64,000 nucleotides of DNA from a virus (lineage: Duplodnaviria; Caudoviricetes), in the IMG/VR virus record IMGVR_UViG_3300028048_000072, positions 68,723 to 132,722 of that record. The stretch is one strand, 5' to 3'. How positions within the stretch are numbered: position 1 is the first letter of the stretch; each line of letters starts with the position of its first letter. Made by a program: the position numbers and the translations under genes. A model generated the notes under the pieces. It did not search any database. It was not told where the DNA came from and worked only from the letters and a program-made list of their open reading frames with translations. Below are positions 1 through 64,000 of the stretch, piece after piece.

Positions 1-277
1 TCTTGTGGACTGTATTAAATACATTTGCTATGTCATCGCAATTAACGGTGATTATAGAAAAAATCCTATTCATTTCTTAATTAAAGATTTAAAAAGTGAA
101 AACCATTGGCAACTTCAAATTTGGAAAATATTTGAAAATTCTGCATTGGATTTCGTATTACACTTTGCTAGACTTAGACGTTCTAGGTTGCATAAGGATA
201 AAAGTGGTAAATCGTTTGGGGATGTAAAAGGTTCAAATGTTCATATAGGAACACAAGTATAAATTAAGGAGAATATT

Positions 278-550
278 ATGAAAAAGTTTAGAGAATCAAA
301 TAACATTGGTGAAGTAACAGATTTAGTTTTTGATGCTACAGAAGGTAAAAAATTTACAACTACTGAAGCAATTGCGAAAGTATTGAAAGCACAAGGTCTT
401 AAAATTGTGGAAATCGTGAGTTGTGAATATATTGTAATTAAATACAAAGATGATACTTATTTGGTATTTGTAACTGATACAAAACCAATTGAAGTTCTTT
501 CTGTAGAAAATGATGTAAACTTTCATATCTTACCTAATGATGATGAATAA
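278..550 (+). CDS. small hypothetical protein with MKKFxE N-terminus (possible head-internal protein)
   Basis: ORF with AAGGAG RBS; starts MKKFRES. Confidence 0.6.
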   Translation: MKKFRESNNIGEVTDLVFDATEGKKFTTTEAIAKVLKAQGLKIVEIVSCEYIVIKYKDDTYLVFVTDTKPIEVLSVENDVNFHILPNDDE

Positions 551-561
551 TTAAAAAAAGT

Positions 562-588
562 AAACCTAGATGAATAATCTAGGTTTTA
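562..588. terminator. intrinsic terminator hairpin
   Basis: AAACCTAGAT...ATCTAGGTTT inverted repeat with A/T flanks. Confidence 0.7.
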
Positions 589-663
589 TTATTTTTGCCT
601 TAACCTTTTTCAAAATTTAATGTATAATAACTTTACATTAAATATAAAGGAGTGTTTGGTTAT

Positions 664-1068
664 ATGAGAACACATTATGAAAGAACAACTAGAAAACCTA
701 AAATGATTAAAACTATAAATCATGCTAAATCTATAAGCGATGATGAATTACTTAAAGTTTGTGCAGATTATTTTAATGAATTGGCAAATGGTTATTATTT
801 TGAATATGAAGAAGTTCATTTTGATGAAAATACTAAAACTTATCTTGAATCAGATGGAAGTAAATCATATTCATCAGTAAATGATTTTTGTAATGAAATT
901 GCTTATTGGCTATCATGTTATTATGAAAGTGGTAACACACGACACGAAGATGAATATAATGACCGAAAAGCATTTTTGAAATTTCTTGAAGTATTCAAAC
1001 CGTATTGTGAAAAAATCAATCTTGATTGGATTCCAATAAATAAGGATACAGAATTTTTATTTAAGTAA
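664..1068 (+). CDS. hypothetical protein
   Basis: ORF 652..1068; AAGGAG RBS; sigma70-like TTAACC...TATAAT upstream. Confidence 0.65.
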   Translation: MRTHYERTTRKPKMIKTINHAKSISDDELLKVCADYFNELANGYYFEYEEVHFDENTKTYLESDGSKSYSSVNDFCNEIAYWLSCYYESGNTRHEDEYNDRKAFLKFLEVFKPYCEKINLDWIPINKDTEFLFK

Positions 1069-1079
1069 AAGGAGTTATT

Positions 1080-1334
1080 ATGACTAGATATATGAAACCT
1101 TCCATTGATGCTAATGTTCAGATGATTTTGGAAGATGCTAAAAAGAATAAAAATAGAAAAGAAGAAGAATGTGTTTATCCTAGAGCATGGTCTTTATTGG
1201 CTAGTGCGATTATGAAAAGTGCAAAAAAAGATAATGATGTTGAATTTTTTAAATCTGATTGGTGCGAATGTATTAATGAATTGGCAACATTCTTTGTAAG
1301 AAGCAAAACATCAACTTATGTAAAAATAAAGTAA
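1080..1334 (+). CDS. hypothetical protein
   Basis: ORF with AAGGAG RBS. Confidence 0.6.
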   Translation: MTRYMKPSIDANVQMILEDAKKNKNRKEEECVYPRAWSLLASAIMKSAKKDNDVEFFKSDWCECINELATFFVRSKTSTYVKIK

Positions 1335-1685
1335 AAAAGGATTATTAAATTATGATTAAATTAATTGATTATGATACATTGCAAGTAACATTTATGAAAT
1401 ATAATTTTATAAATCTTATCAAATGTGAATTTCTAACAATTTGGGATGCTAGAAGATATAATTATTTTGTAATGTATTAAGGAGTAATAAATGCCTTTTA
1501 TATTAAAAATTATTGTTACCATGTTTGGATTACTTTTATCTTTAGGTGGTTTAGTTGATGCTAAAGGAAAAAATACAGAAACTTTAGTATCATTTATGTG
1601 TTATGTAATTTGTCATAGTGCAATTATTCTAGGTATGATTTTCTTGCCGTGGATAATTTAATAATAAATATTGTGGAGGAATAAT

Positions 1686-3026
1686 ATGAATTTTACAGAA
1701 ATAATGGATACTTGTAATAAGGTGAAATCAATCTCATCAACAAACGAAAAGAAAGAATTTCTTGCATCAATTACTGATGAAGATTTCAAAAAATTTCTTA
1801 AATGGGAATTTGATAGTAGCATTATAACGGGAATTTCAGATAAAAAAATTAATAAAATTTTCGATGATGATGTTTTCAGTGATTGGGCAACATGTGACGT
1901 AAAAGAAATTTTTGATGTATTCAGATATTTGGAAAATCATAAAACGGGAACAGATGAAGATATTCGTACAATTCAGTGGTACAGAAATCATCTTTGTGAG
2001 AATGATGAAGAAAAAGAATTCTTTAATAGAGTTGTTAGTAAGGATTTGCCGATTGGTTGTGATGTAAAAATTTTGAATTCTGTTTGGAATGGTCTTATTC
2101 CTACATTTAACGTAGGATTATGTGATAAATATTATGGAAATGAAAAGATAATTGATGGAACAGTAGACTATCTCATCGATACTAAAACGGATGGTTGCCG
2201 TTGTGTTGCAATTAAAGAAAATGGAAGTGTAAGACTTACTTCAAGAGGTGGTAAACCTTGGCTTGGAATGATTGAAATTGAAAAAGCAATTAAAGATTTA
2301 CCACAAGATAATATTGTATTTGATTCGGAAATTACTATTAAAAATCCACAGAATTATCCTTCATTGGAAGTATATGATAGAACGATTAAAATTGTAACAA
2401 CTAAATTAGAAGAAAAAGTAGGATTGCAGTTGAATTGTTTTGATTATATGACACTTGAAGAATGGAACAATCAAGAATCAAAATTCCCTTGTATTGAAAG
2501 AAAGGCACAACTTGAAAAAATTATAGAAGGAAATGAATTCCTTGTATATGTTGAAAATCTTTATGTTGGGAAAGACCCTAATGTTATTGAAGAATTGATG
2601 AATACAATTGTTGAAGATAATGATATGGAAGGATTGGTTGTTAAGGTGGCTAATTCTCCATATCAGTGGAAAAGAACAAAGAATTGGCTCAAAGTTAAAA
2701 AAATGTTGCGTTCTGATGCTGATGGTAAAGAAGTAGACGCTACAATTGTTGGATACTATGAGGGTAAAAATAAAAATAAAGGAAAACTTGGTGGATTGTA
2801 TTGTACTATGGAACACCCAACTTATGGACATTTGGAATTCAAATGTGGTGGAGGTTTCAGTGATTATATGAGAGAATATCTGTTTTCTCTAGGTGATAAA
2901 CTTATAGGAAGAACAATTTCTGTACAGTATTTTGAAGCAAGTAAGAATTCTAAAACCAATGTACAGTCGGTTAGATTTCCTGTATTCCTTGAATTAAAGG
3001 AAGAAGGACAAGAACCGAATAATTAA
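1686..3026 (+). CDS. ATP-dependent DNA ligase (phage type)
   Basis: KxDG motif (TKTDGCR), EGLVVK, WLKVK, C-terminal OB domain with SVRFPVF; GGAGG RBS before ATG 1686. Confidence 0.92.
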   Translation: MNFTEIMDTCNKVKSISSTNEKKEFLASITDEDFKKFLKWEFDSSIITGISDKKINKIFDDDVFSDWATCDVKEIFDVFRYLENHKTGTDEDIRTIQWYRNHLCENDEEKEFFNRVVSKDLPIGCDVKILNSVWNGLIPTFNVGLCDKYYGNEKIIDGTVDYLIDTKTDGCRCVAIKENGSVRLTSRGGKPWLGMIEIEKAIKDLPQDNIVFDSEITIKNPQNYPSLEVYDRTIKIVTTKLEEKVGLQLNCFDYMTLEEWNNQESKFPCIERKAQLEKIIEGNEFLVYVENLYVGKDPNVIEELMNTIVEDNDMEGLVVKVANSPYQWKRTKNWLKVKKMLRSDADGKEVDATIVGYYEGKNKNKGKLGGLYCTMEHPTYGHLEFKCGGGFSDYMREYLFSLGDKLIGRTISVQYFEASKNSKTNVQSVRFPVFLELKEEGQEPNN

Positions 3027-3080
3027 TTGATTAATTAATTAAAAATCAATATAATCATATTACTTTGGAGGATTAATTTA

Positions 3081-3608
3081 ATGGAAAACGTATTGTTTAG
3101 ATACGCAAAAGTAAGAGATGTTGAATCACCACTTGTTTCTACAGATTATAGTGTAGGAATTGATTTTTTTATGCCTAAATTTACTATGGAACTTGCCGAT
3201 GAAATTTGGGAAAAGAATAAGGATTCAATTAGTGAAGTTTTTGGTTCTGAATTTGGTACTGCAGAATGTGGATTTAGAATTAAACCACATCGTGGAGTTG
3301 TAATCCCTAGTGGATTGAAAATTCAGATTCCAACAGATAAGGGATTGGCTTTTGGAAATCGTTCATCTGTTGCAAGTAAAAAACTTACTATTGTCGGTGC
3401 GTTTTTAATTGACCCTGATTATAAGAATGAAATGTTCTTTAATCTTATCAATGTATCTGATGATTATGTCACATTTAACTTTGGTGATAAAATCGTTCAA
3501 GGTCAGATTGTAAATCGTCATGAAATTACATTTGAAGAAGTAAAGGAAGATGAATTAATATATCCAATTTCAAATAGAGTTGGTGGTTGTGGTTCTACGG
3601 GTAAATAA
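3081..3608 (+). CDS. dut: trimeric dUTPase
   Basis: motifs GIDF, NRSS, IDPDY, GDKIVQ, RVGGCGSTG. Confidence 0.92.
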   Translation: MENVLFRYAKVRDVESPLVSTDYSVGIDFFMPKFTMELADEIWEKNKDSISEVFGSEFGTAECGFRIKPHRGVVIPSGLKIQIPTDKGLAFGNRSSVASKKLTIVGAFLIDPDYKNEMFFNLINVSDDYVTFNFGDKIVQGQIVNRHEITFEEVKEDELIYPISNRVGGCGSTGK

Positions 3609-3656
3609 TCAATGTTTAGGATAAATCTGATAACTATGTTCATTATTGGAGTTTTT

Positions 3657-3839
3657 ATGAAAAATAAAAAATTAGATGAAAAGATTACAGATTTATCCTT
3701 TATTGAAGATATTGCGTATATCGTAAATTCTTCACTTGCTAGAAAATATGGTGAAGATGTATATTTAGGAAAAGAATTTTATCAGAAAATGAAACCTTTA
3801 GTTGAAGATTTTATAATGGAAATTGCAACTAGTGTATAA
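3657..3839 (+). CDS. hypothetical protein
   Basis: GGAG RBS before ATG 3657; TAACTAT motif at 3631. Confidence 0.5.
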   Translation: MKNKKLDEKITDLSFIEDIAYIVNSSLARKYGEDVYLGKEFYQKMKPLVEDFIMEIATSV

Positions 3840-3852
3840 GGAGGAATATCTT

Positions 3853-4008
3853 ATGGAAGAAACAAAAATTGAAGAAAAGAAAATCATTGTAAATGGAAAA
3901 TCATTTACTGAAACAGAATTTGCAGAAGAAAAAAAGAAACTTACAGAAAAGAAAATTAAACTTGTAGAAGTTGGAAATAACGAATATAAGACACGATTGG
4001 AAGATTAA
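3853..4008 (+). CDS. small hypothetical protein
   Basis: AAGGAGG RBS before ATG 3853. Confidence 0.55.
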   Translation: MEETKIEEKKIIVNGKSFTETEFAEEKKKLTEKKIKLVEVGNNEYKTRLED

Positions 4009-4035
4009 AAAAAATAATTTAGGTGGAGGATAAGA

Positions 4036-5835
4036 ATGGTAAAAATCTATCTTGATATGTCAGATGGATATATGCATTTTAAAATAGAAAAAGAATTAGC
4101 ATGGAATACAATTCAGTCTATTTTTAAAATGAATCATGTAAAATTTGATTATTCATCTAAAACATATATAGAAGAACCATCTTTAAAAGCAAAAAATCTT
4201 TATGATGAATTAAAAGATTATACTGATGTTGAAATTTCAGAAGATGATTTATCTATGTTAGATTTTGCCACTTATCCACCTAGTAATGAAGTTAGAAGAA
4301 TTAAATATTCTGTAAATAAAGAATTGATTGAAAAGCATCCACCAATGAAAGGTGTGGAAGGTCATGAAAACTTTCAGTTAGAAGCAATAAAGAAAGTAAT
4401 CATGAATAATAGACTTTTAGTAGATGTATCATGTCGACATGGGAAAAGTTATATTTCGATTATTTCTTTCGGTAGTCTTTTGTTGAAAAATGTAATTGAT
4501 AAAGTTTTTGTGGTTTGCAGACCTGAAGGAATAGTGAATTATAAATTAGAAATTTTAAGATTTTTACCTTTTATTAAAGAAGATGATATTGCAATTATTA
4601 CAAAAGATAATCGTAATATTGAAGATTATTTTAATAAGAAAATTATTATAACATCATATAATACATTCAGATTAACATCTGTTTATTATAAAACTTTGAG
4701 AACAAAGAAAATAAAAGATAAAAAAACTACAATGAAAAGTGCTAGAAAATCTTATGTTGATTTTTCAAAGTTTGGTAATAACAGAATGATTATTCTTGAT
4801 GAATGTCAATCTATAAATAATTATAGTTCTCAACAATCTACATGTTTACATTTAATTAAAGATTATTTTGAAAGACGTGTAGAAATGAGTGGAAGCATCG
4901 GGTATAAATTTCTGCAGATGTACTCATTGTGTAAATTTTTAGTACCACAAAGAATCCCATATAATTTTTCTGAATGGAAGAATTTGGTATCTAAAGATGA
5001 TTGGGGTAGAGAATTAAATGAAGAAAAAGTAAAGGAATTTAAAGAAAATGTTATTGATGATTTAATGATTTCATATCATAATTGTGTACCACAGAAAGAA
5101 GAAAATTTTGAATTAATATATATCGATATGGATGATAAAATGAGAAAAATTTATCAAGAATTTTCTTCTAGTGTAATAAATGATTTGGTAAAAGAAAATA
5201 ATGGTGAAGTAACTAGACAATCAATTCTTGAAAAATTAAATTATCTATCACAAATTACATCAGACCCATCTTTATTGGAAATAAAAGGTTGGAAATTGGA
5301 AGATAATCCAAAAGTAGAAATTTTAAAATCACTTTTTGAAAAATATATCGATGATGAAGATAGAAAAGTTATTGTATGGTCAAATCATCCTAGAGTATTA
5401 AATGGATTAGCAGAAATATTTTCTAATTATAATCCATGTGTAATTCATGGTGATGAAAAAACATCTGTAAAAAGAGAAAATAGAATTGATAGAGTAAACG
5501 AATTTAAAAATGACCCTAAACAAAAAATATTGTTTACAAATAAAGTTTTATCTACATCAATTTCTTTAGTAGAATGTAGTGTAAATATCTATTTTGACGT
5601 ACCATCTGATGCAGATTATTTTGAGCAATCTAGGAAACGTGAGCAAGGTGCTTTACAGAAAAAAGAAATTTATACAAATATATTAATGTTTGATAAATCA
5701 GTAGACCTTTATTTATATTACGAAGTTTTATTGAAAAAACAGACAATGAAAGGATTAATTTCTATGAAAGATAAATTAGGATTGGAAGATTATAAAAATA
5801 TTTTAAATCCAAAAAGAGAATATTTTATAGAATAA
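4036..5835 (+). CDS. SNF2/SF2-family helicase
   Basis: degenerate Walker A (RHGKS), DECQ motif II, MSGS motif III, C-terminal helicase domain (KVIVWS, QSRKR). Confidence 0.8.
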   Translation: MVKIYLDMSDGYMHFKIEKELAWNTIQSIFKMNHVKFDYSSKTYIEEPSLKAKNLYDELKDYTDVEISEDDLSMLDFATYPPSNEVRRIKYSVNKELIEKHPPMKGVEGHENFQLEAIKKVIMNNRLLVDVSCRHGKSYISIISFGSLLLKNVIDKVFVVCRPEGIVNYKLEILRFLPFIKEDDIAIITKDNRNIEDYFNKKIIITSYNTFRLTSVYYKTLRTKKIKDKKTTMKSARKSYVDFSKFGNNRMIILDECQSINNYSSQQSTCLHLIKDYFERRVEMSGSIGYKFLQMYSLCKFLVPQRIPYNFSEWKNLVSKDDWGRELNEEKVKEFKENVIDDLMISYHNCVPQKEENFELIYIDMDDKMRKIYQEFSSSVINDLVKENNGEVTRQSILEKLNYLSQITSDPSLLEIKGWKLEDNPKVEILKSLFEKYIDDEDRKVIVWSNHPRVLNGLAEIFSNYNPCVIHGDEKTSVKRENRIDRVNEFKNDPKQKILFTNKVLSTSISLVECSVNIYFDVPSDADYFEQSRKREQGALQKKEIYTNILMFDKSVDLYLYYEVLLKKQTMKGLISMKDKLGLEDYKNILNPKREYFIE

Positions 5836-6009
5836 AGTTGAAAAATATACAAATTTATTATACAATAAATTCATCTTAAATAAGTGGAGAATTGTTATGG
5901 ATGAACTTACAAAAAATTTCTTACAAAAGAAACAATATTTAATTTATAGTAAATATATTTTTGTAGATAACTATCTAATATAAAGAATAAATATATTTTA
6001 GGAGATATT

Positions 6010-7174
6010 ATGTCATAACTTAATTTTAGAATTTTATAAACCAACTTATAATCTTGATTTTGATTATGATGGTGACGGTGGATTGGATTTACATTTCACA
6101 AACATTAAAGGTGAGTTCTTCATGACAATGAATGACAGTTATAATTCTGTTTACATTGAAGATGAAGATTGTGAATTCTCAAAAGGTGAAATGTTTGCTA
6201 CTGTAGATTTGGGCGACTTGGTTGAAAGAATTGTTCAAGGTGAATTCAGACAGACTAATGGAAAAGCAGTTAGTGATTGGGGTAAACGATTCATTGGTGA
6301 TGGTGAAGAAAGAATAGAATTTAATGGTAAGAATTATGCAGATGGCTTATCATTTTGGAATGATTTCTTTAAGGAAATGCCAAAAGATGAAATTAAAGAT
6401 TTCATGACATTCTGTGAAGATTACCTTTATTTGCCGAACATTGAAGTTGATACTGTTTCAGATAAGTATGATTTTGAAAACGGCAAAGTTGAATTAAAAT
6501 CTAATGGTAAATGGGGTATTACCATTAATGATGATTACACAATTATTTCAGTTGATGAATTTACTTGTAATTCTACAGACGCTTGTGATACTTATGATGT
6601 TGCAAGTTCTGAATCAGATGTAGATGATTATTATGAATCAAAGAAATCTGTAAGAAAATCTTTGAAAGAAGGAATTGATGTTAAAATCGTATATTGGGAC
6701 GACACCCCTACAGATTATCTTGACGATGTTACAAGAAATGATATTATTGATTTGGAAAATGACGCAAATGTTTATAAAATCATCGATGTAACTAATGGCA
6801 AGAAGAAAACAATTTATTTGGATGAATCAAAGAAATCTGCTAGAAAATCTTTGAAAGAATCAACAGATGAAGATTTTTCACTTTATGACCTTAATAAACA
6901 CGACCCTTTTGTAAAAGAATGGGTTAAAAATATCAATAAAGAACTTAAAGATGTTTCTATTGAATCAATTGGTGATGATGAAATTGTATTTAGAGTTTGG
7001 TTTGATGAAACTATGGATTTGGATATTTTTGATGATATCGTAACCGATTGTATGCCTAAAACATTAATTGAGTTTATGTCTGATATGAATATTGATTTTG
7101 GTTATCAGTTTGTGTATGAAGATGATAAATTTACAGAAAATGATTTTGTATTTATCAGATTTGTAGCATGGTAA
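6010..7174 (+). CDS. acidic modular protein with two ESKKSxRKSLKE linkers; RBS-linked ATG 6010 is 1 nt out of frame with ORF 6083..7174
   Basis: ORF track 6083..7174, frame open upstream through 6011; GGAGA RBS + ATG at 6010 reads M-S-stop. Confidence 0.6.
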
Positions 7175-8152
7175 TATAGGAGAAAATAGTATGAATAAAA
7201 TTTTTAATGAACTTGAAAAATATTGCGATAGACATTCTGTTAAATTGCAAATTGATGAATTTCCCAAAGATAAAAATAGATTTGAAATAACACTTGATAA
7301 TTTTATATATGAAGAATTGAGCGATATTCGTAACATTATTCGAGATTTTGCTAAAATAGAAGATGATGTTCATTTAGCAGGAAATGGTAGAGCAATTGAT
7401 ATTTATATTGAAGATTTAAATGAATCAAAGTCTATGAAAGAATCTGTAGATGGAAAATTCGCTACAGATGAAGAATGTAATATGGCTGGTGAAGGTTGGA
7501 TTCTTGAAGGTACATATAATTTCATAATGGAATTTCTTGAAGAATGGGGAATCGCACCTACAGATGTGATACCTCAAAAACATGATACACTTGCTTTGTA
7601 TAACACTGATGGAAATGTTTTTGGATATTGCCACCATGATGATGAAGTTGATATTTATGTAGTTGATAAAGAAATCAATTATTTTTGGAAAAATTACAAG
7701 CCTTCAACTAAGCGTGTAAAAGTAACTGCTTTTGATGAAATATTTTAATTAAAAATAAATTATGGGGGGGGGAATTAAATATGGCTAGTGAATTTGATGT
7801 TTATTCTTTTGTAAAAGGTGAATTTGGAGTAGAAATTGTAGGTCAAGGAAAAAATGGAACTTATGACACAGTTCATCTATATATTCAACCTTTTAGTAGA
7901 AATAATGATAAATTGGCGGTTGATGAATATGTAGGAAGATATGCAGAAACACCAAGTTGGTCTAAAATATTCACTCTTTCAGAAAATGATTTATCTGACG
8001 CAATAAAAATATACAACAATTATGTTGTATCTAGCGATAGAATAGATATTCACATGATTGATAAAGAAATTTATAAAGAAGTAAAAATGAGATTGAATGA
8101 TATTTTTGAAATAAAAGAATCAAAGAAATCTGTCAGAAAATCTTTGAAAGAA
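6635..8152 (+). repeat. 36-bp dispersed coding repeat GAATCAAAGAAATCTGNNAGAAAATCTTTGAAAGAA (x3, plus one short variant)
   Basis: copies at 6635-6670, 6824-6859, 8117-8152; variant at 7422-7442. Confidence 0.9.
7191..7748 (+). CDS. acidic two-module protein with ESKSMKE linker
   Basis: AGGAG RBS; shortened copy of the linker at 7422-7442. Confidence 0.65.
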   Translation: MNKIFNELEKYCDRHSVKLQIDEFPKDKNRFEITLDNFIYEELSDIRNIIRDFAKIEDDVHLAGNGRAIDIYIEDLNESKSMKESVDGKFATDEECNMAGEGWILEGTYNFIMEFLEEWGIAPTDVIPQKHDTLALYNTDGNVFGYCHHDDEVDIYVVDKEINYFWKNYKPSTKRVKVTAFDEIF

Positions 8153-8359
8153 AAAGTTACAGTTGCTAAATCATTGAAAATTATAGAATGTGCTTTGTTG
8201 GATTTGATTCATGATGACACAATTCAAGAAGAGTTTAATATGGCTTTTGATGATGTTGATGGCATTTATGATTCTGTAGATGATATGTTTGAAGTTAGCG
8301 TACATAATGTACTGAATAAACTTCTTAAAGAACATACAATTACTGTGTTGCCGTTTTAA
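7781..8359 (+). CDS. two-module protein with ESKKSVRKSLKE linker
   Basis: linker at 8117-8152; G9 tract in RBS position. Confidence 0.65.
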   Translation: MASEFDVYSFVKGEFGVEIVGQGKNGTYDTVHLYIQPFSRNNDKLAVDEYVGRYAETPSWSKIFTLSENDLSDAIKIYNNYVVSSDRIDIHMIDKEIYKEVKMRLNDIFEIKESKKSVRKSLKEKVTVAKSLKIIECALLDLIHDDTIQEEFNMAFDDVDGIYDSVDDMFEVSVHNVLNKLLKEHTITVLPF

Positions 8360-8553
8360 TTAAAAATTTTGTAAAATCATTGAAACGATAAAACTTCTGT
8401 AGTATAATAAAAGTATTAAATCGATTTTGTATAAAAGTCTTGATAAAACTGTATAAATTTTATCAAGACTTTATGTAAAATTCTACTTGAAAAATAGATA
8501 AATTATCTGATTTAGACTTGAAAGAATATTGTAAAGTGGATAGGATGTAAACG

Positions 8554-9318
8554 ATGAGCGAAATAACTTTATATAAAGGTGATTGTTTAGAATTGATGAG
8601 CAATATAAAAGATAAATCGGTTGATATGATTTTGGCTGATTTACCGTATGGTCAATTAAAATCTGAAACTTTAAAATGGGATAATATAATTCCGTTTGAT
8701 AAGTTATGGGGACAGTATAATCGAGTTATTAAAGATAATGGTGTAATTGCTTTGTTTGGAAGTGGATTATTTACTGTAGATTTAATCAATTCGAATCGAA
8801 AAGATTTTAAATATAATCTTATTTGGGAAAAGAATGTTCCCACAGGAATGTCATCTGCAAAATATAGACCGATGAAATATTATGAAACAATTTCAGTATT
8901 TTATAAAGAACTTCCAACTTATAATCCAATTATGAAAGAAAGAATTGGAAAAGGTAAAGAATGTTATAATTATGAACATTATTGTGGAAATTCTAATCAT
9001 CTCAAATTAAATAAAATAAAGAAAAAATATGACCCTAATTTTGTACAACCTTCTGATATTTTGAAATTTGATGTAGTTCCAAATAGAAACGGAAAATTAC
9101 ATCCTACTCAAAAACCAACTGCTTTACTTGAATATCTCATCAAGACCTACACTAACGAAAATGAATGGATATTAGATAACTGTATGGGAAGTGGTAGTAC
9201 ATGTGTCGCTTGTATCAACACAAAAAGAAATTTTATCGGAATTGAAAAAGATGATAAATATTTTGAGATTGCGGAAGATAGGATAAACAAGGCGAAGGAA
9301 AGTATTTTTGACATGTGA
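8554..9318 (+). CDS. orphan DNA methyltransferase, N6/N4 beta class
   Basis: DLPY, HPTQKP, LDNCMGSGST. Confidence 0.93.
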   Translation: MSEITLYKGDCLELMSNIKDKSVDMILADLPYGQLKSETLKWDNIIPFDKLWGQYNRVIKDNGVIALFGSGLFTVDLINSNRKDFKYNLIWEKNVPTGMSSAKYRPMKYYETISVFYKELPTYNPIMKERIGKGKECYNYEHYCGNSNHLKLNKIKKKYDPNFVQPSDILKFDVVPNRNGKLHPTQKPTALLEYLIKTYTNENEWILDNCMGSGSTCVACINTKRNFIGIEKDDKYFEIAEDRINKAKESIFDM

Positions 9319-9332
9319 GAGGGAAATAAATT

Positions 9333-10151
9333 ATGAATTTTCAACCAGCGATTAAATGGAGTGGAAGTAAACGAAGCCAATGTGATGAAATTATTTCATA
9401 CTTCCCTAGAAAAATAGAAACTTATTATGAATCTTTTCTTGGTGGTGGTTCTGTAGCATACAGACTTATGAATTCTGATATAAAAGTGAATAAGTTTGTT
9501 TTGTCTGATTTGAATACAGATTTAATAAATTTATACAAACTCATACAGAATGATTACAAGTCAATTGTTTCTCACTATAAACTTTTATGGAATGAATTAA
9601 ACAAAGATTCAGACTTTGAAAGAAAGAAATTGTATTTTGCAGAAATAAGAAAAAGATTGAACGAAAAGCATGACCCTAAAGATTTTATGTTTATAATGCG
9701 TACTACTACAAATGGTATGCCAAGATATAATTCTGATGGTAATTTTAATAATACTTTTCATACAACTCGTTGTGGTATTGAACCTTTTAGGTTAGAAAAA
9801 ATATTAAAAGAATGGAATTTAGTGTTGAATAATCATAATGTGGAATTTATAAATGCAAGTTATGATACATTTAGTCCGAATGAAAATGATTTTTGTTATT
9901 ACGACCCACCTTATGCTAACACAAAAGGAATGTATTTTGGTGCAATAGATAATGATAAATTTTTTAACTTTCTTCAAAATTTAAAATGTCCGTACTGTTT
10001 TTCATTTGATGGATATTGTGAAGATGAGGACTCAACTTATGATGTGCCGAAATCTGTTTATGATGAACATATTTACCTAAAAGCAGGAAAATCTTCTTTT
10101 AGACGACTTGTTGGAAAATTTACAGATAAAATGGTATATGAAAGTCTATAA
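9333..10151 (+). CDS. Dam-like (D12 class) adenine methyltransferase; C-terminal tail appears frameshifted
   Basis: KWSGSK, ESFLGGG, DPPY; out-of-frame YKGCEKQKESLFDM* continues to 10191. Confidence 0.88.
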   Translation: MNFQPAIKWSGSKRSQCDEIISYFPRKIETYYESFLGGGSVAYRLMNSDIKVNKFVLSDLNTDLINLYKLIQNDYKSIVSHYKLLWNELNKDSDFERKKLYFAEIRKRLNEKHDPKDFMFIMRTTTNGMPRYNSDGNFNNTFHTTRCGIEPFRLEKILKEWNLVLNNHNVEFINASYDTFSPNENDFCYYDPPYANTKGMYFGAIDNDKFFNFLQNLKCPYCFSFDGYCEDEDSTYDVPKSVYDEHIYLKAGKSSFRRLVGKFTDKMVYESL

Positions 10152-10263
10152 AGGTTGTGAAAAGCAAAAGGAAAGTTTGTTTGATATGTAATAATTTTCA
10201 GTTTAGAATTGAAATTATTTCAGAAAGAGCATAAAATCATATAAAACAACATAAGGAATAAAT

Positions 10264-12399
10264 ATGAACGAAACAAATGTCAAGATAAAGAAAATCAAGA
10301 AAGTTATGAGTGAAACAAATTTTATTGGTGTCGATTTGAGTAAAGGTAGTGATGTAGGAACTTGTAATGGAAAAGTTACACCTAAAGTTGTAAAAAAAGT
10401 AAAGAAGATTGTAAAAGATGAATCTACCATGAAATCTGATGTTGTAGACAATTCTCCTTGCGATTTCAGTGATTTTGAAAGTGGTAAAGTTGAAGTATCT
10501 AGTTCTGCTAATGTGCCGACTGTGAAAAAGGTGAAGAAAGAAATTAAAAAAATTGTAAAAGATATTAAAGACGAAATATCTAATTCTACAGATGTAATTT
10601 CTTTTGTACGAGTCATTGACTTGAAAAGAGAAGATTATTCAGAATTTACTGAAGAAAAATATCCATACGGTTTGACCTTCCTAGATTTTGAGGTGTTCAA
10701 GTATGATTGGTTGGTAGTTTTGATAGATGTTATTGAATTAAAAGAAACTATAATTGTAAACGATAGAAAAGCGTTGTTGAAGTTCTATATGTCTCATCGT
10801 AACAAATTACACGCTTCATATAACGGTCGCTCTTACGATTCTACAATATATAAAGGAATTATTCTTGGTATGAATCCTAAAGAATTGAATGATAAATTGA
10901 TTGTAGAAAGATTAAAACCTTTTCAAATTAGTAATAAATTTAAAGAAGTTGAATTATTAAATTATGATATAATGACTAAAATAGAATCATTAAAGGTTCT
11001 TGAAGCGTACCTACAAGATTCTATATATGAATCAAAAATTTCTTTTGACATTGATAGACCTCTTACAATGGATGAACTTGAGGAAACGATTCGCTACTGC
11101 CATAACGATGTTGTGGAATGTAAAAAAGTTTTTCTTTTAAGACACGATGATTTTGAAGTTAGTATGGGTGTAATTGAAATGTTTAATTTACCTATATCAA
11201 ATATAAATCTTACAAATGCACAATTGACTGCTAAAGTTTTGGAATGTGAAAGACCAAAAGAAGATAGAAAAGATGAATTTAATTTGTGGGTAGTTGATAC
11301 AGTAAAACTTGAAAAATATAAAGACGTTATCGATTGGTTTATGAATCCTGCAAATCATGATTATAGTAAATTTTATGTTCGTGATGTTTGTGGTATGAAA
11401 CATAAATTTGGTTGGGGTGGATTACATTCTGTGAATGATGAACCGATGATTATCAACGAACATGTACAAGATTGGGATGTGGCTAGTCTTTATCCCTCAC
11501 TTGATATTCGATACGAGTTGCTAACTAGAAATTGTAAACATCCTGAAAAATTTAAATTTATTTATGACGAACGCATTCGATTAAAGAAAGCAAAAGACCC
11601 TAAGAACAAATGTTTGAAGTTGATTTTAAATTCAACTTATGGAATTTGTAAAGATAAAAACAGTTCTGCTTACGACCCTTTGATGTCAAACATGACTTGT
11701 CTTACAGGACAACTTTTAATTCTTATGTTAATTGAATGGATTGAACCTTATGTAAAAATATGGGTTCAAACCAATACGGACGGAATCCAGTTTGTTGCTA
11801 AAGATGGTTGTCAAGAAAAGATAGAAAGTTTAATTCACAAATGGGAAGGTGTATCAGGTATGAATATGGAAGTCGAAAATATTTTGAAAACTTACCAATC
11901 GAACGTCAACAATTATACCTTCCAACTAGATGATGGGTCGTTTAAAAGAAAAGGAGCATATCTTAAAAAAGCAACTCCACTAGACGCTGATTTACCAATT
12001 GTCAATGAAGCAATGTTTAATTTCTTAGCATATGGAAAAAAAATTGAAGATACTATAAATGAATGTAATGATTTATACATGTTTCAGAAAGTGTATAAAA
12101 TTTCATCAAACTACAAATATGGTTATCATAATGGCAAAGAAATTAACGAAAAGGTGTATCGTATTTTTGCTTCTAATGATTTGAAAGATACATGGTTAGG
12201 AAAACAGAAAGAAAAAGGGGGAACGATTGAAAAATTTGCAAATTGTCCAAATAACTGTTTTCTTGAATTGGGAGATATACATGGTAAAAAATGTTCAGAA
12301 TATCCTATGTTGAATAAACAATGGTATATTGATTTAGCACAAGATAGAATTGAAAAAGGTTATCATTTGGATTGTAAACCAAGTATTTTTGATTTTTAA
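10264..12399 (+). CDS. family B DNA polymerase with 3'-5' exonuclease and Lys-rich N-terminal extension
   Basis: Exo motifs DFE, YNGRSYD, YCHND; Pol motifs DVASLYPS, KLILNSTYG, NTDG. Confidence 0.9.
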   Translation: MNETNVKIKKIKKVMSETNFIGVDLSKGSDVGTCNGKVTPKVVKKVKKIVKDESTMKSDVVDNSPCDFSDFESGKVEVSSSANVPTVKKVKKEIKKIVKDIKDEISNSTDVISFVRVIDLKREDYSEFTEEKYPYGLTFLDFEVFKYDWLVVLIDVIELKETIIVNDRKALLKFYMSHRNKLHASYNGRSYDSTIYKGIILGMNPKELNDKLIVERLKPFQISNKFKEVELLNYDIMTKIESLKVLEAYLQDSIYESKISFDIDRPLTMDELEETIRYCHNDVVECKKVFLLRHDDFEVSMGVIEMFNLPISNINLTNAQLTAKVLECERPKEDRKDEFNLWVVDTVKLEKYKDVIDWFMNPANHDYSKFYVRDVCGMKHKFGWGGLHSVNDEPMIINEHVQDWDVASLYPSLDIRYELLTRNCKHPEKFKFIYDERIRLKKAKDPKNKCLKLILNSTYGICKDKNSSAYDPLMSNMTCLTGQLLILMLIEWIEPYVKIWVQTNTDGIQFVAKDGCQEKIESLIHKWEGVSGMNMEVENILKTYQSNVNNYTFQLDDGSFKRKGAYLKKATPLDADLPIVNEAMFNFLAYGKKIEDTINECNDLYMFQKVYKISSNYKYGYHNGKEINEKVYRIFASNDLKDTWLGKQKEKGGTIEKFANCPNNCFLELGDIHGKKCSEYPMLNKQWYIDLAQDRIEKGYHLDCKPSIFDF

Positions 12400-12422
12400 C
12401 AAATTAACTATTTTAGTAATTG

Positions 12423-12502
12423 AACGATTACAGATAGGTGTGCGAAACCTTAGAAAGTAAAGAAATCGACTCCTTTTACTTTCATATCTGCAATCGTTTT
12501 TT
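12423..12502 (+). ncRNA. putative three-way-junction small RNA antisense to the 5' UTR of the downstream endonuclease gene
   Basis: P1 12423-12436/12485-12498; loops GTGCGAA (12440-12446) and TCGACTCCT (12466-12474); T-tract; TAACTAT at 12405. Confidence 0.65.
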
Positions 12503-12588
12503 ATTTAATTATTTTATTTATAAATATTAACTATTTATTATGTGTTATTCGCACTAGCACAAAAAATTATTTCTATAGGAGTCGAATT

Positions 12589-13734
12589 ATGACAAAAGAA
12601 GAAGCAACTCAAAAATATTATAATTTAGTGGAATTATGTAAAATTGAAGATGTTGATTGTGAAAAATACAACATGCATCATATCGAACCAATTTTTACAT
12701 TGAAAGAAAAATACAATGTAAAACGAACTAAGGAAATTAGATATAATAAGAATATTGATTTTGGTGAAGAAATAAAATGTTCAATTCCGCATCACATAAT
12801 GTTACATTTTTATTTATGTTTTATGTTTGATAGAGGAACGACATTATATAAAAGTGCAAAATCTTCATTTTGGTTCATTACTAATAAAACATTAACGCAA
12901 AGTATAGAATCTTTAACAGAAGATGATGTTAAAAATATAGGTAAATATTGTGAAGAGTTGAAGAAAACTAATTGGACGGATGAAGATAAGAAAAATTATA
13001 GAAAAACTAATAAACGAATAGAAGCCGACAGAGAATATAGAAGAAAAAACAAAGAAAGATTAGCAAAACAACATAGCGAATATTATAAAGAACATAAAGA
13101 AGAAAGAATGGAATATTATGAAGAATGGAGAAGTAAAAATGAACCTAGATTGAGGGAATATAGAAAAGAAAGAAATCAAATAATAAGAAATCGCTTGTGT
13201 GTAGACCCAAGATGTATTATTAGTAATAAAATAAAATCAAAAATAACAAATTGGAGAAATTTGTCTAGTTGGATGGATAAAAATCCTCAAAATGAATTAG
13301 TAAAAGAATTTAAATCATCTAATGATTTTGCTGATTATTATCTTATTAAAGATGAAAATAACAATTATATATACGATATTGAATTAGCGGAATCTATCTT
13401 AAAAACAACGACAAATAAAAAATTTTCAAATATATTAAATTTTAAAATACAAGGAGTTAAAAATCCTAAAGATAGTAATGTTCGTTTATGTATAGACCCC
13501 AGATTTGGAAAAACGATAATTATATCTAAATACAAAAGTATAAATTGGAATTCAGAAATTACAGAATGGAGAAATTTGTATAATTGGTGTAAACGTAATT
13601 CTGATAATGAACTGATTGAAAATTTAAAACCCAATGAATTTGCAAACAAATATTTAATAATTGATTCAGAAGGAAATTACATTTATGATGAAGAAACAGC
13701 ATTAAAAATTATTAATAAAGAAAATAATGATTGA
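12589..13734 (+). CDS. free-standing HNH-like endonuclease with duplicated C-terminal domain
   Basis: HHIEP...HIMLH; charged helical repeat region; two RLCxDPR...WRNL...YLI repeats. Confidence 0.65.
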   Translation: MTKEEATQKYYNLVELCKIEDVDCEKYNMHHIEPIFTLKEKYNVKRTKEIRYNKNIDFGEEIKCSIPHHIMLHFYLCFMFDRGTTLYKSAKSSFWFITNKTLTQSIESLTEDDVKNIGKYCEELKKTNWTDEDKKNYRKTNKRIEADREYRRKNKERLAKQHSEYYKEHKEERMEYYEEWRSKNEPRLREYRKERNQIIRNRLCVDPRCIISNKIKSKITNWRNLSSWMDKNPQNELVKEFKSSNDFADYYLIKDENNNYIYDIELAESILKTTTNKKFSNILNFKIQGVKNPKDSNVRLCIDPRFGKTIIISKYKSINWNSEITEWRNLYNWCKRNSDNELIENLKPNEFANKYLIIDSEGNYIYDEETALKIINKENND

Positions 13735-13794
13735 TTTTATCCTAAAAATATTATACAATCTTTCTTATTACAAGAAAATAAGTGGGAAAATTGC

Positions 13795-15201
13795 ATGAAA
13801 GATGAAACTTTAAAAATTTCTATTTTGGAAAAACAGATTATTAAAAGTTGGTTGAATGACCCGTCTTTAATGATTGAGGATGACATTTTTTGTTCTGAAA
13901 CTGCAAAAGAATTACAGTTTATTTTATTAAATCTTAGGGATGAAAATAAAGATTTTACAGAAGAACACATTTTGTCTGAAAGTGTGGAATATGTAAATAA
14001 AGATACTTTAGATTCCATAAATGAAGTAAATTATCAAGAAGATAAAATAGAAGATTATGTTCAGAATTTAAGAAAAAAGAATATTTTGTTTTCATTTAAA
14101 AATGAACTTCTTCACGAAATAAATTCTGATGATAGTGATTTTGAAAAAGTAATTTCACTTCAATCATCCTTAGATGAAGCAATCAGTAAAATTGAAAATC
14201 CAAAAGAAGATGAAGGAATGTCTTTTAGTGATATGATTGACACTCATATCGAAACATTAAAAGACAGAAAAAACAATGTAAGTGTAAGTACGGGCGATTA
14301 TTTGTTAGACAGACTTGCAAAACCTACGGCAGGGATATGGACTATACTTGGGTATAGTGGTTCATGTAAATCAACTTTTGTTGCTACACAATTAAAGGCT
14401 AGAATTTCAAAAAGATTACCTACAGTTTATTTTAATACAGAACTTTCACAAGAAGGTGTAATGGATGGTTTGTTGTCATCTTTAATTAAAGAAACATATT
14501 ATGATATTCAAGGTATGTATAATGATGATGAACATATTGATTTTGATACAATTATTGAAAAATGTAAGTATTTGGCAGAACATTCTGATAAATCAAAATT
14601 CGCATATTTTCCAAATTCTACAGTAAGTGTAAATGATATTAAAAGATTTTCTCTTATTCAAAGAAAGAAAATGGGATTAAAGAAAAATGAATTATTGTTT
14701 GTATATGTAGACCTTTTATCTATGGTAAAAGAATTTCAAGAAAATACTAGAGGTTCTAACCGTTCAGATGTCATTTTACAAGCATTGAATAAATTGAATG
14801 ATATTGCTTTAGCAAACAATTTATTGATTATTGGTACTGTACAAGCGAAACGTATGCCAACGGGAATTAAGATTAATAAAGAAGAAGATATTATGAAATT
14901 TCAATTGGATGCTAGTGCGATTAGGGATTCAGGTGGATATGAAGAAAGAAGTCGTTGTATTTTTAGTATTTTTAATCCTTACAATATTGTTCGCAAAAAC
15001 CCATGTAGTGAAGTTATTAAAGCAATAACAGAACCAATAATTTATGTTAAAACTCTAAAAAATACATATGGCGAAGTTGGAAAAGAAGTATATTATTATT
15101 TCGATGCAGATTATAAAAATCTTTATCCTTATGAAGGTGAATTACCTAACTATAGTTTAGATGAAGAAGATGAAACGGAGAATGTAGAAAATGACGATTG
15201 A
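13795..15201 (+). CDS. DnaB-like replicative helicase
   Basis: Walker A GYSGSCKST, FNTE, YVDLL, TVQ, IRDSG motifs. Confidence 0.82.
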   Translation: MKDETLKISILEKQIIKSWLNDPSLMIEDDIFCSETAKELQFILLNLRDENKDFTEEHILSESVEYVNKDTLDSINEVNYQEDKIEDYVQNLRKKNILFSFKNELLHEINSDDSDFEKVISLQSSLDEAISKIENPKEDEGMSFSDMIDTHIETLKDRKNNVSVSTGDYLLDRLAKPTAGIWTILGYSGSCKSTFVATQLKARISKRLPTVYFNTELSQEGVMDGLLSSLIKETYYDIQGMYNDDEHIDFDTIIEKCKYLAEHSDKSKFAYFPNSTVSVNDIKRFSLIQRKKMGLKKNELLFVYVDLLSMVKEFQENTRGSNRSDVILQALNKLNDIALANNLLIIGTVQAKRMPTGIKINKEEDIMKFQLDASAIRDSGGYEERSRCIFSIFNPYNIVRKNPCSEVIKAITEPIIYVKTLKNTYGEVGKEVYYYFDADYKNLYPYEGELPNYSLDEEDETENVENDD

Positions 15202-15514
15202 AAAGTTTATTAAAAAATTACAGTCTTATAAAAATCAAGATTGTTATGAAAAATGGATTTATTGTGAAAACTCTAAAATAATATATACAATTGAAGCATT
15301 TAATATTTTAAATAATACTTGTTTTATTTGGTTGAATGATTCTGATGATTGTAAAACAAATTATACACCTAAATCATTAGTTAGAGATTTATCACCTTAT
15401 ACAAAATGGCAGAAAGATTTTATTATTGAATTTGTAGATGATGAAAGAAATGAAGTTTATACTGAAAATTCATTCTATACAGAATTTGATAATTTATATA
15501 TTAATATGAGATAG
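15191..15514 (+). CDS. hypothetical protein
   Basis: ORF overlapping helicase stop. Confidence 0.55.
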   Translation: MTIEKFIKKLQSYKNQDCYEKWIYCENSKIIYTIEAFNILNNTCFIWLNDSDDCKTNYTPKSLVRDLSPYTKWQKDFIIEFVDDERNEVYTENSFYTEFDNLYINMR

Positions 15515-15525
15515 GAAATTAAAAA

Positions 15526-16295
15526 ATGAGTATAGAATTAATTAAAGGTGATTGTCTTAAAGAAATGAAAAATATTAAAGATGAATCTGTGCAACTTATT
15601 CTTACAGATTTACCTTATGGTACTACACCTTTAGAATTTGATAAAGAGATAATTCCTTTTGAACCTTTATGGAAAGAATATAAAAGAATTATTAAGAAAA
15701 ATGGTGCTATTGTATTATTTGCTCAACAACCTTTTACAAGTAAATTAATCATGTCTAATTTAGATATGTATAAATATAATTGGATATGGGTAAAAGATAA
15801 TGCAACAAATTTCTTGAATAAACGTTATCAATGTGGAAAGATTACGGAAGATATTTGTGTATTTGGAAAAGGTGCATGTTCTTTTACTAAGAATGGTATT
15901 AATATGAAATATAATCCACAAATGGAAGTTGGAAAACCGTATAAAACTACTAATAATGTGTTTAGAAGAAAGTGTGCGGTCGTGAGGGGGGGATTAGAAA
16001 TGTCGATACAATAAATAATGGTGAAAGATTGCCAAATAATTTATTGTATTTTTCACATGATACAGATGAAAGATTGCATCCTACACAAAAGCCTTTAGAT
16101 TTAATTAGATATTTGATTAAGACTTATACTGATGAAAATGATTTGGTTTTAGATTCGTGCATGGGAAGTGGAACTACTGCTATAGGATGTTTTGCAGAAA
16201 AGAGAAATTTTATCGGATATGAAATTGATGATAATTATTTTGAAATTGCAAAGAAAAGATATGAAAAAGTAAGTACAAGTATATTTGATATGTAA
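15526..16295 (+). pseudogene. beta-class DNA methyltransferase split by a frameshift in a G7 tract (possibly phase-variable)
   Basis: DLPY in 15526..16014; HPTQKP and DSCMGSG in 15972..16295; G7 at 15986-15992, and G8 restores the frame. Confidence 0.85.
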
Positions 16296-16338
16296 TTGTA
16301 TTTGTGATATAATTTCTGTTAGTTGGAGGATTACTACT

Positions 16339-16749
16339 TTGAAATTAATAAAACAAGAAAAAGAAATGTTGGAAAATCTTAGAAACATAAGCGGTGAAAA
16401 TCAAGAAAGAATCGCTAATGTATTGAAAGCCTTGTCTTTATCTACACTTATGAATTATGCAGATGATGAACACAATATTTTTATTCCATATTTTGGATGC
16501 TTACATATTGTTTATAAAGGTGATATTATTGTAGATAATAAACGTGAAGCAGATTTGGATATTCAGTTTTTTCCTAGTTCATATCTTAAATTAAATATTG
16601 GTGAAATTGAAGATATTAAAAAGAATGGAAATACTATTGATATTATGAAAATTCCAATTATCAATGAAATATCAAAAGATATTGAAAACGGTCTTAGAAA
16701 TATAATTGATGGTACTACAGATTTAAATGATGAAGAAAACAACGGGTAA
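16339..16749 (+). CDS. HU/IHF-like DNA-binding protein (divergent)
   Basis: IPYFGCL...FFPSSYLK resembles HU GFGxF...FxP motifs; GGAGG RBS before TTG 16339. Confidence 0.45.
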   Translation: MKLIKQEKEMLENLRNISGENQERIANVLKALSLSTLMNYADDEHNIFIPYFGCLHIVYKGDIIVDNKREADLDIQFFPSSYLKLNIGEIEDIKKNGNTIDIMKIPIINEISKDIENGLRNIIDGTTDLNDEENNG

Positions 16750-17503
16750 ATATATGGAATTAAATTTTATTGAAGATTTTAAACCTTGTGGAAAATGTAA
16801 TAAAGGTTTTACAATTTTTGAAGGTCGTGTAAAACCTTGTTCATGTTGGTTAAATTATAAAAATAAAATTAAACTTTTTGGAAAATATTTGGATTCAAAT
16901 CTTTTACAGAAAGAATCAACTTCAAGTAATGCAGAAGAACTCATTAATTATACTTTGTGTAATTATAAAGGAAATGATGAAAATAAAAATCTTCCAAAAT
17001 TGCAGAAGTTTATTGAAAAGTTTGATGAAAAGTTTAATACAATTTCATTATTTTTCTATGGTGAAATGGGAACACAAAAAACTCATATTGCTAAATGGAT
17101 TTTAACTTCTTTAATAAGTAAAGGTAAATCAACTTATTATATCTCTAGTAAAGATATAATTGATTTGATTATGAAAAGTGAAAGAGATGAAGAAAGTCAA
17201 AATCTTGTAGATTATATTACAAAAGTTGATTGTTTAGTATTGGATGAATTTACAAGATTGAATTACTTTTCTACAGATTATAAACAGAAAGTTTTATATT
17301 CATGGCTTAAAACAAGATTGGAATCTGTTCATAAATCTACAATTATTATTGATAATATAAAAGTAGATGAAATTAAAAATTCTCCTATGGGTGAAAATAT
17401 TGGTCAATTAATTGAAAGAAATACAAAAGAATGTGTATTTGAATTTAAAGATAATTATTACTCTAATGGTGGTGGAGTTGATTTGAAAGGATTGTGGGAT
17501 TAG
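16727..17503 (+). CDS. DnaC/IstB-like AAA+ ATPase (helicase loader)
   Basis: CxxC...CxC N-terminus, GEMGTQKT Walker A, LVLDE Walker B. Confidence 0.75.
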   Translation: MMKKTTGKYMELNFIEDFKPCGKCNKGFTIFEGRVKPCSCWLNYKNKIKLFGKYLDSNLLQKESTSSNAEELINYTLCNYKGNDENKNLPKLQKFIEKFDEKFNTISLFFYGEMGTQKTHIAKWILTSLISKGKSTYYISSKDIIDLIMKSERDEESQNLVDYITKVDCLVLDEFTRLNYFSTDYKQKVLYSWLKTRLESVHKSTIIIDNIKVDEIKNSPMGENIGQLIERNTKECVFEFKDNYYSNGGGVDLKGLWD

Positions 17504-17506
17504 ATT

Positions 17507-18247
17507 ATGAGTAAAGTTGAATTGTATAATGAAGATTGCTTGGAAGTAATGGAGGGGGTGGCAGATAAATCGGTAGACATGATTTTATGTGATTTACCTT
17601 ATAATGTTACTGCTTGCGAATGGGATATATTAATACCTTTTGATAAATTATGGGGGCAATATAATAGAATTATAAAAGACAATGGTGCGATTGTATTATT
17701 TGGTACAGAACCGTTCTCTACACAATTAAAAATGAGTAATCTGAAACATTATAAATATGATTGGATTTGGAATAAAGTTCGTGGTGTAGGATTTCAAATT
17801 GCAAAATATAGACCAATGCAACAACATGAATATATTTCTGTATTTTGCAACGGTAAATTAAATTATTATCCTATTATGGAAAAAAGAGATAAAGTGAAAA
17901 AATCTAAAAATTATGGTAATTCTAAAGTTTGCAGATTACAAAGTAATGATATGAAAGAAAGAATTTATACAGAAAAATATCCAACTTCAATTTTAACTTA
18001 TTCTAATGCTTCTCAAAAAGGTAGATTGCATCCAAGTCAAAAACCTACAAATTTATTAGAATATCTTATAAAGACTTATACAAAAGAAAACGAAACAGTT
18101 TTGGACAATTGTATGGGAAGTGGAAGTACAGGTGTCGCTTGTATTAATACAAATCGCAATTTCATCGGCATTGAAAAAGACGACAAGTATTTCAAGATTG
18201 CGGAAGATAGGATAAACAAAGCGAAAGAAAGTATTTTTGATATGTAA
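17507..18247 (+). CDS. orphan DNA methyltransferase, N6/N4 beta class
   Basis: DLPY, HPSQKP, LDNCMGSGST; paralog of 8554..9318. Confidence 0.93.
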   Translation: MSKVELYNEDCLEVMEGVADKSVDMILCDLPYNVTACEWDILIPFDKLWGQYNRIIKDNGAIVLFGTEPFSTQLKMSNLKHYKYDWIWNKVRGVGFQIAKYRPMQQHEYISVFCNGKLNYYPIMEKRDKVKKSKNYGNSKVCRLQSNDMKERIYTEKYPTSILTYSNASQKGRLHPSQKPTNLLEYLIKTYTKENETVLDNCMGSGSTGVACINTNRNFIGIEKDDKYFKIAEDRINKAKESIFDM

Positions 18248-18353
18248 AAATTTTCAGTTTAGAATTGAAAATAATGGTGAATATTTATTGGATAAAACTG
18301 ACGATATTTTCAATTAATCATCTAACTATATTTTAATGTATGGAGATTTTATT

Positions 18354-18707
18354 ATGACAAAAATGCAGAAGAAATTTAATGAATATATTGTTGCTAGTGC
18401 AGAATTAGTAAAACACTTGAATGAATCAGATTATGATGTAGATAATTTTGATGAAGAAACAGATAGATTGAATGATGTTATAGATGATATGGGTGCAGAA
18501 TTAGGTGGTGAAACAGATGATTTTACAATCTATAATGATAAAAGTGGAGATACTACAATTGATAATCTTTATCTTGATGATTATATCAAATCAGTAATGG
18601 GTAAAGATTATTTTTATGATAAACGATGTTGGGAATATCTATATGACATTGTAAAAGAAATGTTGGAAGATATGCCTATTGCAGATGAAAATGTAATTTA
18701 TGAATAA
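18354..18707 (+). CDS. highly acidic hypothetical protein
   Basis: GGAG RBS; TAACTAT at 18323; N-terminus MTKMQKKFNE. Confidence 0.65.
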   Translation: MTKMQKKFNEYIVASAELVKHLNESDYDVDNFDEETDRLNDVIDDMGAELGGETDDFTIYNDKSGDTTIDNLYLDDYIKSVMGKDYFYDKRCWEYLYDIVKEMLEDMPIADENVIYE

Positions 18708-18786
18708 TTTTTCACTTAACATAAAATACCATTTGTGATATACTTTTGAATATAAATACTTGATGTTGTAAAGGGGAATATGAATT

Positions 18787-19110
18787 ATGACAGTAAAGGT
18801 TACATTTAATGACTTTGTATTGGTAAATTACAAAGAAAGAGAGTTGGAAGTTCATTGTATCGCAAATGGATATGATACACATGAAAATGAAGTTTTGTAT
18901 TTTGCAGATGGAAGTGGACAACCCGCTTATGATGAATTTGAAGTAGATGACTTTGAAATCACAAAAGTAATTGAAAATGGTAAAGAAATAACTGATTACG
19001 ATAAGGATGAACTTGAAGAACTTGTTTATGATGCTTTGTATGAAGAATCAGAAAATGGTTCTGAAAAATGGGTCTATCCTGAAGTAGATGATTATTACGA
19101 TTTTGATTAA
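18787..19110 (+). CDS. highly acidic hypothetical protein
   Basis: own sigma70-like promoter, AAGGGG RBS and downstream hairpin. Confidence 0.65.
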   Translation: MTVKVTFNDFVLVNYKERELEVHCIANGYDTHENEVLYFADGSGQPAYDEFEVDDFEITKVIENGKEITDYDKDELEELVYDALYEESENGSEKWVYPEVDDYYDFD

Positions 19111-19294
19111 TTAAAATTAGAACACCTATTCTAAAAATGATTAGGTGTTCTTTTATTAAAATGGAGTGATTAATGATAGACAAAGATATTTTGATAAATG
19201 ATATTTTTCATACCATCTTTGTCTTTATTCACTATTATATTAGGCTTTATAGGAATGTTGATATTCATTATAAAACTTTTAGGAGGATTTTAAT

Positions 19295-19585
19295 ATGATA
19301 ATGGTTTCTACAATGCTTTTAGTTGGATTACTTCTTTATTGTGTAATTTCAACGATTGGTATAATTTTAATGTATAAAATGAATTTTGATTTGGAAAATG
19401 AACTTTGTGATGAAAAGGAAATTAATTTTGAAATTAAATCAAGATTTGTTAGATGCAATACTTGTACAAAAGAAATGAAAGATAAATGCCTTATGTGGTC
19501 TGAAAATCTTTGTGAAGGTGAAAGATGTAATGAACTTATCGATATTCAATCTTTAATGAATAAAGATAATTTGGTAATTCATTAA
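19295..19585 (+). CDS. membrane protein with Cys-rich C-terminus
   Basis: N-terminal hydrophobic helix; CxxC. Confidence 0.55.
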   Translation: MIMVSTMLLVGLLLYCVISTIGIILMYKMNFDLENELCDEKEINFEIKSRFVRCNTCTKEMKDKCLMWSENLCEGERCNELIDIQSLMNKDNLVIH

Positions 19586-19604
19586 TTAATAGGAAATAAG
19601 AAAA

Positions 19605-20357
19605 ATGACAGTAAATAAAAATTCAATTATTTTGGGTGATTGTTTAAGTGGATTAAAAGAAATTGAAGATAATACATTTGACGTTGCTTTTACATCACCA
19701 CCGTATGGGGATATAGGAACAGAATCTTTTGAAGAAATTAAAGCAAAAGGTAAAGGTAATAATCCTTATGGTACTCATAGAAAATATCTGAATGTCGAAC
19801 AACATATTGATGATTGGTATGAATGGCAAGTTGAAATTATAGATGAACTTCTTAGAATTTGTAAGAAATGGGTAATTTATAATATTGGTGCTATTAAAGT
19901 TAATAGAGAAAATGTTTATAAATTAATCGGTCATTATGCAGACAGAATACATGACGATATTATATGGTACAAAAGTAATGGATTGCCGTGTAGAAACGAA
20001 GGTTCTATTTCTAATACATATGAACATATTCTTTTGATAAAAAAGAATCCAAAAGATATGATTCATGTAAAATCACATTGTTTTAGAAATGTCATTGAAG
20101 AAGGTGTAAATTCACAAAATGAATTTGCACACATTCATCATGCCGTAATGAATAAAAGAATTTCTGATATCTGCATCAATGAATTTACAGATGTTGGTGA
20201 TTTTGTAATTGACCCGTTTATGGGAATGGGAACTACGGCTATGAGTTGTATTGATTTGAAAAGAAATTATTTTGGATTTGAAATTTGTGAAGAATATTAT
20301 AAAAATTGTTTGCAAAGAATTCAAAATAGAAATATGATTAATGATATATGGGAATGA
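19605..20357 (+). CDS. DNA methyltransferase, beta class, probably N4-cytosine
   Basis: TSPPY, HHAV, DPFMGMGTT. Confidence 0.9.
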   Translation: MTVNKNSIILGDCLSGLKEIEDNTFDVAFTSPPYGDIGTESFEEIKAKGKGNNPYGTHRKYLNVEQHIDDWYEWQVEIIDELLRICKKWVIYNIGAIKVNRENVYKLIGHYADRIHDDIIWYKSNGLPCRNEGSISNTYEHILLIKKNPKDMIHVKSHCFRNVIEEGVNSQNEFAHIHHAVMNKRISDICINEFTDVGDFVIDPFMGMGTTAMSCIDLKRNYFGFEICEEYYKNCLQRIQNRNMINDIWE

Positions 20358-20367
20358 GGAATAAATT

Positions 20368-20955
20368 ATGTTGAGAAATGATTTGAATAACTGTGATTTT
20401 ACTTCAATTAAAGAAATAGAAGAACTTAGTTCTGTTAAAATCGCAAGATGTAATGATTTGGTACATGATATGGAAAAGGAAGTGTATAAATATACTAAAC
20501 TTCTTGAACTTGCAGAAGCAGATAGACTTGAAACAATTTCGCATGAAGTATTTTATAATGATTTTGATTTCTGTTTTGATAATCCAAATATCACAATGGA
20601 TAAATTAAATAATTCTGGTGAATCATATTTAAAACACACAATTGAAGAAACTATTGGATTTATTATTGGATATGATGAAAATGAAATTTCAATCACTAAA
20701 ACAATGTTTGAAGGATATGATTGTTATAATCTAAGTATTTATTTTACTGTAGCAGATTATCCAATTACATTTGAATTGCGTATTCCTAACATGAAACAGA
20801 TTAAAGAACATTTCAAAAATATGAATTATGGTAAAATGTTATTGATGTATGAAAGTAAACCTAGTACATGGGAGTTTATTTATGATTCATATAATGAAAA
20901 AGAATTTAAAGATGCTTTTAAAAAATTTATAAACAATAGAATGGGAGAATTGTAA
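20368..20955 (+). CDS. hypothetical protein
   Basis: 195 aa ORF with RBS. Confidence 0.6.
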   Translation: MLRNDLNNCDFTSIKEIEELSSVKIARCNDLVHDMEKEVYKYTKLLELAEADRLETISHEVFYNDFDFCFDNPNITMDKLNNSGESYLKHTIEETIGFIIGYDENEISITKTMFEGYDCYNLSIYFTVADYPITFELRIPNMKQIKEHFKNMNYGKMLLMYESKPSTWEFIYDSYNEKEFKDAFKKFINNRMGEL

Positions 20956-20957
20956 TT

Positions 20958-21233
20958 ATGGCAAAGTATAGTTCAAAAGATATTTATTCTGTATTGTTTT
21001 CTACTACAGATAATTTTTCAGAATCAGACCAAAGTTATTTGTTTGAAAATGTGTTTACTGAAAGTTTTATTGATGATATTAAAAATAATCCAAAGAAAGC
21101 ATATAATGTTTTAAATGAAGTTGTACAGAATATTGAAAAAGGTAAGGAAGATAGAGTTTCTAAAATGTTTAAGAATTATGTAGATAAGATTTACATGATG
21201 AAAAATATGTTAAAAGATTACGGTGGATTTTAA
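20958..21233 (+). CDS. hypothetical protein
   Basis: ORF with GGGAG RBS. Confidence 0.55.
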   Translation: MAKYSSKDIYSVLFSTTDNFSESDQSYLFENVFTESFIDDIKNNPKKAYNVLNEVVQNIEKGKEDRVSKMFKNYVDKIYMMKNMLKDYGGF

Positions 21234-21284
21234 TAGAGTTAATCAATCTTGTTGGACTGTTTGTAAGTTTGAGGGAGTTGCAAG

Positions 21285-21602
21285 ATGTTTGAGAAAGAAG
21301 CAGAAGAATATTTTGAAACTGAATGTTTGCATAGACACGCAGATACAGAAGAACAACTAAAAGAAGATGTTGTGCCTGCATTTCAGAAAGGTGCAGAGTT
21401 CGGATATAACAAGGCAAAGGAAGAACTTGAAAAGGATAATAATAGATTATTTCTTGAAGGTGCTAAAAGAGTTGCAGAACTAGAAGCACAGATTGAGAAA
21501 ATGAAGTGTTGCGGAAACTGTGCAAAGAGAGGGCATATATGCGTAGCAGAAGAAATGCAAGGAAATTTGTGTGGCAAAAATAAGGTTAAATTAAGGAGAT
21601 AA
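21285..21602 (+). CDS. phage hypothetical protein (coiled coil + CxxC)
   Basis: GAGGGAG RBS; KMKCCGNC. Confidence 0.6.
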   Translation: MFEKEAEEYFETECLHRHADTEEQLKEDVVPAFQKGAEFGYNKAKEELEKDNNRLFLEGAKRVAELEAQIEKMKCCGNCAKRGHICVAEEMQGNLCGKNKVKLRR

Positions 21603-21768
21603 AAGAAAATGACCAAAAAGATTAAAGTAATTTTAACTTGCTACAAACAAACATCTTATGAAGATTATACACACTTTTTCAAATCGATAGAAATTGAAGT
21701 GCCTTATAATGAAGGGGAAGAATGGCACGTTTGTGGAGAAGAATACCAAGAACAGGAGATAAAAGAAA

Positions 21769-22326
21769 ATGAATAGAAGAGCAAAACGAAATAAATACAG
21801 AAATAAAGTCAATACTCTCAAAAATGAAGTTCGTGGTTATACAAATGCGTATTATAGTGCGTTATCTGATTTTCGAAAATGTTCTAGGAAACTAGAAGAA
21901 CAAGAAGAAAAGACAAAAGAATATAAAACGAAATATTTCGACCAACTTAAAAAGGAATTTCTCGAAGGTAACAAAGAGTTAGTTACTTTATCTTTAGCAA
22001 TTCCAAAAGACCTTACATTATTAAATTCTCCTATTCCAATAGAAGAATTAGAAAAAGAGCGAAAGAAAGTTCTTTGCTATGAACTTGCCAAAAGTTTATA
22101 TGATAATTTTGATGCACTAAGACGAACGGAATATGAAACTAGTACAAGATTTGATTTGGTGTTGGTGAAATGGAATCAGAGTAATAGAAATATTGATGAT
22201 TGGGATGAGTTCTGCGGTTATGCAGATATTAATCCATACGCAATTAATAATCGTGGTTTTACGGCTAATGAACTTATGAAAGGAAGAAGTAGAAGCAATG
22301 ATATCAGATGTAATTTTGGAGAATAA
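21769..22326 (+). CDS. hypothetical protein
   Basis: AGGAG RBS. Confidence 0.6.
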   Translation: MNRRAKRNKYRNKVNTLKNEVRGYTNAYYSALSDFRKCSRKLEEQEEKTKEYKTKYFDQLKKEFLEGNKELVTLSLAIPKDLTLLNSPIPIEELEKERKKVLCYELAKSLYDNFDALRRTEYETSTRFDLVLVKWNQSNRNIDDWDEFCGYADINPYAINNRGFTANELMKGRSRSNDIRCNFGE

Positions 22327-22329
22327 GAT

Positions 22330-22533
22330 ATGGATTGTAATTGTCAAAAATGTGGTGGAAAAATAGAAAATAATGATTATTTTTTAATTGATTTTTATAT
22401 TACTAAAACTTATACTCAAACACGAATGATATGTAAAAAATGTGCAAAGAAAGTAAAAGGTAGATGTAAGGTGTGTGGTGAAGCAAATGGACGTTGTGAA
22501 CATACATCTGTTCTTTGGAATTTTATGGAGTGA
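22330..22533 (+). CDS. small zinc-finger protein
   Basis: three CxxC pairs. Confidence 0.55.
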   Translation: MDCNCQKCGGKIENNDYFLIDFYITKTYTQTRMICKKCAKKVKGRCKVCGEANGRCEHTSVLWNFME

Positions 22534-22703
22534 ATATTTTATGATGAAACAAATAGAAATAAAGAATGGAATAACAAATCGTGGAGTTTAAAATGTGGTT
22601 AGATGTTTTTATTATTTTATTGGTAGTCTATTTTAGTGAAGAACTTAAAGACCTTGAACTCTAAAAAATTCATAACTATTTTTTATATATCTGAATAAAG
22701 AAT

Positions 22704-23375
22704 ATGGAGCATCCGATGAATTTTTTAGAATTTTATTCTTCTCATTTTGTAGGTTTAACACTAGTAATTTTCTTATTAGTTGCGTTATTGTTAGTTGGTG
22801 TCTTTTTTATCTGTAAAAAGATTTTGAAAGAAAATAAAAAATTAAAAACCCCGTGGTTTGAAATAGCACCTGATTCTGTAAAAACCGCAGAAACGGAAGA
22901 TATGGGTAAAACAAGATTATTGTTAAAAAGACAAATGGAATTTGTCGATAATTATATTAAAGGAACAGAACCTATATTTTTAATGTTAACTAAAAAAGTT
23001 GTTACTGAATCATTAAAAAATCTTTTATTAGATGATATTACAAAAACACATATGATTAGTTGTTTTACTCAAAGTGAAACAAATACATTGATGGAAATAT
23101 TAAAAAGTTATATTAATAATCTTTTAGTTATGAATCATATTGGAACTAATAGAGAAAAAATAGAATCTTATGCTAAAAATCACGTATCACAATTAGCAGG
23201 GATTACAAAACAATTTTATTGTGAATGTTATAATAAATTAAGTGGTGATGTTTGTGTAGATACATTACAGTATTGGAAAGAAATAAATATTGAACCTATA
23301 AGTTGGACTTATGACAGATTACTTGAAATCTTGATAGGTGTTGCAGAATTAAGATATTCTGATTTTAATAAATAA
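22704..23375 (+). CDS. single-TM membrane protein (holin-like candidate)
   Basis: one N-terminal TM helix followed by basic residues; TAACTAT at 22673. Confidence 0.5.
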   Translation: MEHPMNFLEFYSSHFVGLTLVIFLLVALLLVGVFFICKKILKENKKLKTPWFEIAPDSVKTAETEDMGKTRLLLKRQMEFVDNYIKGTEPIFLMLTKKVVTESLKNLLLDDITKTHMISCFTQSETNTLMEILKSYINNLLVMNHIGTNREKIESYAKNHVSQLAGITKQFYCECYNKLSGDVCVDTLQYWKEINIEPISWTYDRLLEILIGVAELRYSDFNK

Positions 23376-23398
23376 AATTTATATGGTGGAGGTATAAC

Positions 23399-23758
23399 AT
23401 GATTAAAAATAAAATTATTGCTATTGACTATGATGGAACTTGTACAGAAAAAAACGAATATCCTAATCTTGGTGTATTGAGAGATGGATTAAAAGGTGTT
23501 ATAGACTTACTTCAAGATAATGAAAATATTTTAATTTTAAATACTTGTAGAAAAGGAAAAGAATTACAAGAAGCCATAGATTTCTTGGAAGAAAATAAAA
23601 TACATTTTGATTATGTAAATGAAAATGTACCTTTTCTTATTGAAAAATATGGTGATTGTAGAAAAATATATGCAGATATTTATATTGATGATAATAATTT
23701 TCTACAGAATAAAGATATAAATTGGTACGATATTTTCAGATATTTTCTTTCTTATTAA
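23399..23758 (+). CDS. HAD-superfamily phosphatase-like protein
   Basis: IAIDYDGT, TCR, K..ADIYIDD. Confidence 0.8.
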   Translation: MIKNKIIAIDYDGTCTEKNEYPNLGVLRDGLKGVIDLLQDNENILILNTCRKGKELQEAIDFLEENKIHFDYVNENVPFLIEKYGDCRKIYADIYIDDNNFLQNKDINWYDIFRYFLSY

Positions 23759-24170
23759 AGGAGATTAAAAAAATGATATATTTAGATGATGCTAAAAATT
23801 TATTAATTGGAACAGATAATTTATTTTGCAAAAACATGATTTGTAAAAATTATAATAATTGTGTACGTGCAGTAAATAATTATAAATTTTTACAGAATGA
23901 AAGATACGGATTGTTTATTTTTGATAAAACAAATCTTTATTATAAAGAAGTTGAAAAATGTAACAATTTTATTCAAAAGGTGTATGAAAATGAAACAAAA
24001 TCAACTAGTAAAAAATCAAGTAAAAAATAAACAGAAAACAAAAAATTGTGCAAATTGTAAATTCTGCAGATGTACAAATACAGAATTTAGTTGTACAATA
24101 TTCAACAAGACCGTATCTGAATGGAATTTATGTTCTCTATTTAAATAATTAATGTGGAGGTTTTTTAATT

Positions 24171-25169
24171 ATGGGAAATATGGTTGTAGTTGGGGATATC
24201 CATGTTCAAGATAAAGAACCTAAAAAATCACAATCTTTAGATTTTTTAGAATGGCTTTTTAATCAAGAATTTAATAATAAAGAAAATATTCTTTTGATTC
24301 TTGGTGATTTATGTGAAATTAACGCATCTTTTGAAATGTTTGGTGAATATGTAAACTTTTTTACAAATAAATCAAAATTTAAGAAAATAATCTGTTTACA
24401 AGGTAATCATGATGCAGTAAATCAGTCTACAATTCTTTCAATTTTTGAACCGTTAAAAAATGTAGAAGTAATTACAGAATATACAAGTTATGAAATTGAA
24501 AATATTAAATGTTTGTTTTTACCACATTATAATCATGAAGGAACTAAAAAAGATTCCATGATTGATTGCTATTCAAATCTGTATAAAGAATTTGAAGATG
24601 TTTCTTTTGATTATGGATTTGCTCATATAGAAGATGAAACAGAACATTTTTCTAAGAAGTTTTGTGACACATCAAAATTGAATGTAAAAACATGGATGAA
24701 CGGTCATATTCATGTACCTACTATTCAAAATGGTGGTCATTATCTAGGTTCACCTATTCTTAATTCGTTTACAGAAAGTGGAAAAACACCTTATGTTGCA
24801 AGTATTAATCTTGAAAACAAAGAATATGAATTAATTGAAGTACCAAAATTTCTTGAATATTATGAAGTAACTTATCCTGAAAAATTACCAAAGATTGATA
24901 CAAAATATGCTCTTTTCTTGGTAAGAGATTCTATTGATAAAGAAACTACAATTGAAGAATATTCAAAACAAGCAGAAGAATTAGGATATAAATTTTATAC
25001 AAGAAGAATTTTGAGTAAAAAATCTGTATCTGATATTGATTCTAATGTAGAAAATGTTGATAATATCTGTACTTTTGATGTATTTGCAAAAGAAAAAGAA
25101 ATATCTGATGATATTGCAGATATTTGTAAAGAAATTATTAAATTGAAAGGGGAAATTGTAAATGCTTAA
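24171..25169 (+). CDS. sbcD: Mre11/SbcD-like nuclease
   Basis: GDIH, LGD, GNHD, GHIH metallophosphoesterase motifs. Confidence 0.85.
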   Translation: MGNMVVVGDIHVQDKEPKKSQSLDFLEWLFNQEFNNKENILLILGDLCEINASFEMFGEYVNFFTNKSKFKKIICLQGNHDAVNQSTILSIFEPLKNVEVITEYTSYEIENIKCLFLPHYNHEGTKKDSMIDCYSNLYKEFEDVSFDYGFAHIEDETEHFSKKFCDTSKLNVKTWMNGHIHVPTIQNGGHYLGSPILNSFTESGKTPYVASINLENKEYELIEVPKFLEYYEVTYPEKLPKIDTKYALFLVRDSIDKETTIEEYSKQAEELGYKFYTRRILSKKSVSDIDSNVENVDNICTFDVFAKEKEISDDIADICKEIIKLKGEIVNA

Positions 25170-27399
25170 ATTAAATAAACTTACTCTTAAAGGATTTGGA
25201 ATTTTTAAGGAAGAAAAAGTTTTTGAATATGAAAACAATTTCAATATTCTTCATTGTGAAAACGGTAAAGGTAAAACAACTTCTTTTAATGCTATAGAGA
25301 TGTTGTTGATTTCAAATTATGACGGTTCATATTCAGATTATTTGAATACTGAATCAGAAGAATTTAAAATTTCATTGGATTTTAATTTAAATAAATATCA
25401 TCTTTATGAAGAACTTATTTATAATGGAACTACATCCACTAGAGTATTGAAAAATGCAGATACAGATGAAGATTTAGCAAGTGGTGAAAAAGTAAAAGTA
25501 TGGTTGAATAAATATCTTCCTACATCAATTACAAAATATGCTCTTTTTGCTAGACAGAATTCTAAAATTGATATTATTAACTGTTCAGATTCAGAAAGAC
25601 GTGATATTTTTAAGAAAATTCAAGATTTGGATTATTCTAAAGAAATTGAAACAATTATTGTGCCAAAGATAAATTCTGTTAAAGAATCAATTACAAATGT
25701 TGATAAAGAAATTTTTGCATTGGAAAATAAAAAATATCAGAAAGAAGATTTATTGGAATATCCTTTTACAGAAGAAGAATATGAAAATAAAAAACTTAAA
25801 GTAGAAAGCATCAATTCTAAAAAATCATTGTTTGAAGAAAAACTAAAGCAGAAAGAAAACATGATTTCTAGGGCAAATTCTATTGAAGAAGAAATAAATG
25901 AACTTAAAGATAATAAAGAAGAATCTTTGTCAAAAATTGATGATTGTAATACAAAGATTGAAAAAATTAAATCTGATTTGGAAAATGAAAAAATCAGTAA
26001 AGAATCTAGTATTAGTGAAAAAGAACGTGCGATTTCTTCCCTAACTTTAGAAAAAGAAAATTTGAGAGTAAAAAAAGAAGAAGAAAAGAACAATTTGGAA
26101 AAAGTTGTAAAAACTAATACTAGTGAATTAGCAGATATTGATTCTAAACTTGAAAATATAAAGTTGAAGAAAATTGTAAAATTCAATGATAATTTATTGG
26201 ATGATGCTATTTTTAAGGTATCTGAAAAGAAAACAGAAATTACACTTAAAGAAAAAGACATGGAATCATTAAAAGATGGAATATGTCCTATTTGTGGTTC
26301 TAATTGTACTCATAAATTAAGTGAATATACTGATGATGTAAATAAATTGAAGTTGGAATTAGTATCATTAAACAACAATGTATCTTCATTGAAAGCAAAA
26401 AAATTAGAAGTTGAGGATGATATTAAAAAGAATGATGATTTGAAAACATTGAAGATGAATCTTTCTAGTACAAGAGATAAGATTGTATTCAATATTGAAA
26501 ATGCCAATATTAAATTAGAAAATTTGGATGTAAATTATGAAAAGCAATATGAATTAATTGATGAAAAAATTACCAATAATGAAAAATCTATTGAAGATAT
26601 TAAAACTCAATCTGATTCATTTGTTCAGTCATCAGAAGAAATGAAAAATCATCTTGATTCAATGATTACTTCATTAGAATCATCAATTAAAGATACAGAA
26701 AAGAAAATCACTAAAAAAGAAGATGAAATTTCTAAATTAAAAGATGAAATTGATTCTATAAATGAAGATTCTTTTGATGATGAAGAATTAAATAAACTTA
26801 ATGAAGAAATTTCTTCTTATGAAAATGTCGTAAGTAAGAATAAATTCATTAAAGAAAATAATTCAAAGTTGGATGTAGAAAAAGAAAATGATTCTAAAAA
26901 ATTGGAAGGATTTAAAGATGAAAGAAAGAAATATGAAAATCAGTTATTCAATTTAGAATCTGCAAAATCTATTATGACTAAAGACTATCCTAATTGGGTA
27001 ATTGAAAATTCCATTCAAAATATGGAAAACAGTATGAATGAATTTATTAATGATATTTATTATAAACCGTTATACATTTCATTAAGGTCTACAAAAACAT
27101 CAATTAAATTGGAATATGGTAAAAATGAAAATCATAAACTTCCATGTAGCCGTTTAAGTGGTGCAGAAAAACAGATTGTAAACCTTGCGTTTATAAACAA
27201 CTTCAATAAAATGCTAGGATTGAATGTTATTTTCTTAGATGAAATTGATGCTCCATTAGATAATGACAGAAAAGAAATTTTATATGAATCATTATTAAAT
27301 CTTAGTAATGTTTATGAACAAATTGTAGTTGTAACTCATTCGGATAAAATGAATAATTATATTAAGGCAAATACTGAATGTAATTCATTGATATTGTAA
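25162..27399 (+). CDS. sbcC: Rad50/SbcC-like SMC ATPase
   Basis: NGKGKTT, coiled coil with CPICG hook, LSGAE, IFLDE, VTH. Confidence 0.9.
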   Translation: MLKLNKLTLKGFGIFKEEKVFEYENNFNILHCENGKGKTTSFNAIEMLLISNYDGSYSDYLNTESEEFKISLDFNLNKYHLYEELIYNGTTSTRVLKNADTDEDLASGEKVKVWLNKYLPTSITKYALFARQNSKIDIINCSDSERRDIFKKIQDLDYSKEIETIIVPKINSVKESITNVDKEIFALENKKYQKEDLLEYPFTEEEYENKKLKVESINSKKSLFEEKLKQKENMISRANSIEEEINELKDNKEESLSKIDDCNTKIEKIKSDLENEKISKESSISEKERAISSLTLEKENLRVKKEEEKNNLEKVVKTNTSELADIDSKLENIKLKKIVKFNDNLLDDAIFKVSEKKTEITLKEKDMESLKDGICPICGSNCTHKLSEYTDDVNKLKLELVSLNNNVSSLKAKKLEVEDDIKKNDDLKTLKMNLSSTRDKIVFNIENANIKLENLDVNYEKQYELIDEKITNNEKSIEDIKTQSDSFVQSSEEMKNHLDSMITSLESSIKDTEKKITKKEDEISKLKDEIDSINEDSFDDEELNKLNEEISSYENVVSKNKFIKENNSKLDVEKENDSKKLEGFKDERKKYENQLFNLESAKSIMTKDYPNWVIENSIQNMENSMNEFINDIYYKPLYISLRSTKTSIKLEYGKNENHKLPCSRLSGAEKQIVNLAFINNFNKMLGLNVIFLDEIDAPLDNDRKEILYESLLNLSNVYEQIVVVTHSDKMNNYIKANTECNSLIL

Positions 27400-27456
27400 T
27401 ATTTTACAAAATGTTTTTTTTTTTGATACTATATAGGGTATAGGAGATATTTAATT

Positions 27457-27780
27457 ATGAAAGGTATTGATTTAGATGATATTCTTTTTACTGTAGTTTA
27501 TGCTAGAAATGATTCAGATTTTAGTGGTGGTCATGAGTTTTCTAAAGGTGATACTTTTGATGGAACTGATGATTTTAAGTATGAACTTGATTCACATGCA
27601 GAATCCATCAATGGTTATTATGATGTGATTGCAGATGGTAGAAATGGTGATTTGATTGCCATTCAATTTTATGGACTTGACCCTATTTCTAATGAAGATA
27701 TTGAAGATGCTTATATTGAAGTAAGATGTTCATTGAGAGAAAGTGCAATTCCTACAATTGGTGAAGTATTAGGAAAATAA
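27457..27780 (+). CDS. acidic hypothetical protein
   Basis: AGGAG RBS; ATACTAT motif upstream. Confidence 0.6.
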   Translation: MKGIDLDDILFTVVYARNDSDFSGGHEFSKGDTFDGTDDFKYELDSHAESINGYYDVIADGRNGDLIAIQFYGLDPISNEDIEDAYIEVRCSLRESAIPTIGEVLGK

Positions 27781-27926
27781 AAAAAATAATCATTTAAAAT
27801 TACTGTAATAATCCTTTACTATTTTTCTAGTAAAGGATTTTTTTATTTTAGTTTTTAACTTGAATGATGTTATACGATAGATTATACTAATATAAAACTT
27901 GATATATTAGAAGGAAGAATAAATTT

Positions 27927-28601
27927 ATGGCAAGATTAACAGTAAAAGACATTAATATTTCTCTTTTGGAAGAATTAATTGATGGTAAATTTATTTCTGA
28001 TTATGACGGTCTTATTGAAGCCTATAATCGTGGTATTGCTAACAGACTTTCTAAAGATACGGGAATTTCTTTTTCTAGTAATATTGATGAAGTTTACAAT
28101 AAAAATGTAGACATTCATTTGAATGGTGATGTTTTAGGATTCCATAATTCAAATACTTATGAAGATTTATTGGATTTGGTAAATTCTAAACTTGGTGCTA
28201 GTGGAAGTAATGCAAGATTTGAATCTGAATTGAAAAACAGATTTGGTTATACTTTTGGTGATAGAGGTTCATACATTCCATACTTTGAAACAGATGAACT
28301 TTATTGGAAAGCATATTCTGATTATGGTCAGGAAGATATTCTTGAACTCATTTACTATGGAATTTATGGTGAATATCATAAAGATAGGGGATATGCTCTT
28401 GAACTTAGAAAGAAATATTTTGAACAAGATGATTGGAATAAACCATATTATTACAGTGGTAGAATTGATGAACTTGGTATTGATGTAACATTTATGAAAA
28501 ATGGTAAGATGAAGATTAAGACAAAAATGCCAAAGGAATTTTGGTATAACATCTTAGAATTTTATGCTATAGTGGATTCCAATAAATATCATCATTCATA
28601 A
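27927..28601 (+). CDS. hypothetical protein (host gene of a homing-endonuclease insertion)
   Basis: 224 aa ORF; a similar 3' end recurs at 29436-29471. Confidence 0.65.
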   Translation: MARLTVKDINISLLEELIDGKFISDYDGLIEAYNRGIANRLSKDTGISFSSNIDEVYNKNVDIHLNGDVLGFHNSNTYEDLLDLVNSKLGASGSNARFESELKNRFGYTFGDRGSYIPYFETDELYWKAYSDYGQEDILELIYYGIYGEYHKDRGYALELRKKYFEQDDWNKPYYYSGRIDELGIDVTFMKNGKMKIKTKMPKEFWYNILEFYAIVDSNKYHHS

Positions 28602-28618
28602 AAGGAATTATATACATT

Positions 28619-29434
28619 ATGAATAAATATAAAATTTATTATATTTATGAAATTAAAAATTTGATTAATAATAAAACATATCGTGGAAAAAGAGAATGTT
28701 GGGTGAATACTTTCATAGATGTATATAGTGATGATTATATGGGAAGTGGTAAATATTTAAAACACGCTATAAATAAATATGGAATAAATAATTTTTCAAA
28801 ACGAATATTGACTTTTGCAGAAGATTCTGACGAATTAAATATATTAGAAATTCAATATATATTGTGTGGTAAAAATATAGGAAAGTGTGAATATAATATT
28901 GCTAAAGGAGGTAATGGTGGAAATATTTTTGAATATATGAGCGATGAGGATAAAGCGATTATTGGTAAAAAAATATCAATTCACAATAAAGGTAGAAAAG
29001 GTTGGAATAAAGGAAAACATCATAGTTATGAAACTAGATTAAAAATGATAGAATCTGCAAAAAGAAAACCTCCTATGAGTAAAGAAACTATAGATAAAAT
29101 TGCAAAAGCAAATCGTGGTAGAATTGCAAGTAAAGAAACTAGAGAACGTATGAGTATTCGTAAAAAAGGAAAACCATTAAAACATACAGATGAATGGAAT
29201 AAACGTATTGGATTAGCGAATGTAGGTAGAATCGTTAGTCAAAATACCAAAGATAAAATTAGTCAAAGAAATAAAGGTAAAGGGTGTAAAAAAGTTATTT
29301 GTGTAGAATTAAATAAAACGTTTAATTCTATCAGAGATGCAAGTAAAGAATTTAATATAAAAGAAACTCATATTTCAAGAGTTTGTAGAGGTGTACGAAA
29401 ATCCACAGGAGGATTTCATTGGAAATTTATTTAA
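28619..29434 (+). CDS. GIY-YIG (Seg-like) homing endonuclease with NUMOD3/NUMOD1 domains
   Basis: YIYEIKNLINNKTYRG, YMGSG, YNIAKGG, HSYETRLK repeats, FNSIRDAS...GFHWK. Confidence 0.88.
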   Translation: MNKYKIYYIYEIKNLINNKTYRGKRECWVNTFIDVYSDDYMGSGKYLKHAINKYGINNFSKRILTFAEDSDELNILEIQYILCGKNIGKCEYNIAKGGNGGNIFEYMSDEDKAIIGKKISIHNKGRKGWNKGKHHSYETRLKMIESAKRKPPMSKETIDKIAKANRGRIASKETRERMSIRKKGKPLKHTDEWNKRIGLANVGRIVSQNTKDKISQRNKGKGCKKVICVELNKTFNSIRDASKEFNIKETHISRVCRGVRKSTGGFHWKFI

Positions 29435-29543
29435 TAACGTAGACCCTAAAGGAAATCATCACGTTCTTTAATTCTTGACATACAAAAAAAAAACAGTAAA
29501 ATAACTCCTAGAAAAAAATTTAGTTTTTCTAGGAGATTTTTTT

Positions 29544-29933
29544 ATGAAAGATTATAAAATTAATGTTACATACTGTATCGCAGAAGTATATGAAGATGAT
29601 TATGAAAATGGTGAAGGTGATTATGTAAATCAGTGGGATATGCGTGATGTTGTAGGTGTTTATGATTCCATTGAAAAATTGCTTAAAAAATTAAGCGGAT
29701 GGGGATTTTCTACATCTATCAAAGACTATGGTTTTGACAGTTATAATAACACTATTATTAGTGATTTACTTACAGATGCAGATGGTATGGAAGCATATAA
29801 AACTGATGTTGAAAAATGGAAGAATGGTGAAATCATGCTTTATAATGCTCACCTTAGTTGTGGTGTAGAAATTGTTGCTAGCAGACCTATGACAGATGAT
29901 GATGCAAAAGAATTGGGATTAGAAATTTACTAA
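29544..29933 (+). CDS. acidic hypothetical protein
   Basis: TTGACA promoter; AGGAG RBS inside a hairpin. Confidence 0.6.
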   Translation: MKDYKINVTYCIAEVYEDDYENGEGDYVNQWDMRDVVGVYDSIEKLLKKLSGWGFSTSIKDYGFDSYNNTIISDLLTDADGMEAYKTDVEKWKNGEIMLYNAHLSCGVEIVASRPMTDDDAKELGLEIY

Positions 29934-30057
29934 TTAAATTGTAATTATCTAAAAAAAGAATGTATGTAAAAGTACATTCTTTTTTTTTATTTTTTTCACT
30001 TGATTATTATTATTTATTTTATTATAATTTATAAAAATTAATTCATTGGAGTTTTAT

Positions 30058-30474
30058 ATGAAAAGACTTTTTGAAATGGCAAATTATTATAAAGAAGATT
30101 TAGACCTTCCCGTAAATATTTGGCTTGATGAAGGTGAAACATATAAATTAGGAAAACACGCAAAAAGAATTAAATTTCAGATTAATTACATGGATAAAAT
30201 ACGTGAAGAATATATGTGTCCTATGGAACTTAATGGAGAAATTCCTTATAAAATTTATAAAAAAATTATAAAATCTAAAGATTGGGAAATTACAACTCGT
30301 GATTTGGAAAGAATTAGAAATTTTGTAATTAATAATTCTTATGCTTTAGATTTTCTTGCAGACCAAAGAATTAGAAGAAAAGCATTTGATGAACTTGTAA
30401 TTAAAGGTGGAAATTTTGCATCTGATGAAGAAGTAGAAGAACAGATTGAAATTGTAAATAAAATTGCAGATTAA
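30058..30474 (+). CDS. phage hypothetical protein (EMAN...LPVNIW...H..RIK pattern)
   Basis: GGAG RBS before ATG 30058. Confidence 0.6.
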   Translation: MKRLFEMANYYKEDLDLPVNIWLDEGETYKLGKHAKRIKFQINYMDKIREEYMCPMELNGEIPYKIYKKIIKSKDWEITTRDLERIRNFVINNSYALDFLADQRIRRKAFDELVIKGGNFASDEEVEEQIEIVNKIAD

Positions 30475-30549
30475 TTTTATTTTTTCACTTGACTATTCTT
30501 ATACAATTTGATATATTTATAATATCTTAGTTATATGAGAGGTGTATAT

Positions 30550-31212
30550 ATGAACACTAGAACTTTTAAAATCCATGAATCAAATGTATGCGTGGCATCA
30601 GATAACATTCAGTCTTTGAATAGAAAATTCGCAAAACACAATATTCCTTTAATATCTTATACTATGTCATCAGAAAAAGATGATTTTGATTGTTATGAAA
30701 TTACTGTAACATATGAAGATGTACCTACAATTAGTGGTGTAGATTACAAATATCTCGGTCTTATTTCTGATGAAGATGGTTCAAAATTCTACAATGGTTT
30801 TGATGATGAAACATTTAAAATCATTAAGGGAATGAATTGTACATGTGAAATGTGTAAAAAGCAGATAAATCGAAATTCATTCTTTGTATTCAAAAATCTT
30901 GCCAATAATGAAATTAAAATGTTTGGTTCATCTTGTGCTAAAAAAGCATTTCCTTTTGATATTGGTATGTATCTTAATGGATTGGATATGTTTTTTGAAA
31001 ACATGAATGAAATTACAGAAGATACAGACATTTCGGGAAATGGTGGATGCTTTGGTGGAAAGATGTACTTTGACCTTAATAGAGTGATTGATTCACTTAG
31101 AACTGTAACAAATGATTTTACATGTTGGATTAGTCAAGAAAGGGCAGAAGCAGAATATCCTAGAACAATGTCTACTAAAGAACAAGTTTTGGATATGCTT
31201 TGTAAAAAATAA
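30550..31212 (+). CDS. hypothetical protein with CxxC...GSSC (probable N-terminal half of a split gene)
   Basis: CEMCKKQINR, GSSC; own promoter. Confidence 0.65.
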   Translation: MNTRTFKIHESNVCVASDNIQSLNRKFAKHNIPLISYTMSSEKDDFDCYEITVTYEDVPTISGVDYKYLGLISDEDGSKFYNGFDDETFKIIKGMNCTCEMCKKQINRNSFFVFKNLANNEIKMFGSSCAKKAFPFDIGMYLNGLDMFFENMNEITEDTDISGNGGCFGGKMYFDLNRVIDSLRTVTNDFTCWISQERAEAEYPRTMSTKEQVLDMLCKK

Positions 31213-31331
31213 TTAATCTGAATAAAGTGGGAAAAATCATAAATTCCCACTTCTTTTCCCATTTTTCACTTGATTATTCTTATTCAATATAATATAATGT
31301 AAGTATCTTAGATGAAGTGAGGTAATGACCT

Positions 31332-32045
31332 ATGACAAACGAACAGATTAAAACCCTTTTGGTAGACTTTTACAAGAATATGGATGATGATGCTTGTACT
31401 CTATTTGATTTCAACATGAAACATGCAATCTTGGACAATAAGGGAAATCTTAAATCTTACATTTCAGAAAAGACACTTGGTATTGCTCTTTATTCTGTAT
31501 TTAATGCAATCAATAAAACACGTAAAGAAGAAGAAAAAAGACTTAGGGCAGAAAAACTTAATGCACTTCATGAAAAAGATGAATTCTTTGGTGAGGTAGG
31601 ATACAAATTCAAAGGTCATCCACTTCATGTTACACTTACTAGAACAGCATCTTATGAAACAGATTTTGGTACAACTTTTATTTGGAATATGGTAAATGAT
31701 GAAGGTAATATTATTGTATGGAAATCATCATGTTCACCATACGGAAATGTAAATCTTGAATTGTGTCGTAAAGGTGAAGAACTTAGAGAATATTGCAGAA
31801 GCAACTTTAAGTGTTCTATCAATGAAATGCGTGAATCTCATATGGATGATGAACATTTTGCTACTACAATTAAATATCTTGACCACTTAAAAGAAATCAT
31901 GGATGCAATTGAAAATAACATTCCTGTTTCATTTGATATTATCGGTGGTTCTATTAAGGAACATAAAGTTTATACCGATAGAAATGGTGTAAACTATAAG
32001 CAGACAATGGTAACTAGATGTAAGATTGATAATTTTACACTTTAG
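31332..32045 (+). CDS. hypothetical protein with OB-fold-like C-terminus (probable C-terminal half)
   Basis: DEGNIIVWKSS...IKEH...KQTMVTRCK; own promoter. Confidence 0.65.
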   Translation: MTNEQIKTLLVDFYKNMDDDACTLFDFNMKHAILDNKGNLKSYISEKTLGIALYSVFNAINKTRKEEEKRLRAEKLNALHEKDEFFGEVGYKFKGHPLHVTLTRTASYETDFGTTFIWNMVNDEGNIIVWKSSCSPYGNVNLELCRKGEELREYCRSNFKCSINEMRESHMDDEHFATTIKYLDHLKEIMDAIENNIPVSFDIIGGSIKEHKVYTDRNGVNYKQTMVTRCKIDNFTL

Positions 32046-32178
32046 TTAATATATAAGGGAGTAACTATATTTAGTGTAACCTCCCTTAGATATTTTTTTT
32101 GGTAACTGAATGTATTTATTTTAGTCTATTTTCATTTTATACATTCAGTTACCTTCTTTATTAAAAGGAAAAGAAATT

Positions 32179-32466
32179 ATGATTGAAGAAATTAAACCTA
32201 TTAATCCAATTATGGAATCGCATTTCAATAAAAATCTTGATAAATTCTTTATGATTAAAAATTATCAGAAATATTCTGAATCATCTGATAATACTAAAAT
32301 ATTTGAAGATTATTTGAATGAATATAAAAAATCTAAAGAAAAGAAAACAATTAAAAAAAATTCTAAAGAAAAAGAATTGCCAAAGATATTACCTTATTTC
32401 ATTGATAATATGGGTGCAGATATTCCTTATTGTGATATAAATAGGGTAAAAATGGCATATAATTAA
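32179..32466 (+). CDS. hypothetical protein
   Basis: ORF with AAGGA RBS. Confidence 0.5.
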   Translation: MIEEIKPINPIMESHFNKNLDKFFMIKNYQKYSESSDNTKIFEDYLNEYKKSKEKKTIKKNSKEKELPKILPYFIDNMGADIPYCDINRVKMAYN

Positions 32467-32551
32467 ATATTGTTTTTTTTTTGATTTAATATTACTATAT
32501 TAAATGTAATCTAATTTATAAAATATTTAGATATATAGGAGAATAAATATT

Positions 32552-33241
32552 ATGAAGAAATTTAATGAAAAGAAAATTGATTTTGAGGATAGAAAGAAAG
32601 CACTTGCACAATTCTTGAATCTTTCAGAAGAAGAAATGGAAGATATTGGAGAAGGTAGTGGTTCATATACTTCTTCAATGCTTGAATATGACGGTAATGA
32701 ATATCTTGTTCTTACAGAAGATGAATCTTATGATGAATTTAAAGAATGGGAAATGTCATTGATTGATGATTTAGGGTTAGAATCTTTCAGTGAAAACTTT
32801 CAGGAACATATTCTTGAAAACTGTATCAATGAATCATTTTTTGAAACTGTAGCAGATGAAGAAAGTGATTATTATATTGGTGAAATGGATGATGAAGAAC
32901 TTCTCGATTATGCACATAATCATAATATTGCAGAAGATGTAGAAGATACAGATAGTGAAGATTTTGACCGTTCAGACATTGAAGAAGAATGTAAAGATGC
33001 TTATAGAGAAGAAATTATTGATATGGGTATTTCTGAATACTTTGAATCTATCTATGGTCGTGGTTGGGTAAAAGAAATGAAGGATACTCTTGAAAAAGAA
33101 ATTGATTGGGATAAAGTAATTGAAGATTTATATGATTGGGATTCTCGTAATACTTTGTGGGGTTCTATGGCATCTTATGATGGTAAAGTAAATGAAGAAA
33201 AAGTTGATGGTGAATGGTTTTATATTTATTGGGTAAACTAA
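32552..33241 (+). CDS. extremely acidic protein (DNA-mimic or internal head protein candidate)
   Basis: about one third Asp/Glu; starts MKKFNE; TTACTAT at 32492. Confidence 0.7.
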   Translation: MKKFNEKKIDFEDRKKALAQFLNLSEEEMEDIGEGSGSYTSSMLEYDGNEYLVLTEDESYDEFKEWEMSLIDDLGLESFSENFQEHILENCINESFFETVADEESDYYIGEMDDEELLDYAHNHNIAEDVEDTDSEDFDRSDIEEECKDAYREEIIDMGISEYFESIYGRGWVKEMKDTLEKEIDWDKVIEDLYDWDSRNTLWGSMASYDGKVNEEKVDGEWFYIYWVN

Positions 33242-33323
33242 TTTATCAATAATATTATATCCTAGAGATTTATTTTTATTCTCTAGGATATATTTTTTTT
33301 TATTTATAAGAGGAATTTGTATT

Positions 33324-33668
33324 ATGTCTAATGAATTTAAATATATATCAATGTCTGATTTATTTAATCTTCCAAAACCTACTAGTGAAGAAATGAGATG
33401 GTCACCAAAATCAAATCCTTCCATTGTAGTATTATGTAAAGATGAAGAAGATGCTAACAGAATGTGTACACTTTATAATGATAAAGGAAATAATCAGTTT
33501 GTTTATGTTGTAAATAAATTTCAATTGTTAGGTCAAAATCCTATTGCCATTTTTATATCAAAGAATTTTAATAATGATGAATTGTTAAATCTTACTGTCA
33601 AAAGAGTTATTTCAAGATGTGGTGGTCATGCAGATTTTAAACAAGTATTTGTTGATGAAGAAGAATAA
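33324..33668 (+). CDS. hypothetical protein
   Basis: ORF with GAGG RBS. Confidence 0.55.
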   Translation: MSNEFKYISMSDLFNLPKPTSEEMRWSPKSNPSIVVLCKDEEDANRMCTLYNDKGNNQFVYVVNKFQLLGQNPIAIFISKNFNNDELLNLTVKRVISRCGGHADFKQVFVDEEE

Positions 33669-33696
33669 ATTCTATAAATAAACTTTATTAGAATAG

Positions 33697-33731
33697 AAAA
33701 GACCTAGATAAAAATAAATCTAGGTCTTTTT
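33697..33731. terminator. bidirectional terminator at the main strand-convergence point
   Basis: AAAAGACCTAGAT...ATCTAGGTCTTTT. Confidence 0.8.
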
Positions 33732-33745
33732 ATTTTATTCTTTAA

Positions 33746-33937
33746 TTACTTTTCATCTACAATTAAATTTCTATTTTTAGCCAATTTAATCAGATTTTCT
33801 TCATTTGGATATTTTTCCAAATAATACATAATTTCTTCATCAGTCATTGTGTTATCCCATGCGTTTAATCCTTCTTTTACGCAAAAGATTGTAAGGATAA
33901 TTACCAATACTGAAAGTAAGATAGATTTGATTTTCAT
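33746..33937 (-). CDS. small membrane or secreted protein
   Basis: N-terminal hydrophobic helix; AAGGGG RBS. Confidence 0.55.
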   Translation of the reverse strand: MKIKSILLSVLVIILTIFCVKEGLNAWDNTMTDEEIMYYLEKYPNEENLIKLAKNRNLIVDEK

Positions 33938-34069
33938 AAGATTTTCCCCTTTATGAATAAAAATATTGTAAGGTTTTTATTTATTCACCCTACATTTATA
34001 TTATCGTATTTTTATAATTTTAGTTAAGGGAAATTTGGGGAAAATAAGAGAAAATTTCCCTAATTTTCA

Positions 34070-34810
34070 TTAAATTTTAATTATTCCCTTTTTAATAAGA
34101 AAACTGATAACACATAAAATATGTTTTGAAAAAAATGGAAATATTATCCCTTTAGGTGTATTTAAAGCACCACTCAATTGACCATACAGACAATTAAATT
34201 TTTTTTGTAATTTATAATTTCTTGCCCAATCATCCATATACACATGATGAACTCTTGCGTTATAGTCACCAACATTAAGATAAGGGGCAGATTTTTTAAT
34301 TTTTTCAATTTCTTTATCTACAGCATCCTTTACTTCTTTTTTAGTCTTAAATTTTCTTTCAAATCTTTTGTTTAATCTTTCCCTAGTTTCACTATAAATT
34401 GTCTTTACAAATTTTTGACTAGGTTTTGTAGGTTTTTGATAACTTCCTATTCTCCATATAATTTTGCTATCCCAATAAGAATAACTACCATCAGATTTAG
34501 GTTGTAAAATAATTGTTATAGGATATTCATGTTTTATCTTCATCTGTTTTTTATATCTTTTATCTTTCAATTTTGTATATGGATAATATTGCGGGGCAGA
34601 TACACTTGTTATAGTGATTACTTCTCTAGGTGCAGATTTACTTTCTTTTTCCAATGCTTTTACACTGAATACTTTTCTATTCTGTATTTTAATCCTAGAA
34701 GGTAATACATCCCTATCCGCATATTCAAATCTAGTTTTGGTGAGTTTATTTCTATATGTATACTGATATACTTGTGATATTGTAGGTGTATTACTCTTAA
34801 ATCTTACCAT
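34070..34810 (-). CDS. basic hypothetical protein
   Basis: 246 aa Lys/Arg-rich ORF. Confidence 0.65.
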   Translation of the reverse strand: MVRFKSNTPTISQVYQYTYRNKLTKTRFEYADRDVLPSRIKIQNRKVFSVKALEKESKSAPREVITITSVSAPQYYPYTKLKDKRYKKQMKIKHEYPITIILQPKSDGSYSYWDSKIIWRIGSYQKPTKPSQKFVKTIYSETRERLNKRFERKFKTKKEVKDAVDKEIEKIKKSAPYLNVGDYNARVHHVYMDDWARNYKLQKKFNCLYGQLSGALNTPKGIIFPFFSKHILCVISFLIKKGIIKI

Positions 34811-34819
34811 AATATTTAT

Positions 34820-35440
34820 TTAATTATCTCCTTTTACTTTTATAAACTTTTTATGTCGTATTCTTTTTTCTATAAAAGAAACAGAATATTCTTCTTTAAT
34901 TCCTTTATTTTTACAATGTTTATTATTACTCCAACTGTCATAACCTATAAAGCATTTTTTAGAATCATCATAAGCAACAATACAGATATAATGACCACTT
35001 TCATAATCTGTATCATAAGATAGTACGATTGCACATTTATTTTTTAATACATCAATCATTTTTTTACAACAATCTTTATTTGTTCTGCTTGTAATTATTT
35101 CTGCAGTACAATCAGAAATTGCATTTATCCCTTTTACTAAATTTTCCATTACTTCATTTTCACAAACACCGTCTTTTTTATACATATCTGAATTATAGAT
35201 ATAATCAAATAAAAGGTCTGCATAAGTTATAATAGGTTTAGATGCTAAATATGGAAGTTTTACCCTAAATCCACCATTTACACTTTCTATAGCACAACAA
35301 CATGAATTTACATTACAAGTTTCTAGCCAAAAATTAACTTGTTTACTTTCTTTTAAATCTGCTAAAAACTTTTCAATTACTCTTTTTGTTTGGTCATATC
35401 TTATAGATGAATCATCCCATTTTACAGTACCATAAATCAT
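34820..35440 (-). CDS. C39-like cysteine peptidase (possible endolysin)
   Basis: TCNVNS, GHYICIVAYD, YDSW as a Cys-His-Asp triad pattern. Confidence 0.65.
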   Translation of the reverse strand: MIYGTVKWDDSSIRYDQTKRVIEKFLADLKESKQVNFWLETCNVNSCCCAIESVNGGFRVKLPYLASKPIITYADLLFDYIYNSDMYKKDGVCENEVMENLVKGINAISDCTAEIITSRTNKDCCKKMIDVLKNKCAIVLSYDTDYESGHYICIVAYDDSKKCFIGYDSWSNNKHCKNKGIKEEYSVSFIEKRIRHKKFIKVKGDN

Positions 35441-35465
35441 AAAAAAATACTCTCCTTTTTTAATT

Positions 35466-36029
35466 TCACCATACTTTGAATATGAATTTACCACCTTGAT
35501 AAACACATTCTAATCCAACAAATAAACCTAAAGATGTATAAAGATTAATCTTACCAACTAATTCATCACCTTTAGCAATATTATATATACCGTTACATGC
35601 AATAGGAATGGTACATAAAGGAATTGTAATATTTACAAATATAGATGTATTTCTCAATCTTCTTTTTACTGATGCTATATATTCCTTATAATTTTCTAAT
35701 TCTTCAAACATATTACCTAATTCATACAAAATTACACTTTCATCTTCTTTATTAGAAGAAAGGGCAGATTTTAATGAAATGATATTTTCTTCCAATTTAT
35801 TTATTTTAATTTCTGATTGTTCACACAATTTCATTAAATTGGCTTTTTCTAATGTAAGATTATTATTTTCATTTTTTAATGTTTCTGCAGAAAGAGAAAT
35901 TGATATAAAATCATTTTTAATATCTTCCAATAATTTATTCTGTTCATTTAAAGTAGAATCTATATAAGCATTAGAAAATAAAAGATTAGGAAATAATGCA
36001 ATAAAAAATACAATAATTAATTTTTTCAT
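35466..36029 (-). CDS. secreted coiled-coil protein with C-terminal TM segments (spanin-like candidate)
   Basis: signal peptide, coiled coil, hydrophobic C-terminus. Confidence 0.5.
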   Translation of the reverse strand: MKKLIIVFFIALFPNLLFSNAYIDSTLNEQNKLLEDIKNDFISISLSAETLKNENNNLTLEKANLMKLCEQSEIKINKLEENIISLKSALSSNKEDESVILYELGNMFEELENYKEYIASVKRRLRNTSIFVNITIPLCTIPIACNGIYNIAKGDELVGKINLYTSLGLFVGLECVYQGGKFIFKVW

Positions 36030-36050
36030 AAAATTACCTCCACCATTAAT

Positions 36051-36461
36051 TTATTCAGTAATATTCTTTATTTCTTCAATGTATTTATTAATTATAACTT
36101 GATTTTCTTGAATCTTTATAATTTTATCTAAACCACTTAAAGAAGTTTCAGATATTGATTCAATTTGAATGTCGATTTTAGATGAAATATCTTCAATTCT
36201 GTTTAATTTATTTTTCATGACTTCATTTTCTTTACTTAAAGCGTTTACTGTAATTTGAGAATTGTACAATATTTCTTCTATTTCAAAATTTCTCTTTTCA
36301 ATTTCCTTTAATTTATCTTGTGCATTTTTTAATGACTGTTCTATTTTAATAGAAGATGATTCCATAGATTTTATTCTCAAGCATCTTCCTAATAAAAATG
36401 CACCTAACACAGATAAAATAAAAATAATTACATGTACTGTTAAAAATTTAATATTATTCAT
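36051..36461 (-). CDS. N-terminal TM + coiled-coil protein (i-spanin-like candidate)
   Basis: TM helix then heptad repeats; CAACTAT 10 nt upstream of ATG. Confidence 0.5.
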   Translation of the reverse strand: MNNIKFLTVHVIIFILSVLGAFLLGRCLRIKSMESSSIKIEQSLKNAQDKLKEIEKRNFEIEEILYNSQITVNALSKENEVMKNKLNRIEDISSKIDIQIESISETSLSGLDKIIKIQENQVIINKYIEEIKNITE

Positions 36462-36549
36462 AGTATTCTAAATAGTTGTAAATTATATTATTTTTATAAA
36501 AAATTCAGACTTCATTATTATAAATGAAGTCTGAATAATAAAAAGAAGT

Positions 36550-36900
36550 TTATTTCTTCACTTTTGTGAAATTTGAAATTGTTTCTACCCAATTATCATT
36601 AAGTTTAAAAGTGTAAGCCTTTTTCTTTTCAATTTTATTAAAACTAATTACACCGTTTTCATAAAGTTGAATAATTCCTAATCTTCTAAACTGTCCTAAA
36701 TTGGTAGAACTCTTTCCCTTATCAGACTGATAATATCTTACAACTTTTCTACCACAAGATTCCATTAATTCAGTCTGTGAACCAATAAACAAATGGTCAT
36801 CATTGTTATTGCGTAAAAAATCTATAATATCTTTAGATTCCTTATTCAACATAGCATAACCTTTTGCAAATTTTATCAAATCATTTTCATTCTCAATCAT
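36550..36900 (-). CDS. hypothetical protein
   Basis: GGAGG RBS; TTGACA-like promoter. Confidence 0.55.
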   Translation of the reverse strand: MIENENDLIKFAKGYAMLNKESKDIIDFLRNNNDDHLFIGSQTELMESCGRKVVRYYQSDKGKSSTNLGQFRRLGIIQLYENGVISFNKIEKKKAYTFKLNDNWVETISNFTKVKK

Positions 36901-37184
36901 AACATTAATTCCTCCAAAAAATTAATTAGATATATACATAATAACATATTGTATAGAAATTATCAATGTAAAAAATAGTAAAAATTAATAATTTTGATTG
37001 AATAAAAATACTGATTACATTATAATCCTTTACACTATGAAAAAAGATTTAATAACTGAAACATGCGACATTATGTTAGAAATGGAAAAACATAATAATA
37101 GCATAACACAAATCGCAACTTATAAAAGAAAATCTGAAATTAATAAGAAATCTGAAATTAATACTAATAAGGAGAATAAAAATA

Positions 37185-37955
37185 ATGAAAAGCGGAAAGT
37201 ATGCAAAAAACAGAAAAAATCATGATGTAATAGAATACAATGGTAAAAGATACAATTATGACCAACTTTATAATCTCATTAAAGATACAGAATTTAAGAC
37301 TGTAGGTGATGATGTAGATTATAAAGTAACTAGAGGAATTTCTTTAGATACAAATAAACCATGTGTATTTATTCTATTTGAAGAAACAACTACCAAAACA
37401 GATTGGAAAAACAATTTTCTTTTCTTCCCAAAATCTAGTAAAGCATATAAAGGGTGGAAACATAAACTTGTATTCAACTTAGGTTTCTTTAGTGCATATC
37501 AGTCTGCAAGAGATGAATTTCTAAACGATGTAATTAATGAAATATATTCCCTTCCTACAGATGATTTTGATATTATAGTATGTGGATTCAGTTACGGGGC
37601 AACAATTACACAAATCGCTTGTGAAGATATTTATGAACACTTTAATATAAAACCAATTTTTATCGGTTATGAAGGTGCTAATCCATGCAGTAATCATAGA
37701 ACTAAAAAATATGTAGAAAGCATCCTGAATAAAGATTACAGTATCATGTTTGTAAATCAGAATGATATTGTTCCTAGATGCCCTCCATTTCCATTTGGAA
37801 GAAGAATAGAAAGTATTACATATTATATGAAACATAAATTAAAATATCCGTTCTTTTTCCCTTTAATAAGAAGTTTAATTGACAGTATTAAAAATACTGA
37901 AAAATATCATACTAAAGTTGATGAAGCAATTAAGGAATATATGGAAGTAGAATGA
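37185..37955 (+). CDS. lipase class 3 (alpha/beta hydrolase)
   Basis: DW..N, GF..AY, GFSYG nucleophile elbow, DIVPRCP, C-terminal His. Confidence 0.8.
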   Translation: MKSGKYAKNRKNHDVIEYNGKRYNYDQLYNLIKDTEFKTVGDDVDYKVTRGISLDTNKPCVFILFEETTTKTDWKNNFLFFPKSSKAYKGWKHKLVFNLGFFSAYQSARDEFLNDVINEIYSLPTDDFDIIVCGFSYGATITQIACEDIYEHFNIKPIFIGYEGANPCSNHRTKKYVESILNKDYSIMFVNQNDIVPRCPPFPFGRRIESITYYMKHKLKYPFFFPLIRSLIDSIKNTEKYHTKVDEAIKEYMEVE

Positions 37956-37956
37956 T

Positions 37957-38090
37957 AAAAAAAAAGAACCCGTACCTTTAATTAGGTACGGGGTAAGGTA
38001 ATTTAAGGAATGTATTGAAAAGGAAATAAGTGGAGGATTTTAATGTTCCTAAAACATTCCTTTTTTATTTTGGCAACTTTTTACTCTTAC
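37957..38090 (-). ncRNA. putative small RNA with anti-SD/anti-AUG loop and terminator
   Basis: TAACTAT at 38098-38104 (-); stem 38005-38013/38054-38062; loop CAUUAAAAUCCUCCACUUAU; terminator 37969-37992 + U-tract. Confidence 0.45.
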
Positions 38091-38101
38091 AAATAAAATA
38101 G

Positions 38102-39064
38102 TTAATCTACATAAACAATGTGGATAACATCTCTACTTACATTAATTGTTTCTACTTCCATAGTAAGTCTATTTTTGTATGATGAATTAATGTTGATATA
38201 TGTATGTTTATAACCATTAACATAATTATTTGTTACATTAAGTACACCATATGTAGAAAAATGACCACCTAATGAAGAACCAATTGGATTTAATTTATAG
38301 AAAGCCAATGTATCTTTATATTCTTCATAATATGTTTCATTTTCCAAACGTACAATAGCAACTTCATTAATTACGCTACCATATATTTTATTCTTTGCTA
38401 CAGTAATATGTGGATACAAAGTTACGTTACTTGTAATTGGCAATGTAGGGTCATATTCTGTTCCATCTTCATTTACAAGGTAATCATAACAAATATATGT
38501 ATCTTTATTATAATTACCAACATTAAGATTTACCCTCTTATTCTGTTCTGTAAAATAATTTTCAATATTGATTACTGTACCTTCTTCTACAGTTTTAGTC
38601 AGAACATCATAAGTATTATAGAAATCACGAACTGTAATTGTATAAGTAGGTGTTACATATTCATCAACGTGGAAATATACTCTAAGTTTTACAATACGAT
38701 TATCATCGCCAACATAAGAACCTTTGTATTCTTCTACACTATCATAAACATAAGTATAACGAACACCATTTTTTTCAACTACATCATTTTCAGGTTTTCT
38801 TAATTTAGAATTAACAAAATTATCAAATACTGAATTATTTGTATCAGATACTTCAACATCTGCAAATTCATCTTCAAGAATTGTTACGTTTTTACCGTTT
38901 TCAACTCTATAATACTGAATTGTAAGATTTACAAAACGTGTAGTATTGATAGGGTTAGGTGTAGGTGTAACATCTCCACTATCAACATCTGTTTCACAAG
39001 ATGTAGTGAAAGCCAACATAAATAAACCGAACAACATTGAAATAAAAACAAGTGCCTTTTTCAT
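38102..39064 (-). CDS. lipoprotein with repeat beta-domains
   Basis: MKK-hydrophobic-FTTSC lipobox, Pro/Thr linker, PITSNVTLY (InlB B-repeat-like). Confidence 0.7.
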   Translation of the reverse strand: MKKALVFISMLFGLFMLAFTTSCETDVDSGDVTPTPNPINTTRFVNLTIQYYRVENGKNVTILEDEFADVEVSDTNNSVFDNFVNSKLRKPENDVVEKNGVRYTYVYDSVEEYKGSYVGDDNRIVKLRVYFHVDEYVTPTYTITVRDFYNTYDVLTKTVEEGTVINIENYFTEQNKRVNLNVGNYNKDTYICYDYLVNEDGTEYDPTLPITSNVTLYPHITVAKNKIYGSVINEVAIVRLENETYYEEYKDTLAFYKLNPIGSSLGGHFSTYGVLNVTNNYVNGYKHTYININSSYKNRLTMEVETINVSRDVIHIVYVD

Positions 39065-39191
39065 AGTATTTGTCCTCTCTTTTAATTAGTAAGTTTTTAA
39101 AGAAACATCTCATTTCTTTATGTATAAATATTAACATAATGTATATTATTTGTCAAGGGAAATTATAGTGTTTTTTGTATAGTAAATCTGC

Positions 39192-39416
39192 TTAAATTAA
39201 TAAATATTTATTATTTTTATATACCAAAGTTATTGACTTTTCTTTAAGAAATTCATCTATATCTTTTCTGTACTTCACATAATAATCTTCCAACTTAATA
39301 TATCCGTTATTTAATTTATTACTGAATATAAACCAATCTTTAGGTAGACTTCTTACTCCATTTCTATAACACATATTCAATATATTCAACTTTTCATACA
39401 ATTTGCTTTTACTCAT
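39192..39416 (-). CDS. hypothetical protein
   Basis: 74 aa ORF. Confidence 0.45.
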   Translation of the reverse strand: MSKSKLYEKLNILNMCYRNGVRSLPKDWFIFSNKLNNGYIKLEDYYVKYRKDIDEFLKEKSITLVYKNNKYLLI

Positions 39417-39527
39417 AATATTTATACTATACCGATTTATATTAATATGGTAAAGAATAACAAAAAAAAGAAGTGGTAGATTTTCTTCATACCACTTCTT
39501 CTTTTTTAAGAATCTATATTATCTATG

Positions 39528-40016
39528 TTATTCAACACAAATATCAAATTCCTTTGGTTTTGCCTTATCAGAATAAGGAATGATTACTTTCAACAAACCA
39601 TCTTTCAATGTGCTTTTTAATTTAGAAACATCATATTTTGAAAGTGGAACATAATAAGAAGTTGAGAAGTTTTTACACTTAATTCCTTTCTGTGCATAAA
39701 CCTTTTTCTTCTTACCATCCTTTTCTTCTACATCTGCTCTATTAGATTTTAATGTAATGTAATCATCTTTATATGACAAAGAAATTTCATTTTTTGAATA
39801 TCCTGCAAGGGCAAATTCATAAACCAAATTATCTTCTTCATCTTGATAGATATTACATGGTGGGAATTGAGCAGATGCATAATCAGAACCAACGAATGAT
39901 TTTGTGTTATCATCTGTAAAAAGATTTAGAAATTCATTATCAAATGAATTCATCCAATTGCAAAAATCCTCTACACTGTCAGACGGATTTTTAAAAGTTG
40001 TTTTTGTATAAAACAT
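39528..40016 (-). CDS. Hsp20/alpha-crystallin small heat-shock protein
   Basis: FPPCNI, EFALAGY, KDGLLKVIIP. Confidence 0.9.
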   Translation of the reverse strand: MFYTKTTFKNPSDSVEDFCNWMNSFDNEFLNLFTDDNTKSFVGSDYASAQFPPCNIYQDEEDNLVYEFALAGYSKNEISLSYKDDYITLKSNRADVEEKDGKKKKVYAQKGIKCKNFSTSYYVPLSKYDVSKLKSTLKDGLLKVIIPYSDKAKPKEFDICVE

Positions 40017-40166
40017 ATCTATAACTCCTTAAAGATTTAATGATGAATTCTAATAATCTAGCAATTCACCATTTTATCTTTATTATACCCTTATATCATT
40101 ATGTTTATATTTATCTACTTTCTTTATTTAACATAGTTAAAATAGAATATTGACTGATATAAACCA

Positions 40167-40268
40167 TGTGTACGCAAAAGTAGACAATTGTGCATTTTTG
40201 TATACAGTGTATACTTTTTAATACAAGTGTATACTTTTGTAGACACCTATGTATACTTTTGTATACTA
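40167..40268. repeat. array of about five degenerate ~20-22 bp repeats (TGTATACTTTTGTATAC consensus)
   Basis: GTATAC at 40200, 40209, 40229, 40251, 40261; GTAGAC at 40180, 40239. Confidence 0.75.
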
Positions 40269-40294
40269 TATTTTCTTATTGTGTTTTCTTCTTC

Positions 40295-40522
40295 CTACTT
40301 TTCTTTTTTATTACCTTCAAATACAGAAAGATATTTCTTGTATGATTTATTATTCATTCCTAGCAAATCTTTACAAGATAAAAGACTTTTTCTGATGAAA
40401 ACTTTATTTTCTAATGTGGTGATTTTGTAATAATATACTCCCATAGTAGTATATCTTTCAATATCACCAATTTTCTTATTTGTGGTTTTACCCTTATATT
40501 CTCTTGAATTAAATACTTCCAT
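40295..40522 (-). CDS. small basic hypothetical protein
   Basis: GGGAG RBS. Confidence 0.5.
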   Translation of the reverse strand: MEVFNSREYKGKTTNKKIGDIERYTTMGVYYYKITTLENKVFIRKSLLSCKDLLGMNNKSYKKYLSVFEGNKKEK

Positions 40523-40735
40523 AATTATTTATTTCTCCCTTATCACATATTTAATATAATCTATTTGTGCAGAAAGTCTTTTTAGATTTTCATTTAATGA
40601 ATTCATGTTTTCTATTGTCTTATTCATATTTATGATAATTTCATTAATATGAGTATTTACTTCATCTATCTGATTTCTAATTAAATCTTCATTTACCATA
40701 ATTTATTTTTTATCCTCCACTTCTAAAAAAAAAGA

Positions 40736-41056
40736 TTATTTATTCACTACTCTATAAATTATTAAAGGTATGGCTATGATTGGAATATATAGCCAATTAA
40801 AAAGAATGGAAAGTTTATTATATAGATGCTCATGATTTACAAGTTTTAGAATATTTTTATTTTTATACTTATTATTTAATATGATGTAATTTCCCCATGC
40901 AAAAGAATCTAAACATACCTCTTTACAGAAATAAACTTTCACTACTCTATTATCTTCACATATTACTTTTTTAGTAGAAGTAAGTTTATTATTTTCTATA
41001 ATATATTTTCCAATTAAATTTTGTGGAAGTTGCCAAATAAAACTTAGTATATTCAT
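40736..41056 (-). CDS. hypothetical protein (WQLPQNLIG...HEH)
   Basis: ORF with RBS; degenerate HExxH. Confidence 0.55.
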   Translation of the reverse strand: MNILSFIWQLPQNLIGKYIIENNKLTSTKKVICEDNRVVKVYFCKEVCLDSFAWGNYIILNNKYKNKNILKLVNHEHLYNKLSILFNWLYIPIIAIPLIIYRVVNK

Positions 41057-41309
41057 TGTATATCCTTATTGTTTATCTTCTGTATCATCAACAATCGCTT
41101 TTACCCAAAATACCATAAATATAAACAATGCAATCATTCCAATTAAAAATGTTAGAAGTTCCATAAATCACTTATTTCCTTTTATATTTAATATTATATA
41201 TCATATAAAATTAACGGTCAATAAAAAACTAGGTGATTTTTTTAATTATATCACCTAGTAAAAAACTTTCACCTTTATAGAGGTATGACTGTGCTTAAAG
41301 TTTTTTTAT

Positions 41310-41720
41310 CTATCTTTTTAATACTTGATTTACTTTATAAAGTTCCTTATTGAAAAAATCTTTTATTTCATCAATCTTAGAATATACAAATGAATCATAA
41401 TAATTATCTACTCTATTTAAAATATCCAAAATATAATTTAATGTTTCAAGTATAAGTTCTGCAGAATTTGTGGTGCTTACTTCTGATGGTTCTAATGGAA
41501 TCCAATCTACTCTTACACAAGAAGTTGCCATACTTCCAACATATTCACCATATCCAATTGCAGTTTCTACTAAATCATCATAGAAATCTTCTGCTTCACT
41601 ATACAAATCTTCTGCTACTTCATGAAAACGATAAAATTCTTCACCTTTAGCATTAAAATGAAGTGTTCTCATATCAAAGAAAAATACTGCCATGTTATCG
41701 GCAATTTCAGAAAGTGTCAT
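41310..41720 (-). CDS. Dps/ferritin-like protein
   Basis: LHFNAKGEEFYRFHEVAEDLY...DDLVE matches the Dps signature. Confidence 0.75.
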   Translation of the reverse strand: MTLSEIADNMAVFFFDMRTLHFNAKGEEFYRFHEVAEDLYSEAEDFYDDLVETAIGYGEYVGSMATSCVRVDWIPLEPSEVSTTNSAELILETLNYILDILNRVDNYYDSFVYSKIDEIKDFFNKELYKVNQVLKR

Positions 41721-41755
41721 ATCATTAATTCTCCTTATGAATAATATAGTTATGT

Positions 41756-41858
41756 AAAAAAAGAAGGGTTCATTGAGAAAAAGGGGTTATTCTCAATGAA
41801 CCCAATATATGAAACAGATTTAAGACAAGAGAGAGTAAAGAATCTTAAATCTGTAATC
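41756..41858 (-). ncRNA. putative two-hairpin small RNA with CU-rich loops
   Basis: CAACTAT at 41862-41868 (-); perfect 12-bp and 14-bp stems; loops UUCUUUACUCUCUCUUG and UAACCCCUUU; U-tract. Confidence 0.5.
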
Positions 41859-41871
41859 AACATAGTTGTGT

Positions 41872-43005
41872 TTAGAGTTTTTTACTTCTAAACAAGAACA
41901 ATGCTACGGGTGAAATAATATCGATGAAAACAGATACAATCATCATGATAATCATCTGCAAAACTTCACCTTTAATTCCAAACAAATCTCCTACAAGATT
42001 ATAAAATGTCTTAGGTTTTGTTTCAACATTATTATTCATATCAAGATTATTTTCTTCAACAATATTCATTTTTTCAATTGTCAAAGATGTAATCTTATCA
42101 TTAATTTCTTTAATACGATTATTACGTCTATTTAACTGATAATTCAAATCACCATTTCGTACACCTTTATCATTTTCAATATTGTACTGAATCTGTGAAG
42201 AAATATCATTCTTTTCTTTTTCAAGTCCATTCTTTTCTTCTTTAAGAAGATTAATCATTTCATCAATAGAATTCTTTTTAGAATCTGCAAGAATTACAGT
42301 TTTATTTTCTACACGATAAATATCGATTGTTTTCTGTAATCTTGTAAAATTTACATCTGCAGATGAATACATTGAAAAAATAATTGTGATAATTGATGTA
42401 ACTACCAAAATAAAAGACATTCCCTTTTTCTTTTTGCGTTTCAAATCTTCTACAAACTGTAATCCAATCAAGGAATAAATAAACATAGAAGATGAAAGTG
42501 TTACTGCAATAATCTTTGTACCTATATATTTGTATAGGTAATCTGATGTATAATAAATAGAAAGACAAGCACATACAATTGATACATAAAGTAAGAACCA
42601 TCTTCCAACATTTTCAAAAGAGAATACATTAGAAAGAGTAATGTCTTTTTTAATCTTCAAATTTGTATTTGACTTTTCTTCTGATGTAGTATCTTTTACC
42701 AAATCAGTATTCATACCAAATTCTTCCTTTGCCTTATCTGTAAGATTCAATACTACGGCATTTTTTCTATTGCTCAACGGATTAATTGGTTTAGTTGGTC
42801 TAAGAACAAGTTTACCTGCTTCTTTAGATTTAGCATAATCATATCTTGCTTCTGTTCTTTTCAAGAATCCATAATCTTCGGGTGTTATAGTAGGAATAAC
42901 ATTATATTCCAAAAGTACACCATCTGATGTGAGAATCTTATCATTAGATACTTTAATGTATCTAATACCCAATCTGTTGTTTACAAAAGTTTTAATGTTT
43001 GCCAT
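41872..43005 (-). CDS. multi-TM membrane protein with coiled coil
   Basis: three TM helices, long coiled coil, C-terminal TM. Confidence 0.7.
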   Translation of the reverse strand: MANIKTFVNNRLGIRYIKVSNDKILTSDGVLLEYNVIPTITPEDYGFLKRTEARYDYAKSKEAGKLVLRPTKPINPLSNRKNAVVLNLTDKAKEEFGMNTDLVKDTTSEEKSNTNLKIKKDITLSNVFSFENVGRWFLLYVSIVCACLSIYYTSDYLYKYIGTKIIAVTLSSSMFIYSLIGLQFVEDLKRKKKKGMSFILVVTSIITIIFSMYSSADVNFTRLQKTIDIYRVENKTVILADSKKNSIDEMINLLKEEKNGLEKEKNDISSQIQYNIENDKGVRNGDLNYQLNRRNNRIKEINDKITSLTIEKMNIVEENNLDMNNNVETKPKTFYNLVGDLFGIKGEVLQMIIMMIVSVFIDIISPVALFLFRSKKL

Positions 43006-43072
43006 TTTAAATACCCCTTTAGCAATTCATATTATGTATAAACTTTAACATAAATTGCTAAAGTATGTCAAG

Positions 43073-44770
43073 TCAATTTTCAATAAATCCTAAATAATTT
43101 TTCCAATATTTTGAAGAAACATCACTAAAGGATTCAAATTTAGTTATCTGTGTTTTAGTATATATTTTAGATGGGTCTAAATTCATATCCTTACATATAG
43201 AATAAACTACTTTAGGACTACAATAAGAATTCAATGAAGTCCCTAATGCAATATTTTTACCTTCAGATTTAATATCTTTATTTACATTTGCTCTTTCAAG
43301 ACTTTCCTTAATTCTTTCAACTTTAGATTTTGCCTTTTCAAGTTGAGTACGATATTTTTCTTCTGATGCTTTAAGTCCTTTTTCCTTACAATGTTTAATT
43401 TTTACAGAAAGATATTTTTTCTTATTCTTAAAATTTTCTTCTTCAAGAGAAAGATTCTTTTTCAATGTGGAAATTTTATCAGACATTTTTTCCATGTTCT
43501 TTTTAAAAGATTCTTCGCCTTTTGCAGTTGTACCTTTCTGATGATTGAGATAAAGAGCAACATCTGCGTTTGCCTTTACGAAAATCTGTTTCTTTTCAAA
43601 ATCTTTCATATTTGATTTAATCTTTGCTTTATTAATCGATTCACATAAAACTGCAGAACCAATTGCACTTCTGAATGTTTTTGGACTAGCATCTTTGTAA
43701 ATAGATTTGATAAATTTTGAAACATCGTTACTTGAAATAGAAAACAATTCATCATTAGGTTTCTTATCTTTAATCTGATTTACAAAGTGATTATAAATAT
43801 CTCTAGGGATTTTATCAGTTTTAGAATAAGGAACACTGTCTTTTCCTAAAAAATCCAATTTGAGAATATAATTATCATTCTTTTCAAATACTTTAATATT
43901 CTTTACTTTAAGAGTTGTTACACCTACAGTATCTGCTTGGAATTCTTCTCTTTCATTACCGATACGGATAGCATAAGTTTTAACCATCCATGTTGCTAAT
44001 GCAATTTCACGATTTCTCTTAAATTTTGAATTCAATTCTTCTTTAATTTTTTCATCAAATTCTGTAAAGTGTCTAAGAAGATTTAATGCTTTTTCGTGTT
44101 TATGTTCCGTATTTTTAATCTGTCCTTTGAATGTTGCAGATGGTCTAATTGATTTTGTAATAGGTGGAAATCCACCACTTAATCTAATTTTATAAGAAAC
44201 AATCCAATCTACATCTTTTTTAGAAACAACGTTAAATCCCTTTTCTATAAGTTTTTTCTTACATTCTTCATCACCAATTACGTTGATTGTAATATCTTTT
44301 TCTGTAGTAGGATATTTAAAACAGAACATTCTTTTATCACCACCACGTACAATCAAAGCGTTCATTTCTTCAACCATATATCCCGCTAACTGTACTTTTT
44401 CACCATCAATAATTGCGTATCCATATTCTTCTTTTTCTGATGATTTTATCTTTTCAATTTCTTCTTTATGTTCTTTATTATAAATTTTCTTTTCTTCTTT
44501 TCTTCTTTCACAATCAGATTTCATTTTAGAACAAAGTTTTTCAAATTCATCCATATTATTTTTAATATCAACGGAAGAATCAATTTCTTTCATACCATTT
44601 ATAAAATTTGTGAAAGAATATTTGTTATCATAAGTATATTGTCTATCAGTATTTGCCCATCTGTAAATATATCTTTCTGCCATTGGTGAAAGTTTTTTAC
44701 CTAAAAATTCATAACCAAAATATTCAGTCTTTGGTATTTTACATCCGTTATAAGAAATTGATTTATACAT
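43073..44770 (-). CDS. DNA topoisomerase IB, long eukaryote/archaeal type
   Basis: RIGNE, FLGKDS, KTFRS, LNHQK, coiled-coil linker, ALGTSLNSYCSP. Confidence 0.9.
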   Translation of the reverse strand: MYKSISYNGCKIPKTEYFGYEFLGKKLSPMAERYIYRWANTDRQYTYDNKYSFTNFINGMKEIDSSVDIKNNMDEFEKLCSKMKSDCERRKEEKKIYNKEHKEEIEKIKSSEKEEYGYAIIDGEKVQLAGYMVEEMNALIVRGGDKRMFCFKYPTTEKDITINVIGDEECKKKLIEKGFNVVSKKDVDWIVSYKIRLSGGFPPITKSIRPSATFKGQIKNTEHKHEKALNLLRHFTEFDEKIKEELNSKFKRNREIALATWMVKTYAIRIGNEREEFQADTVGVTTLKVKNIKVFEKNDNYILKLDFLGKDSVPYSKTDKIPRDIYNHFVNQIKDKKPNDELFSISSNDVSKFIKSIYKDASPKTFRSAIGSAVLCESINKAKIKSNMKDFEKKQIFVKANADVALYLNHQKGTTAKGEESFKKNMEKMSDKISTLKKNLSLEEENFKNKKKYLSVKIKHCKEKGLKASEEKYRTQLEKAKSKVERIKESLERANVNKDIKSEGKNIALGTSLNSYCSPKVVYSICKDMNLDPSKIYTKTQITKFESFSDVSSKYWKNYLGFIEN

Positions 44771-44832
44771 AAATATCTCCTAAATATAAAAACGGATAGA
44801 GTGAACTTTTAAATTCACCCTATCCGAAAATA

Positions 44833-45108
44833 TTAATGAATAGAACTTGTACGGAAATTACGGAACGATTTTGATACGATAGTTTTTGTGATTCCTTTTT
44901 CTGCAAGTTTATTGTAGTCCAATCTACCATCAAATCTTACATCAGTAACAATTTTTTCACCAAAAACTTTCTTCACAAGATTCTGTTCTTTTCTGTCCAA
45001 CTTTCTAAGGTCAAAACCTTGAACATAAGTTGAATCCTGATGAATTACCAAAACACGTCTAGTTTCAGTTTCATTCTTTGCATTAGTGTACTTGAATGTT
45101 GTAATCAT
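44833..45108 (-). CDS. small WYL-like (SH3-fold) protein
   Basis: FKYTNAKNETETRRV...GFDL...RNFRTSSI; AGGGG RBS before ATG 45108. Confidence 0.5.
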   Translation of the reverse strand: MITTFKYTNAKNETETRRVLVIHQDSTYVQGFDLRKLDRKEQNLVKKVFGEKIVTDVRFDGRLDYNKLAEKGITKTIVSKSFRNFRTSSIH

Positions 45109-45292
45109 AATTAAACCCCTTTTATGATTATTAGATTTAAGGAAAGATTTCAAGGCTACCCATATGCTCTTTCGACCACGCAAGTTATTTAATTCTTTTA
45201 TGAATAAGATTTCATCACCTTTCTTATTCAACCTTATGTTTATATAATATCGTAATGATTAAACATAGTCAATGGAAAAAGTAAATAATTTT

Positions 45293-47776
45293 TTAATTAA
45301 TTTTACGAATAAAGAAATTTGCAGATACATAATTATATTCATTATACGATTGAATAGGTGGAAAAGTCATGTATGCTAAAATTTCATGATTTACATTTTC
45401 TATTGCAATTTCTTTAATATTATTTTTATCTGATGATTCAGTTTTATAATTGAAATAAACATTTGAATTTTTCAACATATCCATATCTTCATCATAATCG
45501 TAAGAAATTATAACTTTATAATAGTCAGTATTACTTAAAACTAAATTTACTTTAGGATTTAAAGAATCATTCCATGTATAATTTATGTCTGAACTAACAA
45601 CACCTTCACCTTCAAAATGTCCTTCACCATTATCAGTATAACTTTTTATAACACCATCATTAAAATAGATTGTTACTGTAATTGTGTTAGGTTTGTATTC
45701 ACAATTAGAATCTATAATTTCATCATAAATTGTATCACTAATAATGAGCGATTTATTTTTTATACTCTTAGATACATAGGTATTCAATATAAATAAACCC
45801 GTATTATAATCAATATGTCCACCTACGGGAATTTGTGCATTGTTATCATCAAGATAATAAAAATCACCATTGGCATCTGAATAAACTTTGATTTCTTCTG
45901 TAGTAAATACAAGGTCTTTTAAGTAAGTAAAATTAAATGTTTTACTCTTTATTGGTGAAAAATTTGTATATCCAATGTATGTTTTTTCATCCCCAATTCT
46001 TACACCAAATTCATTTCTAATATCATTACATGATACTTGTGAAGAAATCAATGTCCATAAATCTGTTTCTGTTATTTCAGATGAGTCATCTAATTCATAT
46101 TCTGCTAATTTATTTCCTAAATGAGTAATGATTCCATATTTTGTATTGTATAAATATTGGATTTCATCTTCTGTATAAATTTTATTCATGATATATAAAT
46201 CATCAATAATACCGATAAATTTTAATTCATCTTCATCATTTTCTATATTAGAATTTGTACCTATGTATAAAGGATATTGTCCCGCAAATGTTACAGATGA
46301 AATATCAATACTTTCTTCCAAAACGCTATTCACATAAATATTTAATAAATTATCATCAGTATTAAATTCAAAAAGAATATTATAATTTATGTTCTGTTCT
46401 GCAGATATATAATAAGTCTGTCCATTAAATTCAATTTCAAATTGTCCAACATCATAATCATAATAAACTTTTAAAAAGTCAAAATCTATAGCACAAATTC
46501 TATCATCAGATGATTGTGAATAAGGTTTAATCCAAAAACCAAAAGTAAAATTATCATTAATTATAATTAAATTTGAATTACTCTTTACATAAGTTGAACC
46601 ATCCAAATCTACACTTTTTCCTACAATACCTTCTATTTTTTTAGTATTTCCATAAACTGTAGCATTATAATAATTTTGAGAATAATCTTTAATTTCATCA
46701 CTTCCATCATCATCACTAAATGTATAGAACAACATCATTTTATTATATTGATAAACATCTTTATATTTTTCTTGTACTGTAGGTAAACTTCCACTTCCAC
46801 AAGAAATATACTTAAATTCTTCTGTAGATGGTCTACCAGTTCCTTCAACATCTGCATCCAATTTATAATTTACTAAATTATCCAAAGTCTGTTGTGTATC
46901 CAATATAAATTTTTCTTCTTTTGTAAACCCTTTCATATAATTGAATCCACAACAACTTCTTAATTGTAAATCAGGAATAGAAAATTCACCATTTAAATTA
47001 AAATAATCATATCCTTCTGTCTCATATAAGAAAGAAGATACTTGAATACCAATATGTGGAATAATAGGACATCGTTTAGTATACATTGCACCTTGCAAAA
47101 GGTATTCAAAAAATTCTGATGTAATCAAATATGTGTTATCATTTTTAGTATAAACTTTATCAGAATAATATTCCAATCCTAAATGTTTAGTAGGTGTAAT
47201 TCCTGCGTTTTTATCCAATCTCCAAATCTTTTTTCCTATCTTTTGGTCTAAAGTATATCCACTATCCAATGTGATTTTTTCAAGGCTAGAAATAGATGAA
47301 AAGTTTTTATCTGCATCCATTCTATAAAATGGTTCTGAATAAGAAATTGTGTTATTGTTTATATATTCAATAATATCATCTGATAAAATTGCACGAATGA
47401 ATTTATCATTATTCCAATAAAAATTGTATACTTCACCTAATTTTGAAATCTGTTTGAATATAATATTATACCCATTATAATTTGTTTTATTTCTAATTCT
47501 AAATGGAATAGATTCATATTCTTTTCTAAGCATTTCAAGAGAATTATCTACAATAAGATTTGGTGTATAACCAAACATTTCAGAATCATTAATTATACCA
47601 TCTTGTAATTGAACAGAATAATCATATAAGTATCTTGTTTCTGTCATTTTTTCTCTTTCAAGATACAATTCTCTTGCTATGGCTTCCATAAACTGTAACC
47701 ATAAATCATCAATTTTTAAAGATGATAATAAATTATATTCCAAAAATCTGTATTGTGGTAATTCTTTATCTTCCAT
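45293..47776 (-). CDS. baseplate/tail structural protein with LamG (concanavalin-like) domain
   Basis: DYSQN...GIVGKSVDLDG...FTFGFWIK...FIGIIDDLYIMN; C-terminal IKEIAI...ILAY. Confidence 0.7.
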   Translation of the reverse strand: MEDKELPQYRFLEYNLLSSLKIDDLWLQFMEAIARELYLEREKMTETRYLYDYSVQLQDGIINDSEMFGYTPNLIVDNSLEMLRKEYESIPFRIRNKTNYNGYNIIFKQISKLGEVYNFYWNNDKFIRAILSDDIIEYINNNTISYSEPFYRMDADKNFSSISSLEKITLDSGYTLDQKIGKKIWRLDKNAGITPTKHLGLEYYSDKVYTKNDNTYLITSEFFEYLLQGAMYTKRCPIIPHIGIQVSSFLYETEGYDYFNLNGEFSIPDLQLRSCCGFNYMKGFTKEEKFILDTQQTLDNLVNYKLDADVEGTGRPSTEEFKYISCGSGSLPTVQEKYKDVYQYNKMMLFYTFSDDDGSDEIKDYSQNYYNATVYGNTKKIEGIVGKSVDLDGSTYVKSNSNLIIINDNFTFGFWIKPYSQSSDDRICAIDFDFLKVYYDYDVGQFEIEFNGQTYYISAEQNINYNILFEFNTDDNLLNIYVNSVLEESIDISSVTFAGQYPLYIGTNSNIENDEDELKFIGIIDDLYIMNKIYTEDEIQYLYNTKYGIITHLGNKLAEYELDDSSEITETDLWTLISSQVSCNDIRNEFGVRIGDEKTYIGYTNFSPIKSKTFNFTYLKDLVFTTEEIKVYSDANGDFYYLDDNNAQIPVGGHIDYNTGLFILNTYVSKSIKNKSLIISDTIYDEIIDSNCEYKPNTITVTIYFNDGVIKSYTDNGEGHFEGEGVVSSDINYTWNDSLNPKVNLVLSNTDYYKVIISYDYDEDMDMLKNSNVYFNYKTESSDKNNIKEIAIENVNHEILAYMTFPPIQSYNEYNYVSANFFIRKIN

Positions 47777-47795
47777 AAAATCCTCTCATTTGTAC

Positions 47796-49535
47796 TTACT
47801 CATAAGATACTTTAATTGTACTTTCTTTATACATCAAAATATCTTTTCTTGTTTTAAGAATGATATTATTAGTAGTTAATCCATATCTAACTTTTACAAC
47901 ATATTCTTTTGTAGTATCAAAATCTGCATTATTAAATTTAATACTAACGTTTCCCGTAGATAAATAAATTATAGAACCACTAATATCCCAAACATCTGTG
48001 TTTGCAGAAATCAAATATCCATTAGAATCTACAGTTGCGAATAATTGATAAGTATCATCATCTTCACCTTTTTCTTTAATATAGCATGCAGTTTTTGTAT
48101 TAGAAATAGGATAAAGAGGGATATTAAATTGAAATATCTTAGGTGCATTAGGATTTGTTTCACAAGTCTTTTCAGAATAAATATAACTTGTATGATGGTC
48201 TACACCATTTACTTCATCAATCAATCTGATAAAATCTGATTCATAAATATTTTCATTAAAGTTCATGTTTTCAATCGAATAATTATCAACTAAAGTTGTT
48301 TCAATATCACTCCTTACTTGTGATAATACATAAGAAGAATTTAAAACAACGGCATTTACATCAAAAATCAACGGTATTTTTTCAACCGTTTCAAACTGAA
48401 CAATATCAGTAGGGTCATTTTTAGAATGAATATCTTCAATTACTTGATTCTTTTCATCATCTGTCAAGTTGTTGTAAATACTATCCAACAATGCTAAATG
48501 TACAACATTTTCAGATGAAGGAATAAATGTCCACGGGTCATAACCATTATCTTTATTAATTTCATAAGCACCCCAAACATTTACTTTAGAAATATACGCA
48601 AATTGTTTAATCAATGTTTCATAATCTTCTGTAGAAGATGCACGATTTCCCGCTTGATATACTCTAGGTGAAAGTTGTCTGATTTCATCGATTGTAGGAT
48701 AATCTTTACCACCAATCAAAGAACTTTCATTTTTTACATAAAGTTTTACGGGTTTACCATTAATATCAAACGCTTGTGTTTCAACATTTGTAATTATTCC
48801 ACTAGAATAAATATTACCGTCTGCACCTTTTGTAGCAATATATTTGAATTCTACAACATCATTAATCATGAGTTTTTGACCGTAAATATTGTTTCCAAAT
48901 TTAATTGTAACACCACTTAAATCTGATTTTGTAACCAATTCATAAACTTTATCTGTAGGTTCACATTCAAATAAACTGTCTACTCTTTCCCATGCAATAC
49001 CATTTACATAAAGGTCATACATGGAATTATCAACATCTGCATCCTCGATAAACTTTTCTTCATAAAGATTACCCATTGCTAAAAACTTTACAGATTTTGC
49101 TTCACCTTGTTTACAACCAATCTTTACATAATTTTCAGATGCAGAAAAATTGTATGCTTTATCTGATACAAAGAAAATATCATTTCCACTAAATTGAAAA
49201 TATTTTGGAATAATAATATCTGTACCATATGAATTTTCAAAATTTTCATCGGTAGATACTATAAGATTACCGATAGCACCTTGTTTTCTAGGCACTACAT
49301 ATCCATGTACTGCAGACTGAACTAATAATGATGATTTATTTCTTGCTTTAGTCCACCAATTCTCATAAGTAAGATATTCATTGTATTGCATTTGATAAGC
49401 CATTTCTTGAACAATACCATCAATCAAACAGTCTGTTACACCGTAATTTGCAAAATTTGCCCATTCACTCTTACTTGAAAGATTTGTTAATATTCTTTGT
49501 TTTATACTGTCAAAATCAAATTGAATTGTAGACAT
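47796..49535 (-). CDS. baseplate wedge protein (T4 gp6 / baseplate J-like)
   Basis: FDFDSIK, GYVVPR, IKFGNNIYG, GGKDY..IDEIR, RASSTEDY. Confidence 0.85.
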   Translation of the reverse strand: MSTIQFDFDSIKQRILTNLSSKSEWANFANYGVTDCLIDGIVQEMAYQMQYNEYLTYENWWTKARNKSSLLVQSAVHGYVVPRKQGAIGNLIVSTDENFENSYGTDIIIPKYFQFSGNDIFFVSDKAYNFSASENYVKIGCKQGEAKSVKFLAMGNLYEEKFIEDADVDNSMYDLYVNGIAWERVDSLFECEPTDKVYELVTKSDLSGVTIKFGNNIYGQKLMINDVVEFKYIATKGADGNIYSSGIITNVETQAFDINGKPVKLYVKNESSLIGGKDYPTIDEIRQLSPRVYQAGNRASSTEDYETLIKQFAYISKVNVWGAYEINKDNGYDPWTFIPSSENVVHLALLDSIYNNLTDDEKNQVIEDIHSKNDPTDIVQFETVEKIPLIFDVNAVVLNSSYVLSQVRSDIETTLVDNYSIENMNFNENIYESDFIRLIDEVNGVDHHTSYIYSEKTCETNPNAPKIFQFNIPLYPISNTKTACYIKEKGEDDDTYQLFATVDSNGYLISANTDVWDISGSIIYLSTGNVSIKFNNADFDTTKEYVVKVRYGLTTNNIILKTRKDILMYKESTIKVSYE

Positions 49536-49577
49536 ATTCACTCCTAGTACATAAGAAAATAGTTAGATGATATTAAA

Positions 49578-49904
49578 TTAAAAATCCCTTTTCAGAACCT
49601 TAATATCATCAGAAAATGAACCACCAATATTCATAATCTGAATATATCCTAATTCTTCCAAACCTTTCAAAGTTTTGGTATTAGCACGAATAAACACAAT
49701 ATTTGATTCAATTGCCTTTTTATGACATTTTTCAAGGAACGAATATGTACTATTTTTATCATTCTTGAATTCATCAAAATTAGCATAAAATCTACTCTGA
49801 TTTTCAGTAAAATAATTGAATATATAATTTTCATCTTTGAATTCAGTTAGTCTATTCTGAATTTCATTCCACAACTTCTCTTGTGCTTTTGTTAATTTAT
49901 CCAT
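49578..49904 (-). CDS. hypothetical protein
   Basis: own TTGACA promoter and AGGGG RBS. Confidence 0.55.
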   Translation of the reverse strand: MDKLTKAQEKLWNEIQNRLTEFKDENYIFNYFTENQSRFYANFDEFKNDKNSTYSFLEKCHKKAIESNIVFIRANTKTLKGLEELGYIQIMNIGGSFSDDIKVLKRDF

Positions 49905-50561
49905 AATGATTTACCCCTTTCTCATTAAGATACTTTGATTATATATAATTGTATATCGAATGTCAATTCAAATTTAAATTATTTTTAACAAAATTTTTCG
50001 CAGTAATCCATTTTACATTATACTTTTTCGCAATACTATAAATTGATACATGATTGTTTATCATTATTTCAATTTCAGTTTTATATGGTGTTAATTTATA
50101 TACTTTAGGTTTTTCACCTTTTCTTCTTCCAATATGTTGTCCGTTTGCCATTCTCATTCTTAATGCTTCCCTTGTTCTTTCTGAAATTCTTTGTCTTTCT
50201 GTTTGAGCAACTATAGCATAAACAACACACATCATATTAAATTCTAAAGTACCACTAACTAAATTTTCTTTAATCAAATGTACTTCTACTTTCTTATTCT
50301 GTAGCATCTCTAATGTAATTAAAGTATCAATAATTGTTCTTCCTAATCTTGATAATTCAGACACAATTAAAACATCACCTTCTTTTAAAGAATTACATAA
50401 AATTCCTAAAACTCTCTTTTCTCTAGGTACAGTACCACTAATTGTTTCATTTACAAATTTGTCCAATTTGAACTTCTTGTAAGAACAATATTCCTTTATA
50501 AAATATTGTTGACTTTCCACTGTCTGAAAATTTGTACTAACTCTAGTGAACTACCTACTCC

Positions 50562-51872
50562 CTAAAGGGAGTAGGCTTCGTGCTTCTCCGACTGTGGGTT
50601 AGAAGATTCACCATAATTATGGTTGCTACATTTAAGAGCCGAATCGACTAGAGCCTTCATCTCCACACGCTTATAATTGGTACGTTCCATACCTATGTTA
50701 TTTTTATAAAACCAAAGCATATTGTAAGTTGCGTGTAAATCTCTATCCATAGAAACCCCACAACCGCAGACAAACATTCTATCTTTCACAGTCAATTTAT
50801 CATGAAACACACCGCAATTTGTGCAGAGTTTTGTCGTGGGAACAGACTTTGCAAGAATCGATGTTTTAGAATTTTGTTTAAGTTTTGATTTAACTCTACC
50901 TAAAACAGAATGTTGAACTTTCTTACCATGACCATTTTTCTGCCAATTTGAAAGTTGTTCATCTTGAATAACAATGTTTTCAAATTCATTCAAATGAGCA
51001 ACAATCTTATTAGCCAAATCACCTTTTTGATTAGAAAGTTTTCTATACGCTTTTCTTAGTTGTTTGACTGTTTTAATGTAGTTCTTTGAGCCTTTCTTCA
51101 TTCGTCTGTTTAGTTTTACAGACAGTTTCTTGATACGCTCACTTTCTTGAACTTGTACATTAATCTTTTCTCCATTTGAAAGAGTAAAAGAAGTCTCACA
51201 ACCAAAATCTATAGCAACGGTTTCACCGTTAGTTTTCTTTTTGTTTATTTTTTCTTTATTTGTGAATGTCGTTATTGACACATAATATCCGCAAGGAGTA
51301 TTTAATAATTTGAAATCTGCATAATCAAGGTCTTTATTTATAAACTGATTCAACCCATTTACTACAATCGTTCCTTTTATACCTTGTAATTTAATTCGTT
51401 TTGAGGAAACAATTTTATGAGTTACTCCATATTGTTTATATGTTACAGATTTTAATTCTTTACAAAATTTTAATCTTCCAACTTTATAACCTTTCTTTTT
51501 CAAAGACGATAAAGTTTTAATGTTTGCACAAATTTCATCAAGAATTGTCTGTTTGATACTTGCAGGAATGTATTGTAATTTATATTGAGATAAATTTTTA
51601 TCTTTATCTGAAATTGTAATTTCTTTAATTTTCGTATCAAAATTCCAAATTTTATTGTTTTCTTTATCTTGGTTAGACCAATTAAGAATATGATTTTTAT
51701 ATCTTTTTCCTTCTACAAAAATCATTTGTAATTGTTCTTTTTGTAATTTTGAAAGTTTATTCTCTTGAATTTTTATTTGGAAAACACGACAAACTTGATT
51801 CTGTCTTTTCTTTCTAGTTTCAGACATAGTTTGAGAAATTTGCTTATTTTTCTTCAAATTTTTGTTTTCCAT
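50562..51872 (-). CDS. tnpB: TnpB RNA-guided nuclease
   Basis: RuvC AIDFG, IVIQDE, DRDLHA; zinc finger CTNCG...CGCG. Confidence 0.9.
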   Translation of the reverse strand: MENKNLKKNKQISQTMSETRKKRQNQVCRVFQIKIQENKLSKLQKEQLQMIFVEGKRYKNHILNWSNQDKENNKIWNFDTKIKEITISDKDKNLSQYKLQYIPASIKQTILDEICANIKTLSSLKKKGYKVGRLKFCKELKSVTYKQYGVTHKIVSSKRIKLQGIKGTIVVNGLNQFINKDLDYADFKLLNTPCGYYVSITTFTNKEKINKKKTNGETVAIDFGCETSFTLSNGEKINVQVQESERIKKLSVKLNRRMKKGSKNYIKTVKQLRKAYRKLSNQKGDLANKIVAHLNEFENIVIQDEQLSNWQKNGHGKKVQHSVLGRVKSKLKQNSKTSILAKSVPTTKLCTNCGVFHDKLTVKDRMFVCGCGVSMDRDLHATYNMLWFYKNNIGMERTNYKRVEMKALVDSALKCSNHNYGESSNPQSEKHEAYSL

Positions 51873-51964
51873 AATTTCCTTTATTATACTAGTTACAGTA
51901 TAATTTGTCAATATAGATAGTTAAAATAATTGACAATTATACTATAAATATATAAAATATAGTT

Positions 51965-52369
51965 ATGAAACAGAAATATAAAACTTTAAATCATGAAAAA
52001 TTCAAGATTCGATATCACATAATATTCTCAACAAAATATAGAAGAAAATGTCTGAATGAAATAAGAACGGATTTATTAAATTCTATGAAAAGAGCAGAAT
52101 CATTACAAAATAAATGGAAAATCGAAATTATGGAAATAGATAAAGACCATATTCATTTCTTGATTTCCGCTACACCTACAGATTGTATTTATAAAATAAT
52201 TCATTCTTTAAAACAAATTTCAACTTACGATATGTGGAAATTACATCATGATTGGTTATCGAAGTTTTATTGGAAACAACATCATTTATGGACTAGAGGA
52301 TATTTCTGTACGACAATAGGAGAAATTTCAGAAGAAAAAATTAAACATTATATTGAAAATCAAGGATAA
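51965..52369 (+). CDS. tnpA: IS200-type Y1 (HUH) transposase
   Basis: YHIIFSTKYRR, DHIH, LWTRGYF, YIENQ. Confidence 0.95.
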   Translation: MKQKYKTLNHEKFKIRYHIIFSTKYRRKCLNEIRTDLLNSMKRAESLQNKWKIEIMEIDKDHIHFLISATPTDCIYKIIHSLKQISTYDMWKLHHDWLSKFYWKQHHLWTRGYFCTTIGEISEEKIKHYIENQG

Positions 52370-52516
52370 TGTGGCAATTCACATAGCCACCCTTTAGGGT
52401 GGCATCTATCTTGCCACTTTTCTGTATAACCAATTATCATTTTAAACAAACCCCTTTTTGTAATTATTTTTTTAGATTTAATTACTTTATCAAAATGTTT
52501 AAGTTTAATCAATAGG

Positions 52517-54577
52517 TTAGGCTAGTTTTAATCCCAATTTATCATAAATTTCATCACCAAATGTTTTTAATGAATGTTGAGATTTTTCAAATTCTAATTG
52601 TTCATCAAAAATATATTGTGGGTCTAATGTTCCAAATCTATCTGCAAGTGTACAACATCCTACAACGCTATCGACAACATCTTTCCCAAAATACCCCAAC
52701 CTGCTTGTAGTCCAATCTTCATTCTCAAAATCACACCATTCGCCTTTTATATGGTCAATTTTATTATGTAAACCTTTTCCATCTTGTGTTTTAGAATAAA
52801 TTAATGCTTTATAATTATTCTTTGCTATAATATTTCTACCCATTTTTACACGTCTTTGAGTTAATGCAGAAACATGACTTAAATAAGGTTCAATAGGGTA
52901 GTCTACAGATAATTTAATACAGTCAATTCCAATTCGATTTAAATATTGAATTGTGGTATCACTTTGGAATCCATCAAGAGAAACTTTACCAAATTTTATT
53001 CCACCATAAACTGACATATCTCTTATTAAATATCTAAAGGCATCCATATTTATTTCTTCTTTTGTTGCTAGAATAGGCAAACTGAAATCAACAATATACA
53101 CTTTTTCACCTTTAGTGTTTTGTTCCAAATGACACATAGAAATACAAGCCATATCATGTGTTTTTGCCAAGTCTATTGAAGCAAATCTAACTGCAAAAGG
53201 ATTTCTATAAAAAGTATAATTACTTCCTACACCACTATAAACAAATAATCCGCTGTTTTTTACAATATCCCATAAAAGATTTTCAGACGGCAAAGAAGTT
53301 GGTGCATGATGAAACATTAAGAAGTTTTTAAGATTTTCTGTAAACGCATCTTCAATAACATCATAATTAGTGATAAGTTTAAGGTCATTACCACCACTAG
53401 GAACAGCACCATAGTCTTTTAAGATTTTAGATGGTGTATCCATAGCAACATCATATAAATCTATAGGCATATCTATTAATTCGTCATCGTTATAATTTTT
53501 CCTTTCTTCTTCACTAATAATCTTACAAGGTTTTGCAACATTACCTTTAAACATTGTAAATACTTTTGAATGGTCTTTTTGATAAATTGGAAACAAATGT
53601 TCTTGAATTTCCCATTTTTTATGATTTGAATAAAGAATATTTTTATCATCTTTATGTTGTGCAATCCATTGGTCTGCCAATCCTTCCATACTATTAGGAG
53701 ATGAATCGATAATGATTGTAGTTTCTGTATTATTATAACCAAAACGAGATGCTACACGATTTATACCGTCTGTTAACATTCGCATAACTCTTTCTTCAGG
53801 CATTTGTTCACACAAAAATGCCATTTCAGTTACAGAAAAATTTAAAATTGTTCTTCCGACCAAATCTGACGGTTCACAAGCAACATCAAAATAAACATCA
53901 CCAATTCTAATGATAGAGTTACCGTTTGAAGTATTACACCAAAGAATTTTCCCACTATTAAGATATTCGGGGTTGGTCATATCTCTTTCATATCTTAATT
54001 TATGAAACATCGTGGAGTTTTCCATAATAGAAATCATCGGTTTTAATACCAAGTCATAACAAGTTGATTTTGTAAAAGAAACCGAAGTATCAGTTAATCG
54101 TGTAGAACGAGCCAATTTAAAATATTGTTTAGGATTTCGCAAAGATAGCGTATAAACTGCACGAAATAATTTTAACAAACCAACAAGCGTACTCTTTCCA
54201 AAACCGATACAATCGTATAATACATCTGTATTTTTACCATTCATTGGATTAAAAAATGTTAGAAAATTTTCTTTAATATGGGGATATAAATCTTCTGACA
54301 TTGAGCCAATCCATTTATCAGTTAAAAATTCTTCGGGTGTAACTTTAAAAGTATGATTTATTTTCCATGAGTTTTCTAACAAATTACCCTTTTCGTTTTC
54401 AGATAATTTTTCATCATGTAAAATTACTTTCATTGCAGAATTAATATTATCTATATCACTCGCATCCAACATTTTAAAAACATCTTGTAAGTAACTCAAA
54501 TCTTCTTGTGGATGTGCTATAACATCTTTACATATATCTACCAAATTTTTATCTACATTCATTGTCCAATCTTCCAT
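52517..54577 (-). CDS. terL: terminase large subunit
   Basis: IGFGKST Walker A, IDSSP coupling motif, SIDLA...D, DGFQS, KDVVDS nuclease acidic residues. Confidence 0.8.
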   Translation of the reverse strand: MEDWTMNVDKNLVDICKDVIAHPQEDLSYLQDVFKMLDASDIDNINSAMKVILHDEKLSENEKGNLLENSWKINHTFKVTPEEFLTDKWIGSMSEDLYPHIKENFLTFFNPMNGKNTDVLYDCIGFGKSTLVGLLKLFRAVYTLSLRNPKQYFKLARSTRLTDTSVSFTKSTCYDLVLKPMISIMENSTMFHKLRYERDMTNPEYLNSGKILWCNTSNGNSIIRIGDVYFDVACEPSDLVGRTILNFSVTEMAFLCEQMPEERVMRMLTDGINRVASRFGYNNTETTIIIDSSPNSMEGLADQWIAQHKDDKNILYSNHKKWEIQEHLFPIYQKDHSKVFTMFKGNVAKPCKIISEEERKNYNDDELIDMPIDLYDVAMDTPSKILKDYGAVPSGGNDLKLITNYDVIEDAFTENLKNFLMFHHAPTSLPSENLLWDIVKNSGLFVYSGVGSNYTFYRNPFAVRFASIDLAKTHDMACISMCHLEQNTKGEKVYIVDFSLPILATKEEINMDAFRYLIRDMSVYGGIKFGKVSLDGFQSDTTIQYLNRIGIDCIKLSVDYPIEPYLSHVSALTQRRVKMGRNIIAKNNYKALIYSKTQDGKGLHNKIDHIKGEWCDFENEDWTTSRLGYFGKDVVDSVVGCCTLADRFGTLDPQYIFDEQLEFEKSQHSLKTFGDEIYDKLGLKLA

Positions 54578-54640
54578 TTATATTATAAAAAATTATTTCC
54601 TTTTTATATTATAAATAGTAATTTATATACATTTTAAACA

Positions 54641-54865
54641 GACGGCTTGATTGAACAGTGGCATAATGGGTCTTTTGCTTCTTATGTTTGGACTTTCTTG
54701 GTTCAAATGGAAACATTAAATTATTGTATACCTAATTTTTTCAAAGGAATATATGCAGGAGATTCTGCATTTGAATTAACGTGTACTAAAAATAAAGATT
54801 CATTAAAAATACAAAATATTGTTCATGTCGCTAACGTAATCGATTTGTATATAAAAGGTTATTAA
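54641..54865 (+). other. silent tail-fibre C-terminal cassette A
   Basis: DGLIEQW...IKGY*; no RBS; in-frame TAA just upstream; 23-bp repeat at 54635-54657. Confidence 0.85.
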
Positions 54866-55125
54866 TAGCCTTTAACGCTCCAAGTAATCTGCGAAACTAT
54901 GATATAATTTGTGGCAGGGGTAGAATTGCCTAGTTTAAATCCTGTTGTTGCTAAAGTCTCATCCTTAACATTCAATACACATAATCCTCCGTAAGCATTA
55001 ACAGCATTAATTCCTGATATTGAATATCTAGTATTACTCATTACAATTGGTAATACTACATTGGCGGAATATTGAGTTTGGGCACTAGACGGTCGAGATT
55101 TCCCCCATTGTTCAATTAAACCGTT
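54862..55125 (-). other. silent tail-fibre C-terminal cassette B (absent from the ORF track)
   Basis: NGLIEQWGKSRPSS...WSVKGY*; stop overlaps the cassette A stop in TTAA. Confidence 0.85.
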
Positions 55126-55134
55126 CAGTTAGAA

Positions 55135-56709
55135 TTAATAACCCTCCACCTCATAAGTAAATAAAGCAGGGTTAAAGGCTTGTCCACTATTTCCTCGTAT
55201 TTGAAATCTTATTTTCATATTTGTTTTTGTCTTATCATAAGAGTTAGCACACAAAGCAATATCTCCATGTGAGTTAAACTCCGATATATCGAGCGACACA
55301 GAATAAGTGGTATTTTTGAAAGCGATAGGAAAAATAAAAGTCCCTCCAAATATTCCACTTCCAGAATAAGACTGTTTTATAAATCCGTCCGCATTGACGG
55401 TATATCTATTTGAAGCGTCTGCATAATTACACAAAACGGGGTTTTCCATAATCAACCAATATGTACCCGTATACATTAATGTTAAACTTGTGTATGCATC
55501 GAATACTTTATTAGGATAATTAGCATCATAATTTCCACCCGCAAATAAATGACTTCTTAATGCGAAAAGATTTGAATCAACGTATCCAACATCTGTACTT
55601 AATATTCCTGCTCGTCTTGCAACAATTTGTTTTTTATTAGAATCACTTTCACCATTAAATTTTAAATAAACACTAGATATTTCATTACTTGATTGTAAGG
55701 CATTAGCAAATGTAATTTTTAATGTAGTACCCGCTACGATATTAACATCGGGTAAAGTAATATCAAAAATTTTAGATGTATCAGAAATATTATCAGAATT
55801 AGCATCTATACAATAATAACCATATGTTTCTAATGTTGATTTTGTTACATTATTAATTTTATTAAGAGTTACTGCATCATCTGCAATTTTAGATGTAACT
55901 ACTACACCGTCTACAAGTTCACTATTCAAAGATGGATTATTTGAATAAATATTTTGAATATAAGTACCTTCGATTGTAGAAGGATTTGATGGTAATGTAA
56001 TTACTGCTAAAATTAATTTATTTTGTGGACATTTTGGAACAGTAGGTGTTACGCTATCATCACCTTTAATAATGCTAATAGATGACGATTCATCAATAAC
56101 AACTAAATCTTTTCTTGAATTAGTAACATTTAAATCTGAATATTGTAATATATAAGGTGATGATAATGTTACTAAATTTCCATTAATAAAAGCAGAACCT
56201 TTATTTATGATAATTTTACTAGAATCTGTTGGATTATACATAACATGGAAATTTGGATAATCACTCTTAAAATTTTCATAATATTCTCTTGACCAACTTT
56301 TTTCACTAACATCAAAATTCTGTAAAACACCTAATGTATCATAAATTGCTCTACCAAAAATTAAATCTGTAGGTTGAATATTGCTAGAAGATACACCTAA
56401 GAAATCCATATAATTATCTTCAATATTTAACCAATTAAATCTACCTACAATATAATTGTTTGCTTGTGAAACCGATACAGAAACATCAGATGAAGTTTCT
56501 AATCTAGTACCCGTTTCAACGGAAGTATCTTCAAAGAAACAAAGAAAAGGAGAAATTGAAACGGTAGAATCTGTTAATTTTGTTAATTCTCCACCTTTAA
56601 TAATTCCTTTAGGTATCAAATTGTACATAATTTTATTAAATCCTTCAGATGTACCTTCTTGTTTAAAATCAAAAGTTAATGTCTGATTACCTAAATTTGT
56701 TGAACCCAT
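55135..56709 (-). CDS. tail fibre / receptor-binding protein with exchangeable C-terminal ~85 aa
   Basis: structural N-terminus; C-terminus DGFIKQ...FPIAF...EGY* homologous to the four flanking cassettes; TAACTAT at 56744. Confidence 0.8.
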   Translation of the reverse strand: MGSTNLGNQTLTFDFKQEGTSEGFNKIMYNLIPKGIIKGGELTKLTDSTVSISPFLCFFEDTSVETGTRLETSSDVSVSVSQANNYIVGRFNWLNIEDNYMDFLGVSSSNIQPTDLIFGRAIYDTLGVLQNFDVSEKSWSREYYENFKSDYPNFHVMYNPTDSSKIIINKGSAFINGNLVTLSSPYILQYSDLNVTNSRKDLVVIDESSSISIIKGDDSVTPTVPKCPQNKLILAVITLPSNPSTIEGTYIQNIYSNNPSLNSELVDGVVVTSKIADDAVTLNKINNVTKSTLETYGYYCIDANSDNISDTSKIFDITLPDVNIVAGTTLKITFANALQSSNEISSVYLKFNGESDSNKKQIVARRAGILSTDVGYVDSNLFALRSHLFAGGNYDANYPNKVFDAYTSLTLMYTGTYWLIMENPVLCNYADASNRYTVNADGFIKQSYSGSGIFGGTFIFPIAFKNTTYSVSLDISEFNSHGDIALCANSYDKTKTNMKIRFQIRGNSGQAFNPALFTYEVEGY

Positions 56710-56743
56710 AGTCTAAAACTCCTTTATCTTTATTTATAATAAA

Positions 56744-56750
56744 ATAGTTA
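56744..56750 (-). promoter_or_regulatory. TAACTAT putative late promoter (representative copy, before the tail fibre gene)
   Basis: same or 1-mismatch motif upstream of baseplate, terminase, lysis-like, Dps and Hsp20 genes and the sRNA candidates. Confidence 0.6.
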
Positions 56751-56771
56751 ATTGTATATACAATCTAAACA

Positions 56772-56996
56772 GACGGCTTGATTGAACAATGGGGGACATT
56801 TAATTATTCTAATATTGCTAGAAATTTTTTAATAGTATATACGACAATTCCTATGTTTAGTTGTGTCTTTAATTCAAACAGTGCAGATAAACCTCAATAT
56901 AGAGAATTTCCTAGAGCAATTTCTGAAACACAATGGAATCAATTATATGGAGATGCTTCCATTTCTAATGGAACATGGATAGCCAAAGGCTATTAA
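56772..56996 (+). other. silent tail-fibre C-terminal cassette C
   Basis: DGLIEQWG...AKGY*; repeat at 56766-56788. Confidence 0.85.
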
Positions 56997-57256
56997 TATC
57001 CAATACACATAACTCCTATATATTGAGATGTTACATAATACTCATAATGTAACACATCAAAAGTAGATTTTGTTTTATTTTGTACTATTAGCACAGTTCC
57101 TTTCTTAGTTGATATACTGTTAAAAGTATCTTCACAGTTATCTTCTGTAACTGCAACGAAATATCTTGTATTAGAATACTCTACAAATAAATTACATGGA
57201 GTAACTACATCAGCTATAGAAGCAATATACGTTTGCCATTGTTCAATCAAGCCGTC
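56993..57256 (-). other. silent tail-fibre C-terminal cassette D
   Basis: DGLIEQW...IGY*; repeat at 57240-57262; stop overlaps cassette C stop. Confidence 0.85.
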
Positions 57257-57321
57257 TGTTTAAAATGGATATATTCAATAAAAAAATAAAAGGTTATTCT
57301 AAAACAGAATAACCATTTAAA

Positions 57322-57828
57322 TTAAACATTAATTAAGTTTAATTTTCCATTTATTCGTTGATAAACATTTTGATTTGAACTACCTCTCATTTTTAATTTC
57401 AAATCTTTTTTATCATCTTCAAATCTACCATCTATTAAATAATCGACACTTGATAAAATATAATTTATTGAATCATCATTCATCAATTGTAATTCTCCCA
57501 AAGTATATCCACTCCACAGATATATTAAAATATTTGGATTTTTATATTTAATTTGTTGAATGATATATTGAGTATTTTTTCTATTATATTCTGCTAAAGG
57601 TTCACCACCTAATATAGAAAAATCACGATGAACATTATAAGCATTAATCAAATTATTTAACTCATCACAAAGTTTATCAATCTCAATTTCTGTACCATAA
57701 TTTGGATTCCATGTTATTTGATTAAAACAGTTTTTACAATGATGTGGACAACCACTCATAAATAAAGATACTGTAATTCCTTCCATACAATTAACTGTAT
57801 CATTTTCTTTTATTTCTGCGTATTTCAT
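57322..57828 (-). CDS. nrdG: anaerobic ribonucleotide reductase activase
   Basis: GCPHHCKNCFN, GGEP, IDGRF, RGSSNQ. Confidence 0.95.
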   Translation of the reverse strand: MKYAEIKENDTVNCMEGITVSLFMSGCPHHCKNCFNQITWNPNYGTEIEIDKLCDELNNLINAYNVHRDFSILGGEPLAEYNRKNTQYIIQQIKYKNPNILIYLWSGYTLGELQLMNDDSINYILSSVDYLIDGRFEDDKKDLKLKMRGSSNQNVYQRINGKLNLINV

Positions 57829-57992
57829 ATAATCCCTATGATTAATCCCTAAAGATTTATTATCTCTTTAGGGATTATAATTTAATCAATTATAAATAAA
57901 TATTTATATAAAAATCAATATAATTAATGATTTTGTTCGATAATTAAATCTTTGCTTGCATCCTACTGTCCTCTATCTTTTTAACAAAAAAT

Positions 57993-60491
57993 TTAATCAC
58001 CCAAATGTATAACTCGATTTTTAATATCGCTCAAACGACCTTGGTTTGTATTCATTGAATTTTCATTGATACCTCTTGAAATTTGACCTAGATAGCCACA
58101 CAATCGCACGAAATATGATAATTTTTTTTGATTTTTATTTAAACATTTTGGACATTGACATAATAATTTTCCATTATCATTAATAATGCTCAATTCACCT
58201 TCATATCCACATTCATCACAAGAACCTTCATTTCTGAAATTAAATTCTGCATAAAGAATATTATCATACATGTATTTCATCAATTGAAGAATTGCTTTTT
58301 TATTTGTTACCAATGACGTACCACATTCAACATAAGATACTGCCCCACCTTTTGAAAGAGCAAGATATTCACCTTCGAGTTTGAGTTTAGTAAACGCATC
58401 GATTTTTTCTGCAGGATTTACATGATAACTATTACAAACATAATCATGGTCTGTAACTCCAACAATTAATTCACCATCTGCGAGTTTTTTTAATGCTTTT
58501 GCAAATTTTTCAGTTGTACTTTCCTCGGGAGTTCCATAAATAGAATAAGGAATTTTATCAGCAACTTTCCATTCAGTACATTTATCATTCATATATTTCA
58601 TGATTTCTTTAGAAAGTTTAATACCTTCTTTAGTAGTATTAGACTTACCAATTAAACACATACAAGTTTCGTATAATCCAACATATCCCAAAGAAATTGT
58701 AGTGTAATCAACGTCATTTTCAAGCATTGAATCAAGATTATCTTGAGGGTTCAATCTAGCAAGTCCACCATTCATCCAAAGAATAGGAGCATTTTCTGCT
58801 CTAATCTTTTTAATACTCTTATGTCGTTCTTGTAATCCCTTACGGCAAATTTCAAGTCCATAATCTAATACTTCATAAAAATCTCTATTATCCAATTTTG
58901 ATTTTAATGCTACATAAGGGAGATTAATTGTTACTACACCTTGATTCCATCGACCATATGTTTTAGGTTCTAATGTTTTAATTGAATATTCATTTTTTTC
59001 TGAATCAAAAGAAACTGTTAAAATTCTAGCAGTATTACCAAGATAATTATAAACTATCTTCCAATCTGCAAATTCAATATCTCCACTTTCTTTAGAATTT
59101 CTATCTAATTTTTTACAAACAGTTTCCCACAATTCTTTCAATGATTTTGGTTCAAGAGAACGACAAATATATTTTAAATTAGGTTTATCAAGAATTTCCC
59201 AATTTATTCCATAGTTAAGAATTGATGAAATCTCTGCATGTTGAATTTTTCCATCTTTTTCCACATAAGTTTTCTTTCCCCAATATGGAGTAAGGAAACT
59301 TCTGCATCCCATATTCGGGATGATTTGACCTTCTTTTGCTTCACGACATTTCTTTTCTGAAAGAATATCAGGTTGCATACGTTTTACCTCACAATCACAT
59401 GCCAATTTATTCAGATAATAATATGGGTCTGATTCCTCAACATTTAATCCGTCACAAATCCAATAAAGAAGTTTTGGAAATAATGGTGAAATGATTCTAC
59501 CTTTTCTGTCTTTTACACCTTCAGTTCTTTGTCTTAAAACTTCTTCGATAATCATAACAAGGTCTTTTTGTTCTTGTTTTGTCATCGCTTCTGCTAAACA
59601 AAGATTTACACTTAAAAAAGGAGTTTGACCATTAGCACTACTCATTGTCAATGTTTGATATTGGAATGTTTGTATACCACGAGTAATTTCTTTTTTTAAA
59701 TCTTCATCAATAAATTTTTGCATTTGCTCTTCTGTTAAAAATGAAGAACATCTATCATAAATTCTTTTTGTAATTGTTTCTCTTGATTTCTGTAAAGCAT
59801 AAAGTGTTGATGCCCATGAATATGTAGCACCACCATATTGACTTGAACTTACATGTAAAGTTATTTGTGCTAAATGATTACATGCCGTACTAAATGAATG
59901 AGCAGAATCTATTTTTACATCTCCCATAGCAAAATTATTTGTAAACATATCAAATGTATTCATCAAACAACAATTAGACATATTCTGTAATGGTGAATAA
60001 TCCATATCATGAAAATGAATCATTCCAACATCATGTTCTTTTGTTACTTCTTTAGGTAACATTTTTCTACCGATAGTTTTACATTTTGTACCTGCAATAT
60101 AATCACGTTGTGTACTCAATAATGTTGGTTTTTTATTCGCATTATCCCCACTAACATCTTCATTAGTAGAATCACAAATTGAAATGATTTTTAATTCATC
60201 ATCATCATACTTTTTATCTTTCTTTTTATTATTTCTATATAAAACATATGCTTTTGCAACATCATATTGATTTTTATTCATCAATGCTTTTTCTACAAAA
60301 TCATGAATTGTATTAACATCGATTGTTGAATAATTTTTAATTTTTTTCTGCACAAAATCTACAACTTGATTTATTTTTTCATCAGTCATTCTTTTTTCTT
60401 TTTCTACAGAATTATTTGCCAATTTAACGGCATTAAAGATTTTACTTAGATGGAAATCTTCTTCATTTCCATTACATTTTCTTACTTTCAT
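57993..60491 (-). CDS. nrdD: anaerobic (class III) ribonucleotide reductase with ATP cone
   Basis: HFHD, NCC, GQTPF, MGCRSF, NSYH, RLCGYL glycyl-radical motif. Confidence 0.95.
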   Translation of the reverse strand: MKVRKCNGNEEDFHLSKIFNAVKLANNSVEKEKRMTDEKINQVVDFVQKKIKNYSTIDVNTIHDFVEKALMNKNQYDVAKAYVLYRNNKKKDKKYDDDELKIISICDSTNEDVSGDNANKKPTLLSTQRDYIAGTKCKTIGRKMLPKEVTKEHDVGMIHFHDMDYSPLQNMSNCCLMNTFDMFTNNFAMGDVKIDSAHSFSTACNHLAQITLHVSSSQYGGATYSWASTLYALQKSRETITKRIYDRCSSFLTEEQMQKFIDEDLKKEITRGIQTFQYQTLTMSSANGQTPFLSVNLCLAEAMTKQEQKDLVMIIEEVLRQRTEGVKDRKGRIISPLFPKLLYWICDGLNVEESDPYYYLNKLACDCEVKRMQPDILSEKKCREAKEGQIIPNMGCRSFLTPYWGKKTYVEKDGKIQHAEISSILNYGINWEILDKPNLKYICRSLEPKSLKELWETVCKKLDRNSKESGDIEFADWKIVYNYLGNTARILTVSFDSEKNEYSIKTLEPKTYGRWNQGVVTINLPYVALKSKLDNRDFYEVLDYGLEICRKGLQERHKSIKKIRAENAPILWMNGGLARLNPQDNLDSMLENDVDYTTISLGYVGLYETCMCLIGKSNTTKEGIKLSKEIMKYMNDKCTEWKVADKIPYSIYGTPEESTTEKFAKALKKLADGELIVGVTDHDYVCNSYHVNPAEKIDAFTKLKLEGEYLALSKGGAVSYVECGTSLVTNKKAILQLMKYMYDNILYAEFNFRNEGSCDECGYEGELSIINDNGKLLCQCPKCLNKNQKKLSYFVRLCGYLGQISRGINENSMNTNQGRLSDIKNRVIHLGD

Positions 60492-60576
60492 TAATATGAA
60501 CCTCCAACAAGATTAAATAGTAGATATAATAATAACACGATAAAACATAACATTCAAGTTTTATAATTAATTAAAT

Positions 60577-60650
60577 AAAAAAAAAGAAATCCGTTCATAT
60601 TTCAGAACGGATTTCAAAAGAGGTAAACATGAACTTAAAAATCAAGTCAC
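60577..60650 (-). ncRNA. putative ~75-nt small RNA with an anti-RBS segment
   Basis: TTGACA-17-TATATT promoter (60685-60657); CAUGUUUACCUCUUUU; 11-bp terminator 60586-60615 + U-tract. Confidence 0.5.
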
Positions 60651-61340
60651 ATAATTAATATAATATCATTTATATTTAATGTCAAATTATTCTTTATCCC
60701 GCATGAAAGTTTGAACATATAATTGTAGGTTGTTTTATCTCATTAATATCAACTTCTGTAATAGTCCATTTCTAAAATTCTATTACCATTTTCAGCAACA
60801 ATCATGTTTATACCACTTTGAAAATCAAAAATTGTTTCATCTTTAAAACAACCAAATCCTTTTGCTTCAAATTTTATAAGTTCAAGCATATTATTCTCCT
60901 ATCATATCAATTTGTGATTTTATATCTTTTGTTGATTCAAGCATTAAAACTTTAGTAGGTAAATACATTCGTTTTATATATTTGAATCCTTTCTGTTTTG
61001 CATATTTCTTTAATAATCTATATTTTTTAGACTTATTTATGTAATTAAAATCCTTTAATTCAAATACAGTATTTTCATTTTCTTTAAAATATTTTTCATA
61101 TTTCAACACATCAATTTTTATATTCTTTTCTGATAAAGTATTCCAAGAAACATTCATATTATTCTCCTTTAAAACAACATTTGTCCAAATGATTAATACA
61201 TCTCTGATAAGACTTTTTAAGTTTTTTAACAAAAGCCATATATTCATAATCACTCAAACCACTAGGTCTTGTGTATCTGCAAGAATGTTCTCTTATCAAT
61301 TCATCAAGTATTTTTCTACTTTCTTCTTTCATATCATACC

Positions 61341-61658
61341 TCAAAATTCTATTTTAAACAAATTACTCATGTCAACATCATAATTTCCTTTTTTAATCTC
61401 ATCACTTTTATTTTCATCAACAATTCCTTCAATTCTAAATTGATTTATTGGTAAAGCGATAGTATTATTAACATTTCCATATCTAACTACCCAACACAAC
61501 TCACTAGATGAAATAGCATCTTGAATCCCAAATCCTTCAAAATTCATTCGTTCAGAAAATGGAGATTTTGTATCTTTTCTATAAGCAATTTGAATTGATA
61601 TAACTTCAGATAATCTAAGAGGAACTTTTCTTTCGTTATCCCAAAATAAAGCAATCAT
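61341..61658 (-). CDS. hypothetical protein
   Basis: GGAG RBS. Confidence 0.55.
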   Translation of the reverse strand: MIALFWDNERKVPLRLSEVISIQIAYRKDTKSPFSERMNFEGFGIQDAISSSELCWVVRYGNVNNTIALPINQFRIEGIVDENKSDEIKKGNYDVDMSNLFKIEF

Positions 61659-61723
61659 ATATCATTCTCCATCGTTAGTCTTTACATTCCAAATTGGAAT
61701 TTTATTTATATCATTTGGTATTC

Positions 61724-62152
61724 TCATAATAACTTCTCCATACATTTATTTAATTTTGGAAACTGTAAAGCAATCCAATCAACCAATTCTTCATTTTTTG
61801 CCCAATCACAATTTACATTTAATCCACTTTCAAATATAAAAGCATGAATTATTTCATGTCTTAAAACTTCATACCCTCTTTTATAAAAATTTTCATTTTC
61901 AAATAAAGTTTTTTCAATTATTATTTCTTTTTTATAAAAATCACACCATCCGTCATGTTGATATAATATTAGATTTTCTTTTTCAAGTTCTTCTTCTTTT
62001 GTTATTTCAAAACCTCTTTTATTCTTCTTGCTAAGTGTAACATTTACTTTCCCTTTTATTGGGAGTTCAATTACTTTTTCTGGCTTGATTACATTTCCTT
62101 TTTCCGTAACTGTGTATTTTGAAGGGTCTATTCTCGGTAATTCTTTTGTCAT
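61724..62152 (-). CDS. phage protein with HExxH motif
   Basis: LRHEIIHAF...EELVDW. Confidence 0.65.
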   Translation of the reverse strand: MTKELPRIDPSKYTVTEKGNVIKPEKVIELPIKGKVNVTLSKKNKRGFEITKEEELEKENLILYQHDGWCDFYKKEIIIEKTLFENENFYKRGYEVLRHEIIHAFIFESGLNVNCDWAKNEELVDWIALQFPKLNKCMEKLL

Positions 62153-62166
62153 TTATCTAACTCCTT

Positions 62167-62466
62167 TTATTTTAGTTTCCGCCTTAAAAGTAAACTTTTT
62201 AATTTCTGCCATAACCTCTTAAAGAATGATTTTTTCTTTTCGCTTGTTCCTAAGTCTGTAATAATTGCTTCAAACTTTGGCGGTACAACACCCCCGTCAC
62301 GGCGAATAAAAATCTGTTTATCATCTATAATTGGTGGAGGTAGTATATAATCAAGTGGGTCAAATTCTAAATCCATAAATAAATCCTTATTTTCCTTTTC
62401 AAGGTTTGCAATTTGTTCTATGAGTTCATCTTCTCTTGAATATTCCATTTCGTATTCTTTAGTCAT
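62167..62466 (-). CDS. hypothetical protein
   Basis: AGGAG RBS. Confidence 0.55.
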   Translation of the reverse strand: MTKEYEMEYSREDELIEQIANLEKENKDLFMDLEFDPLDYILPPPIIDDKQIFIRRDGGVVPPKFEAIITDLGTSEKKKSFFKRLWQKLKSLLLRRKLK

Positions 62467-62719
62467 TTTCTTTTATCTCCTTTTTCTTTGACTTATATTC
62501 TCTACCTCTGCAATCATAATCTTCATCGCCCATACTGTAACAACATAACTCATAGAGTTCGGTAAAATGCACACAGTTCGCACATTTTATTTCTTCTGGT
62601 TTCTTTTCAAACCCCCAGTTCATTCATAAGTTCTTCATACAATGGTGGTGTCCGCTTGCTTTTAAGTCCCTGCTTTAAGTATCTGATTGCAAACTTGATT
62701 TCTTCTTTGTCGGTCATAA

Positions 62720-63262
62720 TTATTTATTCTCCTTCAAAAAATCTTCTGCTCTCTGTCTTGCATACTCGTCTGTATTGTCTAACAGGTCTTGTATGATTGT
62801 TTTGGCATAGGTGAGTTGTTCTGCTTTCTGTTCATTTGCAGTTTTCAATTTCCATACAAGGTCTGATTTTTCTCCTGCCTTTTGCATTTGAACATCGCCT
62901 AATTTTTCTTTCAGTTCCTTGTTTTCCTCAACCACCTTATATGTTGCTTCAATCTGCTTGTCTAAGAGTTCCTCTGCTTCGTTATAAGCCTTTTCAAAGT
63001 CTGCACCTTTTTTCGCAATTAAGGCTAAAGACCTTTTGTCACTTTCGTGAACTTCTTTTAGTTCTGCGTTTTCTTTTTCAAGTTCTGTAATTCCTTTGAG
63101 AGTAATTATCAATTCTCCCATTGTTGTACAAACATCGTTGTTTTCATCGTGTAATTCTTGCCACTCTTCTTGTCCGATTATTTCGATAATCTTTTTAATT
63201 ACCTTATCGCTTATAAGGTCGCTCTTGTTACAATCTTCAATTATTCCTTTAAGGTCATTCAT
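62720..63262 (-). CDS. coiled-coil hypothetical protein
   Basis: ELEKENAELK heptads; AGGAG RBS. Confidence 0.6.
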   Translation of the reverse strand: MNDLKGIIEDCNKSDLISDKVIKKIIEIIGQEEWQELHDENNDVCTTMGELIITLKGITELEKENAELKEVHESDKRSLALIAKKGADFEKAYNEAEELLDKQIEATYKVVEENKELKEKLGDVQMQKAGEKSDLVWKLKTANEQKAEQLTYAKTIIQDLLDNTDEYARQRAEDFLKENK

Positions 63263-63350
63263 TTTCTTTTATCTCCTAACAAAAAGATTTTTACTGAATG
63301 AAGTTTCTCGGCATAATAGTTTAATGGCTTGCATTATCTGTTCCATATAT

Positions 63351-64000
63351 TTACTCCTTTGCAATTTCTGCTTCTGCGTCTATTCCAGTTATCTCTTTGA
63401 ATACTTCGTTGTTCCAGTTCGGAAGTTTCAATAACTGTTTGTGTTCTTCTTTGCTTGCTTTATCCCAAGCCAATTTCCACGCTTCTTTATATTCAAGAGT
63501 TTTCAAATATCCACCGCAAGTTTCAATTTCCTTTTTGTGTACTTCTTTTTCTTCTTCTGTAGCAGTATCATGTGACACCCAAACAGTTAAATCAAAATAG
63601 CACCAAGAAGGAATGACAATTTCATCTCTTTTCTTTTTTGTCATTTTATTAAACATTCTGACATTCGGTTCGTTGGAATTGAAAAATCCGCTATTATATG
63701 AACCGCTATTACATGAACCGCTATTATATGAACCGCTATTCCATGAACCGCTATTATATGAACCGCTATTACATGAACCGCTATTATATGAACCGCTATT
63801 ACATGAACCGCTATTCCTTGAACCGCTATTCCTTGAACCGCTATTCCTTGAACCGCTATTACATGAACCGCTATTATATGAACCGCTATTACATAAACCG
63901 CTATTCCTTGAACCGCTATTCCTTGAACCGCTATTACATGAACCGCTATTATATGAACCGCTATTACATAAACCGCTATTCCTTGAACCGCTATTCTTTG
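63351..64000 (-). CDS. NSGxx pentapeptide-repeat phage protein (5' truncated by the window edge)
   Basis: repeat array is in frame with ORF 63351..63656 (GGYLK...LPNWN..VF.EITGI C-terminus). Confidence 0.85.
   Translation of the reverse strand, partial: KNSGSRNSGLCNSGSYNSGSCNSGSRNSGSRNSGLCNSGSYNSGSCNSGSRNSGSRNSGSRNSGSCNSGSYNSGSCNSGSYNSGSWNSGSYNSGSCNSGSYNSGFFNSNEPNVRMFNKMTKKKRDEIVIPSWCYFDLTVWVSHDTATEEEKEVHKKEIETCGGYLKTLEYKEAWKLAWDKASKEEHKQLLKLPNWNNEVFKEITGIDAEAEIAKE
63688..64000 (-). repeat. 15-bp tandem repeat, at least 20 units, encoding NSGS[YCWRK]
   Basis: GAACCGCTATTNNNT units from 63700 to 63999. Confidence 0.95.

Follow-up and report, generated by a model that had tools for sequence, protein, structure and literature searches.

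Clamp-coupled DNA methylation is textbook knowledge in animals, where it links DNMT1 to PCNA. DNMT1 has a motif that binds the clamp, PCNA, and its substrate is DNA that has just been replicated (PMC9690074). No paper describing clamp-coupled DNA methylation in bacteria or their viruses was found in the literature. Bacterial carriers of the beta-clamp motif include Pol II (QLGLF), Pol IV, Hda, and MutL; in phage T4, a peptide of the same kind as the RB69 polymerase tail considered below reads LDFLF, and T4 ligase binds gp45 through a loop. The beta-clamp-binding motif is Q-phi-x-[L/M]-[F/L], in which the Gln matters for binding to bacterial clamps; the word "methyl" is absent from a 2024 review of beta-clamp partners, and methyltransferases are thus not discussed there (PMC11139829). 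The C-terminal tail of RB69 gp43, which reads ASLFDMFDF in NC_004928, is reported to bind the clamp, and the clamp clients named for T4 are gp43, gp33, ligase, and RNase H, with no methyltransferase among them (PMC6212786). In phage Mu, the C protein likewise has a motif for clamp binding and requires the beta clamp of its host (bioRxiv 10.1101/2025.01.04.631326).

A short C-terminal peptide resembling the RB69 tail is shared by replication and DNA modification enzymes of a large low-GC uncultured phage, represented by the 132,722-bp record IMGVR_UViG_3300028048_000072 (72% complete). The window, i.e., the whole 64,000-nt stretch that was analysed, covers positions 68,723 to 132,722 of this record. 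Six-frame translation of the entire record, with an ORF set of 159 genes, revealed five occurrences of S-[IL]-F-D-[MF]-stop, each inside 8554-18247: on three paralogous N6_N4 methyltransferases (MT1, MT2, and MT3), on a family-B DNA polymerase, and as an orphan tail 3' of a Dam-like gene (Dam-A), while about 0.0005 such genes would be expected from the amino acid composition. The four C-termini listed in the earlier note were found as described, as was the orphan tail, which lies just 3' of the Dam-A stop codon (10149-10151). A looser pattern was present on six of the 159 genes, versus 0.055 expected, and added the primase and a second Dam-like methyltransferase, D12-B (PF02086, 42 bits), both outside the window. 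Four of the six carriers are methyltransferases, and the other two are the polymerase and the primase; structural and metabolic genes are absent from the set. The tail was thus not equally common on non-replication proteins, and its proposed sharing by polymerase and methyltransferases was borne out, with the correction that the primase carries it too.

The general form of the tail is x-[S/D]-[I/L/M]-F-[D/E/N]-[M/F/L/W]. All tails have [I/L/M]-F in common, an aliphatic residue followed by Phe, as for beta-clamp subsite 1, and the residue four before Phe, where QLSLF has its Gln, is K in MT1, MT3, the polymerase, and Dam-A, S in MT2, P in D12-B, and E in the primase. For the doubtful extra carrier listed in Table 1, a protein of unassigned function, Pfam and PHROG gave no match, and an orthologue was absent in the comparison with a 218-kb relative.

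Table 1. Features considered in the text. Positions refer to the window, except for the sliding clamp, given in coordinates of the whole record.
Feature	Position	Strand	Assignment	C-terminus (coding positions)
185-aa protein, doubtful extra carrier	7191..7748	+		...TAFDEIF
MT1, N6_N4 DNA methyltransferase, 254 aa	8554..9318	+	PF01555, E 1e-31, 111 bits	KESIFDM (9295-9315)
Dam-A, D12-class adenine methyltransferase	9333..10151	+	PF02086, E 7e-32, 111 bits	...YESL
Orphaned Dam-A tail, YKGCEKQKESLFDM-stop	10147..10191	+	+1 frame relative to Dam-A	KESLFDM-stop (10171-10191)
Family-B DNA polymerase, 711 aa	10264..12399	+	phrog_1252, E 1e-129	KPSIFDF (12376-12396)
DnaB-like replicative helicase	13795..15201	+	phrog_19, E 7.5e-17	no tail
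MT2, N6_N4 methyltransferase, split in two frames	15526..16295	+	PF01555, halves 28 and 80 bits	STSIFDM (16272-16292)
DnaC-like helicase loader	16727..17503	+	phrog_50, E 9e-26	...GLWD
MT3, N6_N4 DNA methyltransferase, 246 aa	17507..18247	+	PF01555, E 4e-31, 109 bits	KESIFDM (18224-18244)
MT4, N6_N4 methyltransferase	19605..20357	+	PF01555, E 3e-25	...NDIWE, no Phe tail
Predicted beta-type sliding clamp, 352 aa	37162-38220 (record)	-	profile, fold, and PHROG matches	

MT1, both halves of MT2, MT3, Dam-A, and D12-B all score above the curated cut-off of their Pfam family. The PF01555 domain ends at residue 241 of 254 in MT1 and at residue 233 of 246 in MT3, leaving 13 residues before the stop, so that the tail lies outside the matched domain; N6_N4 homologues without the tail stop at ...ERIDKA, where the domain ends. 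MT2 is interrupted by a frame break at a G7 run (15986-15992), its halves covering PF01555 positions 1-130 and 155-221, and the tail is borne by the C-terminal half, 15972-16295. Over their last 30 residues, MT1 and MT3 show a single difference. Since MT1, MT2, and MT3 are paralogues, their tails count as one acquisition, not three; the claim that methyltransferases of two classes carry the peptide holds for PF01555 and PF02086, but the three tails of the N6_N4 class go back to a common origin. Canonical Qxx[LI]F endings are found on a quarter of the MT3 homologues. Among cultured phages with MT3-like enzymes, no model phage with a tailed enzyme was found, and the only two alignments reaching the tail, those of Lactobacillus phage Silenus and Geobacillus phage PT9.1, show none.

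In Dam-A, the tail follows the gene out of frame. However, of the 120 homologues listed, 89 (almost all with a length of 287 aa) run in frame to ...KQKES[LI]FDM; Phe is present in all 89 and Asp in 88, and the residue before Phe is only Leu or Ile. Tail-less homologues stop at ...ESLYLK. A DNA alignment with the 218-kb relative revealed a 5-nt gap near 10149/10150, and Dam-A is thus truncated, with its tail out of frame, because of a 5-nt deletion. A programmed +1 frameshift at CUA-UAA-A was also considered but rejected in favour of this plain deletion. The DNA from about 10163 to about 25 nt beyond the stop of the orphan tail is homologous to the 3' end of MT3; an origin of the tail as the leftover of a deleted N6_N4 paralogue was ruled out, given the in-frame tails of the homologues. 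The Dam-A tail contains a Gln five residues before Phe, one out of register relative to the Gln of the beta-clamp motif. Judging from the domain boundaries and the tail-less homologues, the tail of the N6_N4 and Dam-A enzymes is an add-on 3' of the catalytic domain.

The polymerase itself had no match in Pfam and no relative by sequence in the PDB, but the motifs DxxSLYPS, KxxxNSxYG, and TDG are readable in its translation, and some of its homologues match PF00136. Polymerases 82–92% identical to it end in KPSLFDMF (P0001 and P0003), so that the likeness to the SLFDMF-type peptide of RB69 noted earlier is confirmed by close relatives as well as by the RB69 record. Among the 120 best homologues, the RB69-like tail is found on 22, while 84 have [LIMGA]F as their last two residues, QLSLF and QLELF being among these endings; the QLSLF-like endings of distant homologues are canonical beta-clamp motifs. 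The nearest isolate relatives of the polymerase belong to Paenibacillus, Bacillus, and Enterococcus phages of about 40 kb. A primase scan of IMG/VR found nothing, and isolate phages gave no match to a 565-aa late-region protein.

When the record was searched directly with Pfam, DnaN (PF00712), gp45 (PF02916), and PCNA gave no match, and the clamp was found from the ORF map, followed by PHROG, profile, and fold searches. Its profile matches PDB beta clamps (E 1e-6), and the PHROG search gave phrog_947 (E 1.3e-4). The AF2 model (pLDDT 94.2) has 2awa as the best Foldseek match (E 6e-19, TM 0.75); the top matches are bacterial DnaN, with TM of 0.68–0.75 to more than 40 DnaN structures, and identity to bacterial clamps is 10–15%. 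The modelled structure is that of a three-domain, DnaN-like beta-clamp fold. The record also encodes a clamp loader (phrog_5846, E 7e-32; PF13177 match). The search for a phage clamp proposed in the earlier note therefore yielded both clamp and loader, but the clamp available to the RB69/T4-type tail is DnaN-like rather than gp45-like, in agreement with the lack of a PF02916 match. A tblastn search with the clamp against 50,697 phage records gave no match; peptide patterns revealed no relatives of it in IMG/VR. The clamp alignment was too divergent for a pattern scan. No clamp was matched in the related records L086, L087, L002, and L042, whose completeness of 16–66% makes this absence uninformative.

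The tail is conserved in relatives of the phage. The closest of them on ENA and Logan contigs have polymerases 82–97% and Dam-A proteins 86–94% identical to those described here. In the 218-kb relative (G005), all nine stand-alone PF01555/PF02086 methyltransferases are tailed, and so are the polymerase, the primase, and two methyltransferase-like proteins of phrog_799, making 11 tailed methyltransferase-like proteins of three families, while its helicase, ligase, RecA, clamp, and loader have no tail. It also bears the tail on a GNAT-like protein and a 157-aa protein of unassigned function, and in L086/L087 it is found on HNH-like and DUF7487 proteins; with such carriers, the tail extends beyond methylation. 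L002 has a polymerase ending in ...FSLF and an adjoining methyltransferase ending in ...KALF, i.e., the flavour of the tail co-varies within a phage, as tested on IMG/VR records only. The S[IL]FD[ML] flavour has been seen only in the clade of the present phage.

Comparison with the described systems reveals both likenesses and differences. As in RB69/T4 gp43, the peptide forms the extreme C-terminus of a family-B polymerase, with the SLFDMF core common to its close relatives, and, as in T4/RB69, one peptide is found on several different enzymes of one phage (PMC6212786). However, the polymerase is not T4-like, and the RB69/T4 clamp is of the two-domain, trimeric gp45 type, unlike the three-domain DnaN-like clamp predicted here. 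With the bacterial beta-clamp motif the tail shares its short linear, terminal or disordered nature and the aliphatic-Phe core, a beta-type clamp is present in the phage, and distant polymerase and methyltransferase homologues end in true Qxx[LI]F; it differs in lacking the Gln at position 1 and in the Asp-Met/Phe added after Phe. According to the AF2 model of MT3, the last helix runs on into the tail, which is not a free disordered end, with pLDDT dropping to 69. This helical tail, the missing Gln, the docking of the closest match, RB69, on a gp45-type trimer, the carriers unrelated to methylation, and the 72% completeness of the record are points against this reading. The likeness to DNMT1-PCNA, a DNA methyltransferase with a clamp-type motif, is a predicted one in the phage; DNMT1 is a C5 cytosine methyltransferase, while the phage enzymes are unrelated, small, of the N6/N4 adenine type, tailed at the C-terminus, and as many as 11 per genome, and they are presumed to counter restriction rather than to serve epigenetic inheritance. 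Phage Mu C is likewise a non-polymerase phage protein with a clamp motif, but this protein is a transcription factor, and the clamp it works with is that of the host, whereas the proteins considered here are DNA modification enzymes and putative clients of a phage clamp.

Taken together, the tail is probably a sliding-clamp docking motif providing clamp-tethered, replication-coupled methylation, a phage analogue of DNMT1-PCNA. The peptide, which the polymerase and primase carry, would have been copied onto almost all DNA methyltransferases of the phage, namely N6_N4 enzymes and two Dam-like lineages of the D12 class, with a third class added in relatives. A methyltransferase would sit in the clamp pocket that the polymerase leaves free, either on clamps loaded at phage forks or on those remaining on completed Okazaki fragments. 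Nascent phage DNA would then receive methyl groups at many motifs immediately upon synthesis, and protection from host restriction is the most plausible purpose. There is about an even chance that, in this clade of large low-GC phages, the whole DNA modification arsenal of 6 to 11 methyltransferases of three classes, perhaps together with acetyltransferase-like and HNH-like enzymes, works on the phage's own beta-type clamp via the RB69-like peptide shared with polymerase and primase.

If the tails bind the clamp, these phages would win the race between replication and restriction by wiring methyltransferases to the fork, which would explain how one genome is protected at many motifs simultaneously. 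Methylation would also be confined to phage DNA, because only phage DNA would bear the phage clamp. Such a system would be a viral anti-restriction counterpart of DNMT1-PCNA, and the tail would be a portable tag for new clamp clients in uncultured and metagenomic phages, following the rule of asking whether a protein has the same kind of ending as the polymerase of its phage. How clamp–peptide recognition evolves is also touched by the finding of an RB69-type peptide alongside a DnaN-type clamp.

Several other explanations could be proposed for the shared ending. It could bind another replisome hub (SSB, helicase, or another phage protein) or target proteins to a replication compartment, giving co-recruitment without the clamp. 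The primase does not belong to the classical clamp clients, a GNAT-like protein is tailed too, and a second motif, VKKVKKIV, present as three similar repeats in an N-terminal extension of the polymerase and shared with the C-terminus of the loader, points to several short docking peptides in the replisome; nevertheless, the identity of the tail to the SLFDMF core of the RB69 clamp-binding tail and the canonical beta-clamp motifs at the same position in homologous polymerases make this explanation unlikely. Alternatively, the enzymes could dock on host DnaN instead of, or besides, the phage clamp, either using host clamps at phage forks or competing with host clients. The S-[IL]-F core does correspond to the last three residues of QLSLF, and Qxx[LI]F occurs on distant polymerase homologues and a quarter of MT3 homologues, largely of phages of about 40 kb, in which a clamp is not expected. 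We consider this quite unlikely, since the phage has its own divergent clamp and a loader, the Gln that matters for bacterial clamps (PMC11139829) is missing, and the S[IL]FD[ML] flavour is seen in this clade only.

A role as a C-terminal degron or regulatory tag limiting the lifetime of early enzymes would suit a short, exposed, hydrophobic peptide found on early-gene products only; it appears highly improbable, as it leaves the match to clamp-binding peptides without reason, does not say why the same degron would be placed on an essential polymerase and on accessory enzymes, and leaves unexplained that the flavour co-varies with that of the polymerase tail. Scarcely credible is the view that the ending has no protein function and arose incidentally, from a DNA element present in several copies (terminator, promoter, or recombination scar) or through recent gene duplication alone. 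Although MT1, MT2, and MT3 are paralogous and the Dam-A tail shares DNA homology with the 3' end of MT3, the copies have synonymous codon differences (gat/gac, att/ata), sequences 3' of MT1, MT2, and the polymerase are unrelated, and no DNA similarity links the tails of the primase and D12-B to the rest; the in-frame tail with conservative changes and invariant Phe in 89 Dam-A homologues argues strongly against such an origin.

Besides the Phe-containing tails, two proteins of the window have Trp in a similar position. The ending of MT4 is possibly a Trp variant of the tail, and that of the DnaC-like helicase loader, whose orthologue ends in ...NIWDD, may be another.

A short C-terminal add-on is common to the polymerase, the primase and nearly all methyltransferases of this phage, which also has a clamp and a clamp loader. 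As judged from sequence comparisons, this tail is probably a docking peptide for the phage clamp, serving replication-coupled methylation that would protect against host restriction. The record, a linear virus contig from IMG/VR, has 132,722 bp (GC content 26.7%; completeness 72% by CheckV). The window spans its bases 68,723–132,722, and window positions 8554–18247 of the plus strand represent a replication and modification module. PF00136 is present in some homologues of its family-B polymerase. A G7 run at 15986–15992 breaks the methyltransferase MT2 into overlapping frames (15526–16014 and 15972–16295), both retaining a PF01555 match; the split may reflect phase variation or else a sequencing error in the homopolymer.

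Genes for replication and DNA modification; positions refer to the window or to the full record (genome)
Gene	Position	Strand	Characteristics
MT1 (N6_N4 methyltransferase)	window 8554–9318	+	PF01555
Dam-A (D12-class methyltransferase)	window 9333–10151	+	PF02086
Family-B polymerase	window 10264–12399	+	phrog_1252, E 1e-129; motifs DxxSLYPS, KxxxNSxYG, TDG
HNH-like gene	window 12589–13734	+	between polymerase and helicase; C-terminal domain duplicated; no match in Pfam or PHROG
DnaB-like helicase	window 13795–15201	+	
MT2 (N6_N4 methyltransferase)	window 15526–16295	+	split at G7 run
DnaC-like helicase loader	window 16727–17503	+	
MT3 (N6_N4 methyltransferase)	window 17507–18247	+	
DnaG-type primase	genome 31406–32383	-	PF01807 zinc finger; phrog_47, E 4e-33; ends ...NDIFTW
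Predicted beta-type clamp, 352 aa	genome 37162–38220	-	
D12-B (second D12 methyltransferase)	genome 54070–54981		directly upstream of clamp loader; ends ...NDIFNM
Clamp loader	genome 55052–56221		PF13177; phrog_5846, E 7e-32

Translation reproduced exactly the four C-termini listed in the earlier note, as well as the KESLFDM-stop lying out of frame behind Dam-A. When the whole record was translated in six frames, S[IL]FD[MF] immediately followed by a stop turned up five times, always within 8554–18247, against a chance expectation of about 0.0005 genes with this ending. The looser pattern [SDTN][ILMV]F[DNTES][MFWLIY] terminates 6 of the 159 genes versus 0.055 expected, and a still looser one, [ILMV]-F-x-[MFWLIY], recovers only the same six: MT1, MT2, MT3 and the polymerase in the window, and the primase and D12-B outside it. 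No structural, lysis or metabolic gene among the 159 carries the tail, which is thus not equally common on non-replication proteins, a possibility that the earlier note had raised. Since MT1, MT2 and MT3 are paralogues, their tails have one origin, which leaves as independent carriers the N6_N4 lineage, Dam-A, D12-B, the polymerase and the primase. The DnaC-like loader ends in ...GLWD (its orthologue in ...NIWDD) and a fourth N6_N4 methyltransferase (window 19605–20357) in ...NDIWE; these endings may represent the tail in a Trp form.

The earlier note had also suggested looking for a phage clamp. Direct Pfam searches of the record gave no match to DnaN, gp45 or PCNA, but several lines of evidence identify the 352-aa product as a beta-type (DnaN-type) clamp. 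It weakly matches phrog_947 ("DNA polymerase processivity factor"), and the profile of its small homologue family (41 representatives) matches PDB beta clamps (E 1e-6). The top Foldseek matches of its AF2 model (pLDDT 94.2, pTM 0.87) were all bacterial DnaN, the best being 2awa (E 6e-19, TM 0.75), at 10–15% identity. Another shared short motif, [PT][TK]V(V)KKVKKIV, is present in three copies within the N-terminal extension of the polymerase (window 10264–10560; residues 8, 43 and 87) and also forms the very end of the clamp loader at its C-terminus. G005, a 218-kb relative, has it at the end of a small protein whose orthologue here adjoins the loader (genome 56517–57062; both within L083:15052–17062), and it was found nowhere else in the two proteomes; it might serve the replisome as a second docking peptide.

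The SLFDMF-type clamp peptide of RB69, cited in the earlier note, is borne out by the gp43 C-terminus ASLFDMFDF (NC_004928), for which binding to the RB69 clamp has been reported (PMC6212786). Polymerases 82–92% identical to that of the window end in KPSLFDMF; among the best 120 homologues, 22 have an RB69-like tail, 84 end in [LIMGA]F (including QLSLF and QLELF) and 10 end at the domain. Of the best 120 MT3 homologues, 30 carry add-on tails (e.g., ...QNQLF, ...QQELF, ...QTSIF..., ...QQDIFTL, ...ESIFDM) and the rest stop at the domain. In the phage studied here the primase carries the tail as well, and the polymerase, although not T4-like, has one of RB69 type. Weak points of the clamp interpretation are that the tail contains no Gln, that RB69, whose peptide matches best in sequence, uses a gp45-type clamp whereas the clamp here is DnaN-type, that in the AF2 model of MT3 the last helix runs on into the tail (pLDDT 69), and that the record is incomplete.

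According to the proposed mechanism, the tail would insert into a hydrophobic pocket of the phage clamp; since a dimeric ring has two pockets, a methyltransferase could ride next to the polymerase, or else sit on clamps that remain behind on the lagging strand. In this way nascent DNA would be methylated at once and so guarded from host restriction. Literature searches turned up no bacterial or phage methyltransferase to which a clamp-binding motif had been ascribed, and methylation is absent from a review of beta-clamp partners (PMC11139829); a known analogue of clamp-coupled methylation is DNMT1–PCNA (PMC9690074).

G005 (IMGVR_UViG_3300021387_000796; 218,066 bp, 92% complete) has the same clamp (E 3e-94). 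Its tail is found on each of the nine stand-alone methyltransferases (PF01555 and PF02086), on two methyltransferase-like proteins of phrog_799, on the polymerase (...PSMFEEFF) and on the primase (...DEIFWL), while its helicase, ligase, RecA, exonuclease, clamp and loader lack it. In pairs of orthologues from the present record and G005 the tail is conserved, while most other C-termini differ. L087 follows the same pattern (Dam-A, an N6_N4 enzyme, a phrog_799 protein, the polymerase and an HNH-like protein). The unrelated L002 has a polymerase ending in ...FSLF next to a methyltransferase ending in ...KALF; within a phage, the tail flavour thus goes with that of the polymerase. The G005 tail is also present on a GNAT-like protein and a 157-aa protein of unknown function, and it is unlikely, though conceivable, that the tail is a ligand of another hub or a localisation signal. 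Host DnaN is a slightly more doubtful partner: the canonical beta-clamp motif, Q-phi-x-[L/M]-[F/L] (PMC11139829), starts with Gln, whereas the phage tail has none. A degron seems very improbable.

The tail DNA of Dam-A and about 25 nt 3' of it resemble the MT3 3' end, which suggests that the tail passed between genes by recombination. That the shared tail is merely a DNA-level artefact is hardly credible; it is conserved under substitution, with Phe kept in 89 of 89 tailed Dam-A homologues. In these 89 of the 120 homologues listed, nearly all of 287 aa, the protein extends in frame from ...YESLY[IV]KGC to ...KQKES[LI]FDM, while homologues at about 61% identity end in ...ESLYLK without a tail. 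Alignment with G005 revealed a 5-nt deletion at about 10149/10150, creating a new stop and moving the tail to the +1 frame; Dam-A and the G7-split MT2 are thus two naturally damaged carriers. One other protein in the database, P0327 (272 aa), ends at the truncation point, so the allele without a tail may be genuine and not a product of misassembly.

Among other genes, the L087 homologue (4923–6353) of the HNH-like gene ends in ...NNTVFEM and a DUF7487 protein of L086 (3168–4535) in ...NTIFEM; in a 693-aa protein here (genome 44501–46582; L083:4501–6582), DUF7487 repeats are accompanied by a weak match to N6_N4 methyltransferases at the C-terminus. The peptide ESKKSxRKSLKE occurs twice in window 6083–7174 and once in 7781–8359, in acidic proteins of unknown function with no Pfam or PHROG match, and once in a G005 protein. 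The record also encodes a Pif1-like helicase with an inserted LAGLIDADG domain (genome 40026–42617; L083:26–2617) and a GroEL-like chaperonin with an intein and homing endonuclease (genome 62078–64705), followed by a TnpB/Cas12f-like gene (genome 64878–66176; both within L084:2078–6176).

Follow-up and report, generated by a model that had tools for sequence, protein, structure and literature searches.

In a large uncultured phage, the region that separates a DNA polymerase gene from a nuclease gene very likely holds a real and uncatalogued RNA brake on the production of the nuclease. The predicted RNA folds as a three-way junction whose two loops are exactly complementary to two sites in the leader of the nuclease gene, and relatives retain both pairings through compensatory changes. 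As judged from the sequence, the RNA can with good confidence be expected to repress translation of the nuclease, since the pairing covers the Shine-Dalgarno (SD) sequence in every cassette type. Sequence and analogy further suggest, with a probability of roughly 0.55, that it acts as a discrete, C4-like two-loop antisense repressor of a mobile homing-endonuclease cassette.

Fold and genomic setting of the junction RNA

The virus contig holding the analyzed stretch of 64,000 nt (the window) has a length of 132.7 kb and a GC content of 26.7% and encodes tail sheath, tube and baseplate proteins. The RNA element fills the 189-nt gap between the polymerase and nuclease genes. A DnaB-like helicase gene is located 60 nt 3' of the nuclease gene. 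The following features were assigned in the window:

10264–12399, + strand: DNA polymerase gene, family-B-like (phrog_1252, E 1e-129; closest phage matches annotated as DNA polymerase/PolB)
12405–12411, + strand: TAACTAT, putative phage (late-type) promoter element, 11 nt 5' of the junction RNA
12423–12498, + strand: three-way-junction RNA of about 80 nt (MFE fold, covariation)
12423–12436/12485–12498 (P1), 12437–12439/12447–12449 (P2) and 12453–12462/12474–12483 (P3), + strand: stems of the junction RNA
12440–12446, + strand: loop 1, 7 nt, exact complement of the leader hairpin loop 12548–12554 (7/7)
12463–12474, + strand: loop 2, with the anti-SD segment 12466–12474, exact complement of 12577–12585 (9/9)
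12497–12506, + strand: T-rich tract after P1, terminator-like, where transcription would end
12506–12512, + strand: degenerate promoter-like motif, an exact TAACTAT in most homologues (alignments)
12528–12534, + strand: internal TAACTAT, putative promoter of a nuclease mRNA that would exclude the junction RNA
12541–12561, + strand: leader hairpin of 7 bp, displaying the 7-nt target loop 12548–12554
12577–12585, + strand: SD sequence AGGAG with its spacer, the loop-2 target; nested folds leave it mostly unpaired (0.63–0.68)
12589–13734, + strand: ORF of 381 aa, free-standing and similar to Mob-type HNH homing endonucleases, with a nuclease-like N-terminus, a helical spacer and two repeats of about 80 aa
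12385–12399, 9300–9318, 16280–16295 and 18230–18247: sites of an acidic-aromatic C-terminal peptide

The MFE fold recovered the three-way junction at 12423–12498 followed by the 7-bp hairpin at 12541–12561. The closing stem P1 is paired at 13 of 14 positions with a single A-C mismatch, P2 below loop 1 is short (3–4 bp), and the final base of the anti-SD segment (12474) also closes the loop-2 stem as a G-U pair. Folding of the junction alone yielded z = −3.7 against shuffled sequences and −4.3 to −7.1 for homologues. For the duplex of loop 2 with the SD site of the window −15.5 kcal/mol was calculated, compared to −6.8 kcal/mol for the generic 16S anti-SD sequence. A preceding sequence-only reading of this DNA had described the same junction and hairpin, the 13/14 pairing of P1, both loop complements and the TAACTAT motifs at 12405 and 12528, and every one of these coordinates and complements was verified in the sequence. 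The T-tract which it had placed after the stem is also present, but comprises just four T plus ATTT and was not called by a standard terminator scan. A search of Rfam, which had been suggested as a check, gave no match for the junction RNA at gathering or E-value thresholds.

No 7-mer is more enriched in front of ORFs than TAACTAT, and 31 of its 45 copies are no more than 70 nt away from a same-strand start. Because of this enrichment and its position in front of the sheath, tube and baseplate genes, we read it as probably a late-type promoter element of the phage. The variant TAATTAG was rejected as a promoter since it is not enriched, and a putative second copy of the RNA (G000:34163) turned out to be merely TAACTAT and the start of a gene.

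The layout of promoter motif, junction, T-tract, promoter motif, hairpin and RBS is conserved. Across the 17 cassette types described below, the upstream motif occurs in 10, the T-tract in 14 and the exact internal TAACTAT in 15. All polymerase-linked types possess a T-tract, three compact types lack it, and the upstream TAACTAT is present in five of the seven polymerase-linked types (once as CAACTAT) and absent from nuclease-less alleles (L096–L099). In two further types a sigma70-like promoter lies directly 5' of P1, and in L007 the internal TAACTAT is replaced by what reads as a sigma70-like −35/−10 pair.

The N-terminal domain of the 381-aa protein contains four histidines (H30, H31, H69 and H73) that are invariant across 50 homologues, and its fold was predicted confidently (pLDDT 92). 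The ORF itself gave no direct match in Pfam or PHROGs, and PDB fold searches with the nuclease revealed generic helical matches only. The top matches of a BFVD fold search were nearly all HNH/Mob homing endonucleases, with a probability of about 1 but E-values of 0.0095 or higher. The homologue P0032 matches phrog_655, a homing-endonuclease PHROG, and HNH occurs in 17% of the members of the third atlas match. The protein is probably a free-standing HNH homing endonuclease, as sequence and predicted structure suggest; the earlier assignment as an HNH nuclease is supported by the BFVD matches, weak in their E-values, and by the phrog_655 match of the homologue. The two C-terminal repeats (window 13190–13734) are 43% identical, vary in number among homologues and gave no family or fold match. 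Other HNH-family paralogues (L142:1400–1503 and L143:1400–1503) are preceded by a single conserved hairpin leader after TAACTAT, not by the junction RNA.

Several additional observations were made in the window. A DNA methyltransferase gene lies in two overlapping ORFs (15526–16014 and 15972–16295). It is split identically in the near-identical relative L002, and may therefore contain a genuine frameshift. Similar acidic-aromatic C-terminal peptides (SIFDF, SIFDM, TIFEM) are found in the polymerase, in several methyltransferases and in many cassette nucleases of relatives, where they possibly form a clamp-binding tail. A 15-nt tandem repeat array (63613–64000) reaches the contig end.

Covariation and cassette types

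Homologues of the 381-aa ORF located directly 3' of the polymerase gene were compared. The same RNA was found inside their gap of 165–198 nt. Seven polymerase-linked sequence types retain both pairings via compensatory changes, in front of three nuclease types. Loop 1 and the hairpin loop are paired at 7/7 positions in all ten aligned sequences, with two compensatory positions. Over the whole structure 95% of the cells are paired and 19 of 36 pairs exhibit double changes (0/500 shuffles; slid controls 37–48%). Double changes occur in 9 of 13 pairs of P1 and in 3 of 7 pairs of the leader hairpin, which is paired in 100% of the cells. Seven different loop-2 sequences occur. Each is complementary over 7–11 nt to the SD and spacer of its cassette and binds the cognate leader best. 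Within this subfamily the loop-1 consensus GTNNGAA is kept, and the AU-rich linker differs in length among types. Thus, the kissing-loop and anti-SD pairing first proposed from a single sequence is borne out by covariation, the compensatory loop-target changes having been found in the homologues.

Dinucleotide shuffles of the leader yielded both matches in 0 of 20,000 cases and the single matches in 0.35% and 0.13%, respectively. Genome-wide, the loop-loop match alone is found twice in the real genome and 1.6 times per shuffled genome, which is not significant. Consequently, the case is carried by the combination of the matches and by the covariation, and the earlier statement that the matches are unlikely by chance holds for both of them jointly, not for the loop-loop match on its own. 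The notion that the complementarity is accidental and the element an elaborate terminator draws on the one or two loop-loop matches expected per genome; it has become negligible, refuted by seven types that keep both matches through compensatory change and by the shuffling result.

At the same site the RNA also precedes other proteins. After the polymerase gene of L013 it is followed by a DUF7487/phrog_3339 protein, which is PD-(D/E)XK-like, and in L110 by a protein of 409 aa that resembles it in its PD-(D/E)XK-like C-terminus; in both cases loop 2 fits the cassette's own RBS. Relatives L096–L099 and L101 possess the polymerase gene without junction RNA and without this nuclease cassette. L100 (2893–2913) contains a distant HNH homologue 19 nt 3' of the polymerase gene, which lacks the junction RNA and has a weak 5-bp hairpin over its RBS. 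These other nuclease types, the empty alleles and the RNA-less L100 indicate that the RNA belongs to nuclease cassettes generally and not to this HNH family. The sequence-only reading had proposed that the RNA travels with the nuclease. It does come and go with the nuclease gene, but the partner is not always the HNH protein, as the two PD-(D/E)XK-like nucleases demonstrate.

Free-standing homing endonuclease genes are characteristically optional, being inserted next to a conserved gene and missing from the alleles of some relatives, and this pattern was observed here. The polymerase gene (10264–12399) is presumed to be the homing target of the downstream nuclease. No junction RNA was found 3' of about 70 more distant polymerase genes. 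L002 carries a second cassette after a helicase gene, where the present genome shows a clean empty site. The present genome (72% complete) yielded no other cassette with three covariance models or in three de novo scans. In L114 (around 2250–3250) a free-standing phrog_3339 nuclease gene interrupts a related polymerase gene, which consequently consists of two ORFs, an arrangement reminiscent of mobE in Aeh1 nrdA. The leader of this nuclease gene forms a classic cis hairpin over the RBS and, further upstream, may hold a complement that competes with it.

When contigs of related phages were scanned by structure only, a further ten cassette types emerged whose layout is the same but whose letters differ. 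PHROGs annotate nine of their ten downstream ORFs as endonucleases, a property that the scan had not demanded. Since it was a scan demanding complementarity that initially revealed the non-polymerase cassettes, their 7/7 match is selected; independent checks are provided by the nuclease identity and by new copies found with the models, which likewise pair. Altogether, 16 loop-1 codes were obtained, and codes that reside together in one genome cross-match at no more than 4/7 positions. In this second subfamily the loop-1 sequence is freely exchanged. Both subfamilies have the same architecture. Their common descent is unproven since their models do not significantly detect each other (R1 on L006, 20 bits, E 0.67; R2 and R3 miss the window).

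Relic cassettes were also detected. Two of them retain the junction RNA and have lost the nuclease and the target hairpin (L156:12300–12523, − strand, and L131:7417–7600); a third (L129:14022–14200) retains the junction RNA with the RBS deleted. A search for an RNA with a distant cognate target revealed only such relics without target or RBS. A different nuclease leader is found at L003:10532–10620 (− strand) and L008:~7060–7336. Here TAACTAT is followed by a long hairpin whose loop could form an H-type pseudoknot with the RBS, and the copies differ from each other in a compensatory manner. L008 contains two copies of this leader, one of them before a gene remnant.

Proposed mode of repression and its alternatives

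In the favored model a discrete junction RNA of about 85–90 nt would either be transcribed from a TAACTAT promoter of its own or form the 3' end of a polymerase mRNA that terminates behind it, and the nuclease mRNA would begin at the internal TAACTAT. Loop 1 would kiss the leader hairpin loop, which would provide recognition and specificity. Loop 2 would next cover the SD and spacer and thereby block ribosome loading. Read-through transcripts would be locked likewise, in cis. The outcome would be a low or short-lived expression of the nuclease, with a repression specific to the cassette's own code.

A discrete RNA acting by itself is favored by the cassette-specific promoter motif upstream and by a product that would end at the T-tract. 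The kissing-loop design, the orthogonal codes and the C4 precedent point in the same direction. Against it stands the strict adjacency of RNA and target. In addition, the putative internal promoter is conserved better than any other element, which regulation in cis would predict, three compact types have no T-tract and two polymerase-linked types no upstream motif, and a promoter class shared by RNA and mRNA would leave the timing of the nuclease unexplained. Part of this evidence agrees with a lock that works in cis only, which we regard as a serious but less probable explanation. Here the junction of a read-through transcript, coming from the polymerase operon or the upstream motif, would form a double pseudoknot with the hairpin and the RBS and thereby block translation, and the internal late promoter would give a short unlocked mRNA, so that the nuclease would be made late only. 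T4 I-TevI/II/III, segB and Aeh1 mobE combine an RBS-sequestering structure with an internal late promoter (PMC2988022), and the frequency of the internal motif (15/17 types), the three types without T-tract, the strict adjacency and the variable AU-rich linker are in agreement with such a lock. It does not explain, however, why a cassette-specific motif lies about 10 nt before P1 and a T-tract after it, or why two-loop kissing takes the place of a simple hairpin, and the orthogonal codes would have to arise by neutral drift. The discrete RNA and the cis lock, both of which the sequence-only reading had put forward, are not mutually exclusive, because read-through RNA would be locked in cis either way.

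That the pairing mainly serves to control termination or polarity, the processing or stability of the mRNA, or an RNP switch with a bound protein appears improbable. P4 CI and C4 exert control via termination or polarity. Such control beyond the ribosome would be compatible with the helicase gene 60 nt 3' of the nuclease, with the loop-1 consensus kept in the polymerase-linked subfamily and with the finding that the ant genes downstream of C4 are fully repressed only in its presence (PMC8198154), but loop 2 follows the SD in every type and the second subfamily swaps its loop-1 sequence freely. Even further from the data is a guide or scaffold RNA that would serve the nuclease in the manner of OMEGA/HEARO, or an antitoxin that would counter a host-killing toxin. 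The RNA does adjoin an HNH gene, but the same RNA precedes unrelated nuclease families, its loops fit the gene's own leader, the HNH homologue of L100 follows the polymerase without it, and Rfam contains no match.

Beyond the discrete repressor one may tentatively imagine, though we consider it less likely than not, that each homing endonuclease of this phage group carries a sequence-coded trans repressor RNA and that the codes diversify against cross-talk and govern homing as immunity. If true, a resident phage would silence an incoming nuclease of the same code and not one of a new code, which would amount to RNA-based immunity between co-infecting phages. How selfish nucleases limit the damage to their own phage, and whether a competitor can silence them, becomes directly testable. 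The design is reused across unrelated nuclease families and comes naturally in 16 or more codes, all distinct from each other, which offers compact, protein-free, orthogonal translation switches.

Comparison with known systems

The junction RNA represents a real, undescribed RNA family. It is described neither in Rfam nor in the literature searched, the supplementary candidate lists of PMC10690425 aside. The closest precedent, which the sequence-only reading had not named, is the C4 antisense RNA of P1/P7. With three stems and about 77 nt, C4 occludes the RBS by its b' loop and owes its specificity to the a' loop (PMC5320573). Like C4 (RF01695) and P4 CI, the RNA described here is a three-stem RNA of about 80 nt directly upstream of its target (PMC5320573), with one loop on the RBS and the other on an upstream site for specificity. 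C4 pairs become orthogonal by a few changed letters (PMC5320573), and the codes found here are comparable. Apparently, the RNA works like C4 but is no member of its family, since it has another gene context, lacks the RNase P start and is not matched by the C4 model. The RF01695 covariance model gave no match in the genome at E ≤ 10 and none in 12300–12700. The 5' GGW start for RNase P is missing; P1 begins with AACG, and promoter motif and T-tract serve as bounds. In contrast to C4, the site bound upstream of the RBS is a hairpin loop of 7 nt in its own right, and a putative internal promoter lies between RNA and target. C4 belongs to the icd/ant immunity operon of temperate phages, whereas the RNA of the window lies between polymerase and nuclease genes, and the antirepressor operon is replaced by homing endonucleases of a large myophage, with several differently coded copies per genome.

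In type I toxin-antitoxin systems a small RNA blocks translation of an adjacent, potentially harmful gene. Their toxins are usually hydrophobic and shorter than 60 aa, unlike the target found here, a 381-aa soluble protein similar to homing endonucleases. The sequence-only reading had likened the RNA to an antitoxin of a toxic nuclease; identity with a type I antitoxin was rejected as its defining features are absent. An OMEGA/HEARO guide was also rejected, given the lack of an Rfam match and the partners, which are unrelated homing-endonuclease families and not IscB/TnpB. CfrI of cyanophage S-PM2 is likewise a phage small RNA linked to a free-standing homing endonuclease gene (PMC2984593). 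It comprises about 225 nt, lies on the opposite strand and is fully antisense (PMC2984593), while the junction RNA lies on the same strand as its target and uses two short loops.

The RBS hairpins of T-even homing endonucleases (I-TevI/II/III, segB and Aeh1 mobE) share the predicted translational lock, and their internal late promoter (PMC2988022) would correspond to the putative one at the internal TAACTAT. They differ from the present cassettes in that a local stem covers the RBS, whereas the SD of the window is mostly unpaired in nested folds of the short and the long transcript. Here, two long-range, loop-mediated pairings originate from a separately folding junction with promoter-like and terminator-like signals. 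Known control of phage homing endonucleases relies on simple cis hairpins, to which a C4-type two-loop antisense design would be added.

Follow-up and report, generated by a model that had tools for sequence, protein, structure and literature searches.

Introduction

The long form of topoisomerase IB (TopIB) has been described as eukaryotic and, among prokaryotes, thaumarchaeal (PMC2621148, PMC4824112, PMC8185306), and this distribution has been taken to mean that the ancestor shared by Archaea and Eukarya had the enzyme (PMC2621148, PMC4824112). In human and other eukaryotic Topo70 (PDB 1A36, 1K4T, 1RRJ), a cap, a catalytic core, a helical linker and a C-terminal domain with the active-site tyrosine follow one another and provide five catalytic residues. 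The archaeal enzymes (Thaumarchaeota topIb, PMC4824112, PMC2621148; Caldiarchaeum CsTOP1, PDB 6Z01, PMC8748870) are 500-600 aa long, lack an N-terminal extension and contain three Pfam domains. Giant viruses (NCLDV MAGs) encode long forms as well; these copies are abundant in IMG/VR, and many of them have a shorter linker or N-terminal extensions. The short TopIBs of vaccinia, variola and Deinococcus (PDB 1A41, 2H7F, 2F4Q) comprise 310-350 aa, with a small unrelated N-terminal domain and without cap, linker or Topo_C_assoc domain. In phages, a 'phage-specific' topoisomerase I has been noted in the jumbo phages phiRSL1, Lu11 and PaBG (PMC7824862). No report of a long TopIB in phages was found in a full-text literature search, and PHROGs v4 holds no family for it.

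Here we analyse a stretch of 64,000 nucleotides (the window), the right-hand half of a linear virus record in IMG/VR that has 132,722 bp, 27% GC and a CheckV completeness of ~72%. A first-pass annotation, made from this DNA alone, had proposed that an ORF at positions 43073-44770 encodes a long, eukaryote-type TopIB in a tailed phage.

Results

Architecture of the phage topoisomerase

The ORF (43073-44770, minus strand) comprises 565 codons from ATG to the TGA stop. By architecture, it is a complete long-form TopIB, with a PF02919 cap, a PF01028 core that carries Arg-Lys-Arg-His, a helical linker and a PF14370 domain that carries the active-site Tyr. Topoisom_I_N (PF02919) matches residues 19-198 with 63.7 bits against a cut-off of 25, Topoisom_I (PF01028) matches residues 214-442 with 144 bits, above the curated cut-off, and Topo_C_assoc (PF14370) matches residues 489-547 with 45.6 bits against a cut-off of 25.1. 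In a phmmer search of the PDB, residues 12-552 align end to end with residues 34-559 of human Topo70 constructs (E 1.6e-45; 24-28% identity). The archaeal Caldiarchaeum enzyme scores almost equally (PDB 6Z01; E 4.6e-45), whereas the short vaccinia TopIB reaches only E 0.004. Because the human alignment begins at residue 12, the phage protein has no N-terminal extension; the long charged N-terminal domain with nuclear-localisation signals of eukaryotic nuclear Top1 is absent.

The cap, or N-terminal DNA-binding lobe, comprises residues 1-205 (44156-44770, minus strand). It contains the peptide quoted earlier as Top1-like, EEYGYAIIDGEKVQLAGYMVEE, two nose-cone helices (residues 73-116; 44423-44554, minus strand) and the pair R142-G143, which corresponds to human R364-G365 and is invariant in an 18-sequence alignment (A1). 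The catalytic core comprises residues 206-412 (43535-44155, minus strand). Four residues of the catalytic pentad lie here, R269 (codon 43964-43966), K310 (43841-43843), R367 (43670-43672) and H410 (43541-43543), and correspond to human R488, K532, R590 and H632. The linker, residues 413-503 (43262-43534, minus strand), is followed by the C-terminal domain, residues 504-565 (43076-43261, minus strand), in which ALGTSLNSY aligns with human ALGTSKLNY/SY and the active-site Tyr516 (codon 43223-43225) with human Y723. The five codons, all on the minus strand, were verified, and all five residues are invariant across the 18 aligned sequences. The motifs named in the first-pass annotation, RIGNE (R269), GKDS (K310), KTFR (R367), NHQK (H410) and ALGTSLNSY (Y516), are thus all in place in their human-Top1-like contexts.

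An AlphaFold2 model calculated on the 18-sequence alignment has a mean pLDDT of 90.3 and a pTM of 0.79. The model places helices 73-94 and 99-116 in the cap as nose-cone helices, and two long antiparallel helices (416-464 and 467-503; pLDDT ~90) at the place expected for the coiled-coil linker before the catalytic Tyr. In Foldseek comparisons, the model superposes on human Topo70-DNA complexes with TM 0.82-0.86 over ~585 columns, including the linker-containing structures 1RRJ and 1K4T (TM 0.82). The short TopIBs of variola and Deinococcus, which share the catalytic core and chemistry, match the core only (2H7F, 2F4Q; TM ~0.3). With 565 aa, a cap and a linker, the phage protein is distinct from the short pox and bacterial type, and it does not consist of a core alone behind an unrelated N-terminus, as do the TopIB-core proteins of cultured jumbo phages.

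Residues of the human enzyme that contact camptothecin are kept in the phage protein (R364 as R142, D533 as D311). At the position of human Asn722, the phage protein has Ser515. N722S is one of the human camptothecin-resistance mutants, and the title of PDB 1RRJ names such mutants.

The gene in its phage genome

The contig is an uncultured tailed bacteriophage (myovirus) of the cattle gut with bacterial-type replication genes. The strand of the TopIB gene also carries, at a distance of 3 kb, a baseplate wedge gene (phrog_219, 2.5e-39), and other parts of the record encode a tail sheath (phrog_23) and a tail lysin, confirming that the long-form enzyme belongs to a tailed phage. Other genes of the record encode PolA, a DnaB-like helicase, a DnaC-like loader, an ATP-dependent ligase, SbcCD, NrdD, an intein-bearing GroEL and several homing endonucleases. 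The nearest relatives of PolA are in Paenibacillus, Bacillus and Staphylococcus phages (41%). The structural proteins are highly divergent, the sheath being 22% identical to any deposited phage. A host search with the IS605 TnpB led to a cluster of 382 sequences at 95% identity but to no named host organism.

On its strand, the TopIB gene comes immediately after the genes of the baseplate and tail-fibre block. A GGAG Shine-Dalgarno sequence is located 6 nt 5' of its ATG (44777-44780, minus strand). Directly before this ribosome-binding site, an intrinsic-terminator-like hairpin with a 15-bp stem and a T run (44793-44826, minus strand), found by a terminator scan and inspection of the sequence, ends an upstream ORF of 132 aa. 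Since a strong terminator precedes the ribosome-binding site, transcription of the TopIB gene may need read-through or an unrecognised phage promoter. Directly 3' of the TopIB stop and before the next gene (41872-43005), a promoter scan gave a sigma-70-like candidate by consensus match only (43042-43071, minus strand; TTGACA, 18 nt, TAAAGT with TG).

Between the baseplate wedge gene and the TopIB gene, an 827-aa protein (45293-47776, minus strand) contains a Laminin_G_3/concanavalin-like lectin domain at residues 392-540 and probably binds the receptor as part of the baseplate or a fibre. Just 3' of the TopIB gene, its strand also encodes a Hsp20/alpha-crystallin small heat-shock protein (39528-40016, minus strand) and a Dps-like DNA-binding protein (phrog_3636; 41310-41720, minus strand). 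An NrdD-like anaerobic ribonucleotide reductase of 832 aa (57993-60491, minus strand) is covered by its PHROG profile over residues 1-414 and 503-829; the ~90 aa left unmatched between them may be a small insertion.

We asked whether the gene truly belongs to this genome, as the record is a metagenome-assembled linear contig, 72% complete, in which a chimeric join was conceivable. Both junctions are spanned by contigs of other studies, which are 99.8-100% identical to the record: one (X8) covers 44367-44934 with 1 mismatch and spans the TopIB start and the upstream ORF, and another (X20), from a metatranscriptome run, covers 43004-43266 with 0 mismatches and spans the TopIB end and the downstream gene. 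DNA of the gene is present in bovine-gut metagenomes of at least 10 studies. In composition, the gene is typical of the phage (GC 26.7% against a mean of 26.8%; GC3 15.2% against 15.4%; codon-usage distance rank 16 of 44), and homologues occur in other phages. The probability that the gene is an assembly chimera or contamination foreign to the phage is therefore practically negligible, and the reservation about the contig that the first-pass annotation had attached to its reading falls away. Contigs from an RNA library also cover the gene and weakly support expression, DNA carry-over being possible.

Relatives of the phage enzyme

A word-seeded search of 5.8 billion proteins returned relatives at 98, 86, 76, 51 and 43% identity, followed by a gradient to archaeal and eukaryotic Top1 at 28-30%. 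HMMER, run exhaustively against 1.84 billion representatives, gave 1,206 relatives, of which the best ~28 clusters are all 545-590 aa long, align end to end and outscore every eukaryote-length protein. The phage-borne family comprises ~28 clusters at 50% identity. An alignment-based scan of IMG/VR gave 157 relatives, mostly in giant-virus MAGs, with the nine best (L002-L010) in large unclassified viral contigs; the same database scanned with the single protein as query gave no match. A metagenome scan gave relatives at <=35% identity only. The GTDB genome scan used a single narrow peptide pattern and under-samples.

In a tblastn search of 50,697 deposited phage genomes, the window's protein had no match, and the divergent members L003 and L008 matched only a 606-aa 'putative topoisomerase I' of Rhizobium phages (in phage RHph_N46, QXV73959; MW980063.1; L095 460-2280, plus strand). 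Like the window's protein, it is phage-encoded and has a TopIB-type catalytic core. However, the core (residues 340-563) stands behind a 340-aa N-terminus without Pfam match, PF02919 and PF14370 are absent in the Pfam search, and BLASTP aligns it with the window's protein over the core only (22% identity over 191 aa, E 0.001). We considered this protein as an earlier long form in cultured phages and rejected it, as it has the catalytic core only. It corresponds to the 'phage-specific' topoisomerase I of jumbo phages (PMC7824862).

Two large phages carry members of the family. L003 lies in a complete 329-kb genome with terminal repeats (G001), flanked by a 2239-aa ORF without family match (922-7641, minus strand) and a rIIA homologue (12164-14599, plus strand; phrog_612, 5e-85). 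G001 and the window's phage have ~30 genes in common (22-31% identity), among them those for the baseplate wedge, helicases, ligase and GroEL; TopIB, at 29.7% identity, has the third-best score among them. Because the divergence of TopIB resembles that of the other shared genes, long vertical residence is favoured over recent separate acquisitions. L008 lies in a 388-kb, 98%-complete record of a myovirus with a strong tail-sheath match (1e-71). The genomic neighbourhood of the TopIB gene differs between phages. For the other TopIB-bearing records, searches with Pfam hallmarks (NCLDV capsid PF04451, sheath PF04984, Terminase_6C) were mostly silent, and PHROG profiles and gene-content comparison were informative. 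Taken together, the TopIB gene fits better as a long-standing, vertically inherited resident of large, low-GC tailed bacteriophages of animal guts than as the product of recent separate acquisitions.

The comparison with G001 gave two further observations. The best-conserved protein between the two phages is encoded by a 686-aa ORF of the window (52517-54577, minus strand; 27% over 711 aa, E 9e-65). Searches of Pfam, PHROG and PDB gave no match for this core protein of the phage group. The window's phage has 4 tRNA genes only, none of them inside the window, whereas G001 has 22, of which 19 are in one 17-kb cluster (G001 25080-42142).

Some long forms are found under cellular labels. L086 is on a 117-kb contig of a MAG labelled Thermoplasmatales, the only one of 251 genomes sampled in its phylum to have the domain; Methanomassiliicoccales are reported to be without Topo IB (PMC4153887). 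For both reasons, the contig is probably viral or mis-binned. The L086 gene is flanked by genes for RtcB, UPF0164, an AAA ATPase, a DHH phosphoesterase and a radical-SAM/SPASM protein. In the phylum of a Bathyarchaeia MAG, by comparison, the long TopIB occurs in 122 of 301 genomes. A MAG labelled Gammaproteobacteria (G011; L089/L096), from a class of small genomes (0.7-1.8 Mb), contains a long TopIB in a 504-aa ORF that stops before the active-site Tyr region, and three further genomes of this class contain ordinary short TopIBs of 333-352 aa (L097-L099).

The first-pass annotation, which called the long form typical of eukaryotes and some archaea, left out the giant-virus MAGs, in which the long form is also common.

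Phylogenetic position

The phylogeny was calculated with IQ-TREE (LG+C20+F+G4 PMSF; 70 rows, 563 columns; UFBoot/SH-aLRT supports). The named eukaryotes are animals only, the other long sequences being unnamed. The window's protein groups with L003, L005 and 18 metagenomic clusters in clade A (100/96; proteins of ~550-590 aa), and L006-L010, L086 and three clusters form clade B (100/98), which includes the 388-kb myovirus. Members of both clades found among metagenomic proteins are known as proteins alone, without genomic context. The Archaea (19 rows; Nitrososphaeria-type, Bathy-, Aenigm- and Thorarchaeota) form a 100/100 clade, and eukaryotes and NCLDV form another; neither has a phage-type row inside. 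The two are joined with 97/92 support, and the phage-type groups branch successively outside both, in concordance with an earlier quick tree of 90 rows. The phage TopIB family is a deep branch outside the archaeal and the eukaryote/giant-virus clades. The window's protein is therefore a long TopIB by architecture that falls in neither cellular lineage. This deep phage-borne lineage is new, no description having been found in the searched literature, whereas the kind of enzyme itself is known.

The short forms L097-L099 are separated from every long form by a long branch with 100% support; grouping with short bacterial enzymes, which the first-pass annotation had set against its own reading, is thus not seen. 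Its description of an unusual lineage is borne out by the separate deep branch but not in the sense of a one-off, as the family has ~28 clusters with members in 329-kb and 388-kb phages. A metagenomic protein of 572 aa (P0146) forms a lone long branch between clade B and the archaeal and eukaryotic clades (100/97) and could represent one more lineage, as yet unsampled.

When the tree is rooted on L097-L099 and the Rhizobium-phage core, the root falls among clade A and the phage sequences become a basal grade out of which the archaeal and the eukaryote/giant-virus clades arise, long-branch attraction being an obvious risk. Phage monophyly is not rejected in an AU test (p = 0.35). For these two reasons, we draw no root placement. 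One reading of the grade is that long-form TopIB is ancestrally a tailed-phage gene and that archaeal and eukaryotic Top1 descend from a virus-borne enzyme, which would parallel the viral-origin proposals published for eukaryotic topoisomerase IIA. As long-branch attraction would yield the same picture, and the AU test does not favour this reading over a monophyletic phage sister clade, we consider it unlikely.

Alternative origins of the gene

Two other origins would make the phage gene an acquisition from a cellular or giant-virus lineage. The virus may infect an archaeon and have taken the gene from its host lineage: the long TopIB is a lineage feature of some archaea, as the Bathyarchaeia phylum shows, a clade B member lies in a MAG labelled Thermoplasmatales, and methanogens live in the cattle gut. 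However, the DnaB-like helicase, the DnaC-like loader, PolA and GroEL are of bacterial type, PolA is nearest to phages of Firmicutes, and a Shine-Dalgarno sequence precedes the ATG. All 19 archaeal sequences are in a clade without any phage-type sequence, where the long TopIB is a chromosomal lineage marker, whereas the phage copy is carried by a virus of bacteria; the Thermoplasmatales label itself is undermined by the rarity of the domain in that phylum and by the report on Methanomassiliicoccales. An archaeal origin of this kind is very unlikely. Alternatively, the gene could be a recent gain from a eukaryote, such as a rumen ciliate or fungus, or from a giant virus, and the separate lineage merely a fast-evolving offshoot. 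The similar identity to archaeal and eukaryotic Top1 (28-30%) would agree with this, as would the long branches of the window's subclade, its weak Pfam N-domain score (63.7 bits against 183-223 in clade B) and the restriction of named eukaryotes to animals. Against this, eukaryotes and NCLDV share a fully supported clade that contains no phage copy; the composition of the gene is fully phage-like; many phage-like contigs carry homologues at 30-98% identity; and the divergence from the distantly related 329-kb phage is like that of other shared genes. We regard a recent gain as extremely improbable. Long residence of a separate lineage in phages is the reading that we retain.

Predicted function

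The phage TopIB is very probably an active enzyme, as its pentad is intact, at least 28 clusters conserve the protein and the clamp fold is modelled with confidence. Going by its human and archaeal homologues, the enzyme would clamp duplex DNA between the cap lobe (residues 1-205) and the catalytic lobe (residues 206-412 and 504-565). Tyr516, helped by R269, K310, R367 and H410, would nick one strand via a 3'-phosphotyrosyl bond, the DNA would swivel, restrained by the helical linker (residues 413-503), and the nick would then be resealed. Positive and negative supercoils would be relaxed without ATP or Mg2+. In the phage, TopIB would most likely provide the swivel when a large AT-rich genome is replicated and transcribed, in place of a T4-type topoisomerase II.

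Neither a type IIA (PF00521) nor a type IA (PF01131) topoisomerase has a Pfam match in the window's record, which is ~72% complete and in which divergent phage topoisomerases may escape the Pfam model. PF00521 has no match in the complete 329-kb genome (G001) or in the 98%-complete 388-kb record (G002) either. With no sign of another topoisomerase, the most likely role is that of an ATP-independent swivel that serves the phage in replication and transcription, and we consider it reasonably likely. The main rival is a virion-associated or late role, because the gene adjoins tail genes: the enzyme would be active, but might travel in the virion to act early, as in poxviruses, or might take part in recombination, genome-end processing or host takeover. 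The place of the gene right after the co-oriented baseplate and tail-fibre genes fits a late or virion-associated role, the strong terminator just before the ribosome-binding site points the same way, and the gene of the 329-kb phage adjoins rIIA and the 2239-aa ORF. On the other hand, the architecture is that of processive clamp-type swivelases with no extra domain, no other topoisomerase was detected in three carrier phage genomes, and the neighbourhood varies between phages, which argues against a role in a fixed structural module. A main role other than the general swivel is thus doubtful. The swivel reading also enters the explanation as a whole, in which an intact, active long-form TopIB acts as the swivel of a large AT-rich phage genome and is a long resident of a low-GC gut phage lineage; we hold this explanation to be probable, with good confidence.

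Discussion

The TopIB of the window is one member of a widespread family, not a singular oddity. The diverse and deep-branching phage long TopIBs are a third player in the history of the enzyme, beside eukaryotes with giant viruses and archaea, and the family bears on the origin of the eukaryotic enzyme. The direction of transfer, from virus to cell or from cell to virus, becomes testable with better-rooted trees. The compact phage long forms (565 aa here) lend themselves to structural and mechanistic studies of the enzyme family to which the human target of camptothecin belongs.

For the phages, the long TopIB apparently replaces a type II topoisomerase, a different answer to the problem of supercoiling in the replication of large genomes. 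Some large phages would thereby bring a predicted eukaryote-style, ATP-independent swivel into bacterial cells, which to our knowledge are without such an enzyme.

Follow-up and report, generated by a model that had tools for sequence, protein, structure and literature searches.

Organisation of the interrupted invertase locus

The window analysed here, a 64,000-nucleotide stretch of a 132.7-kb IMG/VR phage record, carries at 50546–52423 (minus strand) a 1,878 bp intact-looking element of the IS200/IS605 family. The element is of the IS605 type, being composed of a left end, a leftward tnpA gene, a rightward tnpB gene and a right end, and is not associated with a target duplication. It is located within codon 6 of a gene encoding a serine recombinase of the DNA invertase kind. 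The 5′ stump of this gene (52424–52440, minus strand) comprises codons 1–5 and two nucleotides of codon 6 (ATG ATA ATT GGT TAT AC), the last five nucleotides of which form the TATAC target, or putative TAM (52428 to 52424, minus strand). The stump is preceded by a ribosome-binding region (52441–52462, minus strand), in which AAAGGGG is separated from the ATG by 12 nt and which is conserved in IS-free relatives, while the remainder of the gene, from the last nucleotide of codon 6 through the stop codon, is situated beyond the right end of the element (49963–50545, minus strand).

Joining 52440–52424 to 50545–49963 on the minus strand yields a stop-free frame of 600 nt, which is preceded by the AAAGGGG ribosome-binding motif and encodes a 199-residue protein with the N-terminus MIIGYTRVSTNFQ. 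A preliminary description of the locus had stated that removal of 50546–52423 restores an intact invertase gene with its ribosome-binding site, and this observation was confirmed base for base, both by the rejoined frame and by natural empty sites in related phages (below). The element boundaries proposed in that description are the canonical ones for the IS200/IS605 family, with an ambiguity of 2 nt, since AC ends both TATAC and the right-end sequence GTTCAC. The IS-bearing sequence was recovered at 100% identity from the IMG/VR record, from ENA ERZ27252073 and from Logan SRR8442993, and the agreement of these three assemblies rules out an assembly chimera or artefact.

What is left of the invertase frame opens with a GTG at 50520 and encodes 185 residues, beginning at residue 15 of the intact protein and therefore without Arg7 and Ser9, in agreement with the earlier statement that the residual ORF lacks the catalytic serine. 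Reading in frame upstream of the invertase remainder, no start codon was found between the right-end TAG that closes the frame and the GTG at 50520. Of 120 aligned homologues, 119 share both Arg7 and Ser9, and the one other row is gapped. Tyr5, Arg7, Ser9 and Thr10 are all present in the rejoined frame and in P0001, an intact invertase from an IS-free contig, and each is conserved in at least 117 of the 120 homologues. The residual ORF covers only profile positions 17–144 and is devoid of the catalytic-domain (Ser/Arg) feature, although the gene is a member of the family. The rest of the broken gene was found to contain neither a frameshift nor a stop codon.

Coding capacity and ends of the element

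The tnpA gene (51965–52369, plus strand) encodes a Y1 HUH transposase of 134 residues, in which H62-I-H64 and Tyr129 align with the ISDra2 and IS608 TnpA structures. The protein matches PF01797 at 1.8e-29 and NF033573 with 113 bits (cut-off 55). The longest ORF of tnpB (50562–51911, minus strand) extends to 449 codons, with the ATG at 51869 being the likely start, giving a protein of 436 residues. TnpB scores above the cut-offs of both PF01385 and PF07282 and below that of NCBIfam guided_TnpB (90.6 bits, cut-off 100), and aligns weakly to TnpB structures, with an E value of 5e-6 to ISDra2 TnpB. Its IDFG (D235), IQDEQL (E318), CxxC...CxC and MDRD (389–391) motifs are invariant or nearly so across 121 aligned family members, the glutamate of IQDEQL being conserved in 120 of them.

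Divergent promoter-like sites are present between the two genes (51883–51958), one directed towards tnpB (TTGACA-17-TATAAT, 12/12; 51911 to 51883) and the other towards tnpA (TTGACA-17-TAAAAT, 11/12; 51930–51958). Subterminal hairpins occur at both ends of the element in place of terminal inverted repeats. The left-end hairpin (52386–52403, minus strand), GCCACCC-TAAA-GGGTGGC, has a perfect 7-bp stem and is set back 20 nt from the left end, and the right-end hairpin (50575–50554, minus strand) has a 9-bp stem and is set back 8 nt from the right end. The element is thus apparently an autonomous member of the IS200/IS605 family, with TnpA and TnpB motifs that are intact and suggestive of activity; some IS608-type TnpB proteins proved to be inactive in published tests (10.1101/2023.03.14.532601).

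Empty sites in IS-free relatives

Five wild relatives (L004, L007, L008, L009 and L010), found via protein cluster look-ups, have an empty site and an intact invertase gene, at 96–98% identity. BLAST alignments of all five with the window break exactly at 52424 and 50547, and the sequence of their empty sites is GGTTATAC followed immediately by TAGAGTTAGT, with zero duplicated bases, indicating that insertion proceeded with no target-site duplication. Intact invertases of 199 residues are encoded on IS-free contigs (P0001, P0255, P0258 and P0259). IS-free alleles were observed only in other strains or samples, in which the invertase gene differs by 7–34 nt. Pattern and protein scans of IMG/VR gave no invertase or empty-site match, and the region had no megablast match among GenBank phages. 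Since the flanks on both sides of the element are 96–100% identical to those of the IS-free relatives, the insertion is recent; it is also real and of a known kind.

Target motif, predicted guide and omega-RNA

In related phages, copies of this IS lineage are found directly after TATAC at four further positions, and the pentamer precedes the left end in all five independent insertions, making it a candidate TAM for an uncharacterised TnpB clade. The preliminary description had placed the guide next to a TTAT/TATAC motif, of which TATAC is borne out by the five insertions and TTAT is not. Homology among the element copies stops exactly at the right end, and the terminal ~170 nt are nearly invariant among the five copies (92% identical overall), far above the upstream coding sequence. 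From this conservation an omega-RNA scaffold is predicted at 50546–50716 (minus strand), which would end in GTTCAC and include the right-end hairpin. An Rfam scan matched no omega-RNA family, and an alignment fold of the five right ends revealed no compensatory pairs, the copies being too similar.

The predicted 20-nt guide, TAGAGTTAGTACAAATTTTC (50526–50545, minus strand), spans codons 6–12 of the invertase, including the catalytic RVST. It matches all five IS-free relatives exactly and directly 3′ of TATAC, with TAM and guide together identical at 25 of 25 positions, as anticipated when a guide next to this motif was first proposed. TnpB is a TAM-dependent RNA-guided nuclease (PMC8612924), and excision of elements of this family leaves a scarless donor joint that is cut by TnpB, with the transposon being retained by recombination (10.1101/2023.03.14.532601). 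Precise excision and donor-joint cleavage are therefore published properties of the family (10.1101/2023.03.14.532601; PMC8612924), and the earlier suggestion that TnpA would excise the element precisely and that TnpB would cut the empty site follows from them. Separately, an apparent 2-fold depletion of TATAC (297 occurrences versus 639 expected from base composition) was dropped, given that the third-order Markov expectation is 318 and that similar 5-mers behave alike.

The invertase and the tail-fibre cassettes

Only one serine recombinase is encoded in the 132.7-kb record, which is estimated to be 72% complete, and the portion absent from it could therefore encode a second invertase; one supplied in trans by the host or by a co-infecting phage is another possibility. 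P0001 matches phrog_125 ('DNA invertase') at 4e-42, and its best family match is Mpi, to which it aligns over 1–197 of 203 model positions with 163 bits, below the equivalog cut-off of 272.

The tail-fibre (receptor-binding) gene (55135–56709, minus strand) encodes 524 residues, with a constant part that extends to about 55405 and is followed by the expressed tip, referred to here as M. Silent tip cassettes are present in pairs on both sides of the gene. On one side are cassette A (54624–54865, plus strand), with a recombination site at 54624–54663, and cassette B (54862–55140, minus strand), with a more diverged site at 55140–55098; on the other are cassette C (56755–56996, plus strand), whose site at 56755–56811 precedes the fibre start codon by 45 nt, and cassette D (56993–57273, minus strand), with a site at 57273–57217. 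Four recombination sites, in two orientations, are therefore found at the locus, in addition to the junction site within the expressed fibre gene (55370–55404, minus strand). All four silent cassettes are open frames with intact sites, three of the sites being near-identical. The right half of the expressed junction, conversely, reads TTTATAAAACA, as opposed to TTRATTGAACA at 12 of the 12 other sites in the window and its relatives, and this uniquely degenerate junction may lock the expressed fibre regardless of the invertase. Tip M represents an extra, fifth cassette between the constant part and site B, whereas the relative L007 has four cassettes. The C and D cassettes of L007 are the same as those in the window (94% identical), and its constant part is arranged as expected after two inversions. 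The Logan contigs of SRR8442993 break on both sides of the fibre gene, with 30-nt overlaps, but the breaks lie elsewhere than crossover within the site cores would place them and are therefore no evidence of inversion.

A second IS-bearing genome and the distribution of the element

The IS is also present in a second genome, ERZ27256887, where both TnpB (436 residues) and the invertase remainder (185 residues) are identical to those of the window, but where the fibre gene is flipped and the cassettes are a different set. The length and position of its fibre gene match the L021 module, in which the constant part is ~9% diverged from that of the window, carries a 10-residue deletion and is flipped. 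Gene spacing and length in L021 and L022 served to deduce the ERZ27256887 module (435 + 91 − 10 = 516 residues), the 516-residue protein not being among the matches in the fibre homologue search; the length arithmetic fits four cassettes, and the fibre junction appears to be normal and of the L021 type. Free inversion of the cassettes in IS-containing genomes would speak against a lock on switching, and the flipped fibre gene touches on this point, albeit not as a clean test. Loss of switching in IS-bearing phages is therefore at most a probable consequence of the insertion.

The other copies of the element are found in phage-like contexts, amongst helicase, DnaB and polymerase genes or beside methyltransferase and T4-type portal genes. 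A pattern-based scan of 185,579 reference prokaryote genomes, confined to close relatives, revealed no close copy. Since the other copies lie at unrelated places, there is no sign that the lineage specialises in invertase genes.

Interpretation of the insertion

The locus is probably best explained as a selfish and fairly stable knock-out by a recent insertion of an autonomous, phage-borne IS605-type element, rather than as a regulated two-way switch. The gene concerned is most likely dispensable, and the element has possibly spread by TnpB homing. In this scheme, an element equipped with TnpA, TnpB and omega-RNA would have inserted in single-stranded DNA directly 3′ of the TATAC supplied by invertase codons Tyr5–Thr6, parting the promoter, ribosome-binding site and first five codons from the rest of the gene. 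With the gene separated from its 5′ stump, a protein with the catalytic Arg7 and Ser9 could not be made, and shuffling of the tip cassettes would consequently be switched off in this genome, such that the insertion probably freezes tail-fibre switching. The insertion would persist because lytic growth does not depend on the invertase. TnpA could in principle excise the element scarlessly, and the restored joint, TATAC plus guide, would then be the predicted cut target of the element's own TnpB–omega-RNA complex. With many phage genomes replicating, revertants and co-infecting IS-free relatives alike would be cut and repaired from IS-bearing copies, in keeping with the retention and homing known for elements of this family.

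An extension of this explanation, namely that TnpB cuts the invertase gene of co-infecting relatives and that repair copies the IS in, making the allele common regardless of any effect on switching, can be advanced only tentatively. The exact match of TAM and guide in every IS-free relative is consistent with such a gene drive, as are the occurrence in ERZ27256887 of the identical TnpB and invertase remainder alongside an L021-like, diverged and flipped fibre module, the apparent restriction of the lineage to phage-like contigs, and a precedent from plasmids (10.1101/2025.02.20.638934). However, ordinary mosaic recombination between phages gives the same pattern, and a step in identity marking a conversion tract was looked for at the insertion site and not found.

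The degenerate fibre junction raises another possibility, which we consider unlikely, that the shufflon was already defunct, the fibre having become fixed on M when it acquired this tip with its degenerate junction, the invertase having thereby lost its use, and the IS representing a neutral hit in a pseudogene-to-be. The presence of M as a fifth cassette, where L007 has four and four fit the lengths in ERZ27256887, would agree with this, as would a private excess of amino acid changes in the broken invertase allele. The latter has three private non-synonymous codons (S21F, V82I and A113V) versus one synonymous, compared with four versus 16 in the intact allele of L004, a hint of relaxed constraint. 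Conversely, all four silent cassettes remain intact, as do their sites, the degenerate site may still be active, and the apparently normal junction in ERZ27256887 implies that the IS allele is not confined to phages with a damaged-looking shufflon. It is more doubtful still that a phage-restricted, RNA-guided IS605/TnpB drive propagates the switching-off allele among co-infecting relatives, with rare TnpA excision as the sole way back.

The preliminary description had gone further in viewing the element as an adaptive reversible lock, in which cycles of insertion and precise excision toggle fibre variation and couple host range to transposon dynamics. Excision would indeed give a perfect invertase ORF, the rest of the gene being free of frameshifts and stops; TnpA appears intact and has a promoter-like site of its own, and both allele states are found in nature. 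Bacteria are, moreover, known to achieve phase variation by reversible IS insertion and excision, which counts in favour of a lock. Nevertheless, this proposal appears very improbable and was not sustained. The published role of TnpB is to erase excision events by restoring the transposon (10.1101/2023.03.14.532601), hence revertants should be removed and not accumulate. The hint of relaxed constraint also argues against a lock, and the degenerate junction means that a restored invertase might not change the expressed tip. Furthermore, the IS is not bound to one cassette state, as the flipped fibre gene of ERZ27256887 illustrates, and other copies lie at unrelated places; nothing indicates that the element works as a designed switch. 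Repair of the invertase mRNA at the RNA level, as in IStrons, in which a group I intron is joined to parts of an IS200/IS605 element and the host gene keeps its function (10.1101/2023.11.20.567912), can be discounted almost entirely, since a permissive Rfam scan of 49500–53000 revealed no intron family at E ≤ 1 and the ~55 nt from the left end to the end of tnpA leave no room for a ribozyme.

Comparison with known systems

The selfish knock-out favoured here involves an element whose closest known counterparts are IS605/IS608 of Helicobacter pylori, ISDra2 of Deinococcus radiodurans and ISGst of Geobacillus stearothermophilus. Shared features are the Y1 HUH TnpA and RuvC/zinc-finger TnpB, the hairpins near both ends, duplication-free insertion 3′ of a short fixed motif and, as predicted for the window element, a guide derived from the flank past the right end, by virtue of which the donor joint becomes the nuclease target. 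In the divergent arrangement of tnpA and tnpB, the element follows IS605. It differs from these relatives in its target, which is TATAC and not TTAC or TTGAT, and in that its lineage was found in phage-like contigs only and not in cellular genomes.

Invertase-mediated fibre switching is familiar from Gin and the G segment of Mu, Cin and the C segment of P1, the Min multiple-inversion system of p15B and the R64 shufflon, with Mpi being the master invertase of Bacteroides. As in Mu, P1, p15B and R64, a small serine recombinase adjoins inverted sites at the junction of constant and variable fibre parts, and several alternative C-terminal tips are available. In the window, however, cassette pairs flank both sides of the gene, such that the constant part itself flips, and the invertase is broken. 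The likeness to bacterial IS phase variation is that a gene is silenced by an IS able to leave scarlessly, the difference being that the nuclease encoded by the present element should cut any revertant and so eliminate it.

A TnpB gene drive has been shown in multicopy plasmids (10.1101/2025.02.20.638934). The phage resembles that system in being a multicopy replicon, with IS-free copies that have the exact target, IS-bearing copies that could serve as template, and relatives that meet in co-infection. It differs in that the replicon is a virulent-looking large phage, known here from sequence, and in that the payload would be an allele inactivating a gene for host-range variation. Mechanistically, nothing beyond known IS200/IS605 biology is involved. 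The locus does provide a natural allele pair, in wild phages that are 96–99% identical around the site and that differ in whether the apparently autonomous TnpA/TnpB element is present, and since guide and TAM match exactly in every empty allele, the TnpB-driven spread of transposons in phage populations is directly testable with defined sequences. The mobile element is linked here to the probable loss of a system for diversifying host range, and were the drive reading to be true, the spread of a selfish element would directly shape the host-range plasticity of a phage population. The source of the window is a large gut or rumen phage.

Disruption of the invertase gene

The serine invertase gene begins on the minus strand at positions 52440-52424 (ATG ATA ATT GGT TAT AC), is interrupted in codon 6 by a 1,878 bp insert at 52423-50546, and resumes with T AGA GTT AGT ACA in a frame that runs to the stop codon at 49963. 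The preliminary description had placed an IS605 element in codon 6 and argued that its excision would restore the invertase reading frame, which proved correct in every detail: the joined parts give a 600-nt frame encoding 199 aa with the N-terminus MIIGYTRVST, and five natural empty sites were found. The protein cluster (90% identity) of the invertase remainder comprises four intact members of 199 aa and two truncated members of 185 aa, and the contigs with an intact gene (L004, L007, L008, L009 and L010) stem from five different runs. Alignment of these five IS-free contigs to the window stops at 52424 and restarts at 50547, the 2-nt overlap being present because TATAC and the right end of the element both finish in AC; their empty site reads GGTTATAC followed directly by TAGAGTTAGTAC. 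No step in identity to the relatives was found at the insertion site. An assembly chimera was ruled out, since the IS-bearing sequence of the IMG/VR record is 100% identical in a separate ENA assembly (ERZ27252073; 20.5 kb compared) and in the Logan contigs of SRR8442993; the insertion is therefore real.

A TAG within the right end of the element closes the invertase frame upstream, and there is no start codon between it and the GTG at 50520. The residual ORF beginning at this GTG lacks Arg7 and Ser9, each of which is kept in 119 of 120 aligned homologues (the other has a gap), and its match to the Resolvase domain begins only at profile position 17. The record (132.7 kb, linear, 27% G+C, estimated completeness 72%), of which the window spans bases 68723-132722, encodes no second serine recombinase. 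Five nucleotide changes occur in the broken allele and in none of the five intact ones, one silent and four in three amino-acid-changing codons (S21F, V82I and A113V), as against 16 silent and 4 changing in the intact L004 allele; the counts are small, but lean toward relaxed constraint. A 12/12 match to the sigma-70 consensus (TTGACA-17-TATAAT; 49938-49966, minus strand) overlaps the invertase stop codon, facing a downstream 108-aa gene.

Structure of the element, target motif and predicted guide

The element carries tnpA, encoding a Y1 transposase (51965-52369, plus strand, directed towards the left end), and tnpB (51911-50562, minus strand), separated by a 53-nt spacer with sigma-70 consensus matches of 12/12 facing tnpB and 11/12 facing tnpA. 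Read on the minus strand, the left end consists of 20 nt and then a hairpin (GCCACCC-TAAA-GGGTGGC), while tnpB is followed at the right end by the hairpin CCTACTCCC-TTTA-GGGAGTAGG and then TAGTTCAC. Alignment with the ISDra2 and IS608 enzymes showed that TnpA retains the HUH motif (H62, H64) and Tyr129. TnpB, which can be aligned to solved TnpB structures, retains IDFG, IQDEQL, two Cys pairs and MDRD, in columns that are invariant or nearly so across 121 aligned family members. Among copies, the final ~170 nt hardly vary, whereas the adjoining upstream tnpB coding sequence has many silent changes, a pattern that fits a predicted omega-RNA overlapping tnpB; neither covariation among copies nor an Rfam match was found for this stretch.

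Five further copies of the lineage (92-93% nucleotide identity) were located at four other places on phage-like contigs: between a 237-aa gene and dnaB, near helicase and DNA polymerase genes; between small genes; adjoining methyltransferase genes near a T4-type portal gene; and on a solitary 1.9-kb contig. A scan of IMG/VR added one copy (95%), and a pattern-based search through 185,579 reference prokaryote genomes returned relatives at ~30% identity only, with no close copy. The phages bearing the other copies are distant relatives, with 65-80% nucleotide identity in replication genes. TATAC directly precedes the left end in every copy, and homology stops at GTTCAC or GTTCAT. The target and expected TAM is therefore TATAC, so that of the TTAT/TATAC motif originally proposed only the second part holds. 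Since this target arises from a Tyr-Thr codon pair, most related invertases would escape the element; codon 6 (52424-52425 plus 50545) is Thr (ACT), special to this phage clade, and Ile in 110 of 120 homologues. A 5'-truncated copy retaining only tnpB and the right end (L035, an IMG/VR contig, 2969-6676) adjoins a second element of the same family, 65% identical and inverted. Two further, solo tnpB genes lie outside the window (record positions 12328-13623, minus strand, and 64875-66176, plus strand), with open frames of 431 and 433 aa whose products are 38% and 35% identical to the TnpB of the element; the whole record has one tnpA only.

The predicted guide, the 20 nt past the right end (50545-50526), spans invertase codons 6-12 and, together with TATAC, is matched without mismatch in 5/5 IS-free relatives. 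In published systems scarless excision leaves a donor joint that TnpB cuts, after which the element is regained by recombination with an IS-bearing copy (10.1101/2023.03.14.532601; PMC8612924). Expected TnpB targets are thus both the repaired invertase allele and the IS-free relatives. The preliminary account of excision and guide targeting soundly applies the published biology of the IS200/IS605 family, to which the element belongs, and is sharpened here by a predicted TAM (TATAC) and by natural empty sites that match the guide exactly. A TnpB gene drive has been demonstrated in plasmids (10.1101/2025.02.20.638934); a literature search found no published demonstration in phages.

Tail-fibre cassettes and the proposed lock

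The evidence is read most economically as a selfish element that recently entered a dispensable gene and disabled tip switching, with TnpB probably stabilising the insertion and possibly spreading it. The preliminary description had seen instead a reversible lock on tail-fibre switching. As a regulatory device such a lock is not supported: although excision would repair the invertase, the known function of TnpB works against net reversion, and the private changes of the broken allele lean toward relaxed constraint.

Two tail-to-tail pairs of tip cassettes flank the 524-aa fibre gene (55135-56709, minus strand), one on each side. The four cassettes (75-88 aa) lack a start codon; each opens with a shared site (core AAACAGACGGCTTGATTGAACAATGG, coding for DGLIEQW) and closes with GY-stop. 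L007 has cassettes C and D in common with the window (94% identical), with its fibre gene flipped and fused to D, and its cassettes and fibre constant part show the arrangement predicted from two inversions of the window's state. Inversion has therefore occurred within the lineage, the constant part itself being an invertible segment. The junction site of the expressed fibre gene, TTTATAAAACA, deviates from the TTRATTGAACA present in 12/12 other sites examined (window, L004, L007, L009, L021 and L022). In tip M the expressed gene also carries a fifth cassette, beyond the four silent ones. This fibre may be fixed whatever the state of the invertase.

In a second IS-bearing genome (ERZ27256887, 104 kb), compared at gene-table level, TnpB and the invertase remainder are identical to those of the window and locus positions are unchanged from the 681-aa gene through the element to the remainder, but there is an additional HNH gene and the fibre gene (516 aa) lies on the opposite strand. 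Its spacing and length agree with the fibre module of the related contigs L021 and L022, in which the constant part is 91-96% identical, has a 30-nt deletion, and is flipped and joined to a different tip. The IS allele is therefore not bound to a single cassette state. Inversion in trans could account for this, as could transfer of the allele through recombination or homing, or a swap of fibre modules.

The cassette repertoires of the window and L004 are entirely different. Indeed, tip repertoires of the window (54624-57273), L004, L007 and L021 show complete turnover despite 92-96% identity of the flanking genes. These four genomes contain no fewer than 12 different tips (74-88 aa), all beginning DG(L/F)I(E/K)Q; all finish in GY except L3 of L004, which finishes in NY. 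The Logan assembly of SRR8442993 has the fibre gene on a contig of its own (1,695 nt) that overlaps its two neighbours by 30 nt each, at precisely 56735-56764 and 55070-55099, which may point to graph branching by strain mixture or rearrangement in an IS-bearing sample.

Neighbouring genes

The insertion lies near baseplate genes (gp6-like wedge, PF04865/phrog_219), a fibre-like gene, anaerobic ribonucleotide reductase genes and a 686-aa gene. A free-standing 172-aa HNH gene is situated between nrdD and nrdG in L007 (4168-4686), L021 (1407-1925), L022 and ERZ27256887; the corresponding spacer of the window (57829-57992) is without it. NrdD has 1,115 aa in L007 versus 832 aa in the window, with an ~850-nt insertion in the gene, possibly an intein or an inserted nuclease. 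A short-period repeat of NSGS type, resembling a pentapeptide array, occupies 63351-64000 (minus strand) and continues past the end of the window. In L004 (2000-7800, compared with 54600-60600 of the window) nrdD separates the fibre gene from the downstream cassette pair, with nrdG missing there, unlike the window, where both genes are upstream of the entire fibre module; if the L004 sites are active, inversion would turn nrdD around too.

Follow-up and report, generated by a model that had tools for sequence, protein, structure and literature searches.

A probable two-sided tail-fibre tip inversion system with an invertible gene body in a T4-like phage clade, probably locked in the genome at hand

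Results

The window, a 64-kb stretch within the 132.7-kb record of a T4-like phage, carries a tail-fibre gene with silent, start-less tip cassettes on both sides of it. We read the locus, with a probability of roughly 0.8, as a multiple-inversion tip system of a T4-like phage clade that uses an Mpi-like serine invertase, this copy of it being probably locked on its expressed tip, E. The reading rests on the anatomy of the locus, on a conserved invertase, and on relatives that differ from one another exactly by such inversions, including an inversion of the fibre gene body itself.

Anatomy of the fibre locus

The fibre gene comprises a constant region, K, and the terminal tip E, and the four cassettes form two tail-to-tail pairs, A/B downstream of the gene and C/D upstream (Table 1). 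Every cassette has an in-frame TAA just ahead, opens with (T/L)(D/N)GLIEQW and ends in GY and a stop codon, and in both pairs the stop codons overlap in TTAA (54862-54865 in A/B, 56993-56996 in C/D). This is the layout that a first-pass annotation had described, with a tip of ~85 aa, four start-less alternatives and overlapping stops, and all of it is present.

Table 1. Coordinates of the fibre module, its sites and the interrupted invertase gene in the window
Feature	Position	Strand	Description
Fibre gene	55135..56709	-	524 aa, terminal tip 84 aa
Constant region K	55390..56709	-	aa 1-440; 79-94% identity to relatives with other tips
K upstream region, moves with K	56710..56771	-	Shine-Dalgarno AAAGGAG; TAACTAT at 56744-56750; left arm of site C
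Expressed tip E	55135..55389	-	84 aa, DGFIKQ...EGY-stop; PF21882 28.1 bits scanned alone
Silent tip cassette A	54638..54865	+	75 aa including leading T; start codon absent, in-frame TAA ahead; no Pfam match
Silent tip cassette B	54862..55128	-	88 aa; complete Gp53-like_C domain, PF21882 32.2 bits against a cut-off of 24.9
Silent tip cassette C	56769..56996	+	75 aa; 97% identity to silent C of L006
Silent tip cassette D	56993..57259	-	88 aa; 85% identity to tip expressed in L006
Site A	54624..54661	+	left arm TATATACATTTTAAACA, core GACGG, right arm CTTGATTGAACA
Site B, degenerate	55105..55140	-	core AACGG; left arm 9/16 consensus matches; right arm good
Expressed junction site J(E)	55373..55405	-	dyad elements both degraded: CCGTC for CAATC, TATAA for GATTG
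Site C, perfect	56755..56792	+	repeat and consensus comparison
Site D, perfect	57234..57273	-	repeat and consensus comparison
Serine invertase, 3' part	49963..50545	-	from codon 6 on: T-RVSTNFQ...
IS200/IS605-family element inside invertase gene	50546..52423	-	1878 bp
tnpB of the element	50562-51911	-	PF01385, PF07282
Y1 tnpA of the element	51965-52369	+	PF01797 1.8e-29
Serine invertase, first 17 nt	52424..52440	-	MIIGY-T; ribosome-binding site upstream

Matches to the Gp53-like tail-fibre C-terminal domain (PF21882) were accepted at the gathering cut-off with coverage of the whole domain. Tips B and E passed, as did L005_Y (35.0 bits) and L006_b (27.9 bits) from related phages, with alignments over positions 4-84 of 84; C (19.4 bits) and D (13.2 bits) matched below the threshold. 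Comparison of PDB entry 4mtm with the tips gave only E = 0.34, an AlphaFold model of tip B built on a 16-tip alignment reached a pLDDT of only 56, and the leads from the ESM Atlas, which pointed to fibre-type proteins, were weak. Other phages also use C-like and E-like tips. The C-terminus of a 707-aa protein from another phage is 69% identical to cassette C; no protein fusing K to C turned up when we searched, and the C-like tip occurred only on that unrelated protein.

The pairs recur at a spacing of 2131 nt, as they would if the C/D pair were a duplicate without use, or an error of assembly, and the fibre gene drew on the downstream pair alone. We regard this as very improbable. C and D are just 28-32% identical to A and B, and exact repeats, all below 31 nt, are unable to confuse assembly; the longest in the modules span only 21-28 nt, so the assemblies are not ambiguous. 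An ENA assembly, which may come from the same sample, is 100% identical to the window over 20.5 kb and has the same arrangement. Finally, a D-type tip is fused to K in the related phage L006, which already contradicts the idea of an unused pair.

Recombination sites

The sites are ~34 bp long, with the consensus ATATnCAnTnTA-nnnn-GACGG-nTTnATTGAACA. The 22-mer AAACAGACGGCTTGATTGAACA occurs exactly three times in the 64 kb, at 54636 (+), 56767 (+) and 57240-57261 (-), and in none of 100 shuffles of the window; the repeats are confined to the module, far beyond chance. It had been claimed that cassettes A, C and D open with an identical 23-mer, and an identity of 22-23 nt is what we see; sites B and J(E) are degenerate copies with ACGG in common, again as proposed. 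The full repeat spans ~38-40 nt, taking in the upstream TATATACA, and repeat I2 is 95% complementary over 40 nt. No further sites were found elsewhere in the 132.7-kb record.

The fibre protein belongs to the baseplate module, and each site lies exactly on the boundary between its 440-aa constant part and a C-terminal Gp53-like tip of ~75-88 aa. The right arm of a site codes for the start of every tip (GLIEQW); the left arm codes for GYTIYAD, with which the constant region ends, or, ahead of a silent cassette, is non-coding. There the repeat reaches 16 nt into the non-coding DNA, a stretch that no protein motif constrains. Across the 19 sites compared, the bases immediately to the left of GACGG always stay with their arm (TGCG next to K, AACA or the like on silent arms), and comparison of the site contexts bounds the exchange to GACGG(N)T. 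The dyad is weak; its score peaks at the GA of the invariant GACGG (0.51), and no other centre exceeds 0.39. Exchange would thus appear to take place within GACGG, probably at GA; a crossover at CG or GG would make site B a compatible partner. Of the 19 sites, J(E) departs furthest from the consensus, with both arms affected.

Relatives with other arrangements

Four closely related phage contigs have the 440-aa constant region in common and carry other tips. P0002, P0003 and P0004 are 94, 91 and 79% identical to the window fibre over exactly the first 85% of the protein and diverge from it between ...YADG and LIEQ. L006 is flanked as the window is (686-aa gene, invertase, nrdG and nrdD, collinear), and between these flanks the body (window 55371-56803) and the C/D pair (56755-57272) are each inverted in place, with the breakpoints inside the sites. 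K thus lies on the opposite strand in L006, fused to an expressed D-type tip, and the C-type tip is silent. L005 and L007 are separated by one inversion of the Z/T pair: Z is expressed and T silent in L005, T expressed and Z silent in L007. The T-type right arms carry two dyad-element mismatches, yet have evidently recombined. Comparing cassette order in relatives was a check put forward in the first-pass annotation, and its central proposal, that the gene body is itself invertible and flips with its promoter to reach the upstream cassettes, finds support in L006.

The number of tips differs among the systems, from 4 in L006 to 6 in L005, and the count of invertible segments rises from three (L006) through four (window) to five (L005); the four genomes hold 15 tip types. 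Against sibling systems with 4 and 6 tips, tip E is an extra. The window and L005 also differ by the gain or loss of one cassette pair, which is not site-specific. We rejected transposition as the origin of the L005 gene order, which is explained by one extra cassette pair upstream of nrdD and three legal inversions.

The evidence for inversion is comparative, drawn from four contigs with 79-94% fibre identity, and the relatives all came from the protein collection and from exact look-ups. A DNA search of the 'phages' collection returned only one chance-like match of 56 nt, and no relatives emerged from viral_contigs, scanned with the exact site, the fibre protein and the site-pair pattern, or from metagenome_contigs, scanned with the site-pair pattern. 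L009 is 100% identical to the window and was therefore not counted as independent evidence, and L010-L012 gave no sign of population heterogeneity, since their contig ends do not coincide with sites.

The relatives' arrangements might also stem from co-infecting phages that recombined homologously, or exchanged modules, at the conserved DGLIEQW and GY motifs, the resolvase then having another role. T4-like phages recombine very actively, tips have clearly been swapped horizontally between unrelated phages, and the pair gained or lost between the window and L005 fits such exchange. It would not, however, invert segments in place, and the 16 nt of repeat in non-coding DNA, free of protein constraint, speak against it, as does the strict alternation of site orientation in L005, L006 and L007. 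Moreover, homologues of the invertase in other phage types adjoin simple invertible tip segments whose repeats likewise contain CAGACGG. Homologous exchange is accordingly an improbable source of these arrangements, and we prefer site-specific inversion.

The segment that moves with K

The region upstream of K is nearly invariant in four loci and is always attached to K, whichever cassette adjoins. A promoter had been placed at 56744, and the heptamer TAACTAT does begin there. The window holds 21 copies of it against 33 expected, rarer than chance; but 19 of the 21 lie on the coding strand, most of them shortly before a gene, which gives TAACTAT the look of a promoter element. The motif, its strand bias and its placement before genes fit the annotation, and the promoter itself is proposed from the motif. 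The T4 late promoter motif TATAAATA is also present upstream of K; with 29 copies in the window for 22 expected it shows no enrichment, and for that reason we do not rely on it.

Invertase and its insertion element

A single gene separates the invertase gene from site A, ~2 kb away. Its product matches PF00239 (4.6e-23), gamma-delta resolvase (1e-15) and Gin (2e-8). The best curated family is Mpi (NF009949), at 163.1 bits and so below the equivalog cut-off of 272, in a full-length alignment (1-196 of 199 against 1-197 of 203), and the closest named database proteins are 'Mpi family' proteins of Treponema, at 42-43% identity. It is the sole recombinase in the 132.7-kb record, where neither a tyrosine recombinase (PF00589) nor another serine recombinase was found, and it presumably performs the inversions. 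In L005 and L006 the protein is intact (199 aa, RVST) and 96-98% conserved; the samples with an intact invertase are SRR23823290, DRR595541, SRR29277965 and SRR29188420.

In the window, an IS200/IS605-family element splits the gene after codon 6 and sets 1.9 kb between the start codon with its ribosome-binding site and the codon for the catalytic Ser9. The element has a Y1 transposase and TnpB, subterminal hairpins at both ends and no target duplication; it is inserted after TATAC and ends in TTCAC.

Discussion

In the mechanism that we propose, the invertase would act at ~34-bp sites of alternating orientation, which would define two kinds of invertible segment. One would be a tail-to-tail cassette pair between two right arms; the other, the body, would lie between two left arms and consist of K with its own 57-nt promoter and ribosome-binding region. 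Flipping a pair would turn its other tip toward the fibre gene, and flipping the body would carry the 3' end of the fibre gene across from one flanking pair to the opposite one. At most three inversions would suffice for every tip. If all sites worked, A and C would be one step away and B and D two, with 64 arrangements.

Whether this copy can still switch is a separate matter. The locus had been described as five-way, a label that probably does not fit this genome as it now stands: an insertion splits the invertase after codon 6, both arms of J(E) are degraded and the core of site B is changed to AACGG, so that tip E is probably locked in. Against a firm lock stands a second contig with the same IS, ENA ERZ27256887, which appears to have a flipped body: its gene table shows a 516-aa gene on the opposite strand in the fibre position, which we assume to be the fibre gene. 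Either inversion can still occur in that strain without this invertase, or the IS spread later.

A five-way switch that is still active here, with the IS excised precisely or invertase arriving in trans from a co-infecting sibling or the host, and with J(E) still recombining, strikes us as unlikely. IS200/IS605 elements do excise precisely, and loss of 50546-52423 would put the invertase back in frame; sites A, C and D are perfect, the mismatched T-type right arms show that imperfect arms can recombine, and the second strain, with an identically split invertase, appears to have flipped its fibre gene. Homing or recombination could equally well have spread the IS into that strain, however, and the distance of the Ser9 codon from its start codon and ribosome-binding site, the standing of J(E) as the worst of the 19 sites, and the unchanged arrangement in the identical ENA assembly (possibly the same sample) all weigh against an active switch. 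We therefore retain a probable lock on E.

Tail-fibre inversion switches are a textbook form of host-range hedging by phages, and tail-fibre shufflons are well known. To our knowledge, every described case that we found has a fixed 5' gene reading into a downstream invertible region. Among these systems are Min of the plasmid-prophage p15B and the simpler inversion systems Gin (Mu), Cin (P1) and Pin (e14). All four are described in PMC6109161. Like them, the present locus combines a small serine recombinase (~190-200 aa, N-terminal catalytic Ser) by invertible DNA, crossover sites where the constant part of a tail-fibre gene meets the variable part, and several alternative 3' ends among which inversion selects; unlike theirs, the recombinase gene in this genome is not intact. 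In those systems the invertible DNA excludes the constant part and all cassettes are downstream, whereas here cassettes occupy both sides and the constant part is invertible with its putative promoter, as the flipped K of L006 between conserved flanks illustrates. Each cassette here is a single domain, a chaperone gene is absent, the invertase is nearer the Mpi family than Gin, and the carrier, a T4-like phage whose 132 kb lack an integrase, is neither a temperate phage nor a plasmid. Systems of the Gin type recombine at 26-bp imperfect dyads with a 2-bp asymmetric crossover core identical in all partners, and depend on a recombinational enhancer that requires Fis. In Bacteroides fragilis, Mpi itself is a master DNA invertase that acts on promoters scattered over many loci and not on coding segments. 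Its action in trans is mentioned in PMC6109161.

Among shufflons, Rin of Bifidobacterium prophages uses a tyrosine recombinase and 11-bp sites (PMC6109161). Rin and the BV01-like tail-fibre shufflon (PMC13596623) resemble our locus in serving receptor-binding proteins, in their several start-less C-terminal cassettes and short sites, and in having relatives or populations in differing arrangements, but their cassettes lie on one side only, between the constant gene and the recombinase. With the R64-type shufflon (Rci) our locus shares several independently invertible segments that supply alternative C-termini of one protein, and the relatives described here are in different states; R64 depends on a tyrosine recombinase, a class absent from the record here. 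The vsa locus of Mycoplasma pulmonis also uses a tyrosine recombinase, HvsR. There, according to the passage of PMC4534519 that relates Bhugra et al. (1995), a promoter and 5' coding part are joined to silent 3' genes by site-specific inversion. The expressed 5' end is the moving piece in both, K and its conserved 57-nt upstream region here occurring either way round and with different tips attached. The likeness is one of logic only: vsa is a bacterial surface lipoprotein locus, not a phage one, with sites and proteins unrelated to those here.

What is new here is a constant segment that swivels, together with its putative promoter, between two cassette banks, in a T4-like phage. The two-bank layout doubles the cassettes reachable by short inversions; sites of alternating orientation are all it takes, provided that the flipping segment contains a promoter of its own. 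The tips probably set host range. As the carrier is a large T4-like phage with no sign of lysogeny, switching would have to occur during lytic replication.

A broader and doubtful conjecture is that the system is more than a tip switch and permutes segments generally, the invertase flipping and reordering any DNA between two left arms. If so, nrdD (anaerobic ribonucleotide reductase) in L005 would be such a segment, with 384 arrangements possible, and an essential-type gene would shift place and direction along with the fibre gene; the entire fibre module would be able to colonise new intergenic sites. The IS200/IS605 element, with a TnpB guide matching the uninterrupted invertase allele, may then be spreading a reversible lock, one that would freeze host range in the phage's current state.

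The clade forms a natural series, with 4-, 5- and 6-tip versions, a version that swallowed nrdD, and versions with an IS-silenced enzyme. Such a series may be useful for understanding how systems of this kind grow, spread and decay, and, in laboratory hosts, for engineering phages with switchable receptor-binding tips.

Organization of the tail-fibre locus

The window forms the final 64 kb of an IMG/VR record, a 132,722-base virus contig. It has a G+C content of 26.9% and T4-like genes for a baseplate wedge (phrog_219), a family-B DNA polymerase, an SbcC-like nuclease, NrdD, and NrdG. The first-pass annotation had described a fibre gene accompanied by four start-less reading frames, two downstream and two upstream. 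ORF positions bear this out (see the table), and the two-sided tail-fibre tip feature is real. An in-frame TAA precedes each of the silent tip cassettes A to D, all of which open with (T/L)(D/N)GLIEQW and end in GY*. A 22-mer is common to A, C, and D (three copies against 0.00 expected) and has no further copy in the record. B and the expressed tip E match the Pfam Gp53-like tail-fibre C-terminal domain above cut-off and over its full length, and C and D match it below cut-off, so each cassette holds one whole tip domain.

Features of the fibre locus and its surroundings (window coordinates unless a related contig is named)
Feature	Position	Strand	Remarks
Fibre gene	55135..56709	minus	524 aa, 84-aa tip E at its end
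Cassette A	downstream of fibre gene	+	start-less reading frame
Cassette B	downstream of fibre gene	-	start-less reading frame
Cassette C	upstream, between fibre gene start and nrdG	+	start-less reading frame
Cassette D	upstream, between fibre gene start and nrdG	-	start-less reading frame
A/B stop overlap	54862-54865		TTAA
C/D stop overlap	56993-56996		TTAA
Constant + upstream region	55371-56803		aligns to L006 in reverse
C/D pair	56755-57272		aligns to L006 in reverse, separately
686-aa protein	52517-54577		between shufflon and invertase
Invertase parts flanking IS	52424-52440 and 49963-50545		
IS200/IS605 element	50546-52423		1878 bp
565-aa protein	43073-44770		topoisomerase IB domains
nrdD	57993-60491		832 aa
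nrdD of L006	L006:13051-16398		1115 aa
Insertion in nrdD of L006	L006 14356-15210		~850 nt
nrdD, promoter, and terminator of L005	L005:11985-14667		flanked by the left arms of sites T and P in inverted orientation

Relatives and tip repertoire

No DNA-level relatives were found in phage, IMG/VR, or JGI collections. A protein collection yielded three proteins whose match to the fibre (94, 91, and 79% identity) covers precisely its initial 85%, with divergence beginning after ...YADG, at LIEQ. On the related-phage contigs that encode these three (L005, L006, and L007), the flanking proteins are 82-99% identical to those of the window, and six-frame scanning of the four genomes gave 19 tips and sites. 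The tips fall into 15 types with between-type identities of 19-41%; orthologous pairs are C and D with their L006 counterparts (97% and 85%) and Z and T of L005 with those of L007 (84% and 92%). An E-like tip occurs as a silent cassette in another phage, and E therefore belongs to a shared tip pool. Almost every tip terminates in GY*, and in seven of the eight cassette pairs from the four genomes the two members share the palindrome TATTAATA as their overlap.

Recombination site and segment architecture

Alignment of the 19 sites gives the consensus ATATnCAnTnTA-nnnn-GACGG-nTTnATTGAACA. Its left arm is kept both as coding sequence for the last residues of the constant region (GYTIYAD) and as non-coding DNA before silent cassettes, so a protein motif alone cannot explain its conservation. 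The four positions left of GACGG always accompany the sequence to their left (TGCG for the gene, AACA or the like for silent arms), and T-type right arms begin to diverge at position +7; together these place the exchange within GACGG(N)T. In a dyad scan the best symmetry centre was GA (0.51 versus at most 0.39 elsewhere), with CAATC set against GATTG, and we infer that the site is centred on the GA of GACGG.

Site orientation alternates strictly in L005, L006, and L007, and two kinds of segment occur: cassette pairs between right arms and "bodies" between left arms. The fibre body is always accompanied by the same 57-nt upstream region, including AAAGGAG and TAACTAT. This heptamer (TAACTAT/YAACTAT) is rarer in the window than expected by chance (21 copies against 33), yet 19 of the 21 are found on the coding strand, mostly immediately upstream of genes (e.g., 49559, 41746, 18323, and 12405); YAACTAT is a candidate phage promoter element.

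Reachable arrangements and tips were computed by a simple simulation of inversions. With all sites active, L006 would reach four tips through 16 arrangements, L005 six through 384, and the window, with its five sites, five through 64, A and C lying one step away and B and D two.

Inversions between related phages

L006 and the window are collinear over the homologue of the 686-aa gene, the invertase, nrdG, and nrdD. The constant region with its upstream region and, separately, the C/D pair are each inverted in place, and the ends and overlap of both reverse alignments fall within sites. The fibre gene of L006 therefore points the opposite way; it reads a D-type tip, behind which a C-type cassette is silent. 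Two site-specific inversions, C-by-D and junction-by-upstream-site, would interconvert the two layouts, and L006 supports the earlier proposal that the gene body is itself an invertible segment. Between L005 and L007, Z is expressed and T silent in one, and T expressed and Z silent in the other. Since Logan assemblies use k=31, the longest exact repeats within modules (21-28 nt) are too short to mislead the assembler.

The fibre module of L005 lies upstream of nrdD, with a lone cassette pair at the window's fibre locus. One extra cassette pair may sit in L005 between the terminator (window 60579) and the nrdD promoter (window 60569), and given this pair, three legal inversions would restore the window gene order. 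The nrdD of L005 is thereby a body segment itself, with a left arm on either side, and from its layout is predicted to be an invertible, re-orderable part of the shufflon.

The nrdD region varies in other ways. nrdG is missing from the L005 nrdD locus. The longer NrdD of L006, the insertion in its gene, and an HNH gene between nrdD and nrdG look like intein or intron and homing-endonuclease traffic.

The invertase and the state of this genome

One gene away from the shufflon lies a serine recombinase (199 aa, MxIGYTRVST...) that is 96-98% conserved. Its best curated family is Mpi, with a score under the cut-off, and among PDB proteins gamma-delta resolvase is a closer match to it than Gin. The intervening 686-aa protein, 82-95% conserved in relatives and split into 125 and 553 aa in L006, has no match in Pfam, PHROG, or NCBIfam. 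The 565-aa protein has eukaryote-type domains (Topoisom_I_N, Topoisom_I, and Topo_C_assoc, from the precomputed Pfam of relatives).

The IS element cuts the invertase after codon 6, inserting after TATAC in that codon, with TTCAC as its right end, and no second recombinase was found in the record. J(E), the site at the junction of the constant region and E, has CCGTC in place of CAATC and TATAA in place of GATTG, and is more degenerate than any other of the 19 sites. The core of site B is AACGG, and E and B stand in tandem, interrupting the site alternation. In the simulation, the window would keep 16 arrangements and four tips with site B dead, and 16 arrangements but one tip, locked on E, with J(E) dead. 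Of the "five-way" shufflon first proposed, the five tips are present, but the split sole recombinase, the degenerate J(E), and the altered core at B suggest that this copy is probably locked on E and inactive in this genome.

A second contig, in ENA assembly ERZ27256887, calls for caution about the lock: it has the identical IS-split invertase, and its gene table lists a 516-aa opposite-strand gene at the fibre position. Either inversion went on after IS insertion, or homing or recombination carried the IS from strain to strain. The DNA past the IS right end is invertase coding sequence and would serve as the TnpB guide, so that intact invertase alleles of sibling phages would be the homing target.

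Relation to known fibre switches

In L017, a contig with a more distant fibre homologue, the gene directly follows the wedge and Laminin-G genes, and the locus has no sites and no invertase. Invertase homologues (40-61% identity) in other phage types adjoin ordinary one-sided invertible tip segments, with CAGACGG-containing repeats at two of these loci. The two-sided form therefore looks restricted to this close clade. Gin, Cin, Min, Rin, and BV01-type fibre switches all keep their cassettes on a single side of a constant gene that does not move, whereas the window has them on both, an arrangement not found among these tail-fibre switches in the literature. The M. pulmonis vsa expression site (PMC4534519) comes closest in its logic. 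Tail-fibre inversion switches are already known; the two-sided cassette layout is what is new.
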